Below, piece after piece: positions 1-64,000 of a stretch of 64,000 nt of DNA; the first letter of the stretch is position 1, and every line of letters starts with the position of its first letter. Below the pieces are notes generated by a model. That model did not search any database, was not told the origin of the DNA, and was given only the letters and a program-made list of their open reading frames with translations. The stretch spans positions 12,531-76,530 of the forward strand of contig JBOHZR010000141.1 of NCBI GenBank assembly GCA_050738595.1, given 5' to 3'. The DNA is from Steroidobacteraceae bacterium (GTDB lineage: Bacteria; Pseudomonadota; Gammaproteobacteria; Steroidobacterales; Steroidobacteraceae). The position numbers and the translations under genes are program-made.

Positions 1-62
1 GCATCACAATCGCCGGCGCGGGGTAAGTATGCTTCACGGTTTGTGACTCGGATTGCGCTGGC

Positions 63-329
63 ATGTCAGATAGAAGCAGCTATTCCCCCCAGCGGAGGGT
101 CGGCGCACTTGTGCAGCGATTGCTCGCGCAGCGCATGATAGACCGGACCGTCGGGCTACAGGACAACCTACGCCAAGCAGGTCTCACTTCCCTCGACATG
201 ATCAATCTCGTCCTCTCCGTTGAGGGAGAATTCGGCATCACGGTGCCCGAGGCGAGCATTAACCCCGCCAACTTCCGCTCGATCGAGGCAATTAGCAGCC
301 TCATCGCTTCCCTGCTCAGGCCGCCGTAA
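63..329 (+). CDS. stand-alone acyl/peptidyl carrier protein (phosphopantetheine-binding)
   Basis: 88-aa ORF. Carrier-protein helix-II context QAGLTSLDMINLVLSVEGEFGI, with the candidate 4'-PP serine in TSLD. ACP-like size. Confidence 0.6.
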   Translation: MSDRSSYSPQRRVGALVQRLLAQRMIDRTVGLQDNLRQAGLTSLDMINLVLSVEGEFGITVPEASINPANFRSIEAISSLIASLLRPP

Positions 330-375
330 GGCCGGCCGGCAAAGGCTTCTCGTAGTCTCCGACACCTCAGATCCC

Positions 376-1317
376 ATGCCGCTCGATCGCCACGTCAAAC
401 GCATACTGGACATGCTTGCGGCTGGCGCGCCGTCCGAACCCGCCCCGCCGGATGTGCTCCAGCTGCGCCAGGACATGGAGCGCCTGGCACGCGCAGTCGA
501 TGCTCGCGACATTCCGATCGGTGCCGTTGAGAATCGATGCCTCCCCGGTCCCGCGGGCGCGCTTCCTTTCAGGTTGTACGTGCCGGCTGGGATCGCGAAT
601 CCCCACTCACCCGCTCTGATCTTCTTTCATGGCGGCGCCGGGGTATCCGGCAGCCTCGATACGCATGACGGCATGTGTCGGATCCTCGCAAACTCGAGCG
701 CTTGTCGCATATTCTCGATTGATTATCGCCTTGCCCCGGAATACCCGTTTCCGGCAGCAGTCGAGGACAGTTATGTTGCACTGCGGTGGATCGTGAATCA
801 CGCGGCGGAACTCAACCTCGATCCGGCTCGCATCGGTGTGGGCGGGGACTCTCACGGCGGAACGCTTGCGGCCGTCGTCTGCCAGCGGGCGCGGGACTCC
901 GCTGGCGCGCGCATTTCCTTTCAGCTTTTGATCTGCCCCGTACTCGACTTAGCCGGCACAAGCCCGTCTCGGGAGCAATTCGCGACCGGCTACTTTCTCG
1001 ATGCGCGACTACTCACGTGGGCCAGCGAAGTCTATTGCCCTTCGCGCACGGATCTGGTCGATGAGCGCGTATCCCCGCTGCGCGCCTCGGATCTTGCGGG
1101 ACTGCCTCCGGCATATGTTCACACGGCGGAGTTCGACCCGATGCGGGATGAGGGACGAGCCTACGCCGATGCGCTCGAGTGCGCGGGCGTACGCGTCAGC
1201 TACACCTGCCATCCTGGCATGATCCACCATTTCTACGCCATGTGCGGCGCGATACCCTCTGCGCGCAGAGCGCTCGAGGAAGCCGGTGCCGCGCTGCGGA
1301 ATGTCCTTGGTGACTGA
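376..1317 (+). CDS. alpha/beta hydrolase, hormone-sensitive-lipase-type esterase/lipase
   Basis: ORF 220-1317 trimmed to the first ATG after the ACP stop (MPLDRHV, aa 53 of the ORF). HGG oxyanion motif (IFFHGGAG), nucleophile elbow GGDSHGG, and DPMRDEG and GMIHHF acid/His regions. Confidence 0.8.
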   Translation: MPLDRHVKRILDMLAAGAPSEPAPPDVLQLRQDMERLARAVDARDIPIGAVENRCLPGPAGALPFRLYVPAGIANPHSPALIFFHGGAGVSGSLDTHDGMCRILANSSACRIFSIDYRLAPEYPFPAAVEDSYVALRWIVNHAAELNLDPARIGVGGDSHGGTLAAVVCQRARDSAGARISFQLLICPVLDLAGTSPSREQFATGYFLDARLLTWASEVYCPSRTDLVDERVSPLRASDLAGLPPAYVHTAEFDPMRDEGRAYADALECAGVRVSYTCHPGMIHHFYAMCGAIPSARRALEEAGAALRNVLGD

Positions 1318-1336
1318 AGGGGCCGCGGCGCCGCGC

Positions 1337-1720
1337 TCATCGCGGTGCGAAAAACTCGATGTAGGAAGTGATCCGCCCCTCCCGCATCTCGATCAGGTCC
1401 ACCAATTCCGTGGGAACCGAGGTGCCAGTGATCCGCGAATGAACGTTCGCACGCCAATGGACCGCTGCCTTCGAACCGTCGATCAGGATCGAGAAGATGA
1501 TCTGATCGCGCAGCTTGAACGTCCTCACCATGATGGCGAGGAGCGACCGATACTTCTCCTCTCCCCGTGTTTTCATCGAAAGAGGGCTCGTTTGGCTCGC
1601 TCCAGCGATCTCGAACAACGCATCTGGGGTGAAGCAGGCACACACGGCCTCGAGGTCGCCGCGAACGCGCGACGCGTACAACTCACGAAGCAGACGTTCG
1701 ACCTCTATCCGCTCCGGCAT
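1337..1720 (-). CDS. SnoaL/NTF2-like small protein
   Basis: 127-aa ORF. LRELYASRVRGDLEAVCACFTPDALFE at the N-terminus and EMREGRITSYIEFF at the C-terminus resemble SnoaL-like domain proteins. By-eye call only. Confidence 0.5.
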   Translation of the reverse strand: MPERIEVERLLRELYASRVRGDLEAVCACFTPDALFEIAGASQTSPLSMKTRGEEKYRSLLAIMVRTFKLRDQIIFSILIDGSKAAVHWRANVHSRITGTSVPTELVDLIEMREGRITSYIEFFAPR

Positions 1721-1801
1721 CCGAGGAGGCTCCCGCCAAGCAGGGGCCCATTACAGCAGTTCGAGCGGTGATATGCGAGGGCAGCAGGGGTCATTTGTGA
1801 A

Positions 1802-3586
1802 ATGAACGACCGAATGGGCTCCTCACTCCAGGCGTGGACCCGCGCGCTCGAGCGTACGGCATCAATTGGGCGGCGCACGGGCTTCTCCCTGCCCACACTG
1901 ATCGACGAGGTCGCCGCGCGCTACGGGACTGCCCCAGCCCTCCTCGGCGAGGACTTTCAGCTGTCGTATGCCGAGCTGGAAGAGCGGTCCCGCCGCTACA
2001 CCCGCTGGGTAGTCGATCAGGACCTTCGCGCTGGTGACGTTATCGGTGTGCTCATGCCCAACGGGGCGGATTATGTCGCATGTTGGTTGGGACTCTCGCG
2101 CGCCGGCGCGGTCGCTGCGCTGCTCAATACGCACCTCACGGGCGCCTCTCTGGCTCATGCCGTGAACACGGCGGCACCCCGGCATCTCATCGTTGCGACG
2201 GAGCTCGCCGCAGCGGCAATGGCAGTACGCCCTCTGCTTTCACCGACGTTGCGGTATTGGGCGCACGGAGGCGATATTTCCGATGTGCCTCGCATCGAAC
2301 CTGCGATCGCGCAATATTCCGCCGATCCGCTCGGGGCTGCGGAATGTGCGGTTCCCGGTTTGCGAGAACCCGCTCTGCTCATCTACACCTCCGGAACCAC
2401 GGGTCTACCGAAGGCGGCCTGCATCAGCCATCGGCGCCTCCTGCAATGGAGCCTCTGGTTTGCGGGGATGATGAACACCGGCCCGGACGACCGGATGTAC
2501 GACTGCTTGCCGATGTATCACAGCGTGGGTGGCGTGGTAGCGATCGGTGCCTTGCTCGTCAGTGGCGGCTCGGTCCTCATCCGCAGGCGGTTCTCACTGG
2601 GGCGGTTTTGGGACGAGGTCGTCGATTCGCGCTGCACTTTGTTCCAGTACATCGGCGAATTGTGCCGCTATCTCGCGGTAAGCCCTCCACACCCGCGCGA
2701 GCGCGAGCATCATCTGCGGCTCTGTTGCGGCAACGGTCTGCGCCGGGAAGTTTGGGAACGCTTCCAGGATCGCTTCGCCATTCCGCGAATCCTCGAATTC
2801 TACGCGGCGACCGAGGCGAATTTCTCCCTGTACAACTGCGAGGGCAAGCCCGGCGCCATTGGACGCGTTCCCCCGTTCCTAGCACATCGCCTGCGAATCG
2901 AGCTCGTCAGGATCGACCTGGCAACTGGCGAACCGCCGCGAGGCGAGGACGGCCTGTGCGTTCGCGCCGAGGCGGATGAGCCCGGGGAGTCCGTAAGCGA
3001 GATTCAGGACGAGCGCTTGAATCCGGGCAGCCGCTTCGAGGGGTACACCGACGCGGCGGCGACGGAGAGAAAGATTCTGCGCAACGTCCTGTCCGCCGGG
3101 GACGCGTGGTATCGCAGCGGAGACCTGATGCGGCGCGATCGAAACGGGTTCTTCTATTTCGTCGATCGTCTCGGTGCGACGTACCGCTGGAAGGGTGAGA
3201 ATGTGGCGACAGCCGAAATCATCGCGGCGCTTTGGAGCTGTCCAGGCGTCCTGGACGGCGTTGCCTATGGTGTGGAGGTGCCGGGCGTCGAAGGCCGCGC
3301 CGGCATGGTCGCCATCGTCCCCCTCGAGGACTTCGACTTGGCACGGCTTCACCGGCATTTCTCCGAGCGCCTTCCCGATTATGCCCGTCCCGTTTTCGTG
3401 CGGCTCCTCTCGAGGGTCGAGATCACGGAGACGTTCAAGCCAAAAGTGCACGCGTACGCCGCGGCGGGTTTCGATCCTCGAACGATTTCCGACCCGCTGT
3501 ATGTATATGACCGCGAACCTAACGTCTTTGTGAAGCTCGACGGGGTGGTATTCGAGCGCATCCGGAGCGGCGCTATGCGGTGGTAA
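1802..3586 (+). CDS. FATP / very-long-chain acyl-CoA synthetase family adenylate-forming enzyme
   Basis: 594 aa. AMP-binding motif LIYTSGTTGLPKAA and FATP-type signature YFVDRLGATYRWKGENVATAEI. Confidence 0.8.
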   Translation: MNDRMGSSLQAWTRALERTASIGRRTGFSLPTLIDEVAARYGTAPALLGEDFQLSYAELEERSRRYTRWVVDQDLRAGDVIGVLMPNGADYVACWLGLSRAGAVAALLNTHLTGASLAHAVNTAAPRHLIVATELAAAAMAVRPLLSPTLRYWAHGGDISDVPRIEPAIAQYSADPLGAAECAVPGLREPALLIYTSGTTGLPKAACISHRRLLQWSLWFAGMMNTGPDDRMYDCLPMYHSVGGVVAIGALLVSGGSVLIRRRFSLGRFWDEVVDSRCTLFQYIGELCRYLAVSPPHPREREHHLRLCCGNGLRREVWERFQDRFAIPRILEFYAATEANFSLYNCEGKPGAIGRVPPFLAHRLRIELVRIDLATGEPPRGEDGLCVRAEADEPGESVSEIQDERLNPGSRFEGYTDAAATERKILRNVLSAGDAWYRSGDLMRRDRNGFFYFVDRLGATYRWKGENVATAEIIAALWSCPGVLDGVAYGVEVPGVEGRAGMVAIVPLEDFDLARLHRHFSERLPDYARPVFVRLLSRVEITETFKPKVHAYAAAGFDPRTISDPLYVYDREPNVFVKLDGVVFERIRSGAMRW

Positions 3587-3634
3587 GCCAGCAGGTGGTA
3601 GAGTATCCGCGCATTCACCAACGGCGCAATTGAA

Positions 3635-4747
3635 ATGAAAGCCGGTGCGAAAACCACCTGGACTGCCGCAGGACTCGTGCTCATGGCGAATCTCGCTGCG
3701 TGCACGCCCCACCACCGTCCCGCTTGGGATGCGAGGGCAGCGGCATCGTACCTCGATGAGCGGGAGCAGTGGTGGGCACGATGGCCGAGAGCGGCTCGCG
3801 ATGAGCACACGTTTTGCGTCTCCTGCCACACCGCATTGCCTTATGCCCTCGCACGTCCTGCTCTTCGAGACAAGCTCCACGAGTCCTCGCCGAGTGCTCC
3901 CGAACTGAAGTTACTCGAGGATGTCTCGTGGCGAGTACGTCATTGGACGACGATTCAACCTTACTATCCCCGTCAGCCAATCGCATCGCGAGGGACTGAG
4001 GCCGTCCTCAACGCGCTGATCCTGTCGAGCCACGATGCGCGGGAAGGGCATCTGACCAGCGGTACCCGACGGGCCTTGCAGATTCTCTGGACACTGCAGG
4101 ACACCTCGGGAGCCAATGCCGGCTCGTGGCCCTGGATTCAATTCAACAATGAGCCCTGGGAGGCATACGACTCGCGGGACTACGGCGCGATCCTTGCCGG
4201 CCTGGCGATCGGAATGGCACCCGACGATTATCGGTCCGATCCCGCGATTCAGCCGGCACTCGATCGGCTGCGCTCGTATCTCGATCGGGCCTATCCCGAG
4301 CAAGCGCCCGTTCGTCGCGTGGCGATGCTCTGGCTCTCCACCCGCCTGCCTGGGGTTCTGTCTCCGGACCGGAGGCGAACCATCATCGATGAGATCTGGA
4401 GCCTGCAGCGACCCGATGGTGGCTGGTGTCTGGCGGCGCTCGGCGGTCCCTGGAAGCGCCGAGACGGAACGACTCAGGCCATGCAGAGCGACGGATATGC
4501 GACCGGTCTCGCCGTTCTCGCGCTGCAGCAGTCAGGAATTTCAGCCGACGATCCGCGCCTGCACCACGGCCTCGCCTGGCTCGCCGGGAATCAGGACCAG
4601 GATGGATACTGGAGCGGCTTCTCGCTGAACAAGCGGCGCATCCGGTTGGACGATGCCGCTCGATTTATGGATGACGCGGCAACCGCTTATGCGGTTCTGG
4701 CGCTCACCCAGAAGCGCCCTGCTCCGACTGTCGCGGGGCAACGCTAG
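3635..4747 (+). CDS. lipoprotein with squalene-cyclase/prenyltransferase-like (QW-type) repeats and a CxxCH motif
   Basis: 370 aa. Lipobox MANLAAC, FCVSCHT (CxxCH), and repeats LQRPDGGW and NQDQDGYW. Confidence 0.5.
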   Translation: MKAGAKTTWTAAGLVLMANLAACTPHHRPAWDARAAASYLDEREQWWARWPRAARDEHTFCVSCHTALPYALARPALRDKLHESSPSAPELKLLEDVSWRVRHWTTIQPYYPRQPIASRGTEAVLNALILSSHDAREGHLTSGTRRALQILWTLQDTSGANAGSWPWIQFNNEPWEAYDSRDYGAILAGLAIGMAPDDYRSDPAIQPALDRLRSYLDRAYPEQAPVRRVAMLWLSTRLPGVLSPDRRRTIIDEIWSLQRPDGGWCLAALGGPWKRRDGTTQAMQSDGYATGLAVLALQQSGISADDPRLHHGLAWLAGNQDQDGYWSGFSLNKRRIRLDDAARFMDDAATAYAVLALTQKRPAPTVAGQR

Positions 4748-5511
4748 GCGGTACTCCCCGCATCGACCGTGAGCATCGTACCGGTGATGTTCCGCGATTG
4801 CGCTCCGAGCAGGAACTCGACGGTCTGCGCGATGTCATCCGCGCTCGCGAGCCGGTGCAAGGCGCTCCTGCGAATGATCTTCCCGCGCTCCTCGGCTGCC
4901 ATGCCCTCCGTCATTTCTGTATCCACGAACCCCGGCGCAATGGCATTCACGTTTATTCCGAGCGGGCCAACCTCCCGAGCCAGCGAGCGGGTAAACCCCA
5001 CAAGCGACGACTTCGTCGCGCTATAGACCGACAGCCCGCGATACCCGGTAAAGCTGACGATTGATGAGACGTTTACGATACGGCCGCCTCGGTCGAGCAT
5101 GCGACCCGCCGCATCCGACATCATCGAGCGGATGACATATTTCGTGAGCAGCAGCACCGCTAGCGTATTGAGGCGCACCAGCGACTCGATCTGTCCGTCG
5201 GTCATCATGGCGAGCAATCCGCCCGTGCCGATTCCGGCATTGTTGACGAGACCGTAGAGAGGACCGAACTCGGCTCGAATCTCTTTGACGAGACGCCGTA
5301 TACCGGTCGTTTCGGAAAGATCGAAGGACTTGAAGTGCAAAGCGCCGCCGGCGCCGTCCTCATCAGGTTGCCGCGCAGCCTCGGCGGCTGCGGCAAGCTC
5401 ATCAGTCTGCCGGCGCGCGATTGCGATGACCCGATAGCCAACGGAGGCGAGACGGCGCGAGATCGCGAGCCCGAGCCCCCGGCTTGCGCCTGTTACCACG
5501 ACGTTACGCAT
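4744..5511 (-). CDS. short-chain dehydrogenase/reductase, 3-oxoacyl-ACP reductase-like
   Basis: 255 aa. VVVTGASRGLGLAI (TGxxxGxG), NNAG and catalytic YSATK. Overlaps the upstream ligase gene by 8 nt. Confidence 0.85.
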   Translation of the reverse strand: MRNVVVTGASRGLGLAISRRLASVGYRVIAIARRQTDELAAAAEAARQPDEDGAGGALHFKSFDLSETTGIRRLVKEIRAEFGPLYGLVNNAGIGTGGLLAMMTDGQIESLVRLNTLAVLLLTKYVIRSMMSDAAGRMLDRGGRIVNVSSIVSFTGYRGLSVYSATKSSLVGFTRSLAREVGPLGINVNAIAPGFVDTEMTEGMAAEERGKIIRRSALHRLASADDIAQTVEFLLGAQSRNITGTMLTVDAGSTA

Positions 5512-6907
5512 TGGGGCGTGCCACCTTGCCGGCTGCCGTCAGCGGTAGGGATGGCACAAAGCGAATGGCGGCCGGCACCTTATACGCGGCGAGGTACCTG
5601 CGGCACTCCTTCAGAATGTCGTCTTTGACCGCTCGCTCCGCCGGCCGGTCTCCGTTCCAGGCTCCTGACAGAACCACGTCCGCCACGACCAGCGCTCCCG
5701 TGATAGGGTTCCGGCGAGCCCTGACGAGAGACATCCGCACCCTCGGATGCCGGTTGATCACCGCCTCGACCTCCTCCGGATGGACCTTGAGGCCGCCGAC
5801 GTTGATGATGCCTCCGCGGCGTCCCGCGAAGTGGTAGCGATTCCCCCGGCGCTCGAGCAAGTCGCCGGTATCGACGAAGCCCGATGAATCGAGCAGCGGC
5901 TCTGGCTGATCGCCCAGATAGTCCCGCGCCGTTCTCGGCGAGCGGATGCGCAACGTTCCCTCGACGACGGCCATTTCCACGTCGCCCCCCCGGGATTCCT
6001 GGCAAAAGCCGGCCGGGAGACCTTCGAGGCCGTCGTTCACCTCGAACGCGAGGCCCGCTTCGGTGGTCGCGAAAGCATGCGCGACGCGAGCCTGTGGATA
6101 GGCGGCCCGCAGCGCATCGAGAATCGCCTGATCGGCAATTTCGCCCGAGAGACGGACGTATTGCGGCCTTATGCGCTGCGCCCCCGGCCCCATTAGCACG
6201 CGCCGCCAGTGGGACGGCGTTCCGGTGACGTGTGTCGCACGATGCCCTCCGGCACGCGAGAGGAAATCGTCGACCGACTCGTCCGGACTGGTGAGAACGA
6301 GCGAGCCGCCTCCCAGCACTGCACGCAGGAAGATCTGCAGGCCGCCGAAGCGACGGATGTCGTAATACGTCGACCAGACCGCCGGCCGAGATAGTTCTGC
6401 GCCCGGTCGAATCCCACCTGCGAGGGTTTCGAGATCATGGAGAACCATCTTCGGCACGCCGGTCGTGCCAGAGGTAAAGAGGATCCAATCGGTCTTCACA
6501 GTATCCGGGCGCGCTCCTCGCATCGACAGGGCGCAGGGGCGGCAAGGCACGCATGATCGTGGAGCAAGAAGATCGCCATGAATATCCGTCCGATCCGAAA
6601 CGATCGAATCGACGGCTGCGACGGAGAGGACGTGCGGCAGGTGCTCGGGCGACAGATCGGGCGGACAGAGGACCAGCCGGCGAGCGATGCCATCGAGCTC
6701 AATCAGCGCCGCGGCCGAGGCGAGTGGATCCCGCATGAGCAAGAGGAGGGATCGACCGTGCAATCCCTCGAGCGGGGACCCCAGAGAGGTGCCCTCGATG
6801 AGATGCGTCAGCTGAAGCGAGCCATGCGCGCCCCAGAGCGAGCGTCCGGCGAGGGGAGATGCGGAGTGCAGCGCGGCCCAGAGTGTCTGCCGCTCATTTA
6901 GCGACAT
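5504..6907 (-). CDS. AMP-dependent synthetase/ligase (ANL family, acyl-ACP/CoA ligase-like)
   Basis: 467 aa. ILFTSGTTGVPKMV and TGDLLERRGNRYHFAGRRGGIINVGGLKV. Overlaps the upstream ACP gene by 14 nt. Confidence 0.8.
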   Translation of the reverse strand: MSLNERQTLWAALHSASPLAGRSLWGAHGSLQLTHLIEGTSLGSPLEGLHGRSLLLLMRDPLASAAALIELDGIARRLVLCPPDLSPEHLPHVLSVAAVDSIVSDRTDIHGDLLAPRSCVPCRPCALSMRGARPDTVKTDWILFTSGTTGVPKMVLHDLETLAGGIRPGAELSRPAVWSTYYDIRRFGGLQIFLRAVLGGGSLVLTSPDESVDDFLSRAGGHRATHVTGTPSHWRRVLMGPGAQRIRPQYVRLSGEIADQAILDALRAAYPQARVAHAFATTEAGLAFEVNDGLEGLPAGFCQESRGGDVEMAVVEGTLRIRSPRTARDYLGDQPEPLLDSSGFVDTGDLLERRGNRYHFAGRRGGIINVGGLKVHPEEVEAVINRHPRVRMSLVRARRNPITGALVVADVVLSGAWNGDRPAERAVKDDILKECRRYLAAYKVPAAIRFVPSLPLTAAGKVARPNA

Positions 6908-7139
6908 TATCGTATATCGTGACGAAGTCGCCGAACGTCACCGGGAAGCGGTTGTTCTCGATGTCGGCGAATGGGTCGAAGCCCAGAAGGTCCTCCAGCC
7001 GGGCGACAATGATCGCGAACCACAAGGAGTCGAGGCCGGATTCCGTGAGCGGGAGATCATCAGTCAGCGGCGCCAACTTAAGGTTGGACTCTTTGGCGAC
7101 TTCCTGGAACTGTACGACGATCGTGTCGCGGACGGACAT
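6894..7139 (-). CDS. stand-alone acyl carrier protein
   Basis: ORF 6894-7193 trimmed to the ATG at aa 19 (MSVRDTIV), which is preceded by GAAGGG. LTESGLDSLWFAIIVARLEDLLG carries the DSL serine. Confidence 0.7.
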   Translation of the reverse strand: MSVRDTIVVQFQEVAKESNLKLAPLTDDLPLTESGLDSLWFAIIVARLEDLLGFDPFADIENNRFPVTFGDFVTIYDNVAK

Positions 7140-7266
7140 TCGGTTACCCTTCCCGGCAGAGCTTGTATGATAATTGTCGCTTAGCAGACACAATAGTCTG
7201 CCATAACGACAATCGCCTATCCTATGCCGTCCGGAACCCTGTGACCCCCATCACGAAGATCAGCCA

Positions 7267-7989
7267 TTGTGCGGAGTTCTTCCAGTCCGCAGGACGCGGT
7301 GTATGCTAACGCTCGCGCGGCGAATGCGAGACGCAGCGCAAAACGCCGTCCGCCGCGTTCAGCTCAGACACGGTTTGCTGGCGCTCGATCGAGCGCTTCG
7401 CGCCGGCCGCCAGCCCCGCTTGGCGTTGCTCGAGCAGCTCGTGCATGGCTGGGGAAATGAAGCGTGGTGCGGCAGCGCGCTGTTTCTCGCCGCGATGTTC
7501 CAGTGGTTGCCGCAGACAAATGATTCGATTCTCGAATGTGGTTCTGGGCTCTCATCGCTGCTGCTGGCCAGCGCGGCTGTGCTCGCAGGCAGGCACGTGC
7601 ATTCGCTGGAACACGATGGCGAATGGGCGGCCCTTGTCACCCGGCGGATGCCCGAGCGACTGAAGCCGAGCGTCTCGATCTGCACGGTACCGCTCAAGAG
7701 CTTTGACGGTTTCGACTGGTACGCGGTCGAGCCCGGCTCCCTACCGGCGCCGATCGGCTTCGTCGTGTGTGACGGACCACCGGCCAGTACGCGCGGCGGC
7801 CGCTATGGTCTTGGACCGGTTCTCGGAAGCGACCTCGCTCCCGGCTGCATCATCCTGCTGGACGACACGCAGCGGGTGGGGGAGCGGGAAATCGTAAACC
7901 GTTGGTGCAATGAGCTCGGAGCCGTTGTCGTGCGCGAGGGCGGTACCTACACCGTGCTGCGCGTGGACCAAGCGCAGCACGGTATTTGA
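7267..7989 (+). CDS. class I SAM-dependent methyltransferase-like protein
   Basis: 240-aa ORF starting at TTG 7267; ATG 7303 is also possible. Motif-I-like ILECGSGLSSLLLA and FVVCDGPP. Weak by-eye call. Confidence 0.45.
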   Translation: MCGVLPVRRTRCMLTLARRMRDAAQNAVRRVQLRHGLLALDRALRAGRQPRLALLEQLVHGWGNEAWCGSALFLAAMFQWLPQTNDSILECGSGLSSLLLASAAVLAGRHVHSLEHDGEWAALVTRRMPERLKPSVSICTVPLKSFDGFDWYAVEPGSLPAPIGFVVCDGPPASTRGGRYGLGPVLGSDLAPGCIILLDDTQRVGEREIVNRWCNELGAVVVREGGTYTVLRVDQAQHGI

Positions 7990-8039
7990 CCGCCGTCTCG
8001 GTTTCGCTGGTTTGGTTTGACATAAGCTAGCGCTGCCAC

Positions 8040-8460
8040 TATCGCACATCCGGATCGGGGCGGGAAGCTCGTGAGCGCGTCTCACGAGCACCGCAGCGAG
8101 ATTCACACCGGCGTGCCGCACGCCGGTGAAGAACAGCGCGATCTTGTGCCCCGCACCCGTGACGACGATCCCGGAAGTAAACACCCCCGGTGCGCTCCTC
8201 GGTTACATCCGCGGCGAGCGCCGCCGCGCGCTGCTCGCGCGTCAACTCGAGCACCTTCATCGTGGTGTCGTCGTTGTGAAGCACCGAGCCTTGCGCGCCC
8301 TCACGGATCAGCTCCTCGTGCGCGGGGGAGAGAGGACCGGCGCCGTTTTTGACCAGGTTCCACTGGGTCGTCGCGGGCAGCGGGATGCGCATCGCCGTCT
8401 GCAGCGTCTCGATGCGGTTGAACGGCAGCCACGTGCCGTACTTCAGCAGCCCCACCATGA
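8040..8460 (-). pseudogene. internal, frameshifted fragment of a DDE transposase (IS66-family-like)
   Basis: The transposase-like string runs through two frames. First MVGLLKYGTWLPFNRIETLQ...VLHNDDTTMKVLEL...EERTG (ORF 8039-8566), then VFTSGIVVTGAGHKIALFFTGVRHAGVNLAAVL...PIRMCD (ORF 7741-8184). No N- or C-terminus and no terminal inverted repeats were seen. Confidence 0.5.
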
Positions 8461-8673
8461 TGGGTGTGCGACACGCGGATATGCTCGGCGCCCGAGTAGG
8501 CGGCGGCCCCGTTGCGCCCGTGACCGGCGCGCTTGGGTCTCCCCGCCCCTTCGCTGTGCGCGGCATCGAAAAGACGTAAAACCTAGAAATTCAGGCGAAC
8601 TGCCTACTTCAGTATTCCAGCTTCACTCGCCGGAGAATATTTTTGAGTGAGTCCTTAATATCTGCGCCGTGGG

Positions 8674-9477
8674 TCATGAGGCCGGCTTCTCCGCGACGAA
8701 GATCACGACGTGAGGTCCCGCGAGAGGCACGCTACCGCGAGAATCCCCGACGATGATTCGCGTAACTCTCAGGCCATTGCGCTCGAGAATCGCCCGAGCA
8801 CTCTCGATCGTGTAGGACTTGCTCAGAGGCTGTACGATCCGATGGATGAGCTTCTTCCGGACCCACCTGGCAAGGGCCACGGGTCGCGGAAGGGGAAACA
8901 AGAACTCTCTCAGCTTGAGCCGCAGCTGTTCGCCACGTGTCATGTCCCTGTGTATCAGCGCGAGGTATCGGCCGGACGGAGTCAGCACCCGACAAATCTC
9001 CGCGGTTGCGGCGTCCGGATTCTCGAAATGCTCCATGACGCCGACGCTCACGATGACGTCGAACGAGCCGGACGGAAATGGGAGCTCTTCGGCGCGAGCC
9101 ATCGCGCACTGTGCAGGGGAGCGCTTGCGCGCGCGCGTCAGTGCGCGGTGAGAGGGGTCGATTCCGAAACGTGTTGCCGACCGGAATGCCGCGAGAAGGA
9201 TGCCCTCACCACAGCCGATCTCGAGAAGTGGGCCGGTGGAAAACGAGGCCGCGAGATCACTGAACCAGCTCTGGAAGCGCTCGGATCGCCCCTGGTCGAT
9301 CCAGACGTTTTCATGGTGCGTGTAGATGTCATCGTAGACGTCACGGACCCGCTCCGTGCTGCCCGTGGGAGAGCTCACCAGGAAGCACGGAACTTCTTCC
9401 ACTACGGGATAGGCGATTCTGCAGGTGCTGCAAGCGAACTCGACGAGCGGAGCCTTGCATTGCGGGCAGACATACAT
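8674..9477 (-). CDS. class I SAM-dependent methyltransferase with N-terminal Trm112-like zinc ribbon
   Basis: ORF 8674-9561; the likely start is MYVCPQCKAPL (aa 29). CPQC...CSTC ribbon, motif I LLEIGCGEGILL, and FDVIVSVGVMEHF. Confidence 0.75.
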   Translation of the reverse strand: MYVCPQCKAPLVEFACSTCRIAYPVVEEVPCFLVSSPTGSTERVRDVYDDIYTHHENVWIDQGRSERFQSWFSDLAASFSTGPLLEIGCGEGILLAAFRSATRFGIDPSHRALTRARKRSPAQCAMARAEELPFPSGSFDVIVSVGVMEHFENPDAATAEICRVLTPSGRYLALIHRDMTRGEQLRLKLREFLFPLPRPVALARWVRKKLIHRIVQPLSKSYTIESARAILERNGLRVTRIIVGDSRGSVPLAGPHVVIFVAEKPAS

Positions 9478-9677
9478 GGGGTCGAGATCCGTTTTGTGAG
9501 CCACTCGCTCTTGCCAGCAATCCCCGCGGATTCCAGGCTCAGACCGCACTGTTAAGTCCATAACTGCCGGTCCGGGCGATCAGAGTTCTATGAAGAATCG
9601 TAACACGGATCGCGCCAACTCCGTTCCATACTCGAACCCGCGAGATGGAACACGGTCCCTGAACGACCCGCGCCACT

Positions 9678-10637
9678 TTATCCGTTTTGCTCCGCTCTCC
9701 GAGGGAGCAGACCACTTGTTACCAGCGATATCCACGCACGTACGTGAAGAGGCCAAGCTGCGATGCATCGCATGAATGCGTACGTGGCACGTCGCCTGTT
9801 TCCGGCGCGCCAGTGCATATTCCCAAACGTATACCATTCGCGAGCGATGCGCTTGCGCATGCGAAATAAAGACGTGGTCCTCCCATCCGGCCCAGTCCGG
9901 CCCCAGCGCTGAAGCGCTCGCTCGAGCACTAGAGACGGGAAGTTCTGTTCCATGGGCCGCTGAATACTGCTCGCCGCATGTACGCGATATGCGGACAAAA
10001 CTGCGTCGAGCTTGTGGATAGGAGTGACACGTGAAGCCCGCAGCCAATAGTCATAGTCTTGGCCTCGCAAAAGAGCCTCTTCGAACAATCCGATCTGCGC
10101 GACCAACCTTCTGTCCATCACGACGGTCGTCGTGTGCACGATGCAATCGAGCAACAAGTCGCTGTATATCCAGCCGGAGTGCGGCAGATAGAGGGTTTCG
10201 GTCCCGTCGCAACCCTCGTCAATTTGAGGACAAGGCTCGTCCTGCCTCCATTCCCGCCACCGGTTTGAGACGAGCATGACATCTGGATGTTTACTCAAGT
10301 ACGCAACCTGCCTGCGCAACTTCTGAGACGACCATACGTCGTCTGCGTCCAGAAACGCGAGGTATTGTCCACGGCCCTCGCGGATTCCTACATTCCGGGC
10401 TGCCGCCGCACCTCTATTTGTCTGCCGGATATTGCGAATCTTGTCGTGATAGCTCCTCAGAATTTCCGGACTCGAATCGGTCGATCCGTCATCGACCGCG
10501 ATCACCTCGATAGATAGATAAGTCTGCGCGAGCGCGCTATCGATCGCTTCCCGCAAGTATCTGGCGCCGTTGTAGACCGGCAAGATAATCGAAACAAGCG
10601 GATCTTCTGCCATTCCGAGCCCGCCGAAAAATTTCAT
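9678..10637 (-). CDS. family 2 glycosyltransferase
   Basis: 319 aa. VSIILPVYNG, VDDGSTD and FLDADD (DxD). Confidence 0.85.
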   Translation of the reverse strand: MKFFGGLGMAEDPLVSIILPVYNGARYLREAIDSALAQTYLSIEVIAVDDGSTDSSPEILRSYHDKIRNIRQTNRGAAAARNVGIREGRGQYLAFLDADDVWSSQKLRRQVAYLSKHPDVMLVSNRWREWRQDEPCPQIDEGCDGTETLYLPHSGWIYSDLLLDCIVHTTTVVMDRRLVAQIGLFEEALLRGQDYDYWLRASRVTPIHKLDAVLSAYRVHAASSIQRPMEQNFPSLVLERALQRWGRTGPDGRTTSLFRMRKRIAREWYTFGNMHWRAGNRRRATYAFMRCIAAWPLHVRAWISLVTSGLLPRRAEQNG

Positions 10638-11023
10638 TCGAGCAGTGTTGAGCGACCGTAGGCTACATCAGTTGCCGGTCGCGGGCGAACCGGTCTCTGG
10701 CGGCTGGACGACTGCCGACCGTGAGCTTGTGATGGCGATCACATACTCCAGCATCGGCCGTGGTCATCTATCGGACTCCGCCGCGCTCCGGTACACTACT
10801 GACAAGCCGGCTCCGATAAATGCGAATCATCTGCAGTCGGCGGCCGATCTCCTTGAGCGGTTCGTGGTCGTGATCTGCGTCCCACAGTGTTCATCGGAAG
10901 TGTCGTGTGCGACATTACGGGCGTCCACCGCACCGATCGGAAATGAGCGCAGTGCGACACGAAGAGGTAGGCGGCCGCAGCGCGCGTGGCGCAGCGCCTC
11001 GAGAGGACGAATGCTCACGGAAA

Positions 11024-12070
11024 GTGCGCGCACGGCTGTTTTCCCTGACTGCAGATCATGACTATACGACCTGCTTTCACGAAGCTCTCGCGCGGATCGG
11101 GATCAAGGTAACTCCGGCGCAGTGGTCGGCGCGATGGCTCAGGACGGTGCGGCGTGGCGACGTCGTGAATGTCCACTGGCCCTCGTTTCTCTATTACGTC
11201 GCCACTTCGCGTCTGAGGACTTGGCTGCGCCTGGTGCGCACCGCGATCCTCTTGATTTTGCTGCGAGCGCGCGGCATCAGAATCGTGTGGACGGCGCACA
11301 ATCTCTACCCTCACGATGGGGGTCGCGCGCTCCTCGCCCACAGAATCGCACGCCGAGTCGTCGTTGCCATTTCGTCCGAAATATGCGTGCATGGGCGTAC
11401 CGCCGCCGAGCAGGTCGGGCGTGAGTTTGGGGTATCCAAAGACAAGCTCGTGCTGATCGAGCACGGCAACTGGATAGGGTTCTATCCCAATGAGGTCTCC
11501 AGAGAGTCCGCCCGCGCCAGCCTCGGTATCGCCGCGGACTCGTTCGTATGTTTGTTTTTTGGACTGTGCAAACCCTACAAGAATTTGGAGCACCTGGTAC
11601 GGAGCCATCGTCGACTGCGCGATGATTCCCTGCTATGGATCGTAGGACGATTCCAGTCGCCCGCGTACCGCACGTCGATTCTCGAGGCGGCGGCGGAGGC
11701 GGAGGCGCGGACCGGCAGTGTGACCATACGCGACGGGCTAGTCGACCGCAAGGACATCCAGATCTACATGAATGCCTGCGACGCGGTCGTTCTCCCTTAT
11801 CGGGAGATTCTGACCTCGGGCGCGGTAATGGTAGCACTCAGCTTCGGGCGACCAGTAGTTGCGCCGCGGATTGGCAGCCTCGTCGAGGTAGTCACCCCCG
11901 ATTGTGGCGTCCTGTACGATCCGGATGCAGAAGGTGCTCTGGTGGATGCGATACGAGCGGTGCAATCACGTCGCTATGGCCCCGAGCGGATCATGAGCAT
12001 GGCCGCGGGATTCTCATGGGATCGAAGCGCCGCGGAGTTCGCGCGGCGCGTGCTCGAACAGCGGCGTTAA
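11024..12070 (+). CDS. GT4-type glycosyltransferase
   Basis: ORF 10907-12070. The start is uncertain; GTG 11024 (VRARLFSL) is proposed. GT-B C-terminal region LPYREILTSGAVMVALSFGRPVVAPRIGSL. Confidence 0.65.
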   Translation: MRARLFSLTADHDYTTCFHEALARIGIKVTPAQWSARWLRTVRRGDVVNVHWPSFLYYVATSRLRTWLRLVRTAILLILLRARGIRIVWTAHNLYPHDGGRALLAHRIARRVVVAISSEICVHGRTAAEQVGREFGVSKDKLVLIEHGNWIGFYPNEVSRESARASLGIAADSFVCLFFGLCKPYKNLEHLVRSHRRLRDDSLLWIVGRFQSPAYRTSILEAAAEAEARTGSVTIRDGLVDRKDIQIYMNACDAVVLPYREILTSGAVMVALSFGRPVVAPRIGSLVEVVTPDCGVLYDPDAEGALVDAIRAVQSRRYGPERIMSMAAGFSWDRSAAEFARRVLEQRR

Positions 12071-12151
12071 CGATGACCCAACTCTCGGATTTCGCTCGCA
12101 AATCGGAATAGGCTGCAGAGATTTCTCGCGGATCGAAAGGGTTACCCGGCC

Positions 12152-13774
12152 ATGAGCGAGCTTCTGTTCGAGCTGGTCCTGCGCTCCGCGGATCGCAGTG
12201 CGGATGCGCCGAGCCTATCTCACAAGAATCGAACGCTGAACTATGGCGCGCTCGCATCGCAAATCGAGAGTTTCGCACGCGGCTTGCTCGATCTGAACCT
12301 CGCGCGGGCCGATCGCGTCGCGGTCTATCTTCCCAAGCAGCCCGAAACGGTCGTCACGATGTTTGGAGCGGCCCGGGCGGGTTGCGCATTCGTTCCTGTG
12401 AATCCCCTCCTCAAGCCGGAGCAGGTCGGCCACATCCTGCGCGACTGCAACGCGCGCGTTCTCGTGACATCACCCGAACGAAGCGCGACGCTCGCCACCA
12501 CGACCGCGGCCTGTCCCGACTTGCGCCACGTCGTCCTGGTCGCGGGCCGGGACGGATCCCCTCCGGGGGCGAGTGGGGCTGACCGAGCACCGGGCAATTC
12601 CCCTGCCGCGCATCCTTGGAACGCTTTGCTTATAGATGGCCGGCCCCTGGCTGGTCATCGAGTCATTGACACCGATCTCGTGTCGATCTTTTACACATCC
12701 GGAAGTACCGGCAGGCCAAAAGGCGTCGTGCTGTCGCATCAGAACATGGTCACGGGCGCTCACAGCGTCTGCCAATATCTCGGCAATGTCGCCACGGACC
12801 GGCTTCTCGCGGTGCTGCCCTTCAGCTTCGATTATGGCTTCAGCCAGCTCTCCACGGCGTTTCATGTCGGCGCGAGTGTTGTGCTGATGGATTACCTCCT
12901 CGCCGGTGATGTCGTCAAGGAGATCGCCAAGGACCGCATCACGGGTCTGGCGGGCGTGCCGCCGCTCTGGAGCCAGCTCTGCGATCTCGAGTGGCCGGAC
13001 GCGGCACGCAAGAGCCTGCGGTATTTCACCAATTCAGGCGGTGCGATGCCGCTTGCCGTGCTGCGCAAGTTGAGAGCCTCCCTGCCCGACACACAGCCAT
13101 TTCTCATGTACGGACTCACGGAAGCGTTTCGTTCCACGTACCTGCCGCCCTCGGAGGTCGACCGGCGGCCCGAGTCGATGGGCAAGGCGATACCGAACGT
13201 CGAGGTGCTCGTCGTTCGCCCCGACGGTTCACTGTGCGGTCCGAACGAGCCTGGAGAGCTCGTCCACCGCGGTCCGCTGGTCTCACTCGGCTACTGGAAT
13301 GACACGCAGAAGACCGGGGAGCGTTTCAAGCCGGTGCCGAGTCAGAACCCCGCCCTCCCCCTCACCGAGATCGCGGTATGGTCGGGAGACACCGTCCGCA
13401 TGGACGACGAGGGGTTCTTATATTTCGTAGGTCGGCGCGACGAGATGATCAAGACCTCGGGCTATCGCGTCAGTCCCACGGAGATCGAGGAGATCCTGTT
13501 CGCGACCGGTCTCGTCGCAGACGTGGTGGCGGTAGGCGTCTCACACCCCACGCTCGGCCAGGCGATTGCCGTCGTAGCAACGCCTGCGCCGAGTGCCGCA
13601 GCCGATACGGATAACCTCCTCGAGACGTGCCGGCGACAGCTCCCCAGATACATGGTGCCTCACCACATCGACTGGCGCGATTCGATCCCGCGCAACCCGA
13701 ACGGCAAGTACGACCGGCCCAGATTGGCTGCCGAGCTCGGCGGAATTTTCGGTTCCAAGGGAAAAGGCGCATGA
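12152..13774 (+). CDS. acyl-CoA ligase (AMP-forming), exosortase A system-associated type, copy 1
   Basis: 540 aa. IFYTSGSTGRPKGV, SFDYGFSQL and WSGDTVRMDDEGFLYFVGRRDEMIKTSGYRVSPTEIE. ATGA start/stop overlap with the downstream decarboxylase. Confidence 0.8.
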   Translation: MSELLFELVLRSADRSADAPSLSHKNRTLNYGALASQIESFARGLLDLNLARADRVAVYLPKQPETVVTMFGAARAGCAFVPVNPLLKPEQVGHILRDCNARVLVTSPERSATLATTTAACPDLRHVVLVAGRDGSPPGASGADRAPGNSPAAHPWNALLIDGRPLAGHRVIDTDLVSIFYTSGSTGRPKGVVLSHQNMVTGAHSVCQYLGNVATDRLLAVLPFSFDYGFSQLSTAFHVGASVVLMDYLLAGDVVKEIAKDRITGLAGVPPLWSQLCDLEWPDAARKSLRYFTNSGGAMPLAVLRKLRASLPDTQPFLMYGLTEAFRSTYLPPSEVDRRPESMGKAIPNVEVLVVRPDGSLCGPNEPGELVHRGPLVSLGYWNDTQKTGERFKPVPSQNPALPLTEIAVWSGDTVRMDDEGFLYFVGRRDEMIKTSGYRVSPTEIEEILFATGLVADVVAVGVSHPTLGQAIAVVATPAPSAAADTDNLLETCRRQLPRYMVPHHIDWRDSIPRNPNGKYDRPRLAAELGGIFGSKGKGA

Positions 13775-15009
13775 GTGTAGATGCCTTCGTCCAGCACGCG
13801 CCACACCCGTACTACGAGGTGCACGACGATTGCCTCACGATCGACGGGCGATCGCTCCTCGAAGTCGCTGCCCAAGCTGGCGGCACACCCTTCTACGTCT
13901 ATTCACGAGAATACATGACGACGCGCGTCCGGGAGCTGCGCAGCACGCTCCCGGAGGGGATACATCTGCACTATGCAGTCAAGGCAAACCCGATGCCCGC
14001 TGTGGTGTCGCACATGGCCGGGCTCGTCGATGGATTGGATGCGGCCTCAGCCCGCGAGGTGCAATTGGGACTCGACGCCGGAGCGCATGCTCGGTGTATC
14101 AGCTTTGCCGGACCAGGTAAGACGATCCTCGAGCTGGAGCAAGCGGCCGCTGCCGGCATCGTGGTCAACGTCGAATCCGAGCGCGAGATCAAAATATTGG
14201 CTGACGTGGGCCGGCGGTCTACTAGTAAACCGCGTATCGCCATTCGCGTGAATCCGGACTTCGAGCTGCGAACATCCGGAATGAAAATGGGCGGTGGCCC
14301 GAAGCAGTTCGGGATCGATAGTGAGCGAGTCCCCGAGATCCTCGCCGGGCTCGCTGGCCTGCCATTGGAGTTCGTGGGGTTTCACATCTTCAGCGGCTCG
14401 CAGAATCTCCGCGCCGATTCGATCGTCGAGGCACAGCAGAAGGCCGTTGATCTTGCCATCCGCCTCGCCCGGCGTGCCCCAGCGCAAGTTCGCCTGCTCA
14501 ACATCGGCGGGGGCTTCGGGATTCCGTACTTCCCGGGCGACCAGCCGCTCGAAACCGCCCCGATCGCGGCCAATTTGAAGCGCCTGCTACCTGCGGTCCG
14601 GCAACATCTGCCCGATGCGCATCTCGTCATCGAGCTCGGCCGTTACTTGGTAGGGGAATGCGGTCTCTATGTGTGCAAAGTCATCGATCGAAAGGTCTCC
14701 CGCGGACACACGTTCCTCGTGACGGACGGCGGTCTGCACCACCACCTCGCGGCTTCCGGCAATTTCGGGCAGGTAATTCGTAAGAATTACCCCGTGCTCA
14801 TCGGAAATCGCGTTCGTGGATCGCAGCGAGAGATCGCCTCCGTAGTGGGACCGCTCTGCACGCCATTGGACTTGCTCGCGGACCGGATGGACCTCGCGGT
14901 GGCGGTGGAGGGCGACCTCGTCGCTATCTTCCAGAGCGGCGCGTATGGGCTAACTGCAAGCCCGCTCCGATTCCTCGGACATCCGGAGCCAATCGAGCTC
15001 GTGGTCTGA
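13771..15009 (+). CDS. PLP-dependent decarboxylase (Orn/DAP/Arg decarboxylase fold), exosortase A system-associated type, copy 1
   Basis: ORF 13627-15009 trimmed to the ATG at aa 49 (MSVDAFV), which overlaps the ligase stop. PLP-lysine motif YAVKANP, GGGFGIPY and ELGRYLVGE. Confidence 0.85.
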   Translation: MSVDAFVQHAPHPYYEVHDDCLTIDGRSLLEVAAQAGGTPFYVYSREYMTTRVRELRSTLPEGIHLHYAVKANPMPAVVSHMAGLVDGLDAASAREVQLGLDAGAHARCISFAGPGKTILELEQAAAAGIVVNVESEREIKILADVGRRSTSKPRIAIRVNPDFELRTSGMKMGGGPKQFGIDSERVPEILAGLAGLPLEFVGFHIFSGSQNLRADSIVEAQQKAVDLAIRLARRAPAQVRLLNIGGGFGIPYFPGDQPLETAPIAANLKRLLPAVRQHLPDAHLVIELGRYLVGECGLYVCKVIDRKVSRGHTFLVTDGGLHHHLAASGNFGQVIRKNYPVLIGNRVRGSQREIASVVGPLCTPLDLLADRMDLAVAVEGDLVAIFQSGAYGLTASPLRFLGHPEPIELVV

Positions 15010-15060
15010 AGACAGGATGCCGCCGCCAGCGCTTCCGCCCACCGACTCACCGAAGCGGTC

Positions 15061-16374
15061 TCACATCGCCGGCGAATGCGTGCGTGCCGGAACCTGTGCA
15101 GGAAGGTCCCGCGCCGTTTGCGTGTCCTTCAGCGCAAGCTCCACGTAAACGATCAAGAGACTGATGAACCAGACACGAACCTCGAGCTTCGGGTACTGGA
15201 CGAAGAGGTCACCGATCGTGATCGCTGTCATTGCAGCCGCGAGCGCGGGCAAGGCGGCCACCGGGAAACGCCCCAGGGTCGGTCCCTTTCGGGCGGCGAC
15301 CCGCAGCGTCCGGTACGTCCACATGAGCAAAGCAACGTACAGCACTGCGCCCGGTATTCCCTGGTCCACCAGCATCGTCATGAAAGTGTTGTGAGACGCG
15401 CGCTCCCCACCGGTGAGAAGCTGCTTAGCAATGAATTGAGGGCTCAGGAAGCTTGTACACATGTGGCCGCACCCGAACGGATGCTCCTTGAACATCAGCC
15501 ACTGTGCCCGGATGATGTCGAGCCTTCCGCCACCAGTATCGATCCCGGGAATATCCGCGCCCTCGTATTCGATCGTCTGCATCCTGTTCCAGTATCCCGT
15601 GGTGGTGAGTGAGAGGAAGCAAAGGACGCCGATCACGGATAACACGGCAACTCGCTTCCTGTACCCCTTCGGCGCGAAGATGTTGTAAACGAACAGCGCG
15701 CCGGCGGCAGCGAGAAAGCCGCTTCGGCTGACGGTCGTGACGATTCCATCTGCAATCAGCGCGATGGGTGCCAGCAGCGCGATTCTGCTGCGCCACGTGC
15801 CCGCGAGAAAGAGTGACCCCGCGAGGATCAATCCGATTACGAGCTCGAGCGCCCCCGCGTTGGCCTCACCGAAGCTGCCGGTTCCGAAACCCTCGAATCG
15901 TCCGCCGGAATATTGCGTGTAAGCGAGCCATCCGAGATAAAAGCATCCCAGCACTTGCATCCACAGGAACATGCGAAAGTGATTCCATGAATCGATGCAC
16001 CCACAGATCATGATGCAGACGATCAAGAACTTGACCCACGTTTGCACAAGCTGCCCGTGGGAGATCGGATCGAGCGCCCACGAGGATTGAATCACAATCC
16101 AGATCGTGAAGACTACGAAGCCCCAGAAAGCCCGACTTCGAAAAATGGCCAGGGACCGGAATTGCACCTTATGCACGTACATCGCGAGGAGCGTGACTGC
16201 GGCCGCCACGAGCTCCCATCGCACGCCCTGCAGCAGAGTCCCCCACCATTGCCCCGTGGGATCGATATAAAGCGCGGCGACGTACGTGAGCAGCCCGTAG
16301 ACCGGATGGCGCGTGAACGCCATCCAACAGCCCACCACGAACCCCCCGAGAAAGAGCGCCGCCGAAAATGACAT
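15061..16374 (-). CDS. O-antigen ligase/Wzy-like polytopic membrane protein (exosortase-locus O-glycosylation ligase type)
   Basis: 437 aa with many hydrophobic spans and a Wzy_C-like segment, TVSRSGFLAAAGALFV. Confidence 0.7.
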   Translation of the reverse strand: MSFSAALFLGGFVVGCWMAFTRHPVYGLLTYVAALYIDPTGQWWGTLLQGVRWELVAAAVTLLAMYVHKVQFRSLAIFRSRAFWGFVVFTIWIVIQSSWALDPISHGQLVQTWVKFLIVCIMICGCIDSWNHFRMFLWMQVLGCFYLGWLAYTQYSGGRFEGFGTGSFGEANAGALELVIGLILAGSLFLAGTWRSRIALLAPIALIADGIVTTVSRSGFLAAAGALFVYNIFAPKGYRKRVAVLSVIGVLCFLSLTTTGYWNRMQTIEYEGADIPGIDTGGGRLDIIRAQWLMFKEHPFGCGHMCTSFLSPQFIAKQLLTGGERASHNTFMTMLVDQGIPGAVLYVALLMWTYRTLRVAARKGPTLGRFPVAALPALAAAMTAITIGDLFVQYPKLEVRVWFISLLIVYVELALKDTQTARDLPAQVPARTHSPAM

Positions 16375-16756
16375 TCACAAACCCCCTTTTGCGCTCCGTC
16401 GTTACGTCCTGGACCTCGACATAATGCGGGCCGACCGCACCTTGAATTTAACATGACCATCATGCGCCCGCGTCGATTCTGCGACGCCCCCCCCGTTTGA
16501 CGCGCTCGACTCCGATCGAATGTGCTACGGATCACAACTTCCAAACGCCGACTTCACCGACGAGATCTCCGTATTAGTCTCCACCGGACGTTGTGCCGCG
16601 AGTTCCCTATCGAGGATGCCCGGCGCGAGCGTGACGCGCACCACATTCTCAAGACATCCGATTCCAAAGTTCGACACGCGCCGTCGCCTCACAACGACAG
16701 CTTTCGCTTTGGCTTAGCAGGTAGCATCATAGCGATGGAAGTCAGGAGATCCTGCT

Positions 16757-17977
16757 ATGAGACGACGCGAATTCCTTGCAGGCACCCTTGGAACGCTTGG
16801 GACGTCGGGGCCGGTTATCACTATCGCAGCGAGCACGCCCTGCCCGCCTCCTACCGTCGCCCTGACCCGAAGTGCGGCCGTCGGAACCCCTTGCGCGTTG
16901 CCCAGCAGCGCTTCGCCCGAGTGGCTGAAGGGCGCGGGCGTCTACCAGTGGATCAATCTTCCCTCGTTGAGTGCCTCGAGCGTTCTGCCGAACCCGCTGC
17001 CACCGGGCATCACCGGCGTCGCCTCGGTAACCGACGCGTGGGGTGGTGGTGCATTGCGCCAGAACGGCAGCTACTACATTCTGCATGGTGGTGGGCACGG
17101 CGATTACTCGGGCAATGAAATCTACGTATTGCAGCTCTCGCTGGATAACCCGCAGTGGGTTCGCATCTGGGGACCCACGCCGAATGCGCAGATCGTTCAA
17201 GATCAATACTATTACAACGATTCCCCGCCCTCGCCGGCCTCCGTTCACACCTACTACTCCCTGATGTACGACGATCAGGATGACGTATTGATGCGGTTCA
17301 TGAAAGGACAGTACACGCTTCCGGATTACACTGGCGGAATTGACGGCATAAAATGGGGCGCGGCAAGCTGGGAACAGAATCAGAAAAATGCGATCTGGCC
17401 GCTGCCGCCCCCCTCATTCCTCTTCAGCAACGGGCAGTGCAAAGACGGGAATGGCAACGTATACATGGTCAACTCGTGGAATCGATTCATGTGGAATCGC
17501 CAAGCGAACTCCTGGTCCACGCCGATTGCCAAGTCACCTTATGCGGTGCAGTCCTCCGGATGCTGTTTTGACTCTAAGCGTGGCGTCGTGTGGTCTTTTG
17601 GCGGCAGTTACGGAGGCGGCTCGATCCACGCCGGCAAAGCCTATTCGTGGAACGTGCAGAACAACTCCGAAGCCTTGATCACACTTAGCGGCCCCAACGC
17701 AGGCGCCATAGACGGGGTCAACGCCAATTTTTCCGGTGCGGTGTACGACCCGATAATCGATCTCGTTTTCGTGATGCCGGGTGACGGTTATATCTATTCC
17801 TTCGATCCGATGACTTATAGGGTGACGCAAATCGTGACCACCGGACCGGCACTACCCCAGACGAACGCAAGCAGCGGCACAGCCCCCTGGAACAAGCTGC
17901 AGTACGTGCCAGAGCTCGGCGGTGTAGTGATTCAGCCCCTGTGGAAGGCGCAGACGTTCTTCATGCGTACGCATTAG
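16757..17977 (+). CDS. Tat-signal secreted protein of unknown function (beta-propeller-like by eye)
   Basis: AGGAG about 10 nt upstream. MRRREFLAGTLG twin-arginine signal and an STPCPP-x13-TPC module after the signal. Gly/Trp-rich strand-like repeats (LHGGGHGDYSGNEIYVL, VWSFGGSYGGG). Confidence 0.55.
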   Translation: MRRREFLAGTLGTLGTSGPVITIAASTPCPPPTVALTRSAAVGTPCALPSSASPEWLKGAGVYQWINLPSLSASSVLPNPLPPGITGVASVTDAWGGGALRQNGSYYILHGGGHGDYSGNEIYVLQLSLDNPQWVRIWGPTPNAQIVQDQYYYNDSPPSPASVHTYYSLMYDDQDDVLMRFMKGQYTLPDYTGGIDGIKWGAASWEQNQKNAIWPLPPPSFLFSNGQCKDGNGNVYMVNSWNRFMWNRQANSWSTPIAKSPYAVQSSGCCFDSKRGVVWSFGGSYGGGSIHAGKAYSWNVQNNSEALITLSGPNAGAIDGVNANFSGAVYDPIIDLVFVMPGDGYIYSFDPMTYRVTQIVTTGPALPQTNASSGTAPWNKLQYVPELGGVVIQPLWKAQTFFMRTH

Positions 17978-17991
17978 CGCTTGCGGACGTA

Positions 17992-19254
17992 TCAGTTGAA
18001 TTCTGTGATCGAGTGCGGGCGCCGTCCGAGGACTGCGACGCCATCGCGCACGACGATCTCGGCTGGCGTGCGTCTTCCGAGGAACAGTATCGGACTCGCC
18101 GTGAGACCGTAGCTCCCGGAGTGAAGCACGCCGATAAGGTCGCCGACCTCCGGGGTGGGCAAGGACACATCGACCCCCAGCAGGTCCGTCGGGTTGCAGG
18201 ACGGACCAGAGATCGTGCAGGTCGCAACCTGTGCCCCGGGCCGGCTCAGATTACGGAGCGCGAACTGTGTTCTCAGCACCGCCCCGAAAGTCCCGGCCGC
18301 GGCAAGGTGATGGTGCAGACCACCATCGAGCACGCAGAATTTTTTGCCGCGGCTGCTCTTGAGCGAGATGACCCGGGCAACATAGATTCCTACATCGGAG
18401 AGCAGGAAGCGTCCGAGCTCGAACAGCACTCGTCGGGGCCGGGCCGACGAGTCGCGAAACGCTCGCAGCATCGGCACGAGCGAGGAACCAACCTGCGCGA
18501 GCGGCAACTGTCGCGACTCGTCCGAGTGGGACGCGCCAAAGCCTCCCCCGAGGTTCACCGTCGCGCAGAACACGTCCGTCCCAGCACCCTCGACACTCTT
18601 TACGAGGCGCAGAGTTCCATTGACCTCTTCGACGATGCCCTCCGGCTCGAAGCACTGGCTGCCCGAATACACATGCAGTCCCCGAAAGTCGAGGTTCGCG
18701 AGATTCTCGGTGACCACTCTGACCGCGCCCGGCAGATCTTCCTCGTCGATGCCGAATTGCGTCGCCCGACCGCCCATTTTGAGCCCGAAGCTGCGGTTCA
18801 AACGGAGCGGGTTGACCCGAAGACCGATGGGTACCCGCCGGCCCGCTCTATGGCCGAGGGCGACGCAGTCCTCGAGTTCGCGGTGAGACTCGATGCTGAT
18901 GCAGCCGACTCCCGCCTCCATGGCAGCGGACAATTCCTCGACCGACTTGGCGGGACCGGCGAAACTCAAGCACTCTGGTGCATAACCCGCAAGCAGAGCC
19001 TGCTCGAGCTCGCCGGCGGACGAGATGTCGAGACCATCGACGGTCGCGCGAATCGCCTGCAGAAGCTCGAGGTTTGGATTTGCCTTGACGGCATAATATA
19101 CGGAGACGAGCCCTTCAAAGGCCGCACGGACCTGCTCGACGCGCGAGCGCACGACATCTGCATCATAGAGAAAGTACGGCGTGCCGTACTGCCGCGCTAA
19201 AGCCTGAAAGTCGTACGCCATCGGACTTCCGGCTGGCGAAGATCGTCCACTCAC
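17992..19254 (-). CDS. PLP-dependent decarboxylase (Orn/DAP/Arg decarboxylase fold), exosortase A system-associated type, copy 2
   Basis: 420 aa. The start is either GTG 19254, overlapping the upstream stop, or ATG 19221. YAVKANP, NLGGGFG and ELGRFLLSD. Clear paralog of 13771-15009. Confidence 0.85.
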   Translation of the reverse strand: MSGRSSPAGSPMAYDFQALARQYGTPYFLYDADVVRSRVEQVRAAFEGLVSVYYAVKANPNLELLQAIRATVDGLDISSAGELEQALLAGYAPECLSFAGPAKSVEELSAAMEAGVGCISIESHRELEDCVALGHRAGRRVPIGLRVNPLRLNRSFGLKMGGRATQFGIDEEDLPGAVRVVTENLANLDFRGLHVYSGSQCFEPEGIVEEVNGTLRLVKSVEGAGTDVFCATVNLGGGFGASHSDESRQLPLAQVGSSLVPMLRAFRDSSARPRRVLFELGRFLLSDVGIYVARVISLKSSRGKKFCVLDGGLHHHLAAAGTFGAVLRTQFALRNLSRPGAQVATCTISGPSCNPTDLLGVDVSLPTPEVGDLIGVLHSGSYGLTASPILFLGRRTPAEIVVRDGVAVLGRRPHSITEFN

Positions 19255-20582
19255 CGTCCGACCTCCGGCTCCCTGACAGCGTTGCGATCATTGCCGACCT
19301 CGAGCTCCTTCTGGGTGAGGCCTTTGAGACACAGGAGCCCTTCTATCCACAGGGCGTACTTGCGGTCGACGCTGACGATCGGCGCGTCCTCTGCATCTGC
19401 CGTGACGAGCTGCACAACTTTCCGCCCGATTTCCTCATCGAGCGCCTGCGCCGCGCCGCCCGTGAGCATGACCTGAGCCACCTTGGACAGATCCGCCATC
19501 GGAAGGCCGGGACCACGCCCGCTCGCGAATCGCTCCAGAGCGAGGAACAGACAGCCGTAAGACAGGAGTGGCCCGCTGGGATCATACGCGTCCTCCCGCA
19601 TTGCCCGAAAGATCTCCGGTGACTTGCGGCCCTCGACGACGGCCAGGAACTCGTACAGCCGAGGATGGGCGCGCAACTGCATGATCAACGAATCCCGCGA
19701 GGCAAAGATGCCGAGGTCCGTGAACACGTGCCGTCCCACCGAGGTACCTGTGAGAGGACGTTCGGGACTGTCGTCGCGGACGATCTCCGTCGTGTAATGC
19801 AGATCGGTGGTCGCTCCCCCAATGTCGAGCAGCAGACAAGGGGAGAAAACCACCACGCTCGATTGATTGGCGATCGCCTGCTGAAAGCCACGGTTGGCGA
19901 CCTCAGGGGTCGGCCGCACGCCGCGCCGAAGCCTCTCCGGGAGTTCACTCACACCCTCCTTGAAGATCAGATCATCGAGGTACGCACGTCGCACAGCCTC
20001 GAACACGCTCGGCTGGTTTCCCGCGAGGGACGTCGCGAGAGGATTGGCGATGACGATCGCATCCGCGAATCGATCGAGCAGCGCCGCGCTCTCGAATCGA
20101 TTCCCGCAATAAACGAGCGTACGGAACCGATACCGTGCAGGGTCGAATCGCTCGAGGTGTGTCCTCAACGGGGCTGCGTCCGGACAGTCGACACCGCCGG
20201 CGATGATGAGCAGGTCCACCATGCCGTGCGCGGAGGGTTCCTCGTCGAAGGAATCGACGAACACTGGATTCGCGCCCGCGAGGAGCACTTGGTTGCGCAC
20301 CGCAGAACCGCTGTATTCTTTCGAAAGGCAAAGTATGCCGACCCGCAGCCCCCCATTCGCCGACGAGGAGATGAGGATATCGTCCGTCTCGATGTCGGCC
20401 CCCGTCGCCGCGAGGAGACTGCCGACTTGAGACGCAATGCCCGCCGTGAAGTCACGCGGGTGGAACTGCTGTGAACAAATCTCTCCGGATGGCCCGATCC
20501 GCGCAACCTTCACGATCGTAGATCCAATATCGATCGCAAAACGGGCCGTGGTGCGATCCGAAGGTCTCGTCGTATCGTCCAT
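19251..20582 (-). CDS. glmL: glutamate mutase accessory protein (GlmL/MutL family, ASKHA-like)
   Basis: 443 aa. FAIDIGSTIVKVA and LLDIGGATTDL phosphate-binding-type motifs. Sits directly after the E subunit, as in clostridial mutase operons. Confidence 0.6.
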   Translation of the reverse strand: MDDTTRPSDRTTARFAIDIGSTIVKVARIGPSGEICSQQFHPRDFTAGIASQVGSLLAATGADIETDDILISSSANGGLRVGILCLSKEYSGSAVRNQVLLAGANPVFVDSFDEEPSAHGMVDLLIIAGGVDCPDAAPLRTHLERFDPARYRFRTLVYCGNRFESAALLDRFADAIVIANPLATSLAGNQPSVFEAVRRAYLDDLIFKEGVSELPERLRRGVRPTPEVANRGFQQAIANQSSVVVFSPCLLLDIGGATTDLHYTTEIVRDDSPERPLTGTSVGRHVFTDLGIFASRDSLIMQLRAHPRLYEFLAVVEGRKSPEIFRAMREDAYDPSGPLLSYGCLFLALERFASGRGPGLPMADLSKVAQVMLTGGAAQALDEEIGRKVVQLVTADAEDAPIVSVDRKYALWIEGLLCLKGLTQKELEVGNDRNAVREPEVGR

Positions 20583-20586
20583 TGCA

Positions 20587-21993
20587 TCAGGACATCAGGT
20601 TGATATCGGCAAGCAGCTGTCGATAGGTTCGACTCGACTGGTCTGGCTTGCCCTGCAGAAGGTCGTGCTCCTCGCGGAGATCATGGCCCGAGATCGGGAC
20701 GGCGCCTGGGTCAACGATACGGATCGAGCGGTTGGCGTCCCGCCGGGAGAGGAGGCGATTCGCGTTGTCCGCGTGAGGCGAGAACGGAACATCCAGGTAG
20801 CCGAGCTGAAAAGCTCGAAAGACGCTCTCCCAGAACGCATCGCCCGAGAGAGCGAATACAGCCTCGAGAATGCTGCGGGCCTCGGAGCCGATGACGGCGA
20901 TCTCGCGCTCGACTACCGCGCTACCGAGCGGCTCGGCGGACGCAAACACCGTCATGGCATATCGGACGGTCTCGACCGCTTCCGCATTGATCTCGGAGCT
21001 GGGCACGCCCATGGCCTCGTCGACTGTCTTCACGACCACCTTATCCGCATTCACGAGCGAGGCGATCACGCTGGCGCCTGCAATGAGTGCCGCCGCCTTG
21101 GATCGACTTTGCGGGAATTGACCCATCCACTGGTGATAAACGAGGAACGTCTCAACGTCCTCGAATCCGAACTTTTCTAGATACTCGCGGGCGGTTTTCC
21201 TGAGCACGACCGCAGTGGCTAAGTCCTGCGTGAATGAGCCGGTCTGTCCGTAACTCACGGCGAAGCTCTTGACGCCCTGCTCAGCGGCAAGCAGCAGCTC
21301 AATCACCTCGATTGCAACGGCGATCGCGGGGGGAACCAGCGTCGCCGTCAAGGGACCGAAGCTCTCGCGATGAATCGGTCGATCCTCGGTCGAATAAAGG
21401 GCGCAAACCCGATCGACATACTGCCAGTAGAGCAGCGCTCGGTCGAGCGGGAAACCCTCGGAATAAGGCAGGCAATAACATATACCGCCCCCCTCGATCT
21501 CGGCGATGCCAGATGCGATTGCAATCTCGACGAGTAGTCGTGCGTCGGGCGTACCGTGACGGAGACTCACGGGCTTCTCAAGGTCCGTGTAAAGCGCGCG
21601 CGTGACCTCATGACCGTGGCACACGAGAGGATAGCCGTTGAGATAGTTTTTCGCCTCCTCCTCGCTGCGCTTGAGTAGATGCATCGCGGTACCGTACTGG
21701 TTCTGCCGCGTGCAGCTGTCTATGGTGAGTGGTATGAAATCTGCGCCCGCGCTACTCAACCTCTGGGTCAGCTCGAATTGCGCCTCGAAGAGCGGGAAAC
21801 CGCCGCGCGGCTGCAGGTACGGCCGCCGGTCGCGCTCGGCGTACACGACACGCGGAAATCTGCGGCGAGGGATCTTCCGTAGGAATTCCGCGACCTCCTC
21901 CGTCGAGATACCTCGCGCGAAGCTGCTGGCGAGCACGTGCTCGCGCTGACTCGTCACGTCACGGAGTCGGGCTCGAACGGTCGGAGGCGCCAA
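20587..21993 (-). CDS. glmE: methylaspartate (glutamate) mutase, E catalytic subunit
   Basis: 468 aa. Collinear by eye with clostridial GlmE: TIDSCTRQNQY, RHGTPDARLL, EGGGICYCLPY, FGPLTATLVPP, LLAAEQGVK, HQWMGQFPQSRSKA, VVKTVDEAMGVP. The start is TTG 21993 or GTG 21957. Confidence 0.85.
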   Translation of the reverse strand: MAPPTVRARLRDVTSQREHVLASSFARGISTEEVAEFLRKIPRRRFPRVVYAERDRRPYLQPRGGFPLFEAQFELTQRLSSAGADFIPLTIDSCTRQNQYGTAMHLLKRSEEEAKNYLNGYPLVCHGHEVTRALYTDLEKPVSLRHGTPDARLLVEIAIASGIAEIEGGGICYCLPYSEGFPLDRALLYWQYVDRVCALYSTEDRPIHRESFGPLTATLVPPAIAVAIEVIELLLAAEQGVKSFAVSYGQTGSFTQDLATAVVLRKTAREYLEKFGFEDVETFLVYHQWMGQFPQSRSKAAALIAGASVIASLVNADKVVVKTVDEAMGVPSSEINAEAVETVRYAMTVFASAEPLGSAVVEREIAVIGSEARSILEAVFALSGDAFWESVFRAFQLGYLDVPFSPHADNANRLLSRRDANRSIRIVDPGAVPISGHDLREEHDLLQGKPDQSSRTYRQLLADINLMS

Positions 21994-22420
21994 GCGTCAG
22001 GTCCTTTTTTAGATCAGCGATTGCGATGCTGATGTCGGGCTGCTGATGATAGACGCGGTCGAAGCCGAATTGTCTGAACAATCTCGTCACATCTTCGCGA
22101 TCGCGCTGCCCCACGACGATGTTGCCACCGACGTAGAGCAGGATCCCACCGAGTCCGACGGAGACGAACTGGCGCCGGAAGTCGGCACACCAATGCTCGC
22201 CCTCTCCGTTGAGCGACGAGACGAACACCGCCTGCGCATTCGTCTCGAGCGCCGCGTGACAGAAATGGACCGGGCGGTTGCGAGTACGGATGTTGAAAAC
22301 CGCGAAGCCCGATTCCTCGAGTGCGAGCTGCATGATCCGATTGCCGACGACGTGGATATCATCGCCGATCACCCCGATGACGACCCGGCCAAGGGACTGC
22401 TTGGCGGGCGTCTCCTTCAC
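21959..22420 (-). CDS. glmS: methylaspartate (glutamate) mutase, S cobalamin-binding subunit (not glucosamine-6-P synthase)
   Basis: ORF 21959-22645 trimmed to the GTG at aa 76, giving a GTGA overlap with the ligase stop. VVIGVIGDDIHVVGN carries the DxHxxG cobalamin-His motif; also VSSLNGEGE and LYVGGNIVVG...FGFDRVY. Confidence 0.8.
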   Translation of the reverse strand: MKETPAKQSLGRVVIGVIGDDIHVVGNRIMQLALEESGFAVFNIRTRNRPVHFCHAALETNAQAVFVSSLNGEGEHWCADFRRQFVSVGLGGILLYVGGNIVVGQRDREDVTRLFRQFGFDRVYHQQPDISIAIADLKKDLTLGASDRSSPTP

Positions 22421-24003
22421 TGCTGCACGCGTCCGCGCTCTGCCTGGCCGTGCGCGAGCCCGAGCCGCTCGAAAGTGGCTTCCCTGATTCGCTTGCGGTC
22501 GAGCTTGCCGGCATTGCCAGTGATCGGAAACGAATCGAAATGAAGCAAGTAGGCTGGAACCATATGGTTCGGTAGACACCCCTTGAGAAACCGGCGCAGC
22601 GTCGCTTCCGGGATTTGCCTTCCGCTCAACGTCGTATACGCGCACGCGACATCCTCGCCCACGCTGATGTTGGGCACGGCGAACGCGACTGCGTCCACGA
22701 TCTCGGGATGTCGCACAGTCTCGACCTCGACCTCGGTGGGGCTGACCCTGAATCCGCGTGTCTTGATCATCTCGTCACCGCGCGCGACGAAGTAAAGGTA
22801 TCCTTCCTCGTCCCGATGCACGCGATCTCCGCTGAAGACGAGCGTCTCGCCCGGAAATCTCGGATGCGATCGAAATACGCGGTCCGTGTTTTCGGGATCG
22901 TTCCAATAGCCCTTGGTGACCGTAGCGCCGCGATGCACGAGCTCGCCTACTACGCCGGCCGGACACTCCTCCCCTTTCTCGTCGAGTACCATCACCTGGC
23001 AATCCGGGATCGCCTTGCCGATGGAGGTCGGATGCTGGTCGAGCTTCGATGGATCGAGATAGGTCGACCGGAAGGCCTCGGTGAGGCCGAACATCGAGAA
23101 GATCTGAGCCGATGGGAATGTGCGCCGGACGTCGTGGATCATCTCGTCCGAGAGCCGGCCGCCCGTCGAGCAGATGTAGCGAAGCGCCGAGAAGTCGCGT
23201 CCGGTGGTGTTGACCGGCAGCCGCTTGTCGAAGATCTTCGTGATGAACACGGGCATGAGCGGGAGTGCCGTAATGCGCTCGTTCGCGAGCAGCGCGAACA
23301 GGTCGGCCGGAAGCGCGAGGTCGTGCAAATGGAGGCTGCAGCCCTTGCGAAGCGTCTGCCAGATCTGATTGAGCCCGTAATCGAAATTGAAGGAGAGAAC
23401 GCAGCCGATCCGCTCGTCTTCGCGCGTATCGAGATACTCCGCGATGATGTCCGCGCCATCGGCAAGGTTGCGATGGGAGATCAGGATCCCCTTTGGCCGG
23501 CCGGTCGATCCGGAGGAGTAAATGATCGCCGCATTGTCGTTTCCGATCCGTTCGTAGATGAGACGCGGCTCGATGTGCTCACGCATGTAAGCAATGTTCG
23601 GGAATTTGGCGTCGAGCGCGCCGTGACCAACCAGGAGCTTTACCAGCGAGGCGAACTCGGCGACCTCACTCATCCTGTCGGAGTCGGTGATCATCGCCGT
23701 CATCCCCGAGTTCTCGATGATGTGACGTACGTTCGCAGGCTTGAGCCGCGGCAGGATGGGCACGACGACGGCATTTGCGAACAGCACACCCAGGATCGCG
23801 GACACTTGGTCGACCGTCTTCTCCATGCAGATGCCGACGCGATCCCCGCTCCGGATGCCGATGTCACGCAGACATGCGGCGGTCGCCTGTGCCTCCCGAG
23901 CAAGAGCAGCGAAGGTGACGCGGCGCGCGGGGGAGATGATCGCGAGCTTCTCTGGGAGCCTCGCAGCCGTGTCCAGCAGAAAGGCGGGAATCGATCGCAT
24001 CAT
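22417..24003 (-). CDS. acyl-CoA ligase (AMP-forming), exosortase A system-associated type, copy 2
   Basis: 528 aa. IIYSSGSTGRPKGI, SFNFDYGLNQI and FSGDRVHRDEEGYLYFVARGDEMIKTRGFRVSPTEVE. ATGA overlap with the upstream ACP stop. Paralog of 12152-13774. Confidence 0.8.
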   Translation of the reverse strand: MMRSIPAFLLDTAARLPEKLAIISPARRVTFAALAREAQATAACLRDIGIRSGDRVGICMEKTVDQVSAILGVLFANAVVVPILPRLKPANVRHIIENSGMTAMITDSDRMSEVAEFASLVKLLVGHGALDAKFPNIAYMREHIEPRLIYERIGNDNAAIIYSSGSTGRPKGILISHRNLADGADIIAEYLDTREDERIGCVLSFNFDYGLNQIWQTLRKGCSLHLHDLALPADLFALLANERITALPLMPVFITKIFDKRLPVNTTGRDFSALRYICSTGGRLSDEMIHDVRRTFPSAQIFSMFGLTEAFRSTYLDPSKLDQHPTSIGKAIPDCQVMVLDEKGEECPAGVVGELVHRGATVTKGYWNDPENTDRVFRSHPRFPGETLVFSGDRVHRDEEGYLYFVARGDEMIKTRGFRVSPTEVEVETVRHPEIVDAVAFAVPNISVGEDVACAYTTLSGRQIPEATLRRFLKGCLPNHMVPAYLLHFDSFPITGNAGKLDRKRIREATFERLGLAHGQAERGRVQQ

Positions 24004-24257
24004 GGCTGCGAGCTCACGGTGCCTCGCCTCTTCTCAACGAGCCGAAGCAGGTCGGACAACCGCGCAAGGTTCTCACGGACGAGATCTTCGGGCTCGAACT
24101 CGATGCCGAACTCCGACTGCGCGAAAACGGCGAGACTCACGATGCTGAAGGAATCCAGGATTTGGGTTTTCAGCAGATCGGCGTCGGCCGAAATCTCTCC
24201 TGAGAATCCGGTTTCGCGTCGAATGTAATCTCTCAAAATCTCAAGTTCCGAGGCCAT
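24000..24257 (-). CDS. stand-alone acyl carrier protein
   Basis: 85 aa. LKTQILDSFSIVSLAVFAQSEFGIEFEPEDL, with the carrier serine in LDSF. Confidence 0.7.
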   Translation of the reverse strand: MASELEILRDYIRRETGFSGEISADADLLKTQILDSFSIVSLAVFAQSEFGIEFEPEDLVRENLARLSDLLRLVEKRRGTVSSQP

Positions 24258-24328
24258 CTGTAGTCTTCTTTTCTGCCAAATCTGAATGCGAGCTCATCCC
24301 GTCGCGACCACCACCGACCCGCCCCCTC

Positions 24329-25105
24329 TCAGCTCGAAAGCGCTGCCGGGTACAACGCTATTCTTGCGCGAGACCTGCCACTCGGCGAGAGGTAGAGATA
24401 AGGAGCGATTGTAGAGGCGATTATCTCGACTGACCAGAACTTGAAGATAACGGCCGCTCCCACCCTGCGCCACCGGAGATGCCCATGCGCGCGGCGCGAT
24501 GCTATGTTGAATCGCGTCAGACGGCTGAACGACCAGCTGATGCCTCGAGCTCGCAAATACTCGTTTGTGCCATGCCAGAGGCCGGCGAAACCGAGGCCCA
24601 TCCGATACTCCGGAAGCACGACGAGATCGAAATCGAACACGGCCTGGCCGCGCGGATTCACGATGAACGTGCACCGCGCCTCATCCTCCTCGTAGCGCTC
24701 GAAGCAGAGCCAGACATAGCCGATCAGGTGCTCCCCGGAATACGTCCCGAGGCATATCGAGCTCTGCGAGAATCGCGCGTGCTGCACGGCTTGAGGGGCG
24801 ACGACGGCGGCAAGGTCCGGATGGCCCCGTTCGAGAACCCGGACGCTGAGCTTGCGCGCGAGGCGCGACGGCAGGATCGGTGTCGGCGAAATCGGCTGCA
24901 CCATGAGCTCGTAGACCAGCACTCGCAGCTGCGGTGATAGACGCGACAGCACGCGGTCGAGCGCGTAGAGCGTTCCGCATAGCAGGCCGAACTCCTGAAA
25001 GGGACTGATGAGCCGCCTCCACATAGCGCGGCCTAGGCTACACTCGGCCGCCGTATCGAGCCTGGGTCCATGTCCGAATGGTGGCTTGTTCCGCGCGACA
25101 TACAC
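24329..25105 (-). CDS. GNAT-like acyltransferase
   Basis: 258 aa with a GTG start. Acetyltransferase motif-A-like LVVLPEYRMGLGFAGLW (RxxGxG). By-eye call. Confidence 0.5.
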   Translation of the reverse strand: MYVARNKPPFGHGPRLDTAAECSLGRAMWRRLISPFQEFGLLCGTLYALDRVLSRLSPQLRVLVYELMVQPISPTPILPSRLARKLSVRVLERGHPDLAAVVAPQAVQHARFSQSSICLGTYSGEHLIGYVWLCFERYEEDEARCTFIVNPRGQAVFDFDLVVLPEYRMGLGFAGLWHGTNEYLRARGISWSFSRLTRFNIASRRAHGHLRWRRVGAAVIFKFWSVEIIASTIAPYLYLSPSGRSRARIALYPAALSS

Positions 25106-25261
25106 GCATCGAGACCGTCATCCCGTGGCGCAATCTTAAGGTAAATAATAGGGTTATTGGTGCAAGAGGCACCGGTCGTGCGTCGCACAATTCGACCATC
25201 GCGCGGATTCGATGCTGAGAAGCTTCCGAAGTGCGAAATCGATCAGAATCGCGGGCAGGCG

Positions 25262-26008
25262 CTATTTCGCGTCCGCCCGCGATAGGTGCTGGGCACTTTC
25301 CCTCGATTCCGCTGCTTCGAGTTTCTTCTTGAGTCCCGTGAGCGGATAACCGGCATCATAAGCGACCTTCGCCAAGCGCTTTGCGGTCGCCAGGTCGCCG
25401 ATCGCGAGGTAGTAGAGTGCTACGCTGTAGTTTACGTCCGGCGAGGTCGGATCGATCCGCAGCGCCGCATTGTACTGAGCCTTCGCGGCGTCCAACACGC
25501 GCCGATCCATGAAGCCGGGATGGTCATATCCGGCGCACTGGAGGGTTAGTCTGGTGAGGGGGTTCTTGACGCTCGTACACCCGAGCAAATAGTTCCCGTA
25601 GATCACCCGGGCTCCTGCGTCGTCGGGCCGGAACGCAACGGCACGCTTGAAATAGCATTCTGCCGGCCGGTCGGGGAGGAATTTGCCGTTTTCGAACGCG
25701 TACCGCTCGAGCGTCTGCAGCGCGCGGTAATGGTTCGGAAAAGCCCGCAGAGTGTAATCGAGATCCTCGATCAGGCTCCCGGTGTTGCCGTGAAGGAGTG
25801 AGGCAACGTCCTCTGTGTAGTGAAACGATTCGACCTTGTGCAGCGCATCCGGGTCACTCCAAGCCGCCGGATCCCGATAGTCGAACGGGCCAAACGCATT
25901 CCGAAGCGTGCCGCATCCGGGAACGACCTGCGCAGCCGCCAGGGAACCGAAGGAGAGTACGGTAAGTGCGAAGACCAGCTTTGCGCAGGTCGCGAACCTT
26001 CTCGGCAC
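25262..26008 (-). CDS. secreted TPR-repeat protein
   Basis: 248 aa. Signal peptide LVFALTVLSFGSLAAAQ and TPR-like helices (AVAFRPDDAGARVIYGNYLL, ALRIDPTSPDVNYSVALYYLAIGDLATA). Confidence 0.6.
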   Translation of the reverse strand: MPRRFATCAKLVFALTVLSFGSLAAAQVVPGCGTLRNAFGPFDYRDPAAWSDPDALHKVESFHYTEDVASLLHGNTGSLIEDLDYTLRAFPNHYRALQTLERYAFENGKFLPDRPAECYFKRAVAFRPDDAGARVIYGNYLLGCTSVKNPLTRLTLQCAGYDHPGFMDRRVLDAAKAQYNAALRIDPTSPDVNYSVALYYLAIGDLATAKRLAKVAYDAGYPLTGLKKKLEAAESRESAQHLSRADAK

Positions 26009-26091
26009 CGCCCCACCTCCAGCCTCTTGAAACGCCGAGGTAGATTAGCACAGGCGGCGCTGCCCGAGCAGCCGAGCCGGGACCCGGGCGG

Positions 26092-28278
26092 TCAGGAGCG
26101 TGGAACGAACGCGAACTGCGGAGTGTCGCTCGCTCCGTCCGCCTGTGGAGTGTAGTTCGGTGCAGACTGAATCAGCGCGTACGCCGGGATAGCCCCCGAT
26201 ACGCCCGCATCGATCGCCTGCGCCACGATCGAGATGTGAAGCGCCCAGTATCCAGAGCCGGAATTCGACGTGTCCGCATTGCCTATCGCGCTGTCCGAGT
26301 CATGCTGAAACAGCGTGTCCCCAGAATTGGCCGTAATTGTCGTCGAGAGGCTGTTCGCATGCACGTACGCTGCGTACGCCTGCGCAATGGTCAGGAATAC
26401 CGGAGCAGCCGGATTGCCGCTCGCCAGATACGGCCGCTCGTAAATGCCGGCTCGACGAAAGTTCCACGTGGAATTGTTACCTATCGTTAGCAACGTATCG
26501 AGGTAAACGAAATTGCGAATCGATTCCAGATCGGACTGGTTCGACAGGTTTTCAATGCCGAGATCCGCAATGTGTCCGAGCGCCATGCCCTGGAAGGCAA
26601 CCATCCAGGAGCCACCCCAAAATTGGGTGGCCGGATAATTGGAGGCGGTGTACTGATCATATTGCCCGAGCCAGCCGATCGAGTTCTTGAATGCACCCTG
26701 ATAGGTCGATCCGAGAACGTAGCGTTGATTCGTCCACTGAGCGGTGTCGTGGATGCTCTGGACATAGGCGGCAGCGAGCGCGGCGTCCGCTGCCGGCAGC
26801 GCGGCGCCGTTGAGGCTGGTGGGGGTGATCGCCGCCACCTGACCCGCGGTGCGCCAGGCCCAGGCGGCACCGCGAGTCGTAAGCGGTGCGTTGATGCACG
26901 CAAGCACGCCGCCCCCGAAGCGGGTCGGGGGGTTCGATTCGATGATATTCGTCATTGCAGCGAACTGCAGTGACTCGAGCTGGGTCCATCGACCCTCGAT
27001 CACATACGCCAGATAGCCGATCGAGGGGTGATGAGGAATGTCCCAGGCGCCGTTGTTGCCGCCGGTAGGCGTCGGAGGCTGCGTACCCCATCCTGTCGTG
27101 AACGTCGTATTGGGGTAGCTCAGATAATTGGCGACACGTCCCGTCGTCTCGTCTCGATAGTGGATCGGCCAGCGGCCAGCGCCGCGATTATTGCTGATGG
27201 TTGCCACATAGGCCCGCGAATCCGCCGTCGTGCAGTAAAGCGCTTCCCATTGCGGGAGGATGCCGATCGACGCCTGATATCCCGCATTCCCCATCGGATT
27301 CACGTAGTTGCCGAGCGCGAAGGGCGTGGGATTCAAGGCAGATGCGAAGCCCGCGAATGCCGCCGGCGAGGGATTCGCATACCCATAGCTGGGTACCATC
27401 TTCGTTGCGCGGAGGTAAGCTGGGTTGTGGCTCGGTGTCAGCAAAGGATTCGTCCCGATCCAGTCGACGCGCGACCACCGAGTATGCGAATAGTGACTCA
27501 GGCTCCCCGAGAACACCACCGCGCCTCCGACATTGAGGCTGATCGTGTAATCCCGCTCCCCAGGCGCCGCGACGCCGATCCATCCGTTCTCGACGACCGT
27601 CTCGATTTCCGTCGAGCCGTTGGAATAGCACCGCACGAAGAACCACAGTGCCACGTGCGCGTCTGACGTGGGGCAGTAATAGTGAAACTCGGACATCACC
27701 GGTCCCAGGATCTGGCGTACGCGCCCGCCCTTCCCCTTGTTCCACGTGGACAGATCAACGCCGAGGCACGACTGCAGCGTATAGGTCCCCGTCACCTGGC
27801 CGGAGAACGTTGCCGTAACGGTGAGGCTCGTGGGTTCGGGGACGTTCGAGCCGGAAGGGGCTGTCGCGGTGGTTGACAATCTGATGACGTTCGGGACGTT
27901 CTGCGTGAACTGCGCAATCCCGCTCAGCACGGCGTATTTCACGCTCCCGTCCGGCCATCTGTTGCGGACCACGGCCTGCGAGCTCGCGGCGCTCGTCGCG
28001 ATGTAATGACCTGACGGCACATCACCCTGACGAAAAACGTGCCCGAACGTCCAGCCGTACGTGCCGGACGGAGCTGCACTCGTCAGGCCGAGTGTCGGCA
28101 GCCCGACGCCTACCGGGCCGCACGAAGTCGTAGTAGAGATCCCTCCAGCGACGGTCAACCGCATCGGCGGGCATAGCGTTGACGCGAACGCAAGTCCTGA
28201 TGTCGCGGTTCCGGCCACACCCGTGGCCGCGATCAGGAATTCGCGTCTGCTGAGATCCTTCGACCCCTGCTCTTTCAC
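26092..28278 (-). CDS. large Tat-signal secreted protein of unknown function
   Basis: 728 aa. SRREFLIAATGVAGTATSGLAFA twin-arginine signal and an STLCPP-x13-TSC module after the signal. No catalytic family recognised. Confidence 0.55.
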   Translation of the reverse strand: MKEQGSKDLSRREFLIAATGVAGTATSGLAFASTLCPPMRLTVAGGISTTTSCGPVGVGLPTLGLTSAAPSGTYGWTFGHVFRQGDVPSGHYIATSAASSQAVVRNRWPDGSVKYAVLSGIAQFTQNVPNVIRLSTTATAPSGSNVPEPTSLTVTATFSGQVTGTYTLQSCLGVDLSTWNKGKGGRVRQILGPVMSEFHYYCPTSDAHVALWFFVRCYSNGSTEIETVVENGWIGVAAPGERDYTISLNVGGAVVFSGSLSHYSHTRWSRVDWIGTNPLLTPSHNPAYLRATKMVPSYGYANPSPAAFAGFASALNPTPFALGNYVNPMGNAGYQASIGILPQWEALYCTTADSRAYVATISNNRGAGRWPIHYRDETTGRVANYLSYPNTTFTTGWGTQPPTPTGGNNGAWDIPHHPSIGYLAYVIEGRWTQLESLQFAAMTNIIESNPPTRFGGGVLACINAPLTTRGAAWAWRTAGQVAAITPTSLNGAALPAADAALAAAYVQSIHDTAQWTNQRYVLGSTYQGAFKNSIGWLGQYDQYTASNYPATQFWGGSWMVAFQGMALGHIADLGIENLSNQSDLESIRNFVYLDTLLTIGNNSTWNFRRAGIYERPYLASGNPAAPVFLTIAQAYAAYVHANSLSTTITANSGDTLFQHDSDSAIGNADTSNSGSGYWALHISIVAQAIDAGVSGAIPAYALIQSAPNYTPQADGASDTPQFAFVPRS

Positions 28279-28520
28279 TGCACGTCTCCGCTCGGATTGA
28301 GGGCGCCCTCGAGGCCTTAGTAGGCGCTTCGCTATTTATACCGAACCATTTCCGCCGTGCAACTGTAGCCGTCCGGCGTCAATGTGCCGCAGACTGTCCG
28401 AGTGTCGATTCACGCGCTTGATGCGATGCGCACAGGCCTTTTGCCACGTTATGTTTTGCCAGCTCGGGCAGTCGCGTGTGACCAAAGTCTCATTTTCAAT
28501 CAAATCCTGCCGAATTCGAC

Positions 28521-29429
28521 CTAACCCGGCGTCCCGCCGATGCCGCCGAGCCAATCGATTACGCAGAGCGAGGCCTTCGCGAGCGATTCTCGTGAGGAAA
28601 ACGTGTGGTCCGCATCACTGAGGCGCACCTCGCGGACGCGCGGCGACGACAGGCATCGTCGCCACAATGATGACCCGCCGCGGTAGTCCTCGAATTCCGC
28701 GGCCGTCAGGTCTTGTCCGCTAAGGATGAGGAGAATGGGCTTCTCGAACGCGCCGATTCCCTCGGCCATGCGATCGAGGAAGTTACGCGTCCCCGTGCGC
28801 TTCGGATCAGGGCCGCTTTCACCGGACCACCAGGCGCGCCGCACGAGAGTGACGAAATCCCGCACGACTGTCCGGGGCTCCAAGGCACCGGAGCCGATCT
28901 TCCTCCAGAGCGATCGCTCCGTGAGCCTGCGCCAGTAGTAGTGGCGCACTATGGCACGTGCAGCTCCGGATTCGGTTCGTACCCAAGGGTTGATGAGGAC
29001 GAGGCCGGCGAGGCGCGCATCGCTCTTGCAGTACATGAGAGCCGCAGAGGCAGCATCACACAGGCCGAGTACAACGACGGCCCGTAAGGCAAGTTCTGCG
29101 GCGAAGAACGCGTCGATCGCCGCCCGAATATCGTCATCAATCGATTCGAATGTGCGCCTCGATCCGCTGCTGTCACCCATACCACGATAATCGAAGCGCA
29201 GCGCCGCGTAGCCTTCTGCGGCCAGGCGACGCGCCATGAGAACGAACTGCCTGTGACTGCCAGCCCGATACTGAGGTCCTCCGACGACGACTAGCACGCC
29301 GACGCTGCGGCTCGCAGCGGCCGGCCGATGCACGATAGCGACGAGATCGTCTCCTTCGCACCGAAACACGATTGCGCTTTCGCGACTCGCGCTCGTCGAA
29401 GGCGCCGCCGGTTGAATGACGGAGCTCAT
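28521..29429 (-). CDS. alpha/beta hydrolase, exosortase A system-associated pair member
   Basis: ORF 28521-29483 trimmed to the ATG at aa 19 (MSSVIQP), giving an ATGA overlap with the upstream stop. FDYRGMGDSSG loop. The predicted nucleophile elbow VVVLGLCDAASAAL has Cys in the Ser position. Confidence 0.75.
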   Translation of the reverse strand: MSSVIQPAAPSTSASRESAIVFRCEGDDLVAIVHRPAAASRSVGVLVVVGGPQYRAGSHRQFVLMARRLAAEGYAALRFDYRGMGDSSGSRRTFESIDDDIRAAIDAFFAAELALRAVVVLGLCDAASAALMYCKSDARLAGLVLINPWVRTESGAARAIVRHYYWRRLTERSLWRKIGSGALEPRTVVRDFVTLVRRAWWSGESGPDPKRTGTRNFLDRMAEGIGAFEKPILLILSGQDLTAAEFEDYRGGSSLWRRCLSSPRVREVRLSDADHTFSSRESLAKASLCVIDWLGGIGGTPG

Positions 29430-30256
29430 ATCGATGCTCCACAAAGGGCACCCACCGTGGCGCGCACCATCTCGTCGAGGCATGCGACCTCGACCGTGGC
29501 CCAGAACGGCTCTCCGGTAAACGTACGCACGAACACGTGCCCGGCAGATTGCTCGTCGTGACCGATGAGCCTGCGCGAGGACTCGGCGATCCCCTCTTCC
29601 GGGTCGCGGATCACCTCCATCCAGTGGATCGACTCGAAGGGTTTCGGTAGCTCCCGGGGTGGGACGAGCGCATCCAGATCGGCGGCGAGACCACCCTCGA
29701 CCGGGTACCCGCCGACCTCCAGCGTCTCGCCCGCGGCAAGCCGCGCGCGCAATTCCGTTACCCGTTCACGGCGAGCTTCGGCGAGCGCTCCCGCCGCCGT
29801 CCGCAGGCGCAGGAACTGTGTGAGATGCCTGCCCCCGTCGAAAACGGGTTGCCAGAGCACGGCGCTCGGAGCTTCGACTATGCGTCCCGCACTGACCGCT
29901 GAAAGTGCGAGTGCCGCGCCGAGCCGGATCGCAAGGATCGAGGTGACGGGCGCGCCCTGATGCGAGCTCCAGGCGCAGACGCGTGCAAGATCGTCTTCCC
30001 AAACGCTCCAGCGAGCCTCCGCGAAGTCTCCGTCACTATCGCCGGTTCCGAAAAGGTCCGGCACGAGCACGGCGCTTCCTTCCGCTGCGAGCCGCAGGGC
30101 CGTCTCCGTCACCATGCGACGGCACTTGTTCATCTCTTCCGCAAAGGGTGGCACGACGAGCACGCACCTCGATATGTGCCGCGGCCGTCGCACCAGAAGG
30201 AAAAGCTCGCCCTTCCCGCCCGGCAAACGATATGCGGATACTGTGGTGTCGCTCAC
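29426..30256 (-). CDS. alpha/beta hydrolase, exosortase A system-associated pair member
   Basis: 276 aa with a GTG start, giving a GTGA overlap with the ACP stop. PDLFGTGDSDG loop. The elbow-position segment SILAIRLGAALAL has no Ser or Cys. Confidence 0.7.
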   Translation of the reverse strand: MSDTTVSAYRLPGGKGELFLLVRRPRHISRCVLVVPPFAEEMNKCRRMVTETALRLAAEGSAVLVPDLFGTGDSDGDFAEARWSVWEDDLARVCAWSSHQGAPVTSILAIRLGAALALSAVSAGRIVEAPSAVLWQPVFDGGRHLTQFLRLRTAAGALAEARRERVTELRARLAAGETLEVGGYPVEGGLAADLDALVPPRELPKPFESIHWMEVIRDPEEGIAESSRRLIGHDEQSAGHVFVRTFTGEPFWATVEVACLDEMVRATVGALCGASI

Positions 30257-30504
30257 ACCGCCGCTTTTTCGGACACGAACCTGACGAGTTTGCCCAGCGT
30301 TGCGAAGACTTCCGCGTTCAATTCATCGTCTTCGACTGTGATTCCGCACTCGTCCTCGAGCATCGTGATCACCTGCACCACGGCCATCGAGTCAAGCTCG
30401 GGTATACTGCCGAGGAGCGGACTCTCCTCGGTGAGTTGATCGGCGCGAGCGCCCAGATTGAGTGCATCTCGGAGGATGTTCTTGACCTGCTTGACTCTGT
30501 CCAT
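30253..30504 (-). CDS. stand-alone acyl carrier protein (exosortase A locus type)
   Basis: ORF 30253-30558 trimmed to the ATG at aa 19 (MDRVKQV). LLGSIPELDSMAVVQVITMLEDECGI carries the DSM serine. Confidence 0.7.
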   Translation of the reverse strand: MDRVKQVKNILRDALNLGARADQLTEESPLLGSIPELDSMAVVQVITMLEDECGITVEDDELNAEVFATLGKLVRFVSEKAAV

Positions 30505-30633
30505 GATCGAAACGGCACTATATGGGCGGTACGATGTTGGGAGACTGCGGCGGCGCACCCGAAGTATACAACAAGCGGGTACGCCGAAATCCTGCGATCT
30601 GCCTTGGTTCTAGCGCGAACCGCCCCTAGCCGC

Positions 30634-32457
30634 ATGGCGATTTTCGGATTCTTGGGAGCGTTTCGCGGGCAATCAGGCCTTGATGGGCTTCACGCTTACG
30701 GGAGCCAGGTAGCAAACGCGGCGGGAAATGTCCAATCACCTGCTCACAGGAGCGGGGACTTCATCCAGTTCTGCTCCGGATCGTCGGTCGCCCGCGATGG
30801 CTCGCTCGCGATCGCGCTGACCGGGCGACCGCGGCTCGCCGGACGCGTAGTGGCGGACGATCCGGCGACCGCCATCCTCGCAAGATTTCGTCGGGAAGAC
30901 ATCGGCGTCCTCGCAAGCCTCACCGGCCCCTTCGCACTCGCCATCGTGGATGGCACCCGACGCCGCGCCCTCCTGGCTATCGACCGCATGGGCATCGAGC
31001 GACTCGCTTTCTGCTCCCGGCAGGGCGGCATCGTGTTTTCGACGTCCGCCGAGCTCATCGCACGCTCACCCGAGGTCGGGGCGCTCGTGCATCCCCAGGC
31101 GCTCTTCGACTACCTTCTGCACCACGCTATCCCCGCCCCCGCGACGATCTTTCGGGACGTGTACAAGCTCCACGCCGGGAGTTACGCGCTCTTCGAGGAC
31201 GGCGCCCTGAAACGCGAGCGATACTGGAAGCCGAAGTTCACCGCGGGCCGACCGGCTCCTTACGAAGCTTTGCGCTCTGAGCTCCACGAATCGCTCGCGC
31301 AAGCCGTAACGGCCGAAGTCTCAGCGGACGAAGACGCGGGCTGTTTCCTGAGCGGCGGTCTCGACAGTTCCACCGTGACAGGCATGCTCAGCCGCGCGAG
31401 TCCGTCCACGGCGAAGACTTTCTCGATCGGGTTCGGGTACCCGGAGTATGACGAGCTCGCCTATGCCCGGATCGTTAATGACCACTTCCACTGCAAAGGT
31501 CACGAACAGGTCATACGGGGGTCGGACATCGTCGCGGCGATGCCTGCGATCGCGCGGGCGTACGACGAGCCGTTCGGTAACTCCTCGGCGCTCCCGACCT
31601 ACTATTGCGCCCTTCTCGCGCGCGCTCACGGCGTCCGCCACCTGCTCGCGGGCGACGGCGGTGACGAGCTGTTCGCGGGCAATTCCCGCTATGTCGAGCA
31701 GCTCGTGTTCGAGCGATATGCGCTCGTTCCCGAGCCCGTCCGCCGTGGGCTGCTCGAGCCGGTCGTGTCGGGCTGGCCCGACAGCTTTCTGGTCTCCCCC
31801 GTTCGCAGGGCGAGGAGCTACATCAAACAGGCTAACACTCCACTGCCTGACCGGCTCGAGAGCTGGAACCTGCTCGTGCGCCTCGGGCTCACCGAGGTGC
31901 TGTCTCGAGAGTGGCTCGATACCATCGATCCCCAGCACCCGTTCTCCGAGATGCGCGCTCTCTGGGGCTCGACACCGAGCGACGCGTACCTGCATCGCAT
32001 GCTGTACTATGACTGGCAATACACGCTCGCCGATAACGATCTGAGAAAGGTCCAAACCATGTGCGCCCTCGCCGGCGTGCGTGTCTCCTACCCGATGTTG
32101 TATCCGCAGGTGGTGGATCTCTCGACGCGGATTCCGCCGCGCCTCATGATGCCGTCCGCGAAGTTGCGGGACTTCTACAAGCGCACGATGCGCGGCTTCC
32201 TTCCAGAAGTCGTCATTCTCAAAAAGAAGCACGGATTCGGTCTGCCGTTTGGCCTCTGGTTGAGAGACTCCGAGGAGTTGCGTAGCCTGATCTTCGACAA
32301 TCTCACGGCGCTACGTAAGCGCCGCATTCTGCGCGAGGATTTCATCGATCGACTGCTCGAGCTTCATCGTGAGGAGGACGCGCGCTACTACGGTGTGTTC
32401 CTATGGGTCGCGGTGATGCTCGAACTGTGGCTGCGAGAGCATGCCGTCTCGCTCTGA
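30634..32457 (+). CDS. asparagine synthase (AsnB) family amidotransferase paralog lacking the N-terminal Cys nucleophile
   Basis: ORF 29983-32457 trimmed to the ATG at aa 218 (MAIFGFLG); the upstream part is antisense to the hydrolase and ACP genes. The GATase-II-like N-domain is collinear with AsnB but has no Cys2. The synthetase domain has an intact PP-loop, CFLSGGLDSSTV. Confidence 0.8.
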   Translation: MAIFGFLGAFRGQSGLDGLHAYGSQVANAAGNVQSPAHRSGDFIQFCSGSSVARDGSLAIALTGRPRLAGRVVADDPATAILARFRREDIGVLASLTGPFALAIVDGTRRRALLAIDRMGIERLAFCSRQGGIVFSTSAELIARSPEVGALVHPQALFDYLLHHAIPAPATIFRDVYKLHAGSYALFEDGALKRERYWKPKFTAGRPAPYEALRSELHESLAQAVTAEVSADEDAGCFLSGGLDSSTVTGMLSRASPSTAKTFSIGFGYPEYDELAYARIVNDHFHCKGHEQVIRGSDIVAAMPAIARAYDEPFGNSSALPTYYCALLARAHGVRHLLAGDGGDELFAGNSRYVEQLVFERYALVPEPVRRGLLEPVVSGWPDSFLVSPVRRARSYIKQANTPLPDRLESWNLLVRLGLTEVLSREWLDTIDPQHPFSEMRALWGSTPSDAYLHRMLYYDWQYTLADNDLRKVQTMCALAGVRVSYPMLYPQVVDLSTRIPPRLMMPSAKLRDFYKRTMRGFLPEVVILKKKHGFGLPFGLWLRDSEELRSLIFDNLTALRKRRILREDFIDRLLELHREEDARYYGVFLWVAVMLELWLREHAVSL

Positions 32458-32472
32458 TACGAGCTCATCCGG

Positions 32473-33465
32473 ATGAGAAAGCTCCCTTCAATCGGCTCAT
32501 GGCTGATCCGACTCTGCAGCTGGATCACGACGCAGGGGGAAGGAGGCGCGGCGCTCGCGATACTCATCTTCCATCGGGTGTTGCCGGAATTCGACCCGCT
32601 TCTCGCGAGTGAGCCCGATGCCGAACGATTCGCCGCGATTCTCGATCTCCTTCAAACGCACTTCAGAGTGCTCGAGCTTGCCGAGGCCCTTCTCCGCCTG
32701 CGGGAACGTCGCCTTCCGAAGCGTGCGCTCTGCGTGACGTTCGACGACGGTTACGCGAACAACTACACTGTCGCGCTGCCGATACTCCTCGCCAAGGGCG
32801 CTCCCGCAACCGTATTCGTCGCCTCCGGATTCCTCGACGGGGGCAGGATGTTCAACGACACGATCATCGAGGCCGTTCGTCGCGCGCCGCGCGGGCTCGA
32901 CTTGAGGGATATCGGGCTCGGTATCCACGAGCTCAGCGATGACTCGTTGAGAGTGAATGCCATCGAGAGCATCATCATGAAGCTCAAGTACGCTGCACCT
33001 GATGAGCGCTCGCGACTCGCCGAAGGGGTTATCGAGCGGGCTGGGCCTCTCCCGCCGTCGCAACTCATGATGACGAGCGCCCAGCTGCGAGCGCTTCACA
33101 AATCGGGCGTGCAAATCGGTGCGCACACAGTCACCCATCCCATCCTTGCCTCCGTGAGCGAGGAGGAAGCTCGTGAGGAGATCACTTCCGGAAAGCGTCA
33201 GCTCGAGACCATCCTCGGCGCACCGGTGACGCTGTTCGCCTATCCGAACGGCAAGCCGGGGACCGATTATCATCGAAATCACGTCGAGATCGCCCGGCGG
33301 GCGGGGTTCGAAGCGGCCCTGTCCACCGCTTGGGCCGTAGCGCATCCGGATGGTGACCGGTTCCAGATTCCCCGAATCGCGCCCTGGGATAGATCGGCTC
33401 TGCGTTACGGCCTGCGTATCGCGAGAAGCTACCGGGTGCGCATCGTCCAGCGTGCCCAGGAGTAG
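32473..33465 (+). CDS. polysaccharide deacetylase (NodB/CE4 type, XrtA-locus type)
   Basis: 330 aa. LCVTFDDGYANNY, PATVFV and GAHTVTHP. Confidence 0.8.
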   Translation: MRKLPSIGSWLIRLCSWITTQGEGGAALAILIFHRVLPEFDPLLASEPDAERFAAILDLLQTHFRVLELAEALLRLRERRLPKRALCVTFDDGYANNYTVALPILLAKGAPATVFVASGFLDGGRMFNDTIIEAVRRAPRGLDLRDIGLGIHELSDDSLRVNAIESIIMKLKYAAPDERSRLAEGVIERAGPLPPSQLMMTSAQLRALHKSGVQIGAHTVTHPILASVSEEEAREEITSGKRQLETILGAPVTLFAYPNGKPGTDYHRNHVEIARRAGFEAALSTAWAVAHPDGDRFQIPRIAPWDRSALRYGLRIARSYRVRIVQRAQE

Positions 33466-33479
33466 CTTAAGATGGAGAC

Positions 33480-34830
33480 CTTCGAAATCTTCCGCCACTC
33501 GAAGTTGGGTGGACTTGCCAAAATGGTTTGCAGCGTGATACGCAGCGTCGCTGCGGCGCCCTTCGCCGAGTAGCTACCATCCGGCCCGCGCGTTGGGTTG
33601 TCCTCTACGCCGTTGATCTTCCTAGTCCGGACGCCAGAGCGCTTGCGCAAGCGGTGCACGTTGTTGCTTCGGAACGCTGCGACTCGTGCGGGTAGGACGC
33701 GCTCCGCGTTTAGGATGTCGGCGATCTCCCGATCAAACTTGCCGCCCTTCGCCAGCTCTCGAAGGCGTTTCTGCAACGCCGGTGTAGACTCGCAAACGCC
33801 GTATGAGCGCACACGCCGCGGCACTTGGTGCTCCGAGACGGCGCCCGTTTGCCAGGTGATCCGCATCGTCTCCAGTCCCCGATTTCGCGATTGATCGAGA
33901 GCGACGTCGCGGATCAGCAGCCGCACGATGCGCTTGCGCTCGATCGCATCGGCGATCTGCCATACGCGGGGAGAATTTCTCGGCAAGGCTCATCACCTCG
34001 GCACGTTCGTCGCTCGAGAGGGGTCCGGCTTGCTCGCGCTGCCGTGCCTAACGGCCTGCTCCGTCTCCTCCTGTTGCCGCAGCTTCTCCTCCCAGGCTCG
34101 CTCCCGAGAACGCGCCACCAAGCGGTTCTCCGGCTCGACCTGGTCATACTGGCGTCGTGCGCGTTCCACCTCATGGCATGCCCGCTCACACTTCAAGCGC
34201 CACTGCTGCGCGAGCGATTTGATCTGCGACTCAAGCTCTCCCACCGCCGCGACCGCCAGGGCGATCTGATCGGGCGAGAGCGCCTCCAGTACGAGCCGCT
34301 CGATCTGCGCATGGACCGAGAGCGCGCGCCCTTCCTGACAACGGGGGCTGCCGTCGGCCCGCGCGCCCACCTTGCACCTGTACACCGGATAGTCGCCCTT
34401 GGGCCCCGAGTAATGCAGGCTCATCCGTTGCCCGCATCGGCCGCAGATCGCGATGCCCTGCAGCAGGGCGTGGCCCTTGCGTGGCGCACCCGGTCGATCG
34501 CGCCGCGGCCGCGTAGCGTTACTCAGGAGTCGGCTCTGGTTGGCTGGTTGGCCACGAACTCCTCCCAGCTGATGTAGCTCGGATGGGCATCCTTGAGGCA
34601 TACGGGCCAGCGCTCGACCGGCAACCGCACGATCGTCGGACGGGTCTGTCCGGACCGACGCCGTTGCGGATCGGGTTGATGCTGCCCGTACACGTACGCG
34701 CCTGCGTGGCCGGGTTATGCATGCCCGCTCTCACCTTGATCGTCGCGCTACAGAGATGCGTCGCATACATAAGGCCCTTGTAGCGGCGCCGCGTGGTGAC
34801 GACATGAACCGTGCCACCATGATGGGACAT
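33480..34830 (-). pseudogene. large serine recombinase remnant, N-terminally truncated and multiply frameshifted
   Basis: Three frames carry consecutive recombinase-like segments. (1) ...CSATIKVRAGMHNP / PGHAGAYVYGQHQPDPQRRRSGQTRPTIVRLPVERWPVCLKDAHPSYISWEEFVANQ; the second string is my own translation of the minus strand around 34540-34715. (2) The zinc-ribbon part, LQGIAICGRCGQRMSLHYSG...YPVYRC, plus a coiled coil (ORF 33993-34601). (3) The C-terminal part (ORF 33429-33986). No resolvase catalytic domain is present. Confidence 0.7.
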
Positions 34831-34927
34831 GCCAGAAAAGCCAGAAAACCCCTCTCGCTTCGCGCGAAACCCTGCAAAAACGGCTATCTGCTGACTACCG
34901 TAAAATCAAATCGAGGGAGAACTTCAG

Positions 34928-35029
34928 GCCCACGAAACGCGGCTCTTCCCGCCCCGCTTCGGCTACCGCCACGGCGATGGTGTCCTTATGCACATCCAAT
35001 CCGACGAAAGAAGTGATAGTCCTTTTCAC
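34928..35029 (-). pseudogene. 5' stub of an IS110-family transposase gene
   Basis: VKRTITSFVGLDVHKDTIAVAVAEAGREEPRFVG matches the typical IS110-family N-terminus (GLDVHKDT). The similarity stops after about 34 aa. Confidence 0.45.
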
Positions 35030-35185
35030 GGGTCTGCCTCCTCTACTGTTGCAGCCAGTCGCCCTCGAGCGCTCTGCATGTGGCTCGGCGCACCTCGGTG
35101 CGCAACCCACGATACCGGAGGCAGACCTCTTCCTCTCAACTCGCCAGTGATGCCTGACCGCCGGCACGCGTCAGGCCATAGTGTC

Positions 35186-36553
35186 TTATATGGACGACGA
35201 GAGAGCGCTCGCGCGACTCACGACGTAACGATGCTTCCCGGATCTCTCCGGCTCGATGCGTTCCACGCGCGTGATCTTTACGGGTGTGTCGGGACCCAGG
35301 CGCCGTGCGAGCCCCGCGAGAACGGTCCGCTCAATGTCGCCCGTGAACTCGGGAGCCGCAACGATCTGCAAGTCGATGCCGAGATCTTCGGACTGTATGA
35401 ACTTGAACGAGCGTACACCGGCCTTGTCGCGTACCTCGTAGATCATTGCGAGGGCATGCATCACCGTGCCGGAGCGGGTTCGAATGAAGTCCGTCGTGCG
35501 CCCCTGCACAGTTTCGAGCACCGGTAGACCCCTCCCGCACTGGCACGGCCGCTCCGAGAGCGTCGCCATGTCCCCGGTGCGATAGCGCACGAACGGAAAG
35601 TCCCGGGTCGCAAGATGCGTGATGACTACCTCGCCCGGCACGCCCGCCGCAACTGCCTGTCCAGCCGCATCGGTGAGCTCCACGACTACGTGCTCGAATG
35701 ACAGATGCAGCGATCCCGAGGGACATTGATGAGCGATGAAGCCGCCGTCTCGAGAGCCGTAGCCGTTCGCGACGGGTGCGCCGAAAGCTTCCTCCAAGAT
35801 CTGGCGCTGGTGGGGGTACAGGGTTTCCCCCGTAGTAAAAACGACGCGCACCCCGCAGTCGCGCAGCGTAATCCCCTTGGAGCAAGCATGAGCCGCGAGG
35901 CGAGCCAGGGCCGAGGCGTACCCGAACATCATGCGCGGCCGGGCTCTGCGGATGACTTCGACATACTCGTTCATCCCCTGCTCGGACATGTCGAACGCCG
36001 GCAGGAGGCGCGAGCGCAATACTCGATCGCGCAACGACTTGACCTGGTCCTGTGCTCCGAGCTCGATGGGCGAGCCCCAGAGGACGATCTCCGGATCACC
36101 GATATCGACGCCCCACCACCGGGTTGCTCGCCACTTCGACGCCACGTCATGAGAGATCCGATCCATGCCCATGTAAAAGATGAGCGGCTCGCCGCTCGAT
36201 CCACCGGTGTTGAAACGGACGACCCGTCCTGCGCTCTCAGACATCAGCCGCTGGGTGTTCGTCCGGATGAGATCCTTGGTGAGAACGGGCAGCGTCGTGA
36301 GTTCGTCGATCGAGGATAGCCGCTCGGGGTGGAATCCGACCCGGCCGAACAGCTCTCGATAGTAGGGGACCAGGCGCCCGGCTTGCGCCAGAAACGTCCG
36401 TAGCCGCTCGAGGCGCAGTGCCTCGAGCGCTGGGCGGTCGAGCCATTGCGTGCGCTCGAGCTCGCGGCGCAATGCGACGCTCTGATGACCCTTGAAAGCT
36501 TCATGCAGAGGGAACAGGACTGCGCTACAGAATCGTGTGTACATCGTTCGCAT
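35186..36553 (-). CDS. phenylacetate-CoA ligase-like adenylating enzyme (CapK / coenzyme F390 synthetase-like)
   Basis: ORF 35186-36673 trimmed to the ATG at aa 41 (MRTMYTRF). FNTGGSSGEPLIFY P-loop-type motif and YRTGDMATL. Confidence 0.7.
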   Translation of the reverse strand: MRTMYTRFCSAVLFPLHEAFKGHQSVALRRELERTQWLDRPALEALRLERLRTFLAQAGRLVPYYRELFGRVGFHPERLSSIDELTTLPVLTKDLIRTNTQRLMSESAGRVVRFNTGGSSGEPLIFYMGMDRISHDVASKWRATRWWGVDIGDPEIVLWGSPIELGAQDQVKSLRDRVLRSRLLPAFDMSEQGMNEYVEVIRRARPRMMFGYASALARLAAHACSKGITLRDCGVRVVFTTGETLYPHQRQILEEAFGAPVANGYGSRDGGFIAHQCPSGSLHLSFEHVVVELTDAAGQAVAAGVPGEVVITHLATRDFPFVRYRTGDMATLSERPCQCGRGLPVLETVQGRTTDFIRTRSGTVMHALAMIYEVRDKAGVRSFKFIQSEDLGIDLQIVAAPEFTGDIERTVLAGLARRLGPDTPVKITRVERIEPERSGKHRYVVSRASALSSSI

Positions 36554-37658
36554 CTTCGCATGCGCGACGATTCCGGTCGCTGCGACGCTCTGATAGCTGC
36601 CGATAGAGGGTGAGCCATTGGCCGCCCACTGCGGCCCAGCTGCACGATTGGGCGACCTGCGCGGCGCCCGCACACAATGAATCCCGCAAGGCGTCGTGTC
36701 GCAATAACCGCGCCACGCCTTCCGCCATCAGCGCTGGATCGTCCGGTGGCACCAGCCAGGCGGAGCGTCCGTGTTCGACGAGAAAGGGTACGCCTCCCAC
36801 GTTGGTGCTCACGATCGGCACGCCCGACGCGGCGGCCTCGAGCACCGAGTTGGGTGTGTTGTCCACCCGACTGGGATTGAGCGCAATGTCAGCACGGCCG
36901 TAGAGCTCGGCCACCATCTCCGGTTCGAGCCGGCCCGTGAATCGGATCCGATCGGACACGCCGAGCTCGGCGGCGAGCCGCTCGAGCGGCGCACGCTCGG
37001 GTCCCGATCCAGCGATGGAAACGGTCAGGTCCGGAAAATCCCGGTGAAGCTTGGCCGCCGCTCGGATCGCGGTATCGATGCCGTAGATCGCCTCTAAGCT
37101 GCGGGCGATTACGATGTGCCGACCGCGCCCCTCGGGTCGTGGCACCGGCCTGAACAGCTCGAGGTTGACGACATTCGGGATGATGCGCGCGGAGATGCCG
37201 TGCTCAGCGAAGACCCCTTGGAGGAAGCGCGAGGGCACGATCACGGCACTCGCGGCCCGCAACATCGACGCAACGACTCGTGGAGCGCTCGCCAGAAACT
37301 CCCGGGCTAGGCCTCCGCGGTAGTTGATGATGACAGGCACATCCCGTCGAAGCGCCGCGCGCACGGCAGGCGCCGCGAGCAGGAACCAGGCCCAGCCAGA
37401 ATTGGCCATGACGTGCATCACGTCCACCTCATGCGAGGCGGACGCGAGGGCGCGGCGATACGGAAGCAGGCGGGCTACCGCCCTCACGCCGCGTATCTTG
37501 CCCAGCCACGCGGGCGAATAGGGCTCGTTGCTGCAGACGAGCCGCACTTTCACCCCGTCGGAGGCGAGCAGTCGAGCCAGTTGGCGCGTCTGGTTTGCCA
37601 TGCCGCCGGCCGGTGGTGGCAAAGGCCCTACGAGCCCAACGCAAACGGGGTTCTCCAA
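36525..37658 (-). CDS. GT4 glycosyltransferase
   Basis: 377 aa. EX7E region NSVLEAAASGVPIVSTNVGGVPFLVEHG. Confidence 0.8.
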   Translation of the reverse strand: MENPVCVGLVGPLPPPAGGMANQTRQLARLLASDGVKVRLVCSNEPYSPAWLGKIRGVRAVARLLPYRRALASASHEVDVMHVMANSGWAWFLLAAPAVRAALRRDVPVIINYRGGLAREFLASAPRVVASMLRAASAVIVPSRFLQGVFAEHGISARIIPNVVNLELFRPVPRPEGRGRHIVIARSLEAIYGIDTAIRAAAKLHRDFPDLTVSIAGSGPERAPLERLAAELGVSDRIRFTGRLEPEMVAELYGRADIALNPSRVDNTPNSVLEAAASGVPIVSTNVGGVPFLVEHGRSAWLVPPDDPALMAEGVARLLRHDALRDSLCAGAAQVAQSCSWAAVGGQWLTLYRQLSERRSDRNRRACEDANDVHTIL

Positions 37659-37661
37659 AAC

Positions 37662-39590
37662 TCATCCCGCTGCGCGAAGCGCGAGTCGCTCGCCAGCGCC
37701 CAGGACGTTGCGCAGGAACGCTTCGAACATGAGCACGGTCCACAGGCACGCGCTGAAGTCGCGCCTGCCTGACTGATGCGCCTCGACCATCCGCCCGAGC
37801 ACACGCTGATCGAAAAGTCCGCTCTCCGCGAGCGCGCTGCCGAGCGCCGCATCGCGTACGCGGTCGCGCAGCGGTCCTCGAAACCATCCTGCGAGTGGCA
37901 CGGCGAAGCCCATTTTCGGGCGATACAGCACATCGTGAGGCAGCCGCTTCTCGAATGTTTTCTTCAGCAGGAACTTGCCTTCACCGTCCCGAATCTTGAA
38001 CGTCGAAGGCAGGCTGGCGAGCCACTCGACCAGCGGATGATCCATGAGAGGCTCGCGTACCTCGAGCGAATGAGCCATGCTCGCCCGGTCCACCTTCGTA
38101 TTGATGTCTCCGATCAGATAAGTCTTGAGGTCGAGGTACTGCACGAGCGCCAGCGGATCGTCCGTGCCGGCACGGCCCGCGTGACGCTCGAACACCTCGT
38201 TGACACGGTAACCCCCGAGAGTGGATCTGAGCGCTGGCGAGAACAGCTCGCGTCGCTCGGCCTGGCGCACGATGGAAACACTCTCCAGGTAGGCCTCTAC
38301 CGTGCTGCGCGCAAGACCCTGAAAAGTCGTCTTCGCCCGCAGCACACGCGGCGCCCAGTCCGCTTTCGGATAGAGCCGCCCGAGCAGACCAAACACCCGG
38401 CGGCGCGTCGCCAGGGGCAGAACCGAACGCCAGCGCTCCTCCGCACAGTGCAGACGGTATCTGCGATATCCACCGAAGCTCTCATCGCCACCGTCCCCTG
38501 ACAGCGCGACCGTGACGCGCTTGCGGGCGAGCCGGCAGACACGATAGGTCGGTATCGCCGAGCTGTCGGCATAGGGCTCGTCATAGATCTGCGCGAGCTG
38601 GTCGATCAGATCGAAATCATCGCTGGCCACGCGCTCGACAAAATGCCGCGCTCGGTGCTGATTCGCGACCGCCTCGGCGAAACGGCTCTCATCGAACTTG
38701 GGGTCGTCGAACGACATCGAACAGGTGTTGACGGGTGTCTCGCTGATGCGCGCCATTGTCGCAACGACCGCGCTCGAATCGACGCCACCGGAGAGAAATG
38801 CACCGAGCGGCACCTCCGAGATCATGCGCAACCGGATCGAGTCCTCCAGCCGCCGCTCAAGCTCTTCCATGGCGGTCGGCAGATCGAGCTTCTGATCGAG
38901 CGTGAACCGAACGTCCCAGTATTCCCTCGAGGTGGAAGCCGCCGCTTCGCCGCGCTTGAGCACCAGGGTATGGCCCGGCGGCAGCTTTGCGACGCTCTGG
39001 AAGATCGTGCGTGGCTCGGCGGTGTAGCCGAGCGCAAAGTACTCCTCCACAGCGCGCGCGTCGATCTCGCGCGAGACCCCCGGGTGCCGAAGGAGCGATT
39101 TCAATTCCGAGCCGAACACGAGGTGCCCGTCGGGCAAGAGCGCATAATAAAGAGGCTTCACGCCAAGCCGGTCCCGCGCGAGAAACAGCTTCTCCTGCTT
39201 GGTGTCCCAGAGCGCGAAGGCGAACATGCCCCTGAAACGCTCGACACAGCGTTCGCCCCACGCCTCCCAGCCGTGGACGATCACTTCCGTGTCGCTTCGC
39301 GTGTGGAACGTGTGGCCAAGTGCCTGGAGTTGAGGAATCAGTGTCTGATAGTTGTAGATCTCGCCGTTGAAGACGACGACGACTGATCGATCCTCGTTGT
39401 AGAGTGGCTGCTGCCCCGTTGCGAGATCGATGATCGACAACCGGCGGTGGCCGAGCGCTACGCCCGGCTCGAAGTGCTCGCCCGAGCCGTCCGGACCACG
39501 GTGGCGCAGCGAGTCATTCATGCGGCGCAGCAGCGCCCGATCGGGCTCGCGCCGCCCGCGCAGATCGCAGAACCCGGTAATGCCGCACAT
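37662..39590 (-). CDS. asnB: asparagine synthase (glutamine-hydrolysing) family amidotransferase, exosortase A locus type
   Basis: ORF trimmed to MCGITGF (aa 10), which provides Cys2 as the class II GATase nucleophile. PP-loop AFLSGGVDSSAV. The start overlaps the upstream stop (TGATG). Confidence 0.9.
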   Translation of the reverse strand: MCGITGFCDLRGRREPDRALLRRMNDSLRHRGPDGSGEHFEPGVALGHRRLSIIDLATGQQPLYNEDRSVVVVFNGEIYNYQTLIPQLQALGHTFHTRSDTEVIVHGWEAWGERCVERFRGMFAFALWDTKQEKLFLARDRLGVKPLYYALLPDGHLVFGSELKSLLRHPGVSREIDARAVEEYFALGYTAEPRTIFQSVAKLPPGHTLVLKRGEAAASTSREYWDVRFTLDQKLDLPTAMEELERRLEDSIRLRMISEVPLGAFLSGGVDSSAVVATMARISETPVNTCSMSFDDPKFDESRFAEAVANQHRARHFVERVASDDFDLIDQLAQIYDEPYADSSAIPTYRVCRLARKRVTVALSGDGGDESFGGYRRYRLHCAEERWRSVLPLATRRRVFGLLGRLYPKADWAPRVLRAKTTFQGLARSTVEAYLESVSIVRQAERRELFSPALRSTLGGYRVNEVFERHAGRAGTDDPLALVQYLDLKTYLIGDINTKVDRASMAHSLEVREPLMDHPLVEWLASLPSTFKIRDGEGKFLLKKTFEKRLPHDVLYRPKMGFAVPLAGWFRGPLRDRVRDAALGSALAESGLFDQRVLGRMVEAHQSGRRDFSACLWTVLMFEAFLRNVLGAGERLALRAAG

Positions 39591-40789
39591 CAGGCCACCT
39601 TGCGACGCTCGCTGCAACAGGAAAGGTAGAGCGCATGGTAGTCCGCGAGCATGCGCTCGAGAGAGTACTCCTTCTCCGCCCGAGCTCGCGCGGCATTTCC
39701 GTGCGCACGCCGGAGCGCGCCGTCACGGACATACTCGAGCATGGCCCTCGCGAGAGCATGCGAGTCGCCCGGCGGTACGAGAGTACCCGTCGCACCATCC
39801 TCTACGAGCTCGACATTACCGCCGGTTGCGGTCGCGATCACCGGCAATCCGCTCGACATGGCCTCGAGCACCGTGTTGGAGATGCCCTCTCGCCGTGAGC
39901 CGAGCGCGAACACATCGAACTCACGCAGCAGCGCCGCAACATCATCACGGCTCCCCGGCAGCCACGCCGCATCCGCGGCGCCAGACTCATTGAGTAGGGT
40001 GTGCGCTTGCGCGCGCAGCGGGCCGTCTCCCACCATGACCAGCTTCAGCGCCGCGCCGGCGGCATCTTGCCGCGCCGCAATGAATGCGCGCACCAGGTTG
40101 AGTGGATCCTTGATGGCGCTGAAGCGGGTGACCGACCCCACGACGATCGATTCGGACGGTAAGAGTGCCGCAGGCAGTTCGCGGCGCGCAATGCCGCCCA
40201 GCGGGCGAAAAAGTCCGGTGTCGACGCCGTTGCAAATGCGCTGGACCTTGTGGGCGGAGATCCCGACCGTCGTCGTCAACCAGCGCTGCAAATCTTGCGA
40301 GACCGCGATGAAGCGGTCGACTACCGGATTCACGATTCGCCGCAGCGCGCGATATTTGCGGCTCGTGCCGTCCGGATCGAAGATATCCCAACCGTGCTCT
40401 CCGTGGAGCCGAGCGGGCACGCCGGCTAAGCGCGCGAAGAGCGCACATTCCAGCGTGCTCAGATTGCGCGTGTGAACCACGGTCGGTTGCAGTCTCCGCA
40501 GCAGACTGAAGAGTCGCATGTACGCAGCCGGGTCCTTCCCGGGCCTCTTCTCTAGCACGTGTATGCCCACGTCGGCCTTGCGGATTCGGGCGCGAAAGCT
40601 CGATGCGCTCGTCAGCGCGATGATCGTGTGCGCGAACGTCTCCTCCGGAAGTCCATTGACGACATTGGCGACGCCGTTTTCCAATCCCCCGTAATCGAAG
40701 CTGAAAACAACGTGCGCGATGAGCGGCCGCCCATTCCGCGGCATCTGCAGTCGGGCCGACTTCGATTCGGGAGCGTCGTCCACGTTCAT
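39590..40789 (-). CDS. GT4 sugar transferase, PEP-CTERM/EpsH1 system-associated type
   Basis: 399 aa. PLIAHVVFSFDYGGLENGVANVVNGL N-terminus and SRREGISNTVLEAMSSGLPVIATATGGNVELVEDG. Confidence 0.8.
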   Translation of the reverse strand: MNVDDAPESKSARLQMPRNGRPLIAHVVFSFDYGGLENGVANVVNGLPEETFAHTIIALTSASSFRARIRKADVGIHVLEKRPGKDPAAYMRLFSLLRRLQPTVVHTRNLSTLECALFARLAGVPARLHGEHGWDIFDPDGTSRKYRALRRIVNPVVDRFIAVSQDLQRWLTTTVGISAHKVQRICNGVDTGLFRPLGGIARRELPAALLPSESIVVGSVTRFSAIKDPLNLVRAFIAARQDAAGAALKLVMVGDGPLRAQAHTLLNESGAADAAWLPGSRDDVAALLREFDVFALGSRREGISNTVLEAMSSGLPVIATATGGNVELVEDGATGTLVPPGDSHALARAMLEYVRDGALRRAHGNAARARAEKEYSLERMLADYHALYLSCCSERRKVA

Positions 40790-42016
40790 TCAAGCCGCGG
40801 CTGCTTTGCCCGTGCACGCCGCATACGTGCCGCGATACAGAAGTGCCGAGCGCCGCCAGGTGCGCTGTTCGCAGACGTAGCGGCGCGCCGCAGCGACGAC
40901 GCTCGGCCACGATTCCCGGCTGGCAAGCATCTGCAGCGCGGCGCGCGCAAGGTCGAGGGGATCATCAGGCTTGAACAGGTACGGGTGCAGATTCTCGGGG
41001 ATGACCTCGCGATGGCCACCCACGTCCGAGGCAATGAACATGCGCGCGAGCGACATGGATTCAAGCGGTTTCAGCGGCGTTACGAGCTCGGTCAGCCGGA
41101 TGGACACACGTGGGTACACGAGGACGTCGATGACGGAGTAATACCTGCGGACCTGCTCGTGGGGTACGCGACCGGTGAAGCGCACGCGCTCGGATACTGC
41201 GAGCCCCGCGACGAGCCGTTTGAGCCGCTCCTCTTCCGGTCCGCCGCCGACCAGCACCACGCGCACCCCGGCATGCTCGCGCGCAATTGCGGGCAGCGCA
41301 CGGATGAGGAACTCGAGACCTTCGTAGGCGTAGAACGAGCCGACGAAGCCGAGAACGGGCCCGGCTCCGAGCTCGAGCCGCGCGCGCAGCTCCTGGTCCG
41401 CATGTTCAATGACGCGGAAATCATCGATGTCGACCGCATTCGGCACCACCGTTACCCGTTCGGCCGGAATTCCCCGCGAGTGGATCTCGCCTGCAAGCCC
41501 GTGGCAGATCGTGGTCACCGCATTCGCGCTACGCAGTACGTACGTTTCGAGCGAGCGCGAGAGCCGGTAGCGCAGGCTTCCTTCGGCCGTCCGGCCGTGG
41601 TACACCGCACCGTCTTCCCAGGATGCCCGCATCTCGTAGACGACTGGAACGCCGCGCGCGCGGCTTGCCCAGAGGGCCGCGAGGCCGTTGAGACATGGCG
41701 AGTGGGCATGAACGATGTCGGGGCGTGTGCGCCGGATGAGCTCGGCAATGCGGCCTGCGGTCGACCAGACGACCATCGCGTTGTCGACGACTGGGACGCC
41801 GGCGAGCATCCGCGGCCGCACACGCGTGCGGAAGAAGTGGAGTCCGCCAACATCCTCCTCCTCGAGCTCACCGGACGCGTAATGCTTGGGACTCGTGAGG
41901 TGCAGCGTCTCCCAGCCGAGCGCCTGCTGCTCGCGCAGCAGCGCAAGCGTGCGAAACGTATAACCGCTCTGGAGCGGCAACGAATGATCGAGAACGTGCA
42001 GTATGCGCAGGCTCAT
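40790..42016 (-). CDS. GT4 glycosyltransferase, exosortase A system-associated type
   Basis: ORF 40790-42148 trimmed to the ATG at aa 45. MSLRILHVLDHSLPLQSGYTFRTLALLREQQALGWETLHLTSPKH and PLKPLESMSLARMFIASDVGGHRE. Confidence 0.8.
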   Translation of the reverse strand: MSLRILHVLDHSLPLQSGYTFRTLALLREQQALGWETLHLTSPKHYASGELEEEDVGGLHFFRTRVRPRMLAGVPVVDNAMVVWSTAGRIAELIRRTRPDIVHAHSPCLNGLAALWASRARGVPVVYEMRASWEDGAVYHGRTAEGSLRYRLSRSLETYVLRSANAVTTICHGLAGEIHSRGIPAERVTVVPNAVDIDDFRVIEHADQELRARLELGAGPVLGFVGSFYAYEGLEFLIRALPAIAREHAGVRVVLVGGGPEEERLKRLVAGLAVSERVRFTGRVPHEQVRRYYSVIDVLVYPRVSIRLTELVTPLKPLESMSLARMFIASDVGGHREVIPENLHPYLFKPDDPLDLARAALQMLASRESWPSVVAAARRYVCEQRTWRRSALLYRGTYAACTGKAAAA

Positions 42017-42059
42017 CGTAGGTATCAGCCGCTCGGGCCCGACTTCTCCCGAGCTCCGC

Positions 42060-43376
42060 TCACCAGCATATCCCGCGATAGCGAGCGCACTTGATCGCGG
42101 AGCGAGGAAGTCCCGCGAGATCCACGACCGTGAGGCTCTCCGATGCATGCTCGCCGAGGGCGGCGATGGTCTCTGCGTTGCTGAGGCTCACGAGCGCAGC
42201 GTCGACATTGTCGAGAGCCTGCCGCGCGTCGTTCACCAGGAGGCTCGCAATGTGCGGGATCGTCTCCTCGATGAACCGCTTGTTCGCGCCGAAGAGCCGT
42301 GAAAGGTTCACATCCGGATCATAGATCCGCAGCTGATAGCCCTTGCCGATGAGGCGCTCGGCGACGGTGACGAGCGGGCTCTCGCGCAGGTCGTCCGTGC
42401 CTGACTTGAAGCTCAGCCCGAGCATCGCGACGCGTCGGACCCCGGACGCCATGAGCATCGCGAGCGCGTGATCGATGTGAGCGCGGTTGCTTCCGAGCAC
42501 GTTACCGAGCATCGGGAGCGTCAGGTCGCGAGTCTTCGCGAGATAGTTGAGCGCGCGGAGGTCCTTCGGCAGGCACGAGCCGCCGAATGCGAATAGCGGC
42601 TTGAGGTAGGCCCGCGATATGTTGAGGCGTTCGTCGCGACAGAGAAGATCCATCACCTCGCGTCCATCAACGCCGACAGATTGCGCGACGCGACCCATTT
42701 CGTTGGCGAAGGTGATTTTCAGAGCGTGAAAAGCATTGGAGGCATACTTCATCAGCTCGGCCACACCGACCGAGGTGACCGCGAACTGACAGGGGAGATG
42801 ACCGAAGATCTCGCGCACCTTCACAGTTGCCGCTGGATTGCGCGCCCCGACGAGTGTAAGGGGAGGATTGTCGTAATCCTTGATCGACGTTCCCTCGCGG
42901 AGGAATTCGGGCTGGAAGCACAGAGCGAACTGCTCATCGGACTTGCGACCGCTCTGCTCTTCGAGAATCGGCCTCACTACCTGCTCGAGGGTTCCGGGCT
43001 GAACGGTGGACCGCAGCACGATCGTGTGGTGCTCGCGCTTGTGCGCAAGCGCAGCGCCGATTTCCCCCATGGCGCGGTGCACTGCTGCAAGATCCTGTCC
43101 TCCGTTAGGCGTCGAAGGCGTGCCGACGCACACGAACGACAGGTCGCTGTCGCGCACCGCCGCTCCCGCTTCCCCCGTCACCCGAACGCGCCCCGACCCG
43201 ACGACGCTCGCCACCAGGTCCTGAATGCCCTCCTCGATGATCGGTGAGCGACCCGCGCGAATGAGATCGAGCTTGTGGGGGTCGACATCGACTCCGATCA
43301 CATCGTGGCCGTCTCGCGCGAGGCATGCAAGCGACACGGCGCCGACATATCCCAGACCGAACACGCTGATGCGCAC
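42060..43376 (-). CDS. algD: GDP-mannose 6-dehydrogenase (AlgD-like nucleotide-sugar dehydrogenase)
   Basis: ORF 42060-43427 trimmed to the GTG at aa 18, with GAGAGG 10 nt upstream. (M)RISVFGLGYVGAV Rossmann N-terminus, FVCVGTPS, FAFGGSCLPKD (catalytic Cys), LGLSFKSGTDDLRESP and C-terminal YRGICW. Collinear by eye with P. aeruginosa AlgD. Confidence 0.85.
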   Translation of the reverse strand: MRISVFGLGYVGAVSLACLARDGHDVIGVDVDPHKLDLIRAGRSPIIEEGIQDLVASVVGSGRVRVTGEAGAAVRDSDLSFVCVGTPSTPNGGQDLAAVHRAMGEIGAALAHKREHHTIVLRSTVQPGTLEQVVRPILEEQSGRKSDEQFALCFQPEFLREGTSIKDYDNPPLTLVGARNPAATVKVREIFGHLPCQFAVTSVGVAELMKYASNAFHALKITFANEMGRVAQSVGVDGREVMDLLCRDERLNISRAYLKPLFAFGGSCLPKDLRALNYLAKTRDLTLPMLGNVLGSNRAHIDHALAMLMASGVRRVAMLGLSFKSGTDDLRESPLVTVAERLIGKGYQLRIYDPDVNLSRLFGANKRFIEETIPHIASLLVNDARQALDNVDAALVSLSNAETIAALGEHASESLTVVDLAGLPRSAIKCARYRGICW

Positions 43377-43432
43377 TTGGAATAACCTCTCTGACTCAGT
43401 CGGCGCCCGCGCGTTGCGCGAACGCACAACCG

Positions 43433-44656
43433 CTAGGTGATCGCACAGTCTGCGGCCGTGACTGATCGGCCGCGCCTGTCGAAGGCCGCAGTGAGCAGAC
43501 GATCCAGACGAGCCATCGACCCGTTCCAGGAATGATGAGTGAGCACGCGTTCGCGACCGGCTCGCGCGAGCCGCGCGCGCACCTCGCTCGAGCCCAGCAC
43601 GGTCTCGATCGCCTCCACGTACTCGTTCGCCGTCGATGCCGCGAGCAACTGCTCGCCCGCCACAACGTCGACGCCTCGCGATGCCTCACTGCTGCACACC
43701 ACCGGCACGCCCATCGCCATCGACTCGAGAATCTTATTCTGTGTACCGCGCGCAATCGCAAGCGGTGCTACGGTGAGCGCGGCGCGAGCGACGTATGGTC
43801 TTACGTCCGGGACGGACCCGGTCACCGTCACGCCCGGCCGGCTCTCGAGCTGACGGATCACGTCGGGCGGGTCGGCGCCGACCACCTCGAACCGCAGTGC
43901 CGGGCGGCGCGACTGCAGCCTCGGTAGCACATTACCGCAGAATTCGATTACGGCCTGCTGATTGGGATAGTAGTCCATGCGACCGACGAACGAGATGAGA
44001 TTCGGATCGTAGCCGGTGCCCGGCTGAAAGAAGTCGCTATCCACGCCGTTCGGGAACCAGTCCGTCGCGCCCGACACCCCGAGCTCGCGCAGCGAATCGA
44101 GCTCTGCGCGTGTCGTGCACGTGCTGACGTTGAAACCTCGCGCAAGTCGCACCTCAGCTCGCTCGAGCTTCACCGCCTCGAGCCAGAAGCCGGTCGAGAG
44201 CGGGAAGGGCTTGTAGCGGGCGTACTCGCGCCACTTCTGCGAATCCACGTCGCCGTAGTCGAGGATCTTGAGCGGCCCGCGTACTGCCGCGGCATAGGGC
44301 GCAACCGAGGAACAATGAACGAAGACGAGATCGTATGAGCGTGTCGCGAGCTCCGCGCGAACACGTCGCGCGAGCCGGGTGGAATAGAAGTAGCCGAAGC
44401 TCGACGGCATCGTGCTCGGGAGCCGAGCGAGCATCCGCGCCCACGCCATGGTGTTCGGCATGATCTCAATCAGCGCGCGCTCGCAATGGTCCGCGAGCCC
44501 TCGCGCCTCCTCACGCTCGAGGCGGCTTCGGGCAAGCGAAGCGACCGTGACGCGATGACCCTTCTCCGTCAGATGACGAATGATGTTGAACGGTCGAATC
44601 TTGCCTCCGCGCTTCGGCGGATACGGCACTCGGTGACAGATGAAGAGCACTCTCAT
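43433..44656 (-). CDS. sugar transferase, PEP-CTERM/EpsH1 system-associated type (GT-B)
   Basis: Only the last 407 aa of the 754-aa ORF. MRVLFICHRVPYPPKRGGKIRPFNIIRHL N-terminus and GTQNKILESMAMGVPVVCS. The upstream 347 aa is an Arg/Pro-rich shadow over the FemAB gene. Confidence 0.75.
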   Translation of the reverse strand: MRVLFICHRVPYPPKRGGKIRPFNIIRHLTEKGHRVTVASLARSRLEREEARGLADHCERALIEIMPNTMAWARMLARLPSTMPSSFGYFYSTRLARRVRAELATRSYDLVFVHCSSVAPYAAAVRGPLKILDYGDVDSQKWREYARYKPFPLSTGFWLEAVKLERAEVRLARGFNVSTCTTRAELDSLRELGVSGATDWFPNGVDSDFFQPGTGYDPNLISFVGRMDYYPNQQAVIEFCGNVLPRLQSRRPALRFEVVGADPPDVIRQLESRPGVTVTGSVPDVRPYVARAALTVAPLAIARGTQNKILESMAMGVPVVCSSEASRGVDVVAGEQLLAASTANEYVEAIETVLGSSEVRARLARAGRERVLTHHSWNGSMARLDRLLTAAFDRRGRSVTAADCAIT

Positions 44657-44673
44657 GCCGCTACCTTGCGTGC

Positions 44674-45798
44674 TCAACCGAGATACCGCGCTATCGGCGG
44701 ACCGAGCAAGCGGGTCACGGAAACCGGAAGCCGGCGCCATAACGCGATTAGCCGCCCGAACTTGGAATTGCTGGGGCTCAGATTCGGCACCTCGCGCGCC
44801 TTCACGAGGAAATATTCGTAGCAGAGCGGCTCCGGCTCGAAGCCCCAGTGGCTCTTGAAGTCGAAGGACCCAGTGCCGCGCTTGCTGCGCCCAAAGTCGA
44901 ATAGCCGTGCTCCCCGTTCCCGGGCCCGTTCCATCACCTGCCAGTACATGAAGTCGTTCGCGCCGAGATTGCGAGCCGCTGTGGTGCTGCCACCGTAATA
45001 GGGCAGTATCTCGTCCCGGAAGTAGAAGCTCAGCACGCTCGCGACTGGCTGTGATTCGTGCGTCACTGTGAGCACCTCGGATTGCTCTGCGAACGTCTTC
45101 CGAAGGAGCGCGAGGTAGCGGCGGGAGAATACCGGCGTGCCGAGATTGCGCAAACTCTCCGAATAGATATCGTAGAGGCGCTGGGTGTCCGCATCGAGCT
45201 CCGAGCGCAGCTGTCTCTGGATACCCTTGCGGACCATCGCGCGTTGCTTGCGCGGAATCGCGTTCATGTTCTTGTCCGCATCCGGGTCGATCGGACGGCG
45301 GAACGTTACGTACAGGTCTTTCGAGGGCCAACCCGGGTGGCGTTGCCTGCGGTTGCGCATCTCGAGGTAATCGACCCCGAGTTGCCGTCCGAGCTCGCAT
45401 GCCTGCCGCTCGAGCGCTCGATGAGCTGATTCGTTGTCCGCCACGATGCCGCCATACACGCAGAAGGGAGTCGAGATCAGGGAGTGCCCGAACAGCAGGC
45501 TCTTCACCTCCGCGAGCGGCAGCACACCGACGATGCGCCCGGCCGACTCCGCGTAGAGATATCGGCCGCGATGGCCGAATGCGTGGGACAGAATGTCCTC
45601 CCACTCCGCGAGATGGAAGAACGTGGCCTGCGGATGCCGGTGCACGAACTCGTTCCAGCGTGCACGATCCACGGGCGCGAGAGATTTGACCACGCAAGCC
45701 TGCTCCTCGCCGGGCGCAGCACGCTCGTCGCGCTCAACTCGCTCATCCCGTCGGCTCAAGTCGCGGACGGTCGAGACGGGCAGACCATCAGGGTTCAT
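44674..45798 (-). CDS. FemAB-family protein, PEP-CTERM system-associated type
   Basis: 374 aa; the start may be further downstream. FFHLAEWEDIL, LISTPFCVYGG and LFDFGRSKRGTGSFDFKSHWGFEPEPLCYEY. Confidence 0.7.
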   Translation of the reverse strand: MNPDGLPVSTVRDLSRRDERVERDERAAPGEEQACVVKSLAPVDRARWNEFVHRHPQATFFHLAEWEDILSHAFGHRGRYLYAESAGRIVGVLPLAEVKSLLFGHSLISTPFCVYGGIVADNESAHRALERQACELGRQLGVDYLEMRNRRQRHPGWPSKDLYVTFRRPIDPDADKNMNAIPRKQRAMVRKGIQRQLRSELDADTQRLYDIYSESLRNLGTPVFSRRYLALLRKTFAEQSEVLTVTHESQPVASVLSFYFRDEILPYYGGSTTAARNLGANDFMYWQVMERARERGARLFDFGRSKRGTGSFDFKSHWGFEPEPLCYEYFLVKAREVPNLSPSNSKFGRLIALWRRLPVSVTRLLGPPIARYLG

Positions 45799-47353
45799 AG
45801 TGAGAGACGCTGCCGCCGCCGCCTGAGATAGGAGGCGGGTTGCCGAAGGACATGTTCACGCCGACGATTACCATGTCCGCATCGAAGGCGGCGATCTGGC
45901 CGTACTGCCTCATGCGGTCGCCGCGCACGTAGACGGATGAGCGCCGACCGACCTTCCGAGTCAGCACGATCGAGTAATCCTGATAGGTGTACTTGCTCTC
46001 CTCATCGGTCACGTAATCGTACTTGCCGAGCGTTGCGGACAGCTTCACGTCCGTGAGCGGACCCAGATGCCGCGTGACGTAGAGCATGGCCGTTTGGTAG
46101 CGGTCATTGGAATACGACGTGTCACTCGAGGAGCCCGCGCCATGGACTTCAGGCGCGAAACGGCGTCGTGGAACGATGACTGTGGACGGAGTCGCGGTCG
46201 CGTAGTAGGTCTGCTCGGAAGAGGAGATCGACAGGCCGATCTCGGTCAATCTGCCCGTGATCGTCGCCGCCCCACTGAGCATCTTCTCGAGAAAGACATC
46301 CGGAGCAAGGCGCGTGTACCCGTAGGAGCCAGGGATCTGAACGACCGGCGCCGCCGCAAGGGGCGCCTGCGTCAGCATTTCATCGAGTGTCGCCGGCGAC
46401 TCCGTATAGTCGACCTGCAGCTTCAGCATGCGCGTCTCACGCCGCCAGTGTCCCTCGTAGCTGCGGCCGAAGTAGCGATGCCCGACGAGCAGCTTGAGAT
46501 CGTCTCGCGGTCCGCTGCTCCAGTCGAAGCCCGCCGCATATAAGGGCGATGCGAGACCGCCGTCGGCGATGCCATTCTGGGGATTGCTCTCCTTGCCGCC
46601 CTGTGCGAGCAGTCTCAGGCCCGGGACGGTGAGCAGGCCCAAGTCCGCCTTGACCTGCTCGTAGAGGAAATCGAGCGTATACGGACTCTCGTAGTCGTCC
46701 TGCTCGCGCTGGTAGGCGCCATCCCAGGTGAGTCGAGCGTTCTTGTCGATCGAGCTCACCGCGAAGTTCGCAGCACGTTCATTACTCCGGTACTCGAGCG
46801 TACCGGGGCCTCCCGCGAGGTCATCTTCGGAAATGCCGCGCGAGTAGCTCGCATCGATCCGAAACGAGCGGAAAGCATGCTTCAGAACCGGCTTGATCTC
46901 CCCGGAGGTGAAGTTGCCGACATTCGCGACGGGAAAAAAATATTCGAGATCGGCCGGCGCCGTGGGACTTGCCATCCCCTGCTGCCGCTGCCCTGCGATG
47001 TCGACCTCGAACCAGTCGGGGAGGACCTGAGTGATCGACGCGAGAGTCCCGCTGTGCAGAAAATCGTGATTTCCGCCGCTGAAGAACAGCGCATGCAGCG
47101 TGTAGTCGATGTTGGCGTGCTCGCGCGCGCTGTCATGGGTAAGACTGAAGCCCGGCTCGAGGTCGGCGAACTCACCGGCCTCTGCCTGACCCGGCGGTGT
47201 AAGATCGATGTTGTCCGTCCAGGCAGCTGTCGCCCCGATGCTCGGGACGAAGTAGGTCGCGGCGAGCGCAGCGCTCGACGACCCACAGAGCAGGACTATC
47301 GCCGCAGTTGCTGCGGCTACCGCACGCCCCTCAGGGCTCTTTCGGCCGCTCAT
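45788..47353 (-). CDS. putative outer-membrane beta-barrel protein of PEP-CTERM EPS loci
   Basis: 521 aa. Signal peptide AIVLLCGSSSAALAA. Alternating Tyr/Gly-rich strand-like composition throughout. Position between the kinase and FemAB genes. Confidence 0.5.
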   Translation of the reverse strand: MSGRKSPEGRAVAAATAAIVLLCGSSSAALAATYFVPSIGATAAWTDNIDLTPPGQAEAGEFADLEPGFSLTHDSAREHANIDYTLHALFFSGGNHDFLHSGTLASITQVLPDWFEVDIAGQRQQGMASPTAPADLEYFFPVANVGNFTSGEIKPVLKHAFRSFRIDASYSRGISEDDLAGGPGTLEYRSNERAANFAVSSIDKNARLTWDGAYQREQDDYESPYTLDFLYEQVKADLGLLTVPGLRLLAQGGKESNPQNGIADGGLASPLYAAGFDWSSGPRDDLKLLVGHRYFGRSYEGHWRRETRMLKLQVDYTESPATLDEMLTQAPLAAAPVVQIPGSYGYTRLAPDVFLEKMLSGAATITGRLTEIGLSISSSEQTYYATATPSTVIVPRRRFAPEVHGAGSSSDTSYSNDRYQTAMLYVTRHLGPLTDVKLSATLGKYDYVTDEESKYTYQDYSIVLTRKVGRRSSVYVRGDRMRQYGQIAAFDADMVIVGVNMSFGNPPPISGGGGSVSHYEP

Positions 47354-48230
47354 TCGGATAGTAGCCGTATCCGTAGTAGTAGTGCTCGGAGAGAGAGTTC
47401 AGGCGAGTCTGGTTGAGCAGACACCGAATCGTCTTGGTTTTATCGAGTAACGCGACTGCCTCGAGCACCGCTGGCTGTGGAGTCACCTCGGCTCGGACGA
47501 CGACGACGACCTGATCGATGAGCCGCGCAAGCACGACCGATTCATTGGTGGCGAGAAGCGGGGAGGTGTCGAAGAGTATGATGCGCTGGCGGTCCGCCTG
47601 CCCAAGGCGCGTCACGACTTGGGCCATGCGCTGGCTAGCGAAGAGCTCCGGCGCCACACTCGTGCGACTTCCCGCCGGCATGAACAGCAGCCCCGGGATG
47701 CCGGTGCCGAGTACGAATTCTTCGGGATCGAGATTGTCGTCTGCAGCGCTGTCGGTGATTCCCGGCCGATCCTGCACTTTCAGCGCAGTGCTCAAGTGCC
47801 GTTTCGCGACGTCTGCGTCGACGAGCAGCACAGAATAGTCCTTTTCGCGCGCGATGCCGAGCGCAAGGTTGTAGGAGACGTACGTCTTGCCTTCGCCCGC
47901 GATTGCGCTCGTGACCATCACCCGGTTCGCCTGCGGTGCCTCGGTGCTGCCGATAGGGCCGACCGCCGTCTCGAGCAGTGGCCACTTGATCCGCCGGACC
48001 TGCTCCTGAACCCGATCGGCCGCTGCCCCGGCAGGTGGAAGGACGCCTTCGGCTCGCAGATGGTCGAGGTCGAGCTCGATCGAAGCGCGGGGCTCGTGTC
48101 GCGGCTTCGAAGGGCCAGCGACCGAAATGACCAGATCACGCGGCCTGCGTGTCCGCACCTGATGCACCGGTTCTCGTCCGGGTACGCTCGCACTCCTGTG
48201 TTTCCCGAGCGCTCTCTCGATGATGCTCAT
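47331..48230 (-). CDS. BY-kinase-type P-loop ATPase (EPS/PEP-CTERM locus tyrosine autokinase)
   Basis: ORF trimmed to the ATG at aa 18 (MSIIERALGK). Walker A SAIAGEGKTY, Walker A' LLVDADV, Walker B IILFDTSP, and a C-terminal Tyr cluster EHYYYGYGYY. Confidence 0.75.
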   Translation of the reverse strand: MSIIERALGKHRSASVPGREPVHQVRTRRPRDLVISVAGPSKPRHEPRASIELDLDHLRAEGVLPPAGAAADRVQEQVRRIKWPLLETAVGPIGSTEAPQANRVMVTSAIAGEGKTYVSYNLALGIAREKDYSVLLVDADVAKRHLSTALKVQDRPGITDSAADDNLDPEEFVLGTGIPGLLFMPAGSRTSVAPELFASQRMAQVVTRLGQADRQRIILFDTSPLLATNESVVLARLIDQVVVVVRAEVTPQPAVLEAVALLDKTKTIRCLLNQTRLNSLSEHYYYGYGYYPNERPKEP

Positions 48231-48237
48231 GGCGTCT

Positions 48238-49839
48238 TCATCCAAGGAGTCTATGGGCGAGCCGGCTGACAGGCTCCGCAAGGCCGATCGCGAGTGTGTA
48301 GGCGACGAGCAGACAGGCGCCTCCGACGCCGACGAGGAACTGCTCGCGTCGAAACAGCGGGGGGATCGGGTCCTTACTGAAGAAGCTGATCGAGCCCAAA
48401 ACCGGCAGGCCCGTGATCGTCGTCAGCATCGCTCGAGAAACGAACACGGGGTTTAGCTCACTGAGCAGAATAGATAGTGCCACACCGGCGAGCAGGGCCG
48501 CCGCCAGCACCATGGTGATCAGCCGCGGTCTATTTGGGCTCGACGCTATCAGTGGGCGCGTCGGCGGCTCGATAATGCGAAACTTCACTTGATCGTTGCT
48601 GGCTTCGGCCTGCTCCGACAACCGTGCAGAATCGAGCCTCTGCAGCAGCGCCTGGTATTGCGCCCTCGTGACTTCGTAGTCGCGCGTCAGCTGTGTGAGT
48701 TGCGCCTCCACCGTCGGAATCGTGTTCACGCGCGATTTGAGATCGCTTACGACGTGTTGCTCGTCCTCGATCTGCTGCCGCAGCTCCGCGATGATCACCT
48801 CGGTACGGCTCAGGTCCAGGCGCAAGTTCTGATAGACCGGATTCAAGTCGAGCGCGTACGCCTCGGCCTGTGAGCGATCCTTGGGAAGTTGGGGGCCCGT
48901 GTTGCGCGACTTGGCCTTGGCTGCCTTGGCGGCGGCCGCCTTTTGAGCTTCAAGTTGCGCGATGGTTTCCTTCAGCGCTATCACCTTCGGGTGCTTATCG
49001 GTGTACAGCAGCAGAAGTTGGTCTAACTGACGCCGATATGCCCCGATCTGCGCGTCGATCGGGGAGTTACCGCTGTCGCCCGCTTCGCCTGTCGAGGAAA
49101 ACAGTCCGAAGGTCGGCTCCTCACCCTGGAGTTGCTTATTGACCTCGGTGCGTCTCTCGTCCGCGAGGCGCATCTTAGCTTGGAGGTCCTGAAGCTTCGA
49201 GTTTTCGGACTGCAGTCGGGTGAAGTAATCGCCGGCCTGGTCCGGCATCAGCCCGACATTATGACGCTTGAAGTCGGCGAGCCGATCCTCCGCACTCTTC
49301 AAGCGGGCGGCGTAGTCCTGGATCTGGGTCTGCAAGAACTGTTGCGCGGACCCCGAGTCCGCCCGCTTGATGCCGAGCGTATCCTCGACGAAAGCGTCGA
49401 GCAGATGCTGCACTACACTCTGTGCCATCGCAGGATCGCGATCCGAATAATGAAGCGAGTAGACGTTGCCGCTGCCTTCGAGCGTCATCTGCTTTGAAAG
49501 CGAATCGATGAGACTCGCGAACTGCTCTGGGGTGCGCGCCCGATCAGCCAGACCGGTCTCGCGAGCGACGCGCTCGAGATGCGGCCGGCCCATGATGACG
49601 CGCGCCATCATCTCTACGCGGCTCGTTACGTTCGCGTTGACGGCGAGGCCGCTCAGGAGCGGCTTTAGAACCGAGTCGGTGTCCACGTAGACGCGCGCTC
49701 GCGCCTCGTACATGTTCGGCATCAGAACGACCGCGGCCCAGCCGACGATGGCGACGACCCAGGCCGCCGCGAGCGCGTACCAGTGATAACGCCACGCACC
49801 GCGTATCTGGATCAGAATCTGGCCGAGTGTTTCCTTCAT
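48238..49839 (-). CDS. polysaccharide chain-length determinant (Wzz-like, PEP-CTERM locus subfamily)
   Basis: 533 aa. N-terminal TM segment plus a Wzz-like segment (YHWYALAAAWVVAIVGWAAVVLMPNMYEARARVYVD), a long coiled-coil middle and C-terminal TM spans. Confidence 0.75.
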   Translation of the reverse strand: MKETLGQILIQIRGAWRYHWYALAAAWVVAIVGWAAVVLMPNMYEARARVYVDTDSVLKPLLSGLAVNANVTSRVEMMARVIMGRPHLERVARETGLADRARTPEQFASLIDSLSKQMTLEGSGNVYSLHYSDRDPAMAQSVVQHLLDAFVEDTLGIKRADSGSAQQFLQTQIQDYAARLKSAEDRLADFKRHNVGLMPDQAGDYFTRLQSENSKLQDLQAKMRLADERRTEVNKQLQGEEPTFGLFSSTGEAGDSGNSPIDAQIGAYRRQLDQLLLLYTDKHPKVIALKETIAQLEAQKAAAAKAAKAKSRNTGPQLPKDRSQAEAYALDLNPVYQNLRLDLSRTEVIIAELRQQIEDEQHVVSDLKSRVNTIPTVEAQLTQLTRDYEVTRAQYQALLQRLDSARLSEQAEASNDQVKFRIIEPPTRPLIASSPNRPRLITMVLAAALLAGVALSILLSELNPVFVSRAMLTTITGLPVLGSISFFSKDPIPPLFRREQFLVGVGGACLLVAYTLAIGLAEPVSRLAHRLLG

Positions 49840-49851
49840 GCTCGCCGCCTA

Positions 49852-50517
49852 TCAAAACATGGTTTCCGGAATGACGAGGACGTCTCCGGGACACATGTCC
49901 TTGTTCTGCCGTACATCTCCCCGATTGAGTAAATCTCCGAGGCGAACGCGGATTTCGGTCTCCTTGCCGTTCGGTCCTCTGCGGAGGATCCGGGCGTGAT
50001 TGAGAGAAGCGTAGGGAGCGAGCGCCCCAGCCTGGATCACCACGTCCATCACCTTCGTGCCGCGCTTATAGGGAAGCGCCAACGGCTTTTGCACGCCTTG
50101 GCCGACGATCCGGATCTGCTCCTCCAGGGTGCCGACGAAGTGCGTAACGATTACGTTGACCTTCGGGGCGCGCAGGTATTCGCCCAGTCTCTGCTCGATC
50201 GCGCGGGCAAGCTCCGTTGGAGTTTTGCCGCTCGCCGCGATTCGATCGATCAACGGCATCGAGATATACCCATCCGGGCGCACTGGAACGGGACCGCTCA
50301 GGTCCTTCTCATCGTAGACGAATATGTTCAACTCATCGCCCGGTCCGATCTTGTATTCAGCCTTCGGACAGACGTCCGCCGCAGCGGTTCTCGCTCGCCC
50401 GTCGCCCTGCGCGCCAGTGGGTGTGGCAGCGCACCCCGACAGCCACATCGATCCCGCGAGCAGCGCGGTGGCGATCACTCTGCGCCCGCTTGCTCGGCCA
50501 TGATGCTTCGTCGTCAT
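49852..50517 (-). CDS. polysaccharide export lipoprotein (Wza/Poly_export type, PEP-CTERM system-associated)
   Basis: ORF trimmed to the ATG at aa 25. Lipobox MWLSGC, YKIGPGDELNIFVY Poly_export motif and an SLBB-like C-half. Confidence 0.8.
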   Translation of the reverse strand: MTTKHHGRASGRRVIATALLAGSMWLSGCAATPTGAQGDGRARTAAADVCPKAEYKIGPGDELNIFVYDEKDLSGPVPVRPDGYISMPLIDRIAASGKTPTELARAIEQRLGEYLRAPKVNVIVTHFVGTLEEQIRIVGQGVQKPLALPYKRGTKVMDVVIQAGALAPYASLNHARILRRGPNGKETEIRVRLGDLLNRGDVRQNKDMCPGDVLVIPETMF

Positions 50518-50855
50518 CCTTCGTCCGTCGTTTGCGGGCCGTTTCCGCAGCGAGAATGCCTGCTCGAACGCAGTCGCGCGTCTCATCACCGCCGTTCGCA
50601 GGACCCGTTGCAGTCGCGTTCGTTTTGGTTCGATGACCCCTGTATCAAGGGGTATCGTCGGCTCCGGGCACCGAAATGCCCTAAATCCGATGCGTTAGGG
50701 TGCCTATGCGGGCTCACCGACGCGTTGCGCTGATTCTCACATTCCGTGAGTTGACGATATCATGGAATGGTCAGGTTCGCGCGAGGCCGCTGGGAATGGC
50801 GGGGAACGGCGGGAGCGGACTCCGCGGCCGCGACCTAGAGCTCGTCGCTATGCGC

Positions 50856-51341
50856 TCAGAGGGATGCTGAGATAGTGTTGGTGGGCGTGCTGTCATCGCC
50901 CTCGGCGTCGACCGCTACGATGGCGAAATACCACGTTCCCGACGGCAGATTCTGAAAGGTATAGGTCGTGACGGCGGGATCGGTGATGGCAACCGACTGG
51001 TCGAGGGCGCTGGCGGACTCGCCGAAGACCACTTTGTAGCCGGCCAGCTCGCCATTGGACACGGCGGTGCCGTCGGTATTCTCGTTGGGCACAGTCCACT
51101 CGAGCGTGACGCCGCCGGGCGGAGACGACGACGAGCCGTCGCTCGAAGTCGAGCTCGAGGAGGAAGCGGAGGAGCTCGACGTAGACGCGCTGGAGGATGA
51201 AACTGCGGCGAGTCCGGCAGCGCCCGCAGCGCCATTGGAGGGGTCATTGCCGCCGCCGCAGGCTGTCAGCGCGGCCGCAACGCCTATGGCCATGAGCCCC
51301 GCTGCGATTGAGGCATGATTTGACGCACGAGTCTCGCGCAT
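50856..51341 (-). CDS. small lipoprotein: Ser-rich linker plus fibronectin type III-like domain
   Basis: Start at ATG 51341 or GTG 51353. Lipobox ALTACGG, a 26-aa Ser-rich tract, then VTLEWTVPNENTDGTAVSNGELAGYKVVFG...YTFQNLPSGTWYFAIVAVDAEGDDS (FN3-like). Confidence 0.55.
   Translation of the reverse strand: MRETRASNHASIAAGLMAIGVAAALTACGGGNDPSNGAAGAAGLAAVSSSSASTSSSSASSSSSTSSDGSSSSPPGGVTLEWTVPNENTDGTAVSNGELAGYKVVFGESASALDQSVAITDPAVTTYTFQNLPSGTWYFAIVAVDAEGDDSTPTNTISASL
51123..51200 (-). repeat. low-complexity Ser-rich coding tract
   Basis: Encodes SSSSASTSSSSASSSSSTSSDGSSSS (aa 48-73, counted from ATG 51341). Confidence 0.6.
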
Positions 51342-51401
51342 AACACTCCCCACCCGTTTCTGTTGCCCAGGCGCAAGCGAAGGCCAGGGCTTGCCGGGTA
51401 A

Positions 51402-51417
51402 AGCAAAATTCGGGCCC
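51402..51417 (-). promoter_or_regulatory. candidate sigma-54 (-24/-12) promoter for the FN3 lipoprotein gene
   Basis: Minus strand reads gGGCCCG-AATT-TTGCT, with GG and GC exactly 12 nt apart. It shares TTTGCTT with the two PEP-CTERM promoters. The GC lies about 62 nt upstream of ATG 51341. It has one mismatch in the -24 element. Confidence 0.35.
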
Positions 51418-51734
51418 TTTACGTGAACTATCGGAAAATCAAAAGGTTAACAACGCCAGCCCCGAGACCTCGGTGTGCACAGCATGGCTTTTCGAATTAA
51501 TCTCGTCGTGCTCGAGCGACGCGACGTAGCGCCGGACAGGACTTCGAACGGGCAACTCCTTGATATTTAAGGACTCGGTCGAGTCTGCGAACGACGACAG
51601 ATGTGACCTCTGGGGTCCCGGCGCTCGGATTAGGAGCGAGGCGCCAGACTCGTGAGCTCGGACACGCAGCTCGTGGCGGCGACCGGAGTAAACTCGCGCA
51701 CTGCGACGGGGCTGGATGCCACAAATAACACCAG

Positions 51735-53348
51735 ATGAATGATGTGAATCACCAGCTACCGCCGCCGCCAGCTGACGGCATGCGCCGTGAAATCCCGATA
51801 CCGGCCCTCCGAGCACTCTGGCCCCAAGTAAGCGCCGTGTACCCGTCGGCGCTCGTGTTGCTCGGAGCTGTCGCCGCCGCGGCGCTGGCTGTCTGGCCCA
51901 CCTGGCCGGCGCTCCTGACGACTTGGCACGTGATGCCCGACTACGATTATGCAGAGCTGCTCGTCCCCTTCATCGTCGGATGGCTTGCCGCTCGCTGCGC
52001 GCGGCTGCCGAAGCCGACGGCGCGGATGTCGCCATTCGCCCTCGCAGCGCTCCTCGCGGCCTTTTGCGTCTGGCTCGTGGCGTACCAGGCTTCGAGCAAC
52101 ATCGGCGAACAGCTGATGGTTCCGGCGATCCTCTTGACCGCTTTGTGGACGGCGTTCGGATTGCCGATCGCCAAGCGGATGGCGGTACCTGTCGCCTGTC
52201 TCTATTTCGCGATCCCACTCTGGGAATTCCTCGTCCCCGTTCTCCAAAGCGCCGGTGTCTGGGTCGCCGAGACCGTCCTCGGCCTGGTCGGTGTCCCGGT
52301 GCACATCGCGGGCAATCTCGTGAGCATCCCGGAGGGGACGTTCCAGATCGCCGAGGCGTGTGCGGGCCGGCGCTACTTCGTCGTCTGCGTCACGATCGCC
52401 GCACTGCTCGCCGGAACCAGCCGGATGCGGCCCCTGCGGGCGATCTCTTTTATGGTTCTTGCGGGCGCCCTCGCGATCGTCATGAACTGGATTCGCATCC
52501 TGACGGTCCTCTACGCGGGCCACATCACGAACATGCAGAGCTATCTCGTCCGCGTCGAACATGTGAGCTTTGGATGGGCTCTGTTCGCCGTCCTCATGGT
52601 CATCGTGTGCCTGATCGGCTCGCGCCTCGCCCGGTCCGGAACGCTGCCGCCAACCGCGACTGAGCCGAGTCGCGGGGCCGCCGGCGTACGCGAGCTGCTG
52701 ATGCGGCCTGCGGTGCCCATCACCGCGCTGGTCCTGTTGATTCCAGTCCTGGCCATCATGTACTCGAGATATGAGCTCGGCTCCGGTGCCGCCTCGCAGA
52801 GCGATGAGGCCGCGACGGTGATCCTTCCCGGGAGGGCGCGCGGCTGGCTCGGTCCCCACGCACCCCGCTCTGGCTGGCGACCTCGCTACCAAGGCGCAGC
52901 CGCCACGCAGCGCGCCGGGTATCAGAGTGCAGCGGGCGAGGTTGAGGTATTCATCGCTCAGTACGGCCACGAGCAACCGGGCGCGAAACTCGTGAGCTCC
53001 GCGAACGACTTGTTTCCGACCGACTGGATCGTACTGAACGAAGGCGTGCTCGCAGGCGGTGCTGGCCGCGGGGCGAATGACTATGCTCGGCTGCTTCGGT
53101 TGGCAACCCCGCTCGGCGCGCAGTGGGAGATTAGCTATTTGTACCGCGTCGATGGGTTCGTGACGCGAAGCGCCGCGGCCGCGCAGATTGCGCGCGGAGT
53201 CCTGGGCTGGACAGGCCCGATCCGCTCCCGGATCGCTGCCGTGGCGAGTCGCTGCCGGCCCTCATGTGAGGTCGCCGAGCGGCGCTTGGAAGAGTTCTGG
53301 AGCACGGCCGGCCCGCAGCTGCTCGGTGAGCCCCGATTTGGAGGATGA
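51735..53348 (+). CDS. xrtA: exosortase A (XrtA/EpsH) fused to a C-terminal EpsI-family domain
   Basis: 537 aa. Polytopic N-part with exosortase signature residues in IAEACAGRRYF (Cys), MNWIRILTV (Arg) and VEHVSFGWALF (His). The C-part, WLGPHAPRSGWRPRYQGAAATQRAGYQSAAGEVEVFIAQYGHEQPGAKLVSSANDL, is EpsI-like. Confidence 0.85.
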   Translation: MNDVNHQLPPPPADGMRREIPIPALRALWPQVSAVYPSALVLLGAVAAAALAVWPTWPALLTTWHVMPDYDYAELLVPFIVGWLAARCARLPKPTARMSPFALAALLAAFCVWLVAYQASSNIGEQLMVPAILLTALWTAFGLPIAKRMAVPVACLYFAIPLWEFLVPVLQSAGVWVAETVLGLVGVPVHIAGNLVSIPEGTFQIAEACAGRRYFVVCVTIAALLAGTSRMRPLRAISFMVLAGALAIVMNWIRILTVLYAGHITNMQSYLVRVEHVSFGWALFAVLMVIVCLIGSRLARSGTLPPTATEPSRGAAGVRELLMRPAVPITALVLLIPVLAIMYSRYELGSGAASQSDEAATVILPGRARGWLGPHAPRSGWRPRYQGAAATQRAGYQSAAGEVEVFIAQYGHEQPGAKLVSSANDLFPTDWIVLNEGVLAGGAGRGANDYARLLRLATPLGAQWEISYLYRVDGFVTRSAAAAQIARGVLGWTGPIRSRIAAVASRCRPSCEVAERRLEEFWSTAGPQLLGEPRFGG

Positions 53349-53352
53349 CATA

Positions 53353-56181
53353 ATGGGTAAGCTCGAACGCGCCGGACTACGCATTCCGCCGCTGCTCGCG
53401 GGAGTCATCGCCGCAGGCTGTCTCTCGGGTTGCGGCATTGCAATCACATCCCAGCAAGTCCTCGCGCGGGCGAATCGCAATCTCGCGGCGCATCACTACC
53501 GCGCCGCGGCCGTCGACCTGCAGAATCTGGTCGCCAAACGGCCCGATGATGCATCGCTTCACCTGAAGCTCGCCGAAGCCCTCTTGCACACCGGTCGCTA
53601 TGTGGAATGCGAGGCGAACTTGCGTAGGGGGCAGCGCCTGGGTGCCCCCTGGAGCGCGATACTCCCGGAGCTCACCGAGACGCTCCTCGATGAGAGCCAG
53701 CCGCAGCAGGCGCTCGAGTTGATCAACGCACATCAAGGCGGGGCCGTTCGGGACGAGCGATTGCCCTCCGTACGCGGGCGTGCGCTGCTCGCTCTTGGCA
53801 AGCTCGACGAGGCACAGGCTGCGCTTGGTCAGGCGCTCGCCCTGGATCCCGCCGATACGCAGGCGCGGATTGCGCTAGCGACGCTGCTCGAGCGTCGGGG
53901 CGATACGGGCAGTGCGAAAGCGACGCTCGATCGAGCCGTCGCGGAGGCTCCAGGTGATTTCTGGGCGCATTTCGCGCTCGGTTCCTGGTACGCACGCAAC
54001 CGGCGAGTGGGCGACGCCCACGGGGAATTCTCCCGTGCGCTCGAGCTCGCTCACGCCGGGAACATCGCGGGCAGCGAGCCAGACTTCGATGAATTGCGAG
54101 CACTGGCTGCTCTTGCGGACACGGAGCTCACCGCGGGGAACCTTTCCTCCGCGAAGACCCGCGTCGCGCAGCTTCACAAGCTCGCGCGCGCGAACTCGAT
54201 GACCCTTCTCCTCGAAGCGCGGCTTGCGCTCGCCGAGAAGCGAACGGATGACGCCCGAACGGCACTCGAGGAGATCCTGAGCCGCGACCCGAACAACGAT
54301 GCGGCCAAGATGCTCCTGGGCGCCGCAAGCGCCGCCGCTGGACAGCTCGGGCAAGCCGACATGTACCTCAGCTCCGCGCTCGCTGCCAACCCTCACGATC
54401 TCGCGGCCCGCAAGCTCCTTGCACAAGTGCAGCTCGAAGAGCACAAGCCGCAGGAGGCGCTCAAGACGGCGACCGATCCAGCCGCGGCCCTGGATTCCGA
54501 TTTGCTCGCGGCGGCGAGTCAAGCGAGCTTGATGAAGGGCGATCTTGCGGATGCCACTCAGTTCCTCGAGCGCAGCGCGCAGGCGGCACCGCAGGACAAG
54601 CTCCGCTCGCTGCAGCTCGCGGCGGACTATCTCGCGCAGCAGCGGCCAAACGACGCGTTGCAGCTGCTGAAGGGCCTCGCGGTACCGCCGGCCCTTCTCG
54701 TGCGCAGGGAGTTGTTGCTCTTCCTGGCACTCTCGAAAACAGGCTCTCCGGCCATAGTCGGCGAGGAAGCCAAGCAGTTCGCGGCGGCCCACCCGCGAGA
54801 CATGGATGCGCTCCTGCTCAGCGCCGAAGCGCTTGCGAGCACGAAGGACATCGATTCAGCGCGGCATCTGATCGAGGATGCCACGCGGCTCGACAGCCGT
54901 TCGGCCCGGCCGTGGGTGGTTCTGGGCGCGCTCGAATGGTCGCAAAAGAATCGGGCGGCCGCCGGCGAAGCGTTTCGCCATGCGCTGCAGGTCGATCCTC
55001 GGAGCACCGGCGCCGAGCTCGGCGAGGCGGAAGTGGCTCTGGCCTCCGGCAATCGTGACACGGCAATCCAGCACCTCGAGCGAGCTCGCACGCTTGCGCC
55101 TCGCTTGCTGTCCGCGCGTGTGGCCCTGACTCGGATCTACCTCGAGACGGAGCAGGTTCAGCGCGCAGCGGGCCCGCTTGCGGAGGCTCGCAAGCTTGCG
55201 CCCAACGATCCGACCATCCAGCTGCTGTCCGGAGCCGCGGCGCTGGAGCAGGCTGACACATCGACCGCGGTATCGACCTTCGAACGAATGTCCGCGGCTT
55301 ACCCGAAATCGGCATTGTTGCAAGCAGACCTTGCTCGGGCCTATATGCTTGCTCGACGTCCCAATGATGCGCGCAAGGCAAGCGCCGAAGCGGTGCGCCT
55401 GGAGCCGAAGTATTGGCCCGCCCTGGCCCTCGAGACCCAACTCGCGGTCGAGTCCGGGGATCGAGCTAGCATGCCCCGGCTCTTGGGCGATCTGCGCGCC
55501 TCGAACGCGCCTCAGCCGATCGTTCAAATGTTGTCGGGCGATGTCGCGGCAAGCGAAGGAAATCCTCGAGGAGCGCTGCAGGAGTACACCAGTGCCGCCG
55601 CCGCCGTCCCCAGCGCGGATCTTGCGATCAGGATCGCTGCAGTTGAGCACCAGCTGCATGCCCCCGATCCGGACGCTTCACTGCGCCAATGGCTGCAGCG
55701 CTCACCTGGCGACGATCGCGTGCGGCTCGTTCTTGCACAAGACCTGCAGGCGGACGGAGATCGAACCGCGGCCTCGAAGGAATATCAGGCGGTGCTCGCG
55801 AGCGTGCCGAAAAATCTCGTGGCGCTCAACAATCTCGCTTATCTGAAGCTCGAAGCCGGGGATAACGACGACGCGCTGACGCTCGCGCGCAAAGCCTATG
55901 GAGAGGCATCAGCCAATGCCTCCGTGGCGGACACGTTCGGGTGGGCACTGGTGAAGACGGGAAACTCACTCGATGCCGTCCCCGTCCTGCGCACCGCCCA
56001 CCGGGCGGCCGTGAAGGATGCTGAGATCCATTTCCATTTTGCTTACGCGCTGCTTCAGACCGGAGCGACGGATGACGCGCGCCGCGAGCTCCAGGCCGTC
56101 GAGAAGGAGCAGCCGCACGGGCCCGAGGGCGATCAGGCCCGCTCACTCCTTGCAGGCCTCGGGCGTACGGCTCGGCGCTGA
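53353..56181 (+). CDS. prsT: PEP-CTERM system TPR-repeat lipoprotein
   Basis: ORF 53188-56181 trimmed to the ATG at aa 56, with GGAGGA 9 nt upstream. Lipobox CLSGCG. About 900 aa of continuous TPR-like repeats. Confidence 0.8.
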   Translation: MGKLERAGLRIPPLLAGVIAAGCLSGCGIAITSQQVLARANRNLAAHHYRAAAVDLQNLVAKRPDDASLHLKLAEALLHTGRYVECEANLRRGQRLGAPWSAILPELTETLLDESQPQQALELINAHQGGAVRDERLPSVRGRALLALGKLDEAQAALGQALALDPADTQARIALATLLERRGDTGSAKATLDRAVAEAPGDFWAHFALGSWYARNRRVGDAHGEFSRALELAHAGNIAGSEPDFDELRALAALADTELTAGNLSSAKTRVAQLHKLARANSMTLLLEARLALAEKRTDDARTALEEILSRDPNNDAAKMLLGAASAAAGQLGQADMYLSSALAANPHDLAARKLLAQVQLEEHKPQEALKTATDPAAALDSDLLAAASQASLMKGDLADATQFLERSAQAAPQDKLRSLQLAADYLAQQRPNDALQLLKGLAVPPALLVRRELLLFLALSKTGSPAIVGEEAKQFAAAHPRDMDALLLSAEALASTKDIDSARHLIEDATRLDSRSARPWVVLGALEWSQKNRAAAGEAFRHALQVDPRSTGAELGEAEVALASGNRDTAIQHLERARTLAPRLLSARVALTRIYLETEQVQRAAGPLAEARKLAPNDPTIQLLSGAAALEQADTSTAVSTFERMSAAYPKSALLQADLARAYMLARRPNDARKASAEAVRLEPKYWPALALETQLAVESGDRASMPRLLGDLRASNAPQPIVQMLSGDVAASEGNPRGALQEYTSAAAAVPSADLAIRIAAVEHQLHAPDPDASLRQWLQRSPGDDRVRLVLAQDLQADGDRTAASKEYQAVLASVPKNLVALNNLAYLKLEAGDNDDALTLARKAYGEASANASVADTFGWALVKTGNSLDAVPVLRTAHRAAVKDAEIHFHFAYALLQTGATDDARRELQAVEKEQPHGPEGDQARSLLAGLGRTARR

Positions 56182-56198
56182 TCCGCAGCGGCGCCGGT

Positions 56199-57557
56199 TC
56201 AGCTCGATGAAATGCGCTCGACGAGGTCGTAGAGCGTCGGCCGCGTCACGCCGAGCAGCTCCGCGGCCCTCGACATGTTGCCGCCTGCGACCGCGAGCGC
56301 ACGCTGTATAGCCTGAGCCTCGGCACGCTGGCGAATCTCCCTGAGCGGGAGCAGTTGGGAATCGGCCTGCTCCGCAGGCGGCTCGAGGGAGAGGTCCTTC
56401 GGGGTGACGAGCTTGCCTTCCATCATGATGGCCGCGGCGTTGATCCGGTTCTCGAGCTCGCGCACGTTGCCGGCCCAAGTGTGTTTCTCGATCGCCGCAA
56501 TGGCATCGGGGGAAAGCTTCGGCAGCGGCCGGCCGTGCCGCTTGCAGGCCTGCTGCAGCAGATAGTTGGCGATGAGCATGGCATCGGACCCCCGCTCGCG
56601 CAGCGGCGGAATCGGAACGGACACCTCACTCAAGCGATAGTAAAGGTCCTCACGGAACGCCTTCTGGGCAATGGCCGCCTGCAGGTCGCGGTTGGTCGCG
56701 GCGATGATCCGTACGTCGACCGAGATGAGCTCGCGCCCGCCGACTCGCTCGATTACGCGCTCCTGCAGGAAGCGGAGCAGCTTTGCCTGCAAGGCGAGCG
56801 GCATATCGCCGATCTCATCGAGGAAAAGCGTGCCCCCGTCGGCGGTCTCGATCTTGCCCTTGGTTTGCTTGACGGCCCCCGTGAAAGCGCCGCGCTCGTA
56901 ACCGAAGAGCTCGCTCTCGAGCAGGTTCTCCGGAATTGCCGCGCAATTGATGGCCACCATGGGCTTCGCCGCCCGCGTGCTCAGAGTATGGAGCGCGCGC
57001 GCGAGCCGCTCCTTTCCAGTGCCGCTCTCCCCGAGAAGGAGCACGGTGGCCTCGGTGGGGGCGAGCTTCTGGATCATGCGGCAGACTTTGAGCATGGACT
57101 CGCTCGCCGCGATCACCCCGTCGAGCGCGCCGGAACCGCTCGCCACCAGCCGATGATTCTCGGTCTCGAGGTCATGGATGCGCCGGGCACGCTCTACGAT
57201 CATCGTGAGCAGCTCCGTATCGACCGGCTTCTGGCAGAAGTCGTACGCGCCCGAGCGTATCGCGCGCAGGGCGTGCTCGCGCCCCTCCCGCCCGGTCACG
57301 ACGATGATCTTTGCACGCGGGGCGGCATGCAGAATGTCCGCGATCGTCGCGAATCCCTCCTCCACCCCGTTTGGGTCCGGCGGCAGGCCGAGGTCCTGCA
57401 GCACGATCGCGGGCTCGTTGCGTCGCAGGGCGACCATCGCTTCTTCACGCGTCGAGGCGCAGTCCACCTCGAACCCATCCAGCGCCCACTTCAGCTGGCG
57501 CTGCAAGCCCGGGTCATCCTCGACCACGAGTAGTCTAGTTCGCTCGTCGGAGCTCAT
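56199..57557 (-). CDS. prsR: PEP-CTERM-box response regulator, sigma-54-dependent transcription factor
   Basis: ORF trimmed to the ATG at aa 87 ([15 protein letters not shown]). Receiver domain, AAA+ sigma-54 interaction domain ([29 protein letters not shown]) and a Fis-type HTH ([25 protein letters not shown]). Confidence 0.9.
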
Positions 57558-59622
57558 GGGCCATCCCGATCTCGCGCGGCGCAAGCGCCGGTGCGAGGGG
57601 CAAATGAATGGTGAACGTCGTTCCGCGGCCCGGCGCGCTTTGCACTTCGACGCTGCCGCCGCATTTGCGCACGAACTCCCGGGCCTCATACGCGCCGATG
57701 CCGAAACCGCGCTCGCCCTTGGTGGTGTCGAACGGGCGAAAGAGGCGCTGGCGAATGAATTCCGGGTCCATTCCCGCACCGGTGTCGGCCACATCGATCG
57801 TCGCCCTCGGCCCAACCGCGCGCAGCCGCACCGTCACCGTTCCGCCTGCGGGTGTTGCGTCCTGGCCGTTGCGAATGACGTGCTCCAGGACGTGCAGGAG
57901 GCGCTCCCGACTGGCCATCACTTCCACAGCGCGGTCGTGCACTTCGAGCACCGGCGTCGGCTCCTGTCCCGAGCAGCGCTTCACGGACTCCGCGCAGAGC
58001 TCGGCGAGCTCGATCCGATGGGTCTGCTCGGTGAACACCCCGCTCCGCAGCTCCTCCATCAGGCGCGTCATGCGCTTCACGGAGTTATCGATCGTGAGGA
58101 TCGCATCGTCGAAGAACTCGGGATTGCCCCGATGGCGCGCGGCATTCTGGACGACGAGCGCCTGCTGCGCGATGAGGTGCCTCAGATCGTGCATCAGAAC
58201 CGTCGAGACGCGATGGATGGCCTCGAACTGCTGTGCCTCGGCGAGGCGCTTCGCAGCCTGCTCGAATGCGAGGAAGCTCGCGATCTGACGCCCCGCGGCC
58301 TTGAGCAGGTCGAGCTCTTCCCAGGCGAGCCGCACTGCCGCGAGCGGCTGGCCGATGGCTACGAATCCGATGAGCGCGTTCTCACAGATGAGGGGCATGA
58401 TCAGCCAGATCCGCGGATTCGCGAGCATCCATGCGGGGGGCTGCAACACCGGCCCGCGAACGTTCGCTCGCGGCGGACTGCGCGCTTCCTCGAGGTCGCA
58501 CACCCATTCATTCTGAAGAAGGCGATCGAAGAATTCCCGGCATTCGGTCTCACGCGGCGCACTCGGCGGCGCCAGATCGCCACCGGCCGGCACGTAGGCG
58601 CCCCCAGCATCCTTGAGCCACAATCCGCCGTTTGCGGAATTGACGAATCCCGCAACGATCTGTGCGATTCGATCATAGAGCGGCGTCTCGCTCGATTCGG
58701 ACAGAGCACGGGTGAGTTTTTGCCACTCCTTGCGGTAGTCATATCGGTAGGGGAACAGATACTTCGCCACGGTCACGCGCGACCAGGCGCGAAACTGCTC
58801 GGAGAGCACGGCGACCGCCAGGACGAGTGCGCCGGCCGCGAGAAAGAGGAGCTGGCCGGCGCCGCCCCACGATCCGCCGTAGTGTCGGATGTAATAGCCG
58901 CCGACAGCCATGGCAAGGACATAGAGCGAGGCGGCGAGAAGCGTGGCGTTGAAGAAGACGACCCGCGGTGAGAGGAATGCCGCCGATTCCCACGTGCGAA
59001 TCCGCGTCAGTCCAACGGCGAGCAGACCGCCGACCAGCGCGTTGACGAAGCCTCTTGCGACCCAGAAATCCTCCGCCGCGCTGCCGTGAAGCATCGCAAT
59101 CGAAAACAGACACAGGTCCCAGCCATAAAGCGCGCCGATGCCGAGCCAGAGGTACTTGAGAGTCCACCGGTGCGCCGAGCGAGTGTTGCGAGCGACCTGC
59201 TCGACCAGCACGAGGCCGGCTATGGCGAGCGCGAAGCTGCCCCAGTACCCATAGCGCTCGAGGAAGCGGGATGTGCTCGAAGTCTCGCCCAGCAGGAAGC
59301 TGCCGGCCATGGCGACGATGACCATGAGGACGAGCGCTGCCACCGCACGCTGGATCGCGCGAAGGGTGCCCGGGTGAGCCGAGGCGCGCAGGCAACGCGT
59401 GAGCACGAGAGCCCAGGCCAGCTCCCGAAGATATTCGACCCCGATCGATAGACCCACCGGAGGACGCTCTCCGGTTCCCTCCAGGGCCAGCACGATGGAC
59501 CATACGAGCTGTGTGCCGATCGCTGTCGCGAGACCGGAACCCGTCAGGCGGCGCTGCCAGATGCTGAGACAGGCCGCGAGCAGTAGCGCATAGACCGCCG
59601 CGGAGAGAAAGTAGCTCAACAT
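57535..59622 (-). CDS. prsK: PEP-CTERM system sensor histidine kinase
   Basis: 695 aa. Multi-span N-terminal membrane domain, a GAF-like middle, H-box VLMHDLRHLIAQ, and an ATPase domain (VADTGAGMDPEF, ERGFGIGAYEAREF). Confidence 0.85.
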   Translation of the reverse strand: MLSYFLSAAVYALLLAACLSIWQRRLTGSGLATAIGTQLVWSIVLALEGTGERPPVGLSIGVEYLRELAWALVLTRCLRASAHPGTLRAIQRAVAALVLMVIVAMAGSFLLGETSSTSRFLERYGYWGSFALAIAGLVLVEQVARNTRSAHRWTLKYLWLGIGALYGWDLCLFSIAMLHGSAAEDFWVARGFVNALVGGLLAVGLTRIRTWESAAFLSPRVVFFNATLLAASLYVLAMAVGGYYIRHYGGSWGGAGQLLFLAAGALVLAVAVLSEQFRAWSRVTVAKYLFPYRYDYRKEWQKLTRALSESSETPLYDRIAQIVAGFVNSANGGLWLKDAGGAYVPAGGDLAPPSAPRETECREFFDRLLQNEWVCDLEEARSPPRANVRGPVLQPPAWMLANPRIWLIMPLICENALIGFVAIGQPLAAVRLAWEELDLLKAAGRQIASFLAFEQAAKRLAEAQQFEAIHRVSTVLMHDLRHLIAQQALVVQNAARHRGNPEFFDDAILTIDNSVKRMTRLMEELRSGVFTEQTHRIELAELCAESVKRCSGQEPTPVLEVHDRAVEVMASRERLLHVLEHVIRNGQDATPAGGTVTVRLRAVGPRATIDVADTGAGMDPEFIRQRLFRPFDTTKGERGFGIGAYEAREFVRKCGGSVEVQSAPGRGTTFTIHLPLAPALAPREIGMAHELRRAN

Positions 59623-59763
59623 CGCGTGATCCTAATGCAGAAGGGCCGCATCTGCGCCAGGAGTTAGGGGAGGAGCCGTCGGTCCGTCGGGATGTGTCCG
59701 CTCACCCAAGCGTACTGTCGAGATGCTTTACAGCACCTGATGCGGGGAAGCGTTCCATGGCGT

Positions 59764-59776
59764 TAACTAATTGATT
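59764..59776 (-). promoter_or_regulatory. IHF-like site upstream of the first PEP-CTERM promoter
   Basis: The reverse complement reads AATCAATTAGTTA, which fits WATCAANNNNTTR at every specified position. It lies in an AT-rich patch about 20 nt upstream of the -24 element. Confidence 0.35.
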
Positions 59777-59795
59777 AATAATATTTTTTGTACGT

Positions 59796-59811
59796 TGGCA
59801 TCGGGTTTGCT
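59796..59811 (+). promoter_or_regulatory. sigma-54 (-24/-12) promoter of PEP-CTERM gene 1
   Basis: TGGCATCGGGTTTGCT, with GG and GC exactly 12 nt apart as in TGGCACG-N4-TTGCW. About 40 nt upstream of ATG 59851. PrsR, a sigma-54 activator, is encoded immediately upstream. Confidence 0.7.
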
Positions 59812-59850
59812 TTAAGACTGCCGACGACCCGTCTACATCGCGGAAGGAAA

Positions 59851-60543
59851 ATGAATATGAAAGTCTTTGCCTCAAGGCTCGCCCTAGCGACGGCCATGCT
59901 CGGTGCCGGGGGATTGGCGGCCACTTCAGCCCATGCGGACACCATCACGATCGGGCTCGGGATCAATGGCGGCGCAATCACCACTGAGGCCAGTGGTTCG
60001 GGCAACGCCGCTTTCAGCGGATCATTCGGCGGTTTTGCCGTTAACAACGTCAGTGGGACCGGCAACCCGCCGCTGTCCTCCCCCGTCATCGAGAACACGA
60101 ACAGCCTTAACGTGTCCACGAGCGGTACGGGGAACGTGCTCGATGTCTACGTGACTGAACAGGGGCTTACGACTCCCCTGGGTGCAGCGGTGGACTTCCT
60201 GAGCTCCTTTACCGAGAACCTCGGCGGAATCACAGCGGGTTGGTCGGTGGACGAGTCGACTTATCTCGACACCGGGAACGGACTGTTCTCCCTGACCACA
60301 GCGCTCGGAAGCCAGACGTATACCTCCGGCGGATTCAACGTGCAGTCCACGTTGGCGAATACGGGTGCGGGCCCCTACTCGATCACCGCCGAGTATGTGA
60401 TCACGCCACACAGCATTAGCGGGTCGGACAATTCAACGATCAACGTGAGTGTCCCCGAGCCCGCGACGTTTGCGCTCTTCGGTGCGTCGCTCCTCGGCTG
60501 CGCACTCTTCCTGGGCCGCCGCCGCCGCTCACTGACCCTGTGA
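59851..60543 (+). CDS. PEP-CTERM sorting-domain protein 1
   Basis: ORF trimmed to the ATG at aa 22, with GGAAGGAAA upstream. Signal peptide MNMKVFASRLALATAMLGAGGLAATSAHA. The C-terminus has VPEP, a hydrophobic span and RRRR. Confidence 0.85.
   Translation: MNMKVFASRLALATAMLGAGGLAATSAHADTITIGLGINGGAITTEASGSGNAAFSGSFGGFAVNNVSGTGNPPLSSPVIENTNSLNVSTSGTGNVLDVYVTEQGLTTPLGAAVDFLSSFTENLGGITAGWSVDESTYLDTGNGLFSLTTALGSQTYTSGGFNVQSTLANTGAGPYSITAEYVITPHSISGSDNSTINVSVPEPATFALFGASLLGCALFLGRRRRSLTL
60451..60540 (+). other. PEP-CTERM sorting signal (coding)
   Basis: VPEPATFALFGASLLGCALFLGRRRRSLTL. Confidence 0.85.
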
Positions 60544-60574
60544 CAAAAAGAACGCTGTAGACGGCGTCAACGAG

Positions 60575-60602
60575 ACGGCCCCTTCGGGGGCCGTTCTCTT
60601 TT
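60575..60602 (+). terminator. rho-independent terminator after PEP-CTERM gene 1
   Basis: ACGGCCCC-TTCG-GGGGCCGT: an 8-bp GC-rich stem with a tetraloop, followed by TCTCTTTT. Starts 32 nt after the stop codon. Confidence 0.75.
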
Positions 60603-60876
60603 GACGATGTCGAACCTCTTTACAGCGCAGGGCCGACGAATCGTGCGGAAGTTCAAGGGCCCTTATGCAAATCCGCAGGTCGATGAGTTCACGCTCACCA
60701 TCACGGGCATCAACGGCCCGTCGGGCGGACGGGCTAGCGCACACCCGGTGCGCCGCTTATGGTGCGTTTGCCGGCCCGCTTCGTCGCGATCGCCCTGCCT
60801 GCGGATTGGCGTCGATGGTTCTTACAGAGCACCCACAAGCACGCCATAAGCCTCTGATTACGCGAGAAGATTAATT

Positions 60877-60892
60877 TGGCATCGGATTTGCT
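60877..60892 (+). promoter_or_regulatory. sigma-54 (-24/-12) promoter of PEP-CTERM gene 2
   Basis: TGGCATCGGATTTGCT. Identical at 17 of 19 positions to the 59795-59813 promoter. About 64 nt upstream of ATG 60955. Confidence 0.7.
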
Positions 60893-60954
60893 TGGTTTTC
60901 TGCAGCGCATCAGTCATTGTGCCGTGCGAACCGGAATCAAAAGCAAATGAGCAA

Positions 60955-61623
60955 ATGAACATCCGCAATACGCTACCCGCACTCGCCGCAGTCCTCGCGG
61001 TGGCCACATCCGCGGCATTCGCGACGACACCGCCGTACACGTTGACGGGCAGCTATACGATCTCGGAGGACGACGACTACAGCAAGTCGCAAGGCGGACC
61101 GCAGATAACCGACCAGCTGAGTGACCCCCTTGATGTCAGCCTGACGCCCGGAAAGGAAACGACGCCCACGGACTTCTTCACCGCGAGCCCCTACCCCTCA
61201 TGCAAGGGTGCGTGCCGCGGAGGAACCCTGAACGATCCGATGAGTATCGTCTTCAACGATCTCGACGTTTCCGGGATCGGCGAGATTCCGCAGCTCTCGG
61301 TAACCGGGACCTTTACAGCGAAGTACTCGGGTTCCGAGCTGCCGTGCGCGAAAGGCGATAAGGGTTCGCCTTCCTCAGGCAAGACGGATTGTTTCCTGTG
61401 GACGGGCGCCGGGAACAACTACAACGGGTCCACGATGCTGAGCGCGAGCCTCGGCGACGGCTATGACCTGGATATCTTCCTTTACAATGCGGCGGACTGG
61501 AACGTCACACCGACGATCGGCTTCCAGATCGTGACCGTTCCGGAGCCGGCCACCCTCGCGCTCTTCGCCGCGGGCTTGCTGGCCCTCGGCTGGGGCGCAA
61601 GCCGTCGCAGAAGCGAGAGCTGA
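60955..61623 (+). CDS. PEP-CTERM sorting-domain protein 2
   Basis: ORF trimmed to the ATG at aa 22. Signal peptide MNIRNTLPALAAVLAVATSAAFA and a PEP-CTERM C-terminus. Confidence 0.85.
   Translation: MNIRNTLPALAAVLAVATSAAFATTPPYTLTGSYTISEDDDYSKSQGGPQITDQLSDPLDVSLTPGKETTPTDFFTASPYPSCKGACRGGTLNDPMSIVFNDLDVSGIGEIPQLSVTGTFTAKYSGSELPCAKGDKGSPSSGKTDCFLWTGAGNNYNGSTMLSASLGDGYDLDIFLYNAADWNVTPTIGFQIVTVPEPATLALFAAGLLALGWGASRRRSES
61537..61620 (+). other. PEP-CTERM sorting signal (coding)
   Basis: VPEPATLALFAAGLLALGWGASRRRSES. Confidence 0.85.
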
Positions 61624-62238
61624 GTTCCTCAACCCTACGCTCACGCCCCGCGCAGCGAGCTCCTTCGGGGAAAACTCGGAAAGAATGCCTCTCGCCGAGG
61701 AGCCCCGCATGACGCGGCGGCCTCTCTGTGCTCAGTCGCGAAACAGCATGTCCGCCGAGCTCGCGCGTCCTCGAGCGCCATTGGTCGTACTACGACGCTG
61801 CTTTTGCTGACATCGGGTTGGCTTCGAACAAGGTCCCACGTGGTGAAGTCCTTCTGACTGCGACGCCGAAGCGTGCGGCGCCAGAGGACCAGGACACGGC
61901 ATTGGCGGCCCGTGCTCCCGCTGCGCATGCTGACCATCGACTACGAGGCTCTGGTCGCGGATCTGGAGCGCGAGAGTCGTCAGCCTTCCTCGTTATGACC
62001 GGGCGTTGAGGAGGCCCGCCCGCCTAACTCATTGCGCTGGGCACAGACACCATGAGCTCGGACGCGCGTCGGGCATTCTTACGAGCACGACGCGACATTC
62101 AGATTGATTTGACGTAACCGGCGCTGCTAACTGGCGTACCTCTTTGATTCTATTTGAAATCCATCCTGCCGCGCACGCGACGTGCAAGGTATGACGCGTC
62201 ACCATCTATCACCGGCAACGGGCCGGGGGAACTGAGAA

Positions 62239-63015
62239 ATGCGTCACAAGAGAGAACTCGCCCTGCTCGGCTGCCTCATCGCGGGGACCTTGTGCGCTCC
62301 GCTCGTCGCGCAGGCCAGCGACATCGTTTCGATGGAGCTGACGAACGCCGGACCCGGGAATCTGGGCGGCGTTTATACGAGTCCTTATGAAGGCGTCATC
62401 GGCCCCGCAGGAATCACTAGCCAGTCGGGATTCACGTCGAGCAACTCTCAACTCGTTGCCATCTACTGCGACGACTTCGCGACGCACGTCAGTATCGGCG
62501 ATATCTGGCAGGCGGTCGTCACCCAGCTGAGCACACTGCAGGGCCAAAGCACGCCGGATCAGACCCTGAAGTTTGACACCGCGCCGGGAGATGCGACCAA
62601 GCAGGAGGATGACTATATGGCGGCGGCCCTCCTCGCCGAGCAGATCGCGGGGATCAACGAGTCCTCGCAGCAGGCCGAGCTGCTGAGCTATGCACTCTGG
62701 GGAATCTTCGACAACTCCGCGCTCGATGCGCTGGGCTCACACACCGGCTACGATTATGAGACCGCGGATCAGTACATGCAGTCGGCCCTGAACACGGCGG
62801 GGAGTGACACCCCAGACGAGTTCTCGAACGTCTACATCTATACGCCGTACAATCCGACCCAGCCGAATGACGGCAAGGGCGATAGCCAGGAGTATCTGGT
62901 GATCGTCCCGAAGACTGTGCCCGAGCCCGGCACGTTCGCATTGTTCGCAGCGGGTCTGATGGGGCTTGGTGTGCTGCTGCGCCGCCGGCGGGTATTGACC
63001 GCCGCCGTCTCGTAG
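62239..63015 (+). CDS. PEP-CTERM sorting-domain protein 3
   Basis: 258 aa. Signal peptide MRHKRELALLGCLIAGTLCAPLVAQA and a PEP-CTERM C-terminus. Confidence 0.85.
   Translation: MRHKRELALLGCLIAGTLCAPLVAQASDIVSMELTNAGPGNLGGVYTSPYEGVIGPAGITSQSGFTSSNSQLVAIYCDDFATHVSIGDIWQAVVTQLSTLQGQSTPDQTLKFDTAPGDATKQEDDYMAAALLAEQIAGINESSQQAELLSYALWGIFDNSALDALGSHTGYDYETADQYMQSALNTAGSDTPDEFSNVYIYTPYNPTQPNDGKGDSQEYLVIVPKTVPEPGTFALFAAGLMGLGVLLRRRRVLTAAVS
62917..63012 (+). other. PEP-CTERM sorting signal (coding)
   Basis: VPEPGTFALFAAGLMGLGVLLRRRRVLTAAVS. Confidence 0.85.
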
Positions 63016-63028
63016 CCCACTGCACGCG

Positions 63029-64000
63029 CTATAGTCGCCCGTCGACCTCCGCGGCCGGAAATACGTGCTTGATGTCGTAGAGCACGTGGTTCTTGCGACA
63101 GAGCCGGCGCACTCCGCCGGCTCCGAGATCGCGAAATTCCCGGTGCGCCACCGCCATCACGGCGGCATCGTAGCCGTTGCGCTCGAGTGAGCGAGTGAGG
63201 CGCAGACCGTACTCGTGGCGGCACTCGCTCCCGTCGGCCCAGGGGTCGTAAATGTCGATGTTCGCCCCGTATTTCTGCAGCTCGCGCACGACGTCGACCA
63301 CCTTCGAGTTGCGGATGTCGGGGCAGTTTTCCTTGAAGGTGATCCCGAGCACGAGCGCGCGTGCCCCGTTGATCTGAATGCGTTTGAGCGTCATGAGCTT
63401 CACGATCTCCCCCGCGACGTAGATCGGCATGTTGTCGTTGAGTCGACGTCCGGCGAGGATCATCTCCGGGTGATAGCCGATCTCCTGCGCCTTGTGGGTG
63501 AGATAATAGGGATCGACGCCGATGCAGTGGCCGCCGACGAGGCCCGGCCTGAACGGCAGGAAGTTCCACTTCGAGCCCGCCGCCTTCAGCACCTCCTCGG
63601 TGTCGATTCCGAGGCGGTTGAAAATGAGCGCGAGCTCGTTGATGAGCGCGATATTGACGTCACGCTGGGTGTTCTCGATCACCTTGGCGGCCTCGGCCAC
63701 CTTGATGCTTGAGGCTTGGTGCGTGCCCGCCGTGATGATCGACTTGTAGAGCGCATCTACGAAATCGGCGGCCGCCGGTGTCGAGCCGGAAGTGACTTTC
63801 TTGATGGTCGTGAGCCGGTGCTCCTTGTCACCGGGATTGATGCGCTCGGGGCTGTAGCCCGCGTAGAAATCCTGGTTGAACTCGAGGCCCGATTCCTGCT
63901 CGATGATCGGCACGCATACTTCCTCGGTCGCGCCCGGGTACACCGTCGATTCGAAGATCACGATGTCGCCCTTGCCGATGGCCTTGCCGGCGATGTGGCT
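63029..64000 (-). CDS. UDP-N-acetyl-hexosamine 6-dehydrogenase-type nucleotide-sugar dehydrogenase (TviB/WbpO/CapL-like), 5' end outside the window
   Basis: The reading frame stays open to the window edge (...[19 protein letters not shown]). [40 protein letters not shown] (catalytic Cys) and [16 protein letters not shown]. Confidence 0.85.

Follow-up and report, generated by a model that had tools for sequence, protein, structure and literature searches.

The locus examined here raises the question of why genes for a glutamate mutase lie next to genes for an acyl carrier protein (ACP), an adenylating ligase and a PLP decarboxylase among exopolysaccharide (EPS) genes, and what these enzymes might produce together. 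The window (the whole stretch of DNA that was analyzed, 64,000 nucleotides of a Steroidobacteraceae bacterium) had been taken for an exosortase A EPS locus in the first-pass annotation, and by its marker genes it is a true XrtA/PEP-CTERM locus. In profile scores, PrsT, PrsR, PrsK, the chain-length determinant, the exporter, FemAB and the amidotransferase all exceed the XrtA-specific cut-offs, and PEP-CTERM cargo is also present in the window, above its cut-off. The exosortase (51735..53348, plus strand), an XrtA-like protein with a fused EpsI domain, serves as a context marker of the locus; it scores 131.4 bits with TIGR02602 (cut-off 105.55) and 191.7 bits with TIGR03109, just below the cut-off of 208, and is the sole XrtA-locus marker below threshold. 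The largest ORFs of the window are PrsT, an AsnB-like ORF, a TAT-signal protein and PrsK.

The unit of interest is a seven-gene, operon-like cassette on the minus strand, comprising GNAT, ACP2, LIG2, GlmS, GlmE, a GlmL-like gene and DEC2. It lies directly downstream of the canonical ACP1-hyd2-hyd1 genes, on the same strand, and continues the co-directional array begun by them. Six of the seven genes had been recorded in the first-pass annotation and all six are present with the boundaries given below; the seventh conserved gene, GNAT (24329-25024, minus strand), had been missed, as had a second ACP (30253-30504, minus strand) and a second ligase/decarboxylase pair (12152-15009, plus strand). 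The reported start/stop overlaps and small gaps were confirmed by reading the junctions in the sequence: ACP2 and LIG2 share an ATGA overlap, LIG2 and GlmS a GTGA overlap, and the GlmL-like gene and DEC2 another GTGA overlap, an in-frame ATG at 19221 being the alternative DEC2 start. GlmE and the GlmL-like gene are 4 nt apart. With TTG 21993 as the GlmE start, GlmS and GlmE overlap by 35 nt; GlmE could also begin at an in-frame GTG at 21957, and the upstream start is favored because tblastn matches in related loci span residues 1-467 of the E subunit. According to tblastn searches, 40 species-level genomes share this gene order, with 60-73% GlmE identity, and the arrangement is therefore not due to chance. 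The hosts are Beta-, Gamma- and Alphaproteobacteria, Acidobacteria and Planctomycetes.

The cobalamin-binding S subunit, GlmS (21959..22420, minus strand), scores 162.8 bits with NF002612 (cut-off 110) and 120 bits against GlmS of C. cochlearium, and falls 0.9 bit short of TIGR01501 (134.9 bits, cut-off 135.8). Its cobalamin-His motif DxHxxG, pointed out earlier, is found as GDDIHVVGN, with D, H and G invariant across 40 sequences. The catalytic E subunit, GlmE (20587..21993, minus strand), reaches 409.9 bits with TIGR01503 (cut-off 390.1) and 431 bits with Pfam Met_asp_mut_E; its proposed collinearity with clostridial GlmE holds over residues 15-447, which align to the C. cochlearium protein (PDB 6h9e_B) with 333.6 bits. 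A possible absence of the glutamate-binding residues had been raised as a check. R66, R100, R149, H150, E171, Y177 and Y181, the substrate-binding residues of C. cochlearium GlmE, all have identical counterparts in the E subunit (7 of 7), and none of these varies across 39 clade members. With curated cut-offs passed and the cobalamin- and glutamate-binding residues all in place, the S and E subunits are, by sequence, a bona fide glutamate mutase, as initially claimed. The adjoining gene (19251..20582, minus strand) encodes a diverged, GlmL-like B12-mutase accessory protein of the MutL family. Its match to Pfam MutL (90 bits, cut-off 27) covers residues 16-306 only, i.e., the N-terminal two thirds, and its scores with the GlmL equivalog NF040745 (74.6 bits) and with glmL_fam (34.4 bits) are below the cut-offs of 475 and 204, the former by far. 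No relative of this protein was found in PDB; the gene is present in 37 of the 40 related loci, with 48-60% identity.

The ligase, LIG2 (22417..24003, minus strand; AMP-binding, 261 bits), is a stand-alone adenylating enzyme whose pocket resembles that of VinN. In VinN, the ligase of the vicenistatin pathway, Asp230, Ser299 and Arg331 recognize the α-amino and α-carboxyl groups of methylaspartate (PMC7756342; PMC11253843). A comparison of the pocket with VinN-type enzymes had been suggested, and among solved structures the pocket is indeed closest to VinN: for residues 186-340 of LIG2, VinN accounts for the only PDB matches at E<=1e-5. D208, Y209, T280 and R312 of LIG2 align to VinN D230, F231, S299 and R331 and are invariant in 33 sequences; T280 is a conservative Ser to Thr change, Y209 is a bulky counterpart of F231, and the alignment runs without gaps through the β13β14 loop, which is shortened in VinN-type ligases. 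VinN K330 is replaced by Phe311, which is invariant, so that Lys330 is not retained; the pocket identity is only 22%, and with full-length LIG2, NRPS A domains score as well as VinN or better. LIG2 is predicted to load 3-methylaspartate onto ACP2 through the β-carboxyl, although its substrate (methylaspartate, aspartate or glutamate) is not readable from the sequence.

The cassette-specific carrier protein, ACP2 (24000..24257, minus strand), scores 23.4 bits with Pfam PP-binding (cut-off 20.8), and the Ser of its LDSF motif is conserved across the family. Its pairing with LIG2 rests on adjacency and on the ATGA overlap. DEC2 (17992..19254, minus strand), for which a PLP decarboxylase acting on an ACP-tethered substrate had been suggested, belongs to the alanine-racemase-fold decarboxylases and is BtrK-like by score: BtrK gives 259 bits, compared to at most 145 bits for diaminopimelate (DAP) decarboxylases. 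Its PLP lysine, Lys57, is conserved. BtrK acts on glutamyl-ACP. DEC2 is predicted to strip the α-carboxyl from ACP-bound 3-methylaspartate; the use of ACP rather than CoA by LIG2, and the ACP-bound substrate of DEC2, are predictions.

The first gene of the cassette encodes a GNAT-fold acyltransferase (24329..25024, minus strand; the mechanical ORF extends to 25105). In its 231-aa form, it has the same sequence as a protein of a Steroidobacteraceae MAG in NCBI. Relatives are found upstream of the ACP in 35 of the 40 loci, with 34-54% identity in tblastn. The AF2 model (pLDDT 89.9) has a long N-terminal helix and, in Foldseek searches against PDB, matches many GNAT folds with probability 1.0 and TMq of 0.45-0.50. 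Pfam Acetyltransf_1 matches 36 of 37 GNAT members weakly (E<=1; best 1.2e-7), and the protein in the window scores 15.5, below the Pfam cut-off of 20.7. By Foldseek and Pfam, the protein falls in no subfamily known for acyl-ACP use. No other gene of the autonomous cassette encodes a transferase.

The reading that we favor, with a probability of roughly 0.6, is that the cassette converts glutamate to 3-methylaspartate, then to a β-linked ACP thioester and to 3-aminoisobutyryl-ACP, which would be used by the GNAT enzyme, the likeliest acceptor here being an EPS, matrix or envelope component. GlmS and GlmE, together with the GlmL-like protein and adenosylcobalamin, would isomerize free L-glutamate to (2S,3S)-3-methylaspartate; the enzyme is identified by sequence and the activity is presumed. 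LIG2 would adenylate the β-carboxyl of 3-methylaspartate and load it onto holo-ACP2, as its VinN-like pocket and the translational coupling to the ACP gene suggest. A PLP α-decarboxylase requires a free carboxyl on the amine-bearing carbon, and the thioester should therefore be formed through the other (β) carboxyl. DEC2, judging from its closeness to BtrK, would then remove the free α-carboxyl, giving 3-amino-2-methylpropionyl-ACP2 (3-aminoisobutyryl-ACP2). In a last, speculative step, the GNAT enzyme might transfer the acyl group to an acceptor, or N-acylate its amine. In this genome, exopolysaccharide or another matrix or envelope component appears to be the likeliest acceptor, because the cassette follows ACP1-hyd2-hyd1 directly on the same strand in an XrtA/PEP-CTERM locus. 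The route from methylaspartate to a β-aminoacyl-ACP, already put forward in the first-pass annotation, is the best-supported chemistry because the mutase is genuine, the ligase is VinN-like and the decarboxylase is BtrK-like.

The closest known chemistry is that of the vicenistatin starter in Streptomyces halstedii, in which the VinH/VinI glutamate mutase, the VinN ligase, the VinL ACP and the VinO PLP decarboxylase lead from Glu to 3-methylaspartate, to a β-linked ACP thioester and to 3-aminoisobutyryl-ACP (PMC11284099). The cassette has the same four functions in the same order of chemistry, and LIG2 retains the VinN pocket features, i.e., D230, R331, a Thr for S299, an aromatic residue for F231 and the gapless β13β14 loop. 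It differs from VinN in the Phe for K330 and in the low pocket identity. VinO and DEC2 are likened by function, and the sequence likeness of DEC2 was measured to BtrK. Conversely, the cassette lacks VinM (the second ligase that adds a protecting Ala), VinK, VinJ, PKS and sugar genes, adds the GNAT and GlmL-like genes, and occurs in Gram-negative hosts among EPS or housekeeping genes. Among the ORFs of the 64-kb window, we found no VinM-type second ligase, VinK acyltransferase, VinJ peptidase or type I PKS domains, and no ORF of PKS or NRPS length.

Carrier-tethered decarboxylation of Asp or Glu is known from BolO/BolC/BolN (bolagladin, Burkholderia gladioli), FlvN/L/O (fluvirucin), CtaD/E/F (closthioamide) and BtrJ/I/K (butirosin), in which a ligase, a stand-alone ACP and a BtrK-type PLP decarboxylase yield β-alanyl- or GABA-ACP (PMC7756342, PMC11350588). 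Both decarboxylases of the window, DEC1 and DEC2, are closest to BtrK, and the VinN Asp, Ser and Arg residues are common to BolO and to both ligases of the window, LIG1 and LIG2 (with Thr for Ser in LIG2). However, these systems lack a mutase and supply NRPS, PKS or aminoglycoside pathways, whereas the window has no assembly line; in addition, BtrJ is an ATP-grasp enzyme and not an ANL ligase. In clostridial glutamate mutase (GlmS/GlmL/GlmE), the S and E subunits are orthologous to those of the cassette in sequence and active site, and a MutL/GlmL-family gene stands alongside. The gene order is S-L-E there and S-E-L in the cassette, the GlmL-like protein of the cassette is highly diverged, and the clostridial context is catabolic (glutamate fermentation), whereas that of the cassette is biosynthetic, with no methylaspartase or downstream catabolic genes among the ORFs scanned.

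The canonical exosortase-A-associated set (TIGR03098, TIGR03099, TIGR03100, TIGR03101) is present in the same window. The ligase LIG1 (12152..13774, plus strand) scores 764.6 bits with TIGR03098 (cut-off 592.35), and the decarboxylase DEC1 (13771..15009, plus strand) 607.6 bits with TIGR03099 (cut-off 478.45); the DEC1 start, ATG 13771, gives a 4-nt ATGA overlap with the LIG1 stop. Hydrolase 2 (hyd2, 29426..30256, minus strand) scores 226.4 bits with TIGR03101 (cut-off 202.75) and hydrolase 1 (hyd1, 28521..29483, minus strand) 316.6 bits with TIGR03100 (cut-off 168.45). ACP1 (30253..30504, minus strand; motif ELDSMAVV) heads this ACP1-hyd2-hyd1 operon, overlaps the hyd2 start by 4 nt, and scores 122.6 bits with a custom HMM of the ACPs encoded ahead of hyd2-hyd1 in 8 related loci. 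The pocket region of LIG1 is closest to VinN (52.5 bits, E 5e-13), with the VinN-type recognition residues conserved as D227, S295 and R327, and DEC1 scores 270 bits with BtrK compared to 166 bits for the best DAP decarboxylase. The VinN-type residues and the BtrK likeness common to the two enzymes suggest an acidic amino acid, not necessarily methylaspartate, as their substrate. The same logic is probably followed by LIG1, DEC1, ACP1 and the two hydrolases, with aspartate or glutamate as the starting amino acid and β-alanyl- or γ-aminobutyryl-ACP as the product.

The ligase, decarboxylase and ACP of the cassette had themselves been assigned to the exosortase A set, and it could be argued that the six genes are this set with a mutase inserted, methylaspartate being its own substrate. 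The best NCBIfam matches of LIG2 and DEC2 are indeed TIGR03098 and TIGR03099, they are the nearest paralogues of the canonical enzymes, the two units often stand side by side, and in four loci (L002, L013, L014 and L035) LIG1 and DEC1 flank the cassette. However, LIG2 (487.6 bits versus 592.35) and DEC2 (400.5 versus 478.45) both fail the cut-offs, the full set that passes them sits separately in the window, and identity is only 34.7% between LIG1 and LIG2 and 38.6% between DEC1 and DEC2, which contradicts this reading and makes it very improbable. A TIGR03098 ligase adjoins a TIGR03099 decarboxylase; LIG1 and DEC1 do so, whereas LIG2 and DEC2 are parted by the S, E and L genes, and the cassette carries a separate ACP and, in place of the two hydrolases, a GNAT. 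Furthermore, on the only two metagenome contigs of sufficient length (L042 and L043), LIG1 and DEC1 are adjacent and there is no mutase. The mutase thus hints at the substrate of the canonical set by paralogy, as had been hoped, but not as the set's own enzyme. Still less credible is the routine annotation, in which a fatty-acyl-CoA ligase, a paralogue of diaminopimelate decarboxylase and a mutase serving either glutamate fermentation or the methylaspartate cycle are clustered by chance or for catabolism. Scores below cut-off do link LIG2 to models of long-chain fatty-acid-CoA ligases (256 bits) and DEC2 to lysA (241.6 bits); against this, the amino-group-binding Asp of LIG2 is invariant, which argues against fatty-acid ligases, BtrK far outscores the DAP decarboxylases, no match to methylaspartate ammonia-lyase (methylaspartase) or mesaconase was found among the approximately 50 ORFs scanned, and seven-gene synteny with 4-nt overlaps is retained across phyla.

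A more serious alternative, which we nevertheless consider rather unlikely, keeps the same chemistry up to 3-aminoisobutyryl-ACP and changes the product, from an EPS decoration to a small N-acyl or amide metabolite, or to a modification of lipid, peptidoglycan, LPS or protein (e.g., PEP-CTERM cargo), the placement in the XrtA locus reflecting co-regulation rather than a common product. The cassette is self-contained, and the GNAT enzyme, besides its long N-terminal helix, bears a weak structural resemblance to MshD and to the MprF domain for aminoacyl-phosphatidylglycerol synthesis. Moreover, co-occurrence of the mutase with XrtA loci, proposed earlier as a check, is partial. A canonical TIGR03098-type set (ligase, decarboxylase, ACP or hydrolase) lies within 10 kb of the cassette in 22 of the 40 loci, but in at least four long loci (L023, L026, L028 and L031) the scanned neighbors are housekeeping or regulatory genes, including GlcD, Kup, MltF, a GGDEF cyclase and a HipA-like gene, with no EPS genes among the neighbors examined; an EPS destination is therefore not general. 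The 22 loci, the four insertions between LIG1 and DEC1, the co-directional array starting with ACP1-hyd2-hyd1 and the carrier taxa, which are typical PEP-CTERM hosts, speak against this alternative. The cassette is autonomous.

The best reading is that the chemistry is known but occurs here in a widespread context that has no PKS and is undescribed, and the cassette adjoins biofilm-polysaccharide genes in many environmental bacteria. It provides the first testable idea of a role for the long-unexplained exosortase-A-associated gene set (TIGR03098 to TIGR03101). As a tentative and somewhat doubtful extension, the canonical set and the mutase cassette might be two paralogous carrier-protein pathways that decorate the XrtA-type matrix (polysaccharide or PEP-CTERM proteins), with β-alanyl or GABA groups from the canonical set and B12-dependent 3-aminoisobutyryl groups from the cassette. 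If this is true, it would be an undescribed class of amine-bearing matrix modification in floc- and granule-forming bacteria, the hosts concerned including Accumulibacter, Competibacteraceae, Aquincola and Nitrosospira, and matrix chemistry would depend on cobalamin. It should be noted that hyd1 and hyd2 are generic α/β hydrolases by PDB comparison.

The window holds a full XrtA/PEP-CTERM locus, as its exosortase and partner genes indicate, and the EPS-locus setting given in the first-pass annotation is therefore correct. The parts present are the exosortase, PrsT, PrsK, PrsR, the XrtA chain-length determinant, a tyrosine kinase and an exporter, together with FemAB, an amidotransferase, the stp2 and stp3 glycosyltransferases, and PEP-CTERM cargo. 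The exosortase (51735-53348, plus strand), which has a C-terminal EpsI domain fused, scores 191.7 on the XrtA model against a cut-off of 208; although this score is slightly under the cut-off, its partner genes are all XrtA-type. The same annotation had also counted the ligase and decarboxylase of the mutase cassette among the exosortase-A-associated enzymes, and this assignment does not hold: LIG2 reaches 487.6 against a cut-off of 592.35, DEC2 reaches 400.5 against 478.45, and both fail. The canonical ligase and decarboxylase lie elsewhere, on the plus strand, as LIG1 (12152-13774; TIGR03098, 764.6 bits) and DEC1 (13771-15009; TIGR03099, 607.6 bits), both above the cut-offs and joined by an ATGA overlap of their own. 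The window thus contains two parallel sets, namely LIG1, DEC1 and ACP1 with two α/β hydrolases, and GNAT, ACP2, LIG2, the mutase genes and DEC2. The cassette is a paralogue of the exosortase-A-associated set, distinct from that set; identity is 34.7% between the ligases and 38.6% between the decarboxylases.

The carrier protein of the canonical set was found with an HMM of the ACPs lying ahead of hyd2-hyd1 in eight related loci. ACP1 (30253-30504, minus strand; 122.6 bits, motif ELDSMAVV) is the first gene of an ACP1-hyd2-hyd1 operon. A window with a single ACP was considered and rejected, as ACP1 is concealed beneath a spurious opposite-strand ORF extension: the mechanical AsnB-like ORF (29983-32457, plus strand) covers it with its first ~170 codons. 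The real start of the AsnB-like gene is probably ATG 30634. On the XrtA amidotransferase model the gene matches only from position 115 onward, so that it appears to be without most of the glutaminase domain.

Each of the six minus-strand ORFs of the proposed cassette was found: ACP2 (24000-24257), LIG2 (22417-24003), the S subunit GlmS (21959-22420), the E subunit GlmE (20587-21993), the GlmL-like gene (19251-20582) and DEC2 (17992-19254). The unit has seven genes rather than six, with a GNAT gene (24329-25024, minus strand) added upstream of ACP2. The ATGA overlap of ACP and ligase and the GTGA overlap of ligase and S subunit were both read in the sequence, as was a GTGA overlap between the GlmL-like gene and the decarboxylase, for which an in-frame ATG at 19221 is an alternative start. 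With E starting at TTG 21993, the S and E genes share 35 nt; E could instead begin at an in-frame GTG (21957), but the upstream start is favoured because tblastn matches in related loci span E residues 1-467. Only 4 nt separate E from the GlmL-like gene. The cassette ends a co-directional run of 12 genes on the minus strand (17992-30504), in which ACP1, hyd2 and hyd1 are followed by a TAT-signal protein of 728 aa that has a PcRGLX-like domain (26092-28278), then by a TPR protein (25262-26008) and lastly by the seven cassette genes, every gene from ACP1 down to DEC2 being on one strand. The TPR protein may belong to the canonical operon, since its homologue also comes after hyd1 in L013, L014 and L035 (L numbers denote related loci in other genomes). 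The G+C of the cassette block is uniform with its surroundings, and promoter- and terminator-like matches within the block are no commoner than in shuffled sequence.

The identification of E and S as a glutamate mutase was borne out. E scores 409.9 bits on the methylaspartate mutase equivalog TIGR01503, whose cut-off is 390.1, and S scores 162.8 bits on NF002612, whose cut-off is 110, falling 0.9 bit short of TIGR01501. Against the solved structures, E matches Clostridium cochlearium GlmE with 333.6 bits and S matches GlmS with 120 bits. The equivalents of R66, R100, R149, H150, E171, Y177 and Y181, the glutamate-binding residues of clostridial GlmE, are identical in the window E and invariant among 39 clade members, and the D, H and G of the cobalamin motif DxHxxG are invariant across 40 S sequences. 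Two outcomes that would speak against a glutamate mutase were examined, a different B12 isomerase and missing glutamate-binding residues; neither was found, because the structure matches agree and both the glutamate-binding residues and DxHxxG are kept. The GlmL-like protein matches Pfam MutL (90 bits; cut-off 27) over its N-terminal two thirds, is far short of the NCBIfam GlmL cut-offs, and yielded no solved relative when one was looked for; it appears to be a diverged accessory protein. Rfam and tRNA scans of the 64-kb window came back empty, and neither a cobalamin riboswitch nor a B12 gene turned up in it.

When full-length LIG2 is compared to the PDB, NRPS adenylation domains score highest and VinN, the methylaspartate ligase of the vicenistatin pathway, is not singled out (170 bits). 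The result is different for the pocket region alone (LIG2 residues 186-340, core motifs A4 to A5 plus the β13β14 loop), which at E<=1e-5 matches VinN entries only among solved structures. The pocket is thus closest to VinN, at an identity of only 22%, and the alignment is gapless through the β13β14 loop. Under a mapping with a single consistent numbering offset of 16, VinN D230, F231, S299, K330 and R331 correspond to LIG2 D208, Y209, T280, F311 and R312, all of which are invariant in 33 sequences. In VinN, D230, S299 and R331 reportedly serve to recognise 3-methylaspartate by its α-amino and α-carboxyl groups during β-carboxyl adenylation, and the bolagladin ligase BolO, with a proposed aspartate activation in the same orientation, keeps their equivalents (PMC7756342; PMC11253843). 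The pocket region of LIG1 matches VinN more strongly than that of LIG2 does (52.5 bits, E 5e-13), with CmiS6, a β-amino-acid enzyme, as the next match, and the Asp, Ser/Thr and Arg recognition positions are conserved in the LIG1 family. The window LIG1 has Tyr at residue 228, after the amine-binding Asp, a likeness to LIG2 and VinN at a position that is Ala in 15/16 sequences; its residue 295, at the VinN S299 position, is Ser, and Thr in other sequences.

BtrK, which is the L-glutamyl-[BtrI ACP] decarboxylase of the butirosin pathway, is a much closer match to both decarboxylases than any diaminopimelate decarboxylase is: DEC2 scores 259 bits versus 145 for the best of the latter kind, and DEC1 270 versus 166. 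The Btr, Cta and Flv systems adenylate an acidic amino acid at its side-chain carboxyl, transfer it to a stand-alone ACP and α-decarboxylate it there with a PLP enzyme (PMC11350588); VinN/L/O follow the same logic on methylaspartate from the VinH/VinI mutase (PMC11284099), and carrier-tethered logic of this kind is proposed for BolO/C/N (PMC7756342). A PLP α-decarboxylase can act only if the carboxyl on the amine-bearing carbon is free; the thioester therefore has to be formed through the other carboxyl, in keeping with a VinN-type orientation. SlgN1-type activation of the α-carboxyl by LIG2 was ruled out, as it would leave no α-carboxyl for the decarboxylase.

The most likely route of the cassette would accordingly run from glutamate to 3-methylaspartate by the mutase, to a β-carboxyl thioester on ACP2 by LIG2, and by α-decarboxylation with DEC2 to 3-aminoisobutyryl-ACP2; from enzyme identities that come from sequence, we infer the substrate, the carrier dependence and the order of steps. 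The methylaspartate-derived β-aminoacyl-ACP of the first-pass annotation thus stands as the best chemistry, although for a set other than the exosortase-A-associated one. As the canonical set is paralogous to the cassette, it probably makes β-alanyl- or GABA-ACP1, and its two hydrolases, generic α/β-fold enzymes by comparison with solved structures, would be the off-loading candidates. Within the cassette, the GNAT is the sole transferase of an autonomous unit and might, speculatively, hand the acyl group on to an acceptor or else cap the amine.

The GNAT is identical to an NCBI hypothetical protein from a Steroidobacteraceae MAG. Its relatives at E<=0.001 number at least 601, and a few of these carry the name GNAT acetyltransferase. 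Its AlphaFold model (37 sequences) is confident (pLDDT 89.9) and matches GNAT folds with a Foldseek probability of 1.0, including VipF, glucosamine N-acetyltransferase, MshD and MprF. None of the acyl-ACP-using types LuxI, FeeM and HlyC is among 50 Foldseek matches at E<=0.001, and no subfamily was assignable by Foldseek and family comparison. In a Nitrosospira MAG (L020, 387-3047, plus strand), a GNAT paralogue 34% identical to that of the cassette lies ahead of ACP1-hyd2-hyd1; in some cases the canonical set may come with a GNAT of its own.

A GlmE scan with one genome per GTDB species gave 40 loci at 60-73% identity, and tblastn with the window proteins showed that the order extra gene, ACP, ligase, S, E, L, decarboxylase is kept in essentially all of them. 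The hosts are Betaproteobacteria (Accumulibacter, Rubrivivax, the cultured Aquincola tertiaricarbonis, Nitrosospira), Gammaproteobacteria (Competibacteraceae, Woeseiaceae, Methylococcaceae), one Rhodovibrionaceae MAG, many Acidobacteria and one Bythopirellula (Planctomycetes). The Aquincola cassette (L028) is complete, and this host is amenable to transposon mutagenesis. Given these hosts, an 8.6-kb contig with a complete cassette binned as 'Candidatus Gracilibacteria' (L017) is probably a binning error. Flanking ORFs of related loci were surveyed by tblastn; a LIG1 metagenome scan added four useful loci, mostly short. Canonical-type LIG1, DEC1, ACP1 or hydrolase genes lie <=10 kb away in 14/40 loci (ligase/decarboxylase >=55% identical), and the cassette sits between LIG1 and DEC1 in L002, L013 (780 and 614 bits, respectively), L014 and L035. 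In eight acidobacterial loci (among them L005, L008, L015, L029, L034, L038 and L040), an ACP-ligase-decarboxylase trio is found ~1.5 kb downstream on the opposite strand (about 15300-18900, minus strand); in the two tested, L005 and L029, the ligase is above the TIGR03098 cut-off (~644 bits) and the decarboxylase slightly under that of TIGR03099 (438 versus 478). The cassette is a self-contained module that is often but not always beside the XrtA-associated set, since the scanned neighbours in L023, L026, L028 (Aquincola) and L031 are unrelated (GlcD, Kup, MltF, GGDEF cyclase, HipA-like). A GGDEF diguanylate cyclase precedes the cassette in Aquincola (L028, 5097-6809, plus strand), and a response regulator resembling a c-di-GMP phosphodiesterase does so in a Competibacteraceae MAG (L026, 4856-6484, plus strand), which may point to a connection with c-di-GMP and biofilm regulation.

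Carrier-tethered decarboxylation is already known chemistry; what is new is the gene combination with a GNAT and no PKS/NRPS, the Gram-negative and acidobacterial hosts, and the setting in a matrix locus. In the literature searched, no paper ties glutamate/methylaspartate mutase to exosortase, PEP-CTERM or EPS, and none mentions TIGR03098, TIGR03099 or the ACP and hydrolase genes that go with them; these genes go unmentioned in the 2006 PEP-CTERM paper and in that on Aquincola flocs, and a macrolactam genome-mining paper deals with PKS-linked clusters only. NCBIfam labels the XrtA-locus ligase, decarboxylase, ACP and hydrolase genes only 'hypothetical equivalog', with no substrate proposed, and VinN-like ligases, BtrK-like decarboxylases and a paralogous set coupled to a genuine mutase now offer a concrete biochemical hypothesis for them. 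Tethered decarboxylation of the Vin/Flv/Btr type would be extended beyond antibiotic assembly lines, into the biosynthesis of the cell surface or matrix. Among bacteria that form wastewater flocs and granules, and among soil Acidobacteria, the cassette is common; if true, a B12-dependent, amine-bearing matrix modification would bear on aggregation and on cobalamin ecology.

Several other genes of the window should be noted. An ORF in the middle of the EPS locus (33993-34601, minus strand) has the recombinase zinc-ribbon domain PF13408 alone and may be a serine recombinase or mobile-element remnant. A PaaK/DVU_1553-like AMP-dependent ligase (35186-36673, minus strand) and a DVU_1556-like methyltransferase (8674-9561, minus strand), each well under its family cut-off, may likewise have a part in acyl modification at the locus. 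The left edge of the window (1802-6907) carries a long-chain acyl-CoA synthetase whose 687.6 bits are above cut-off, together with a FabG-like SDR and one more AMP-binding enzyme; these possibly serve lipid or acyl supply.
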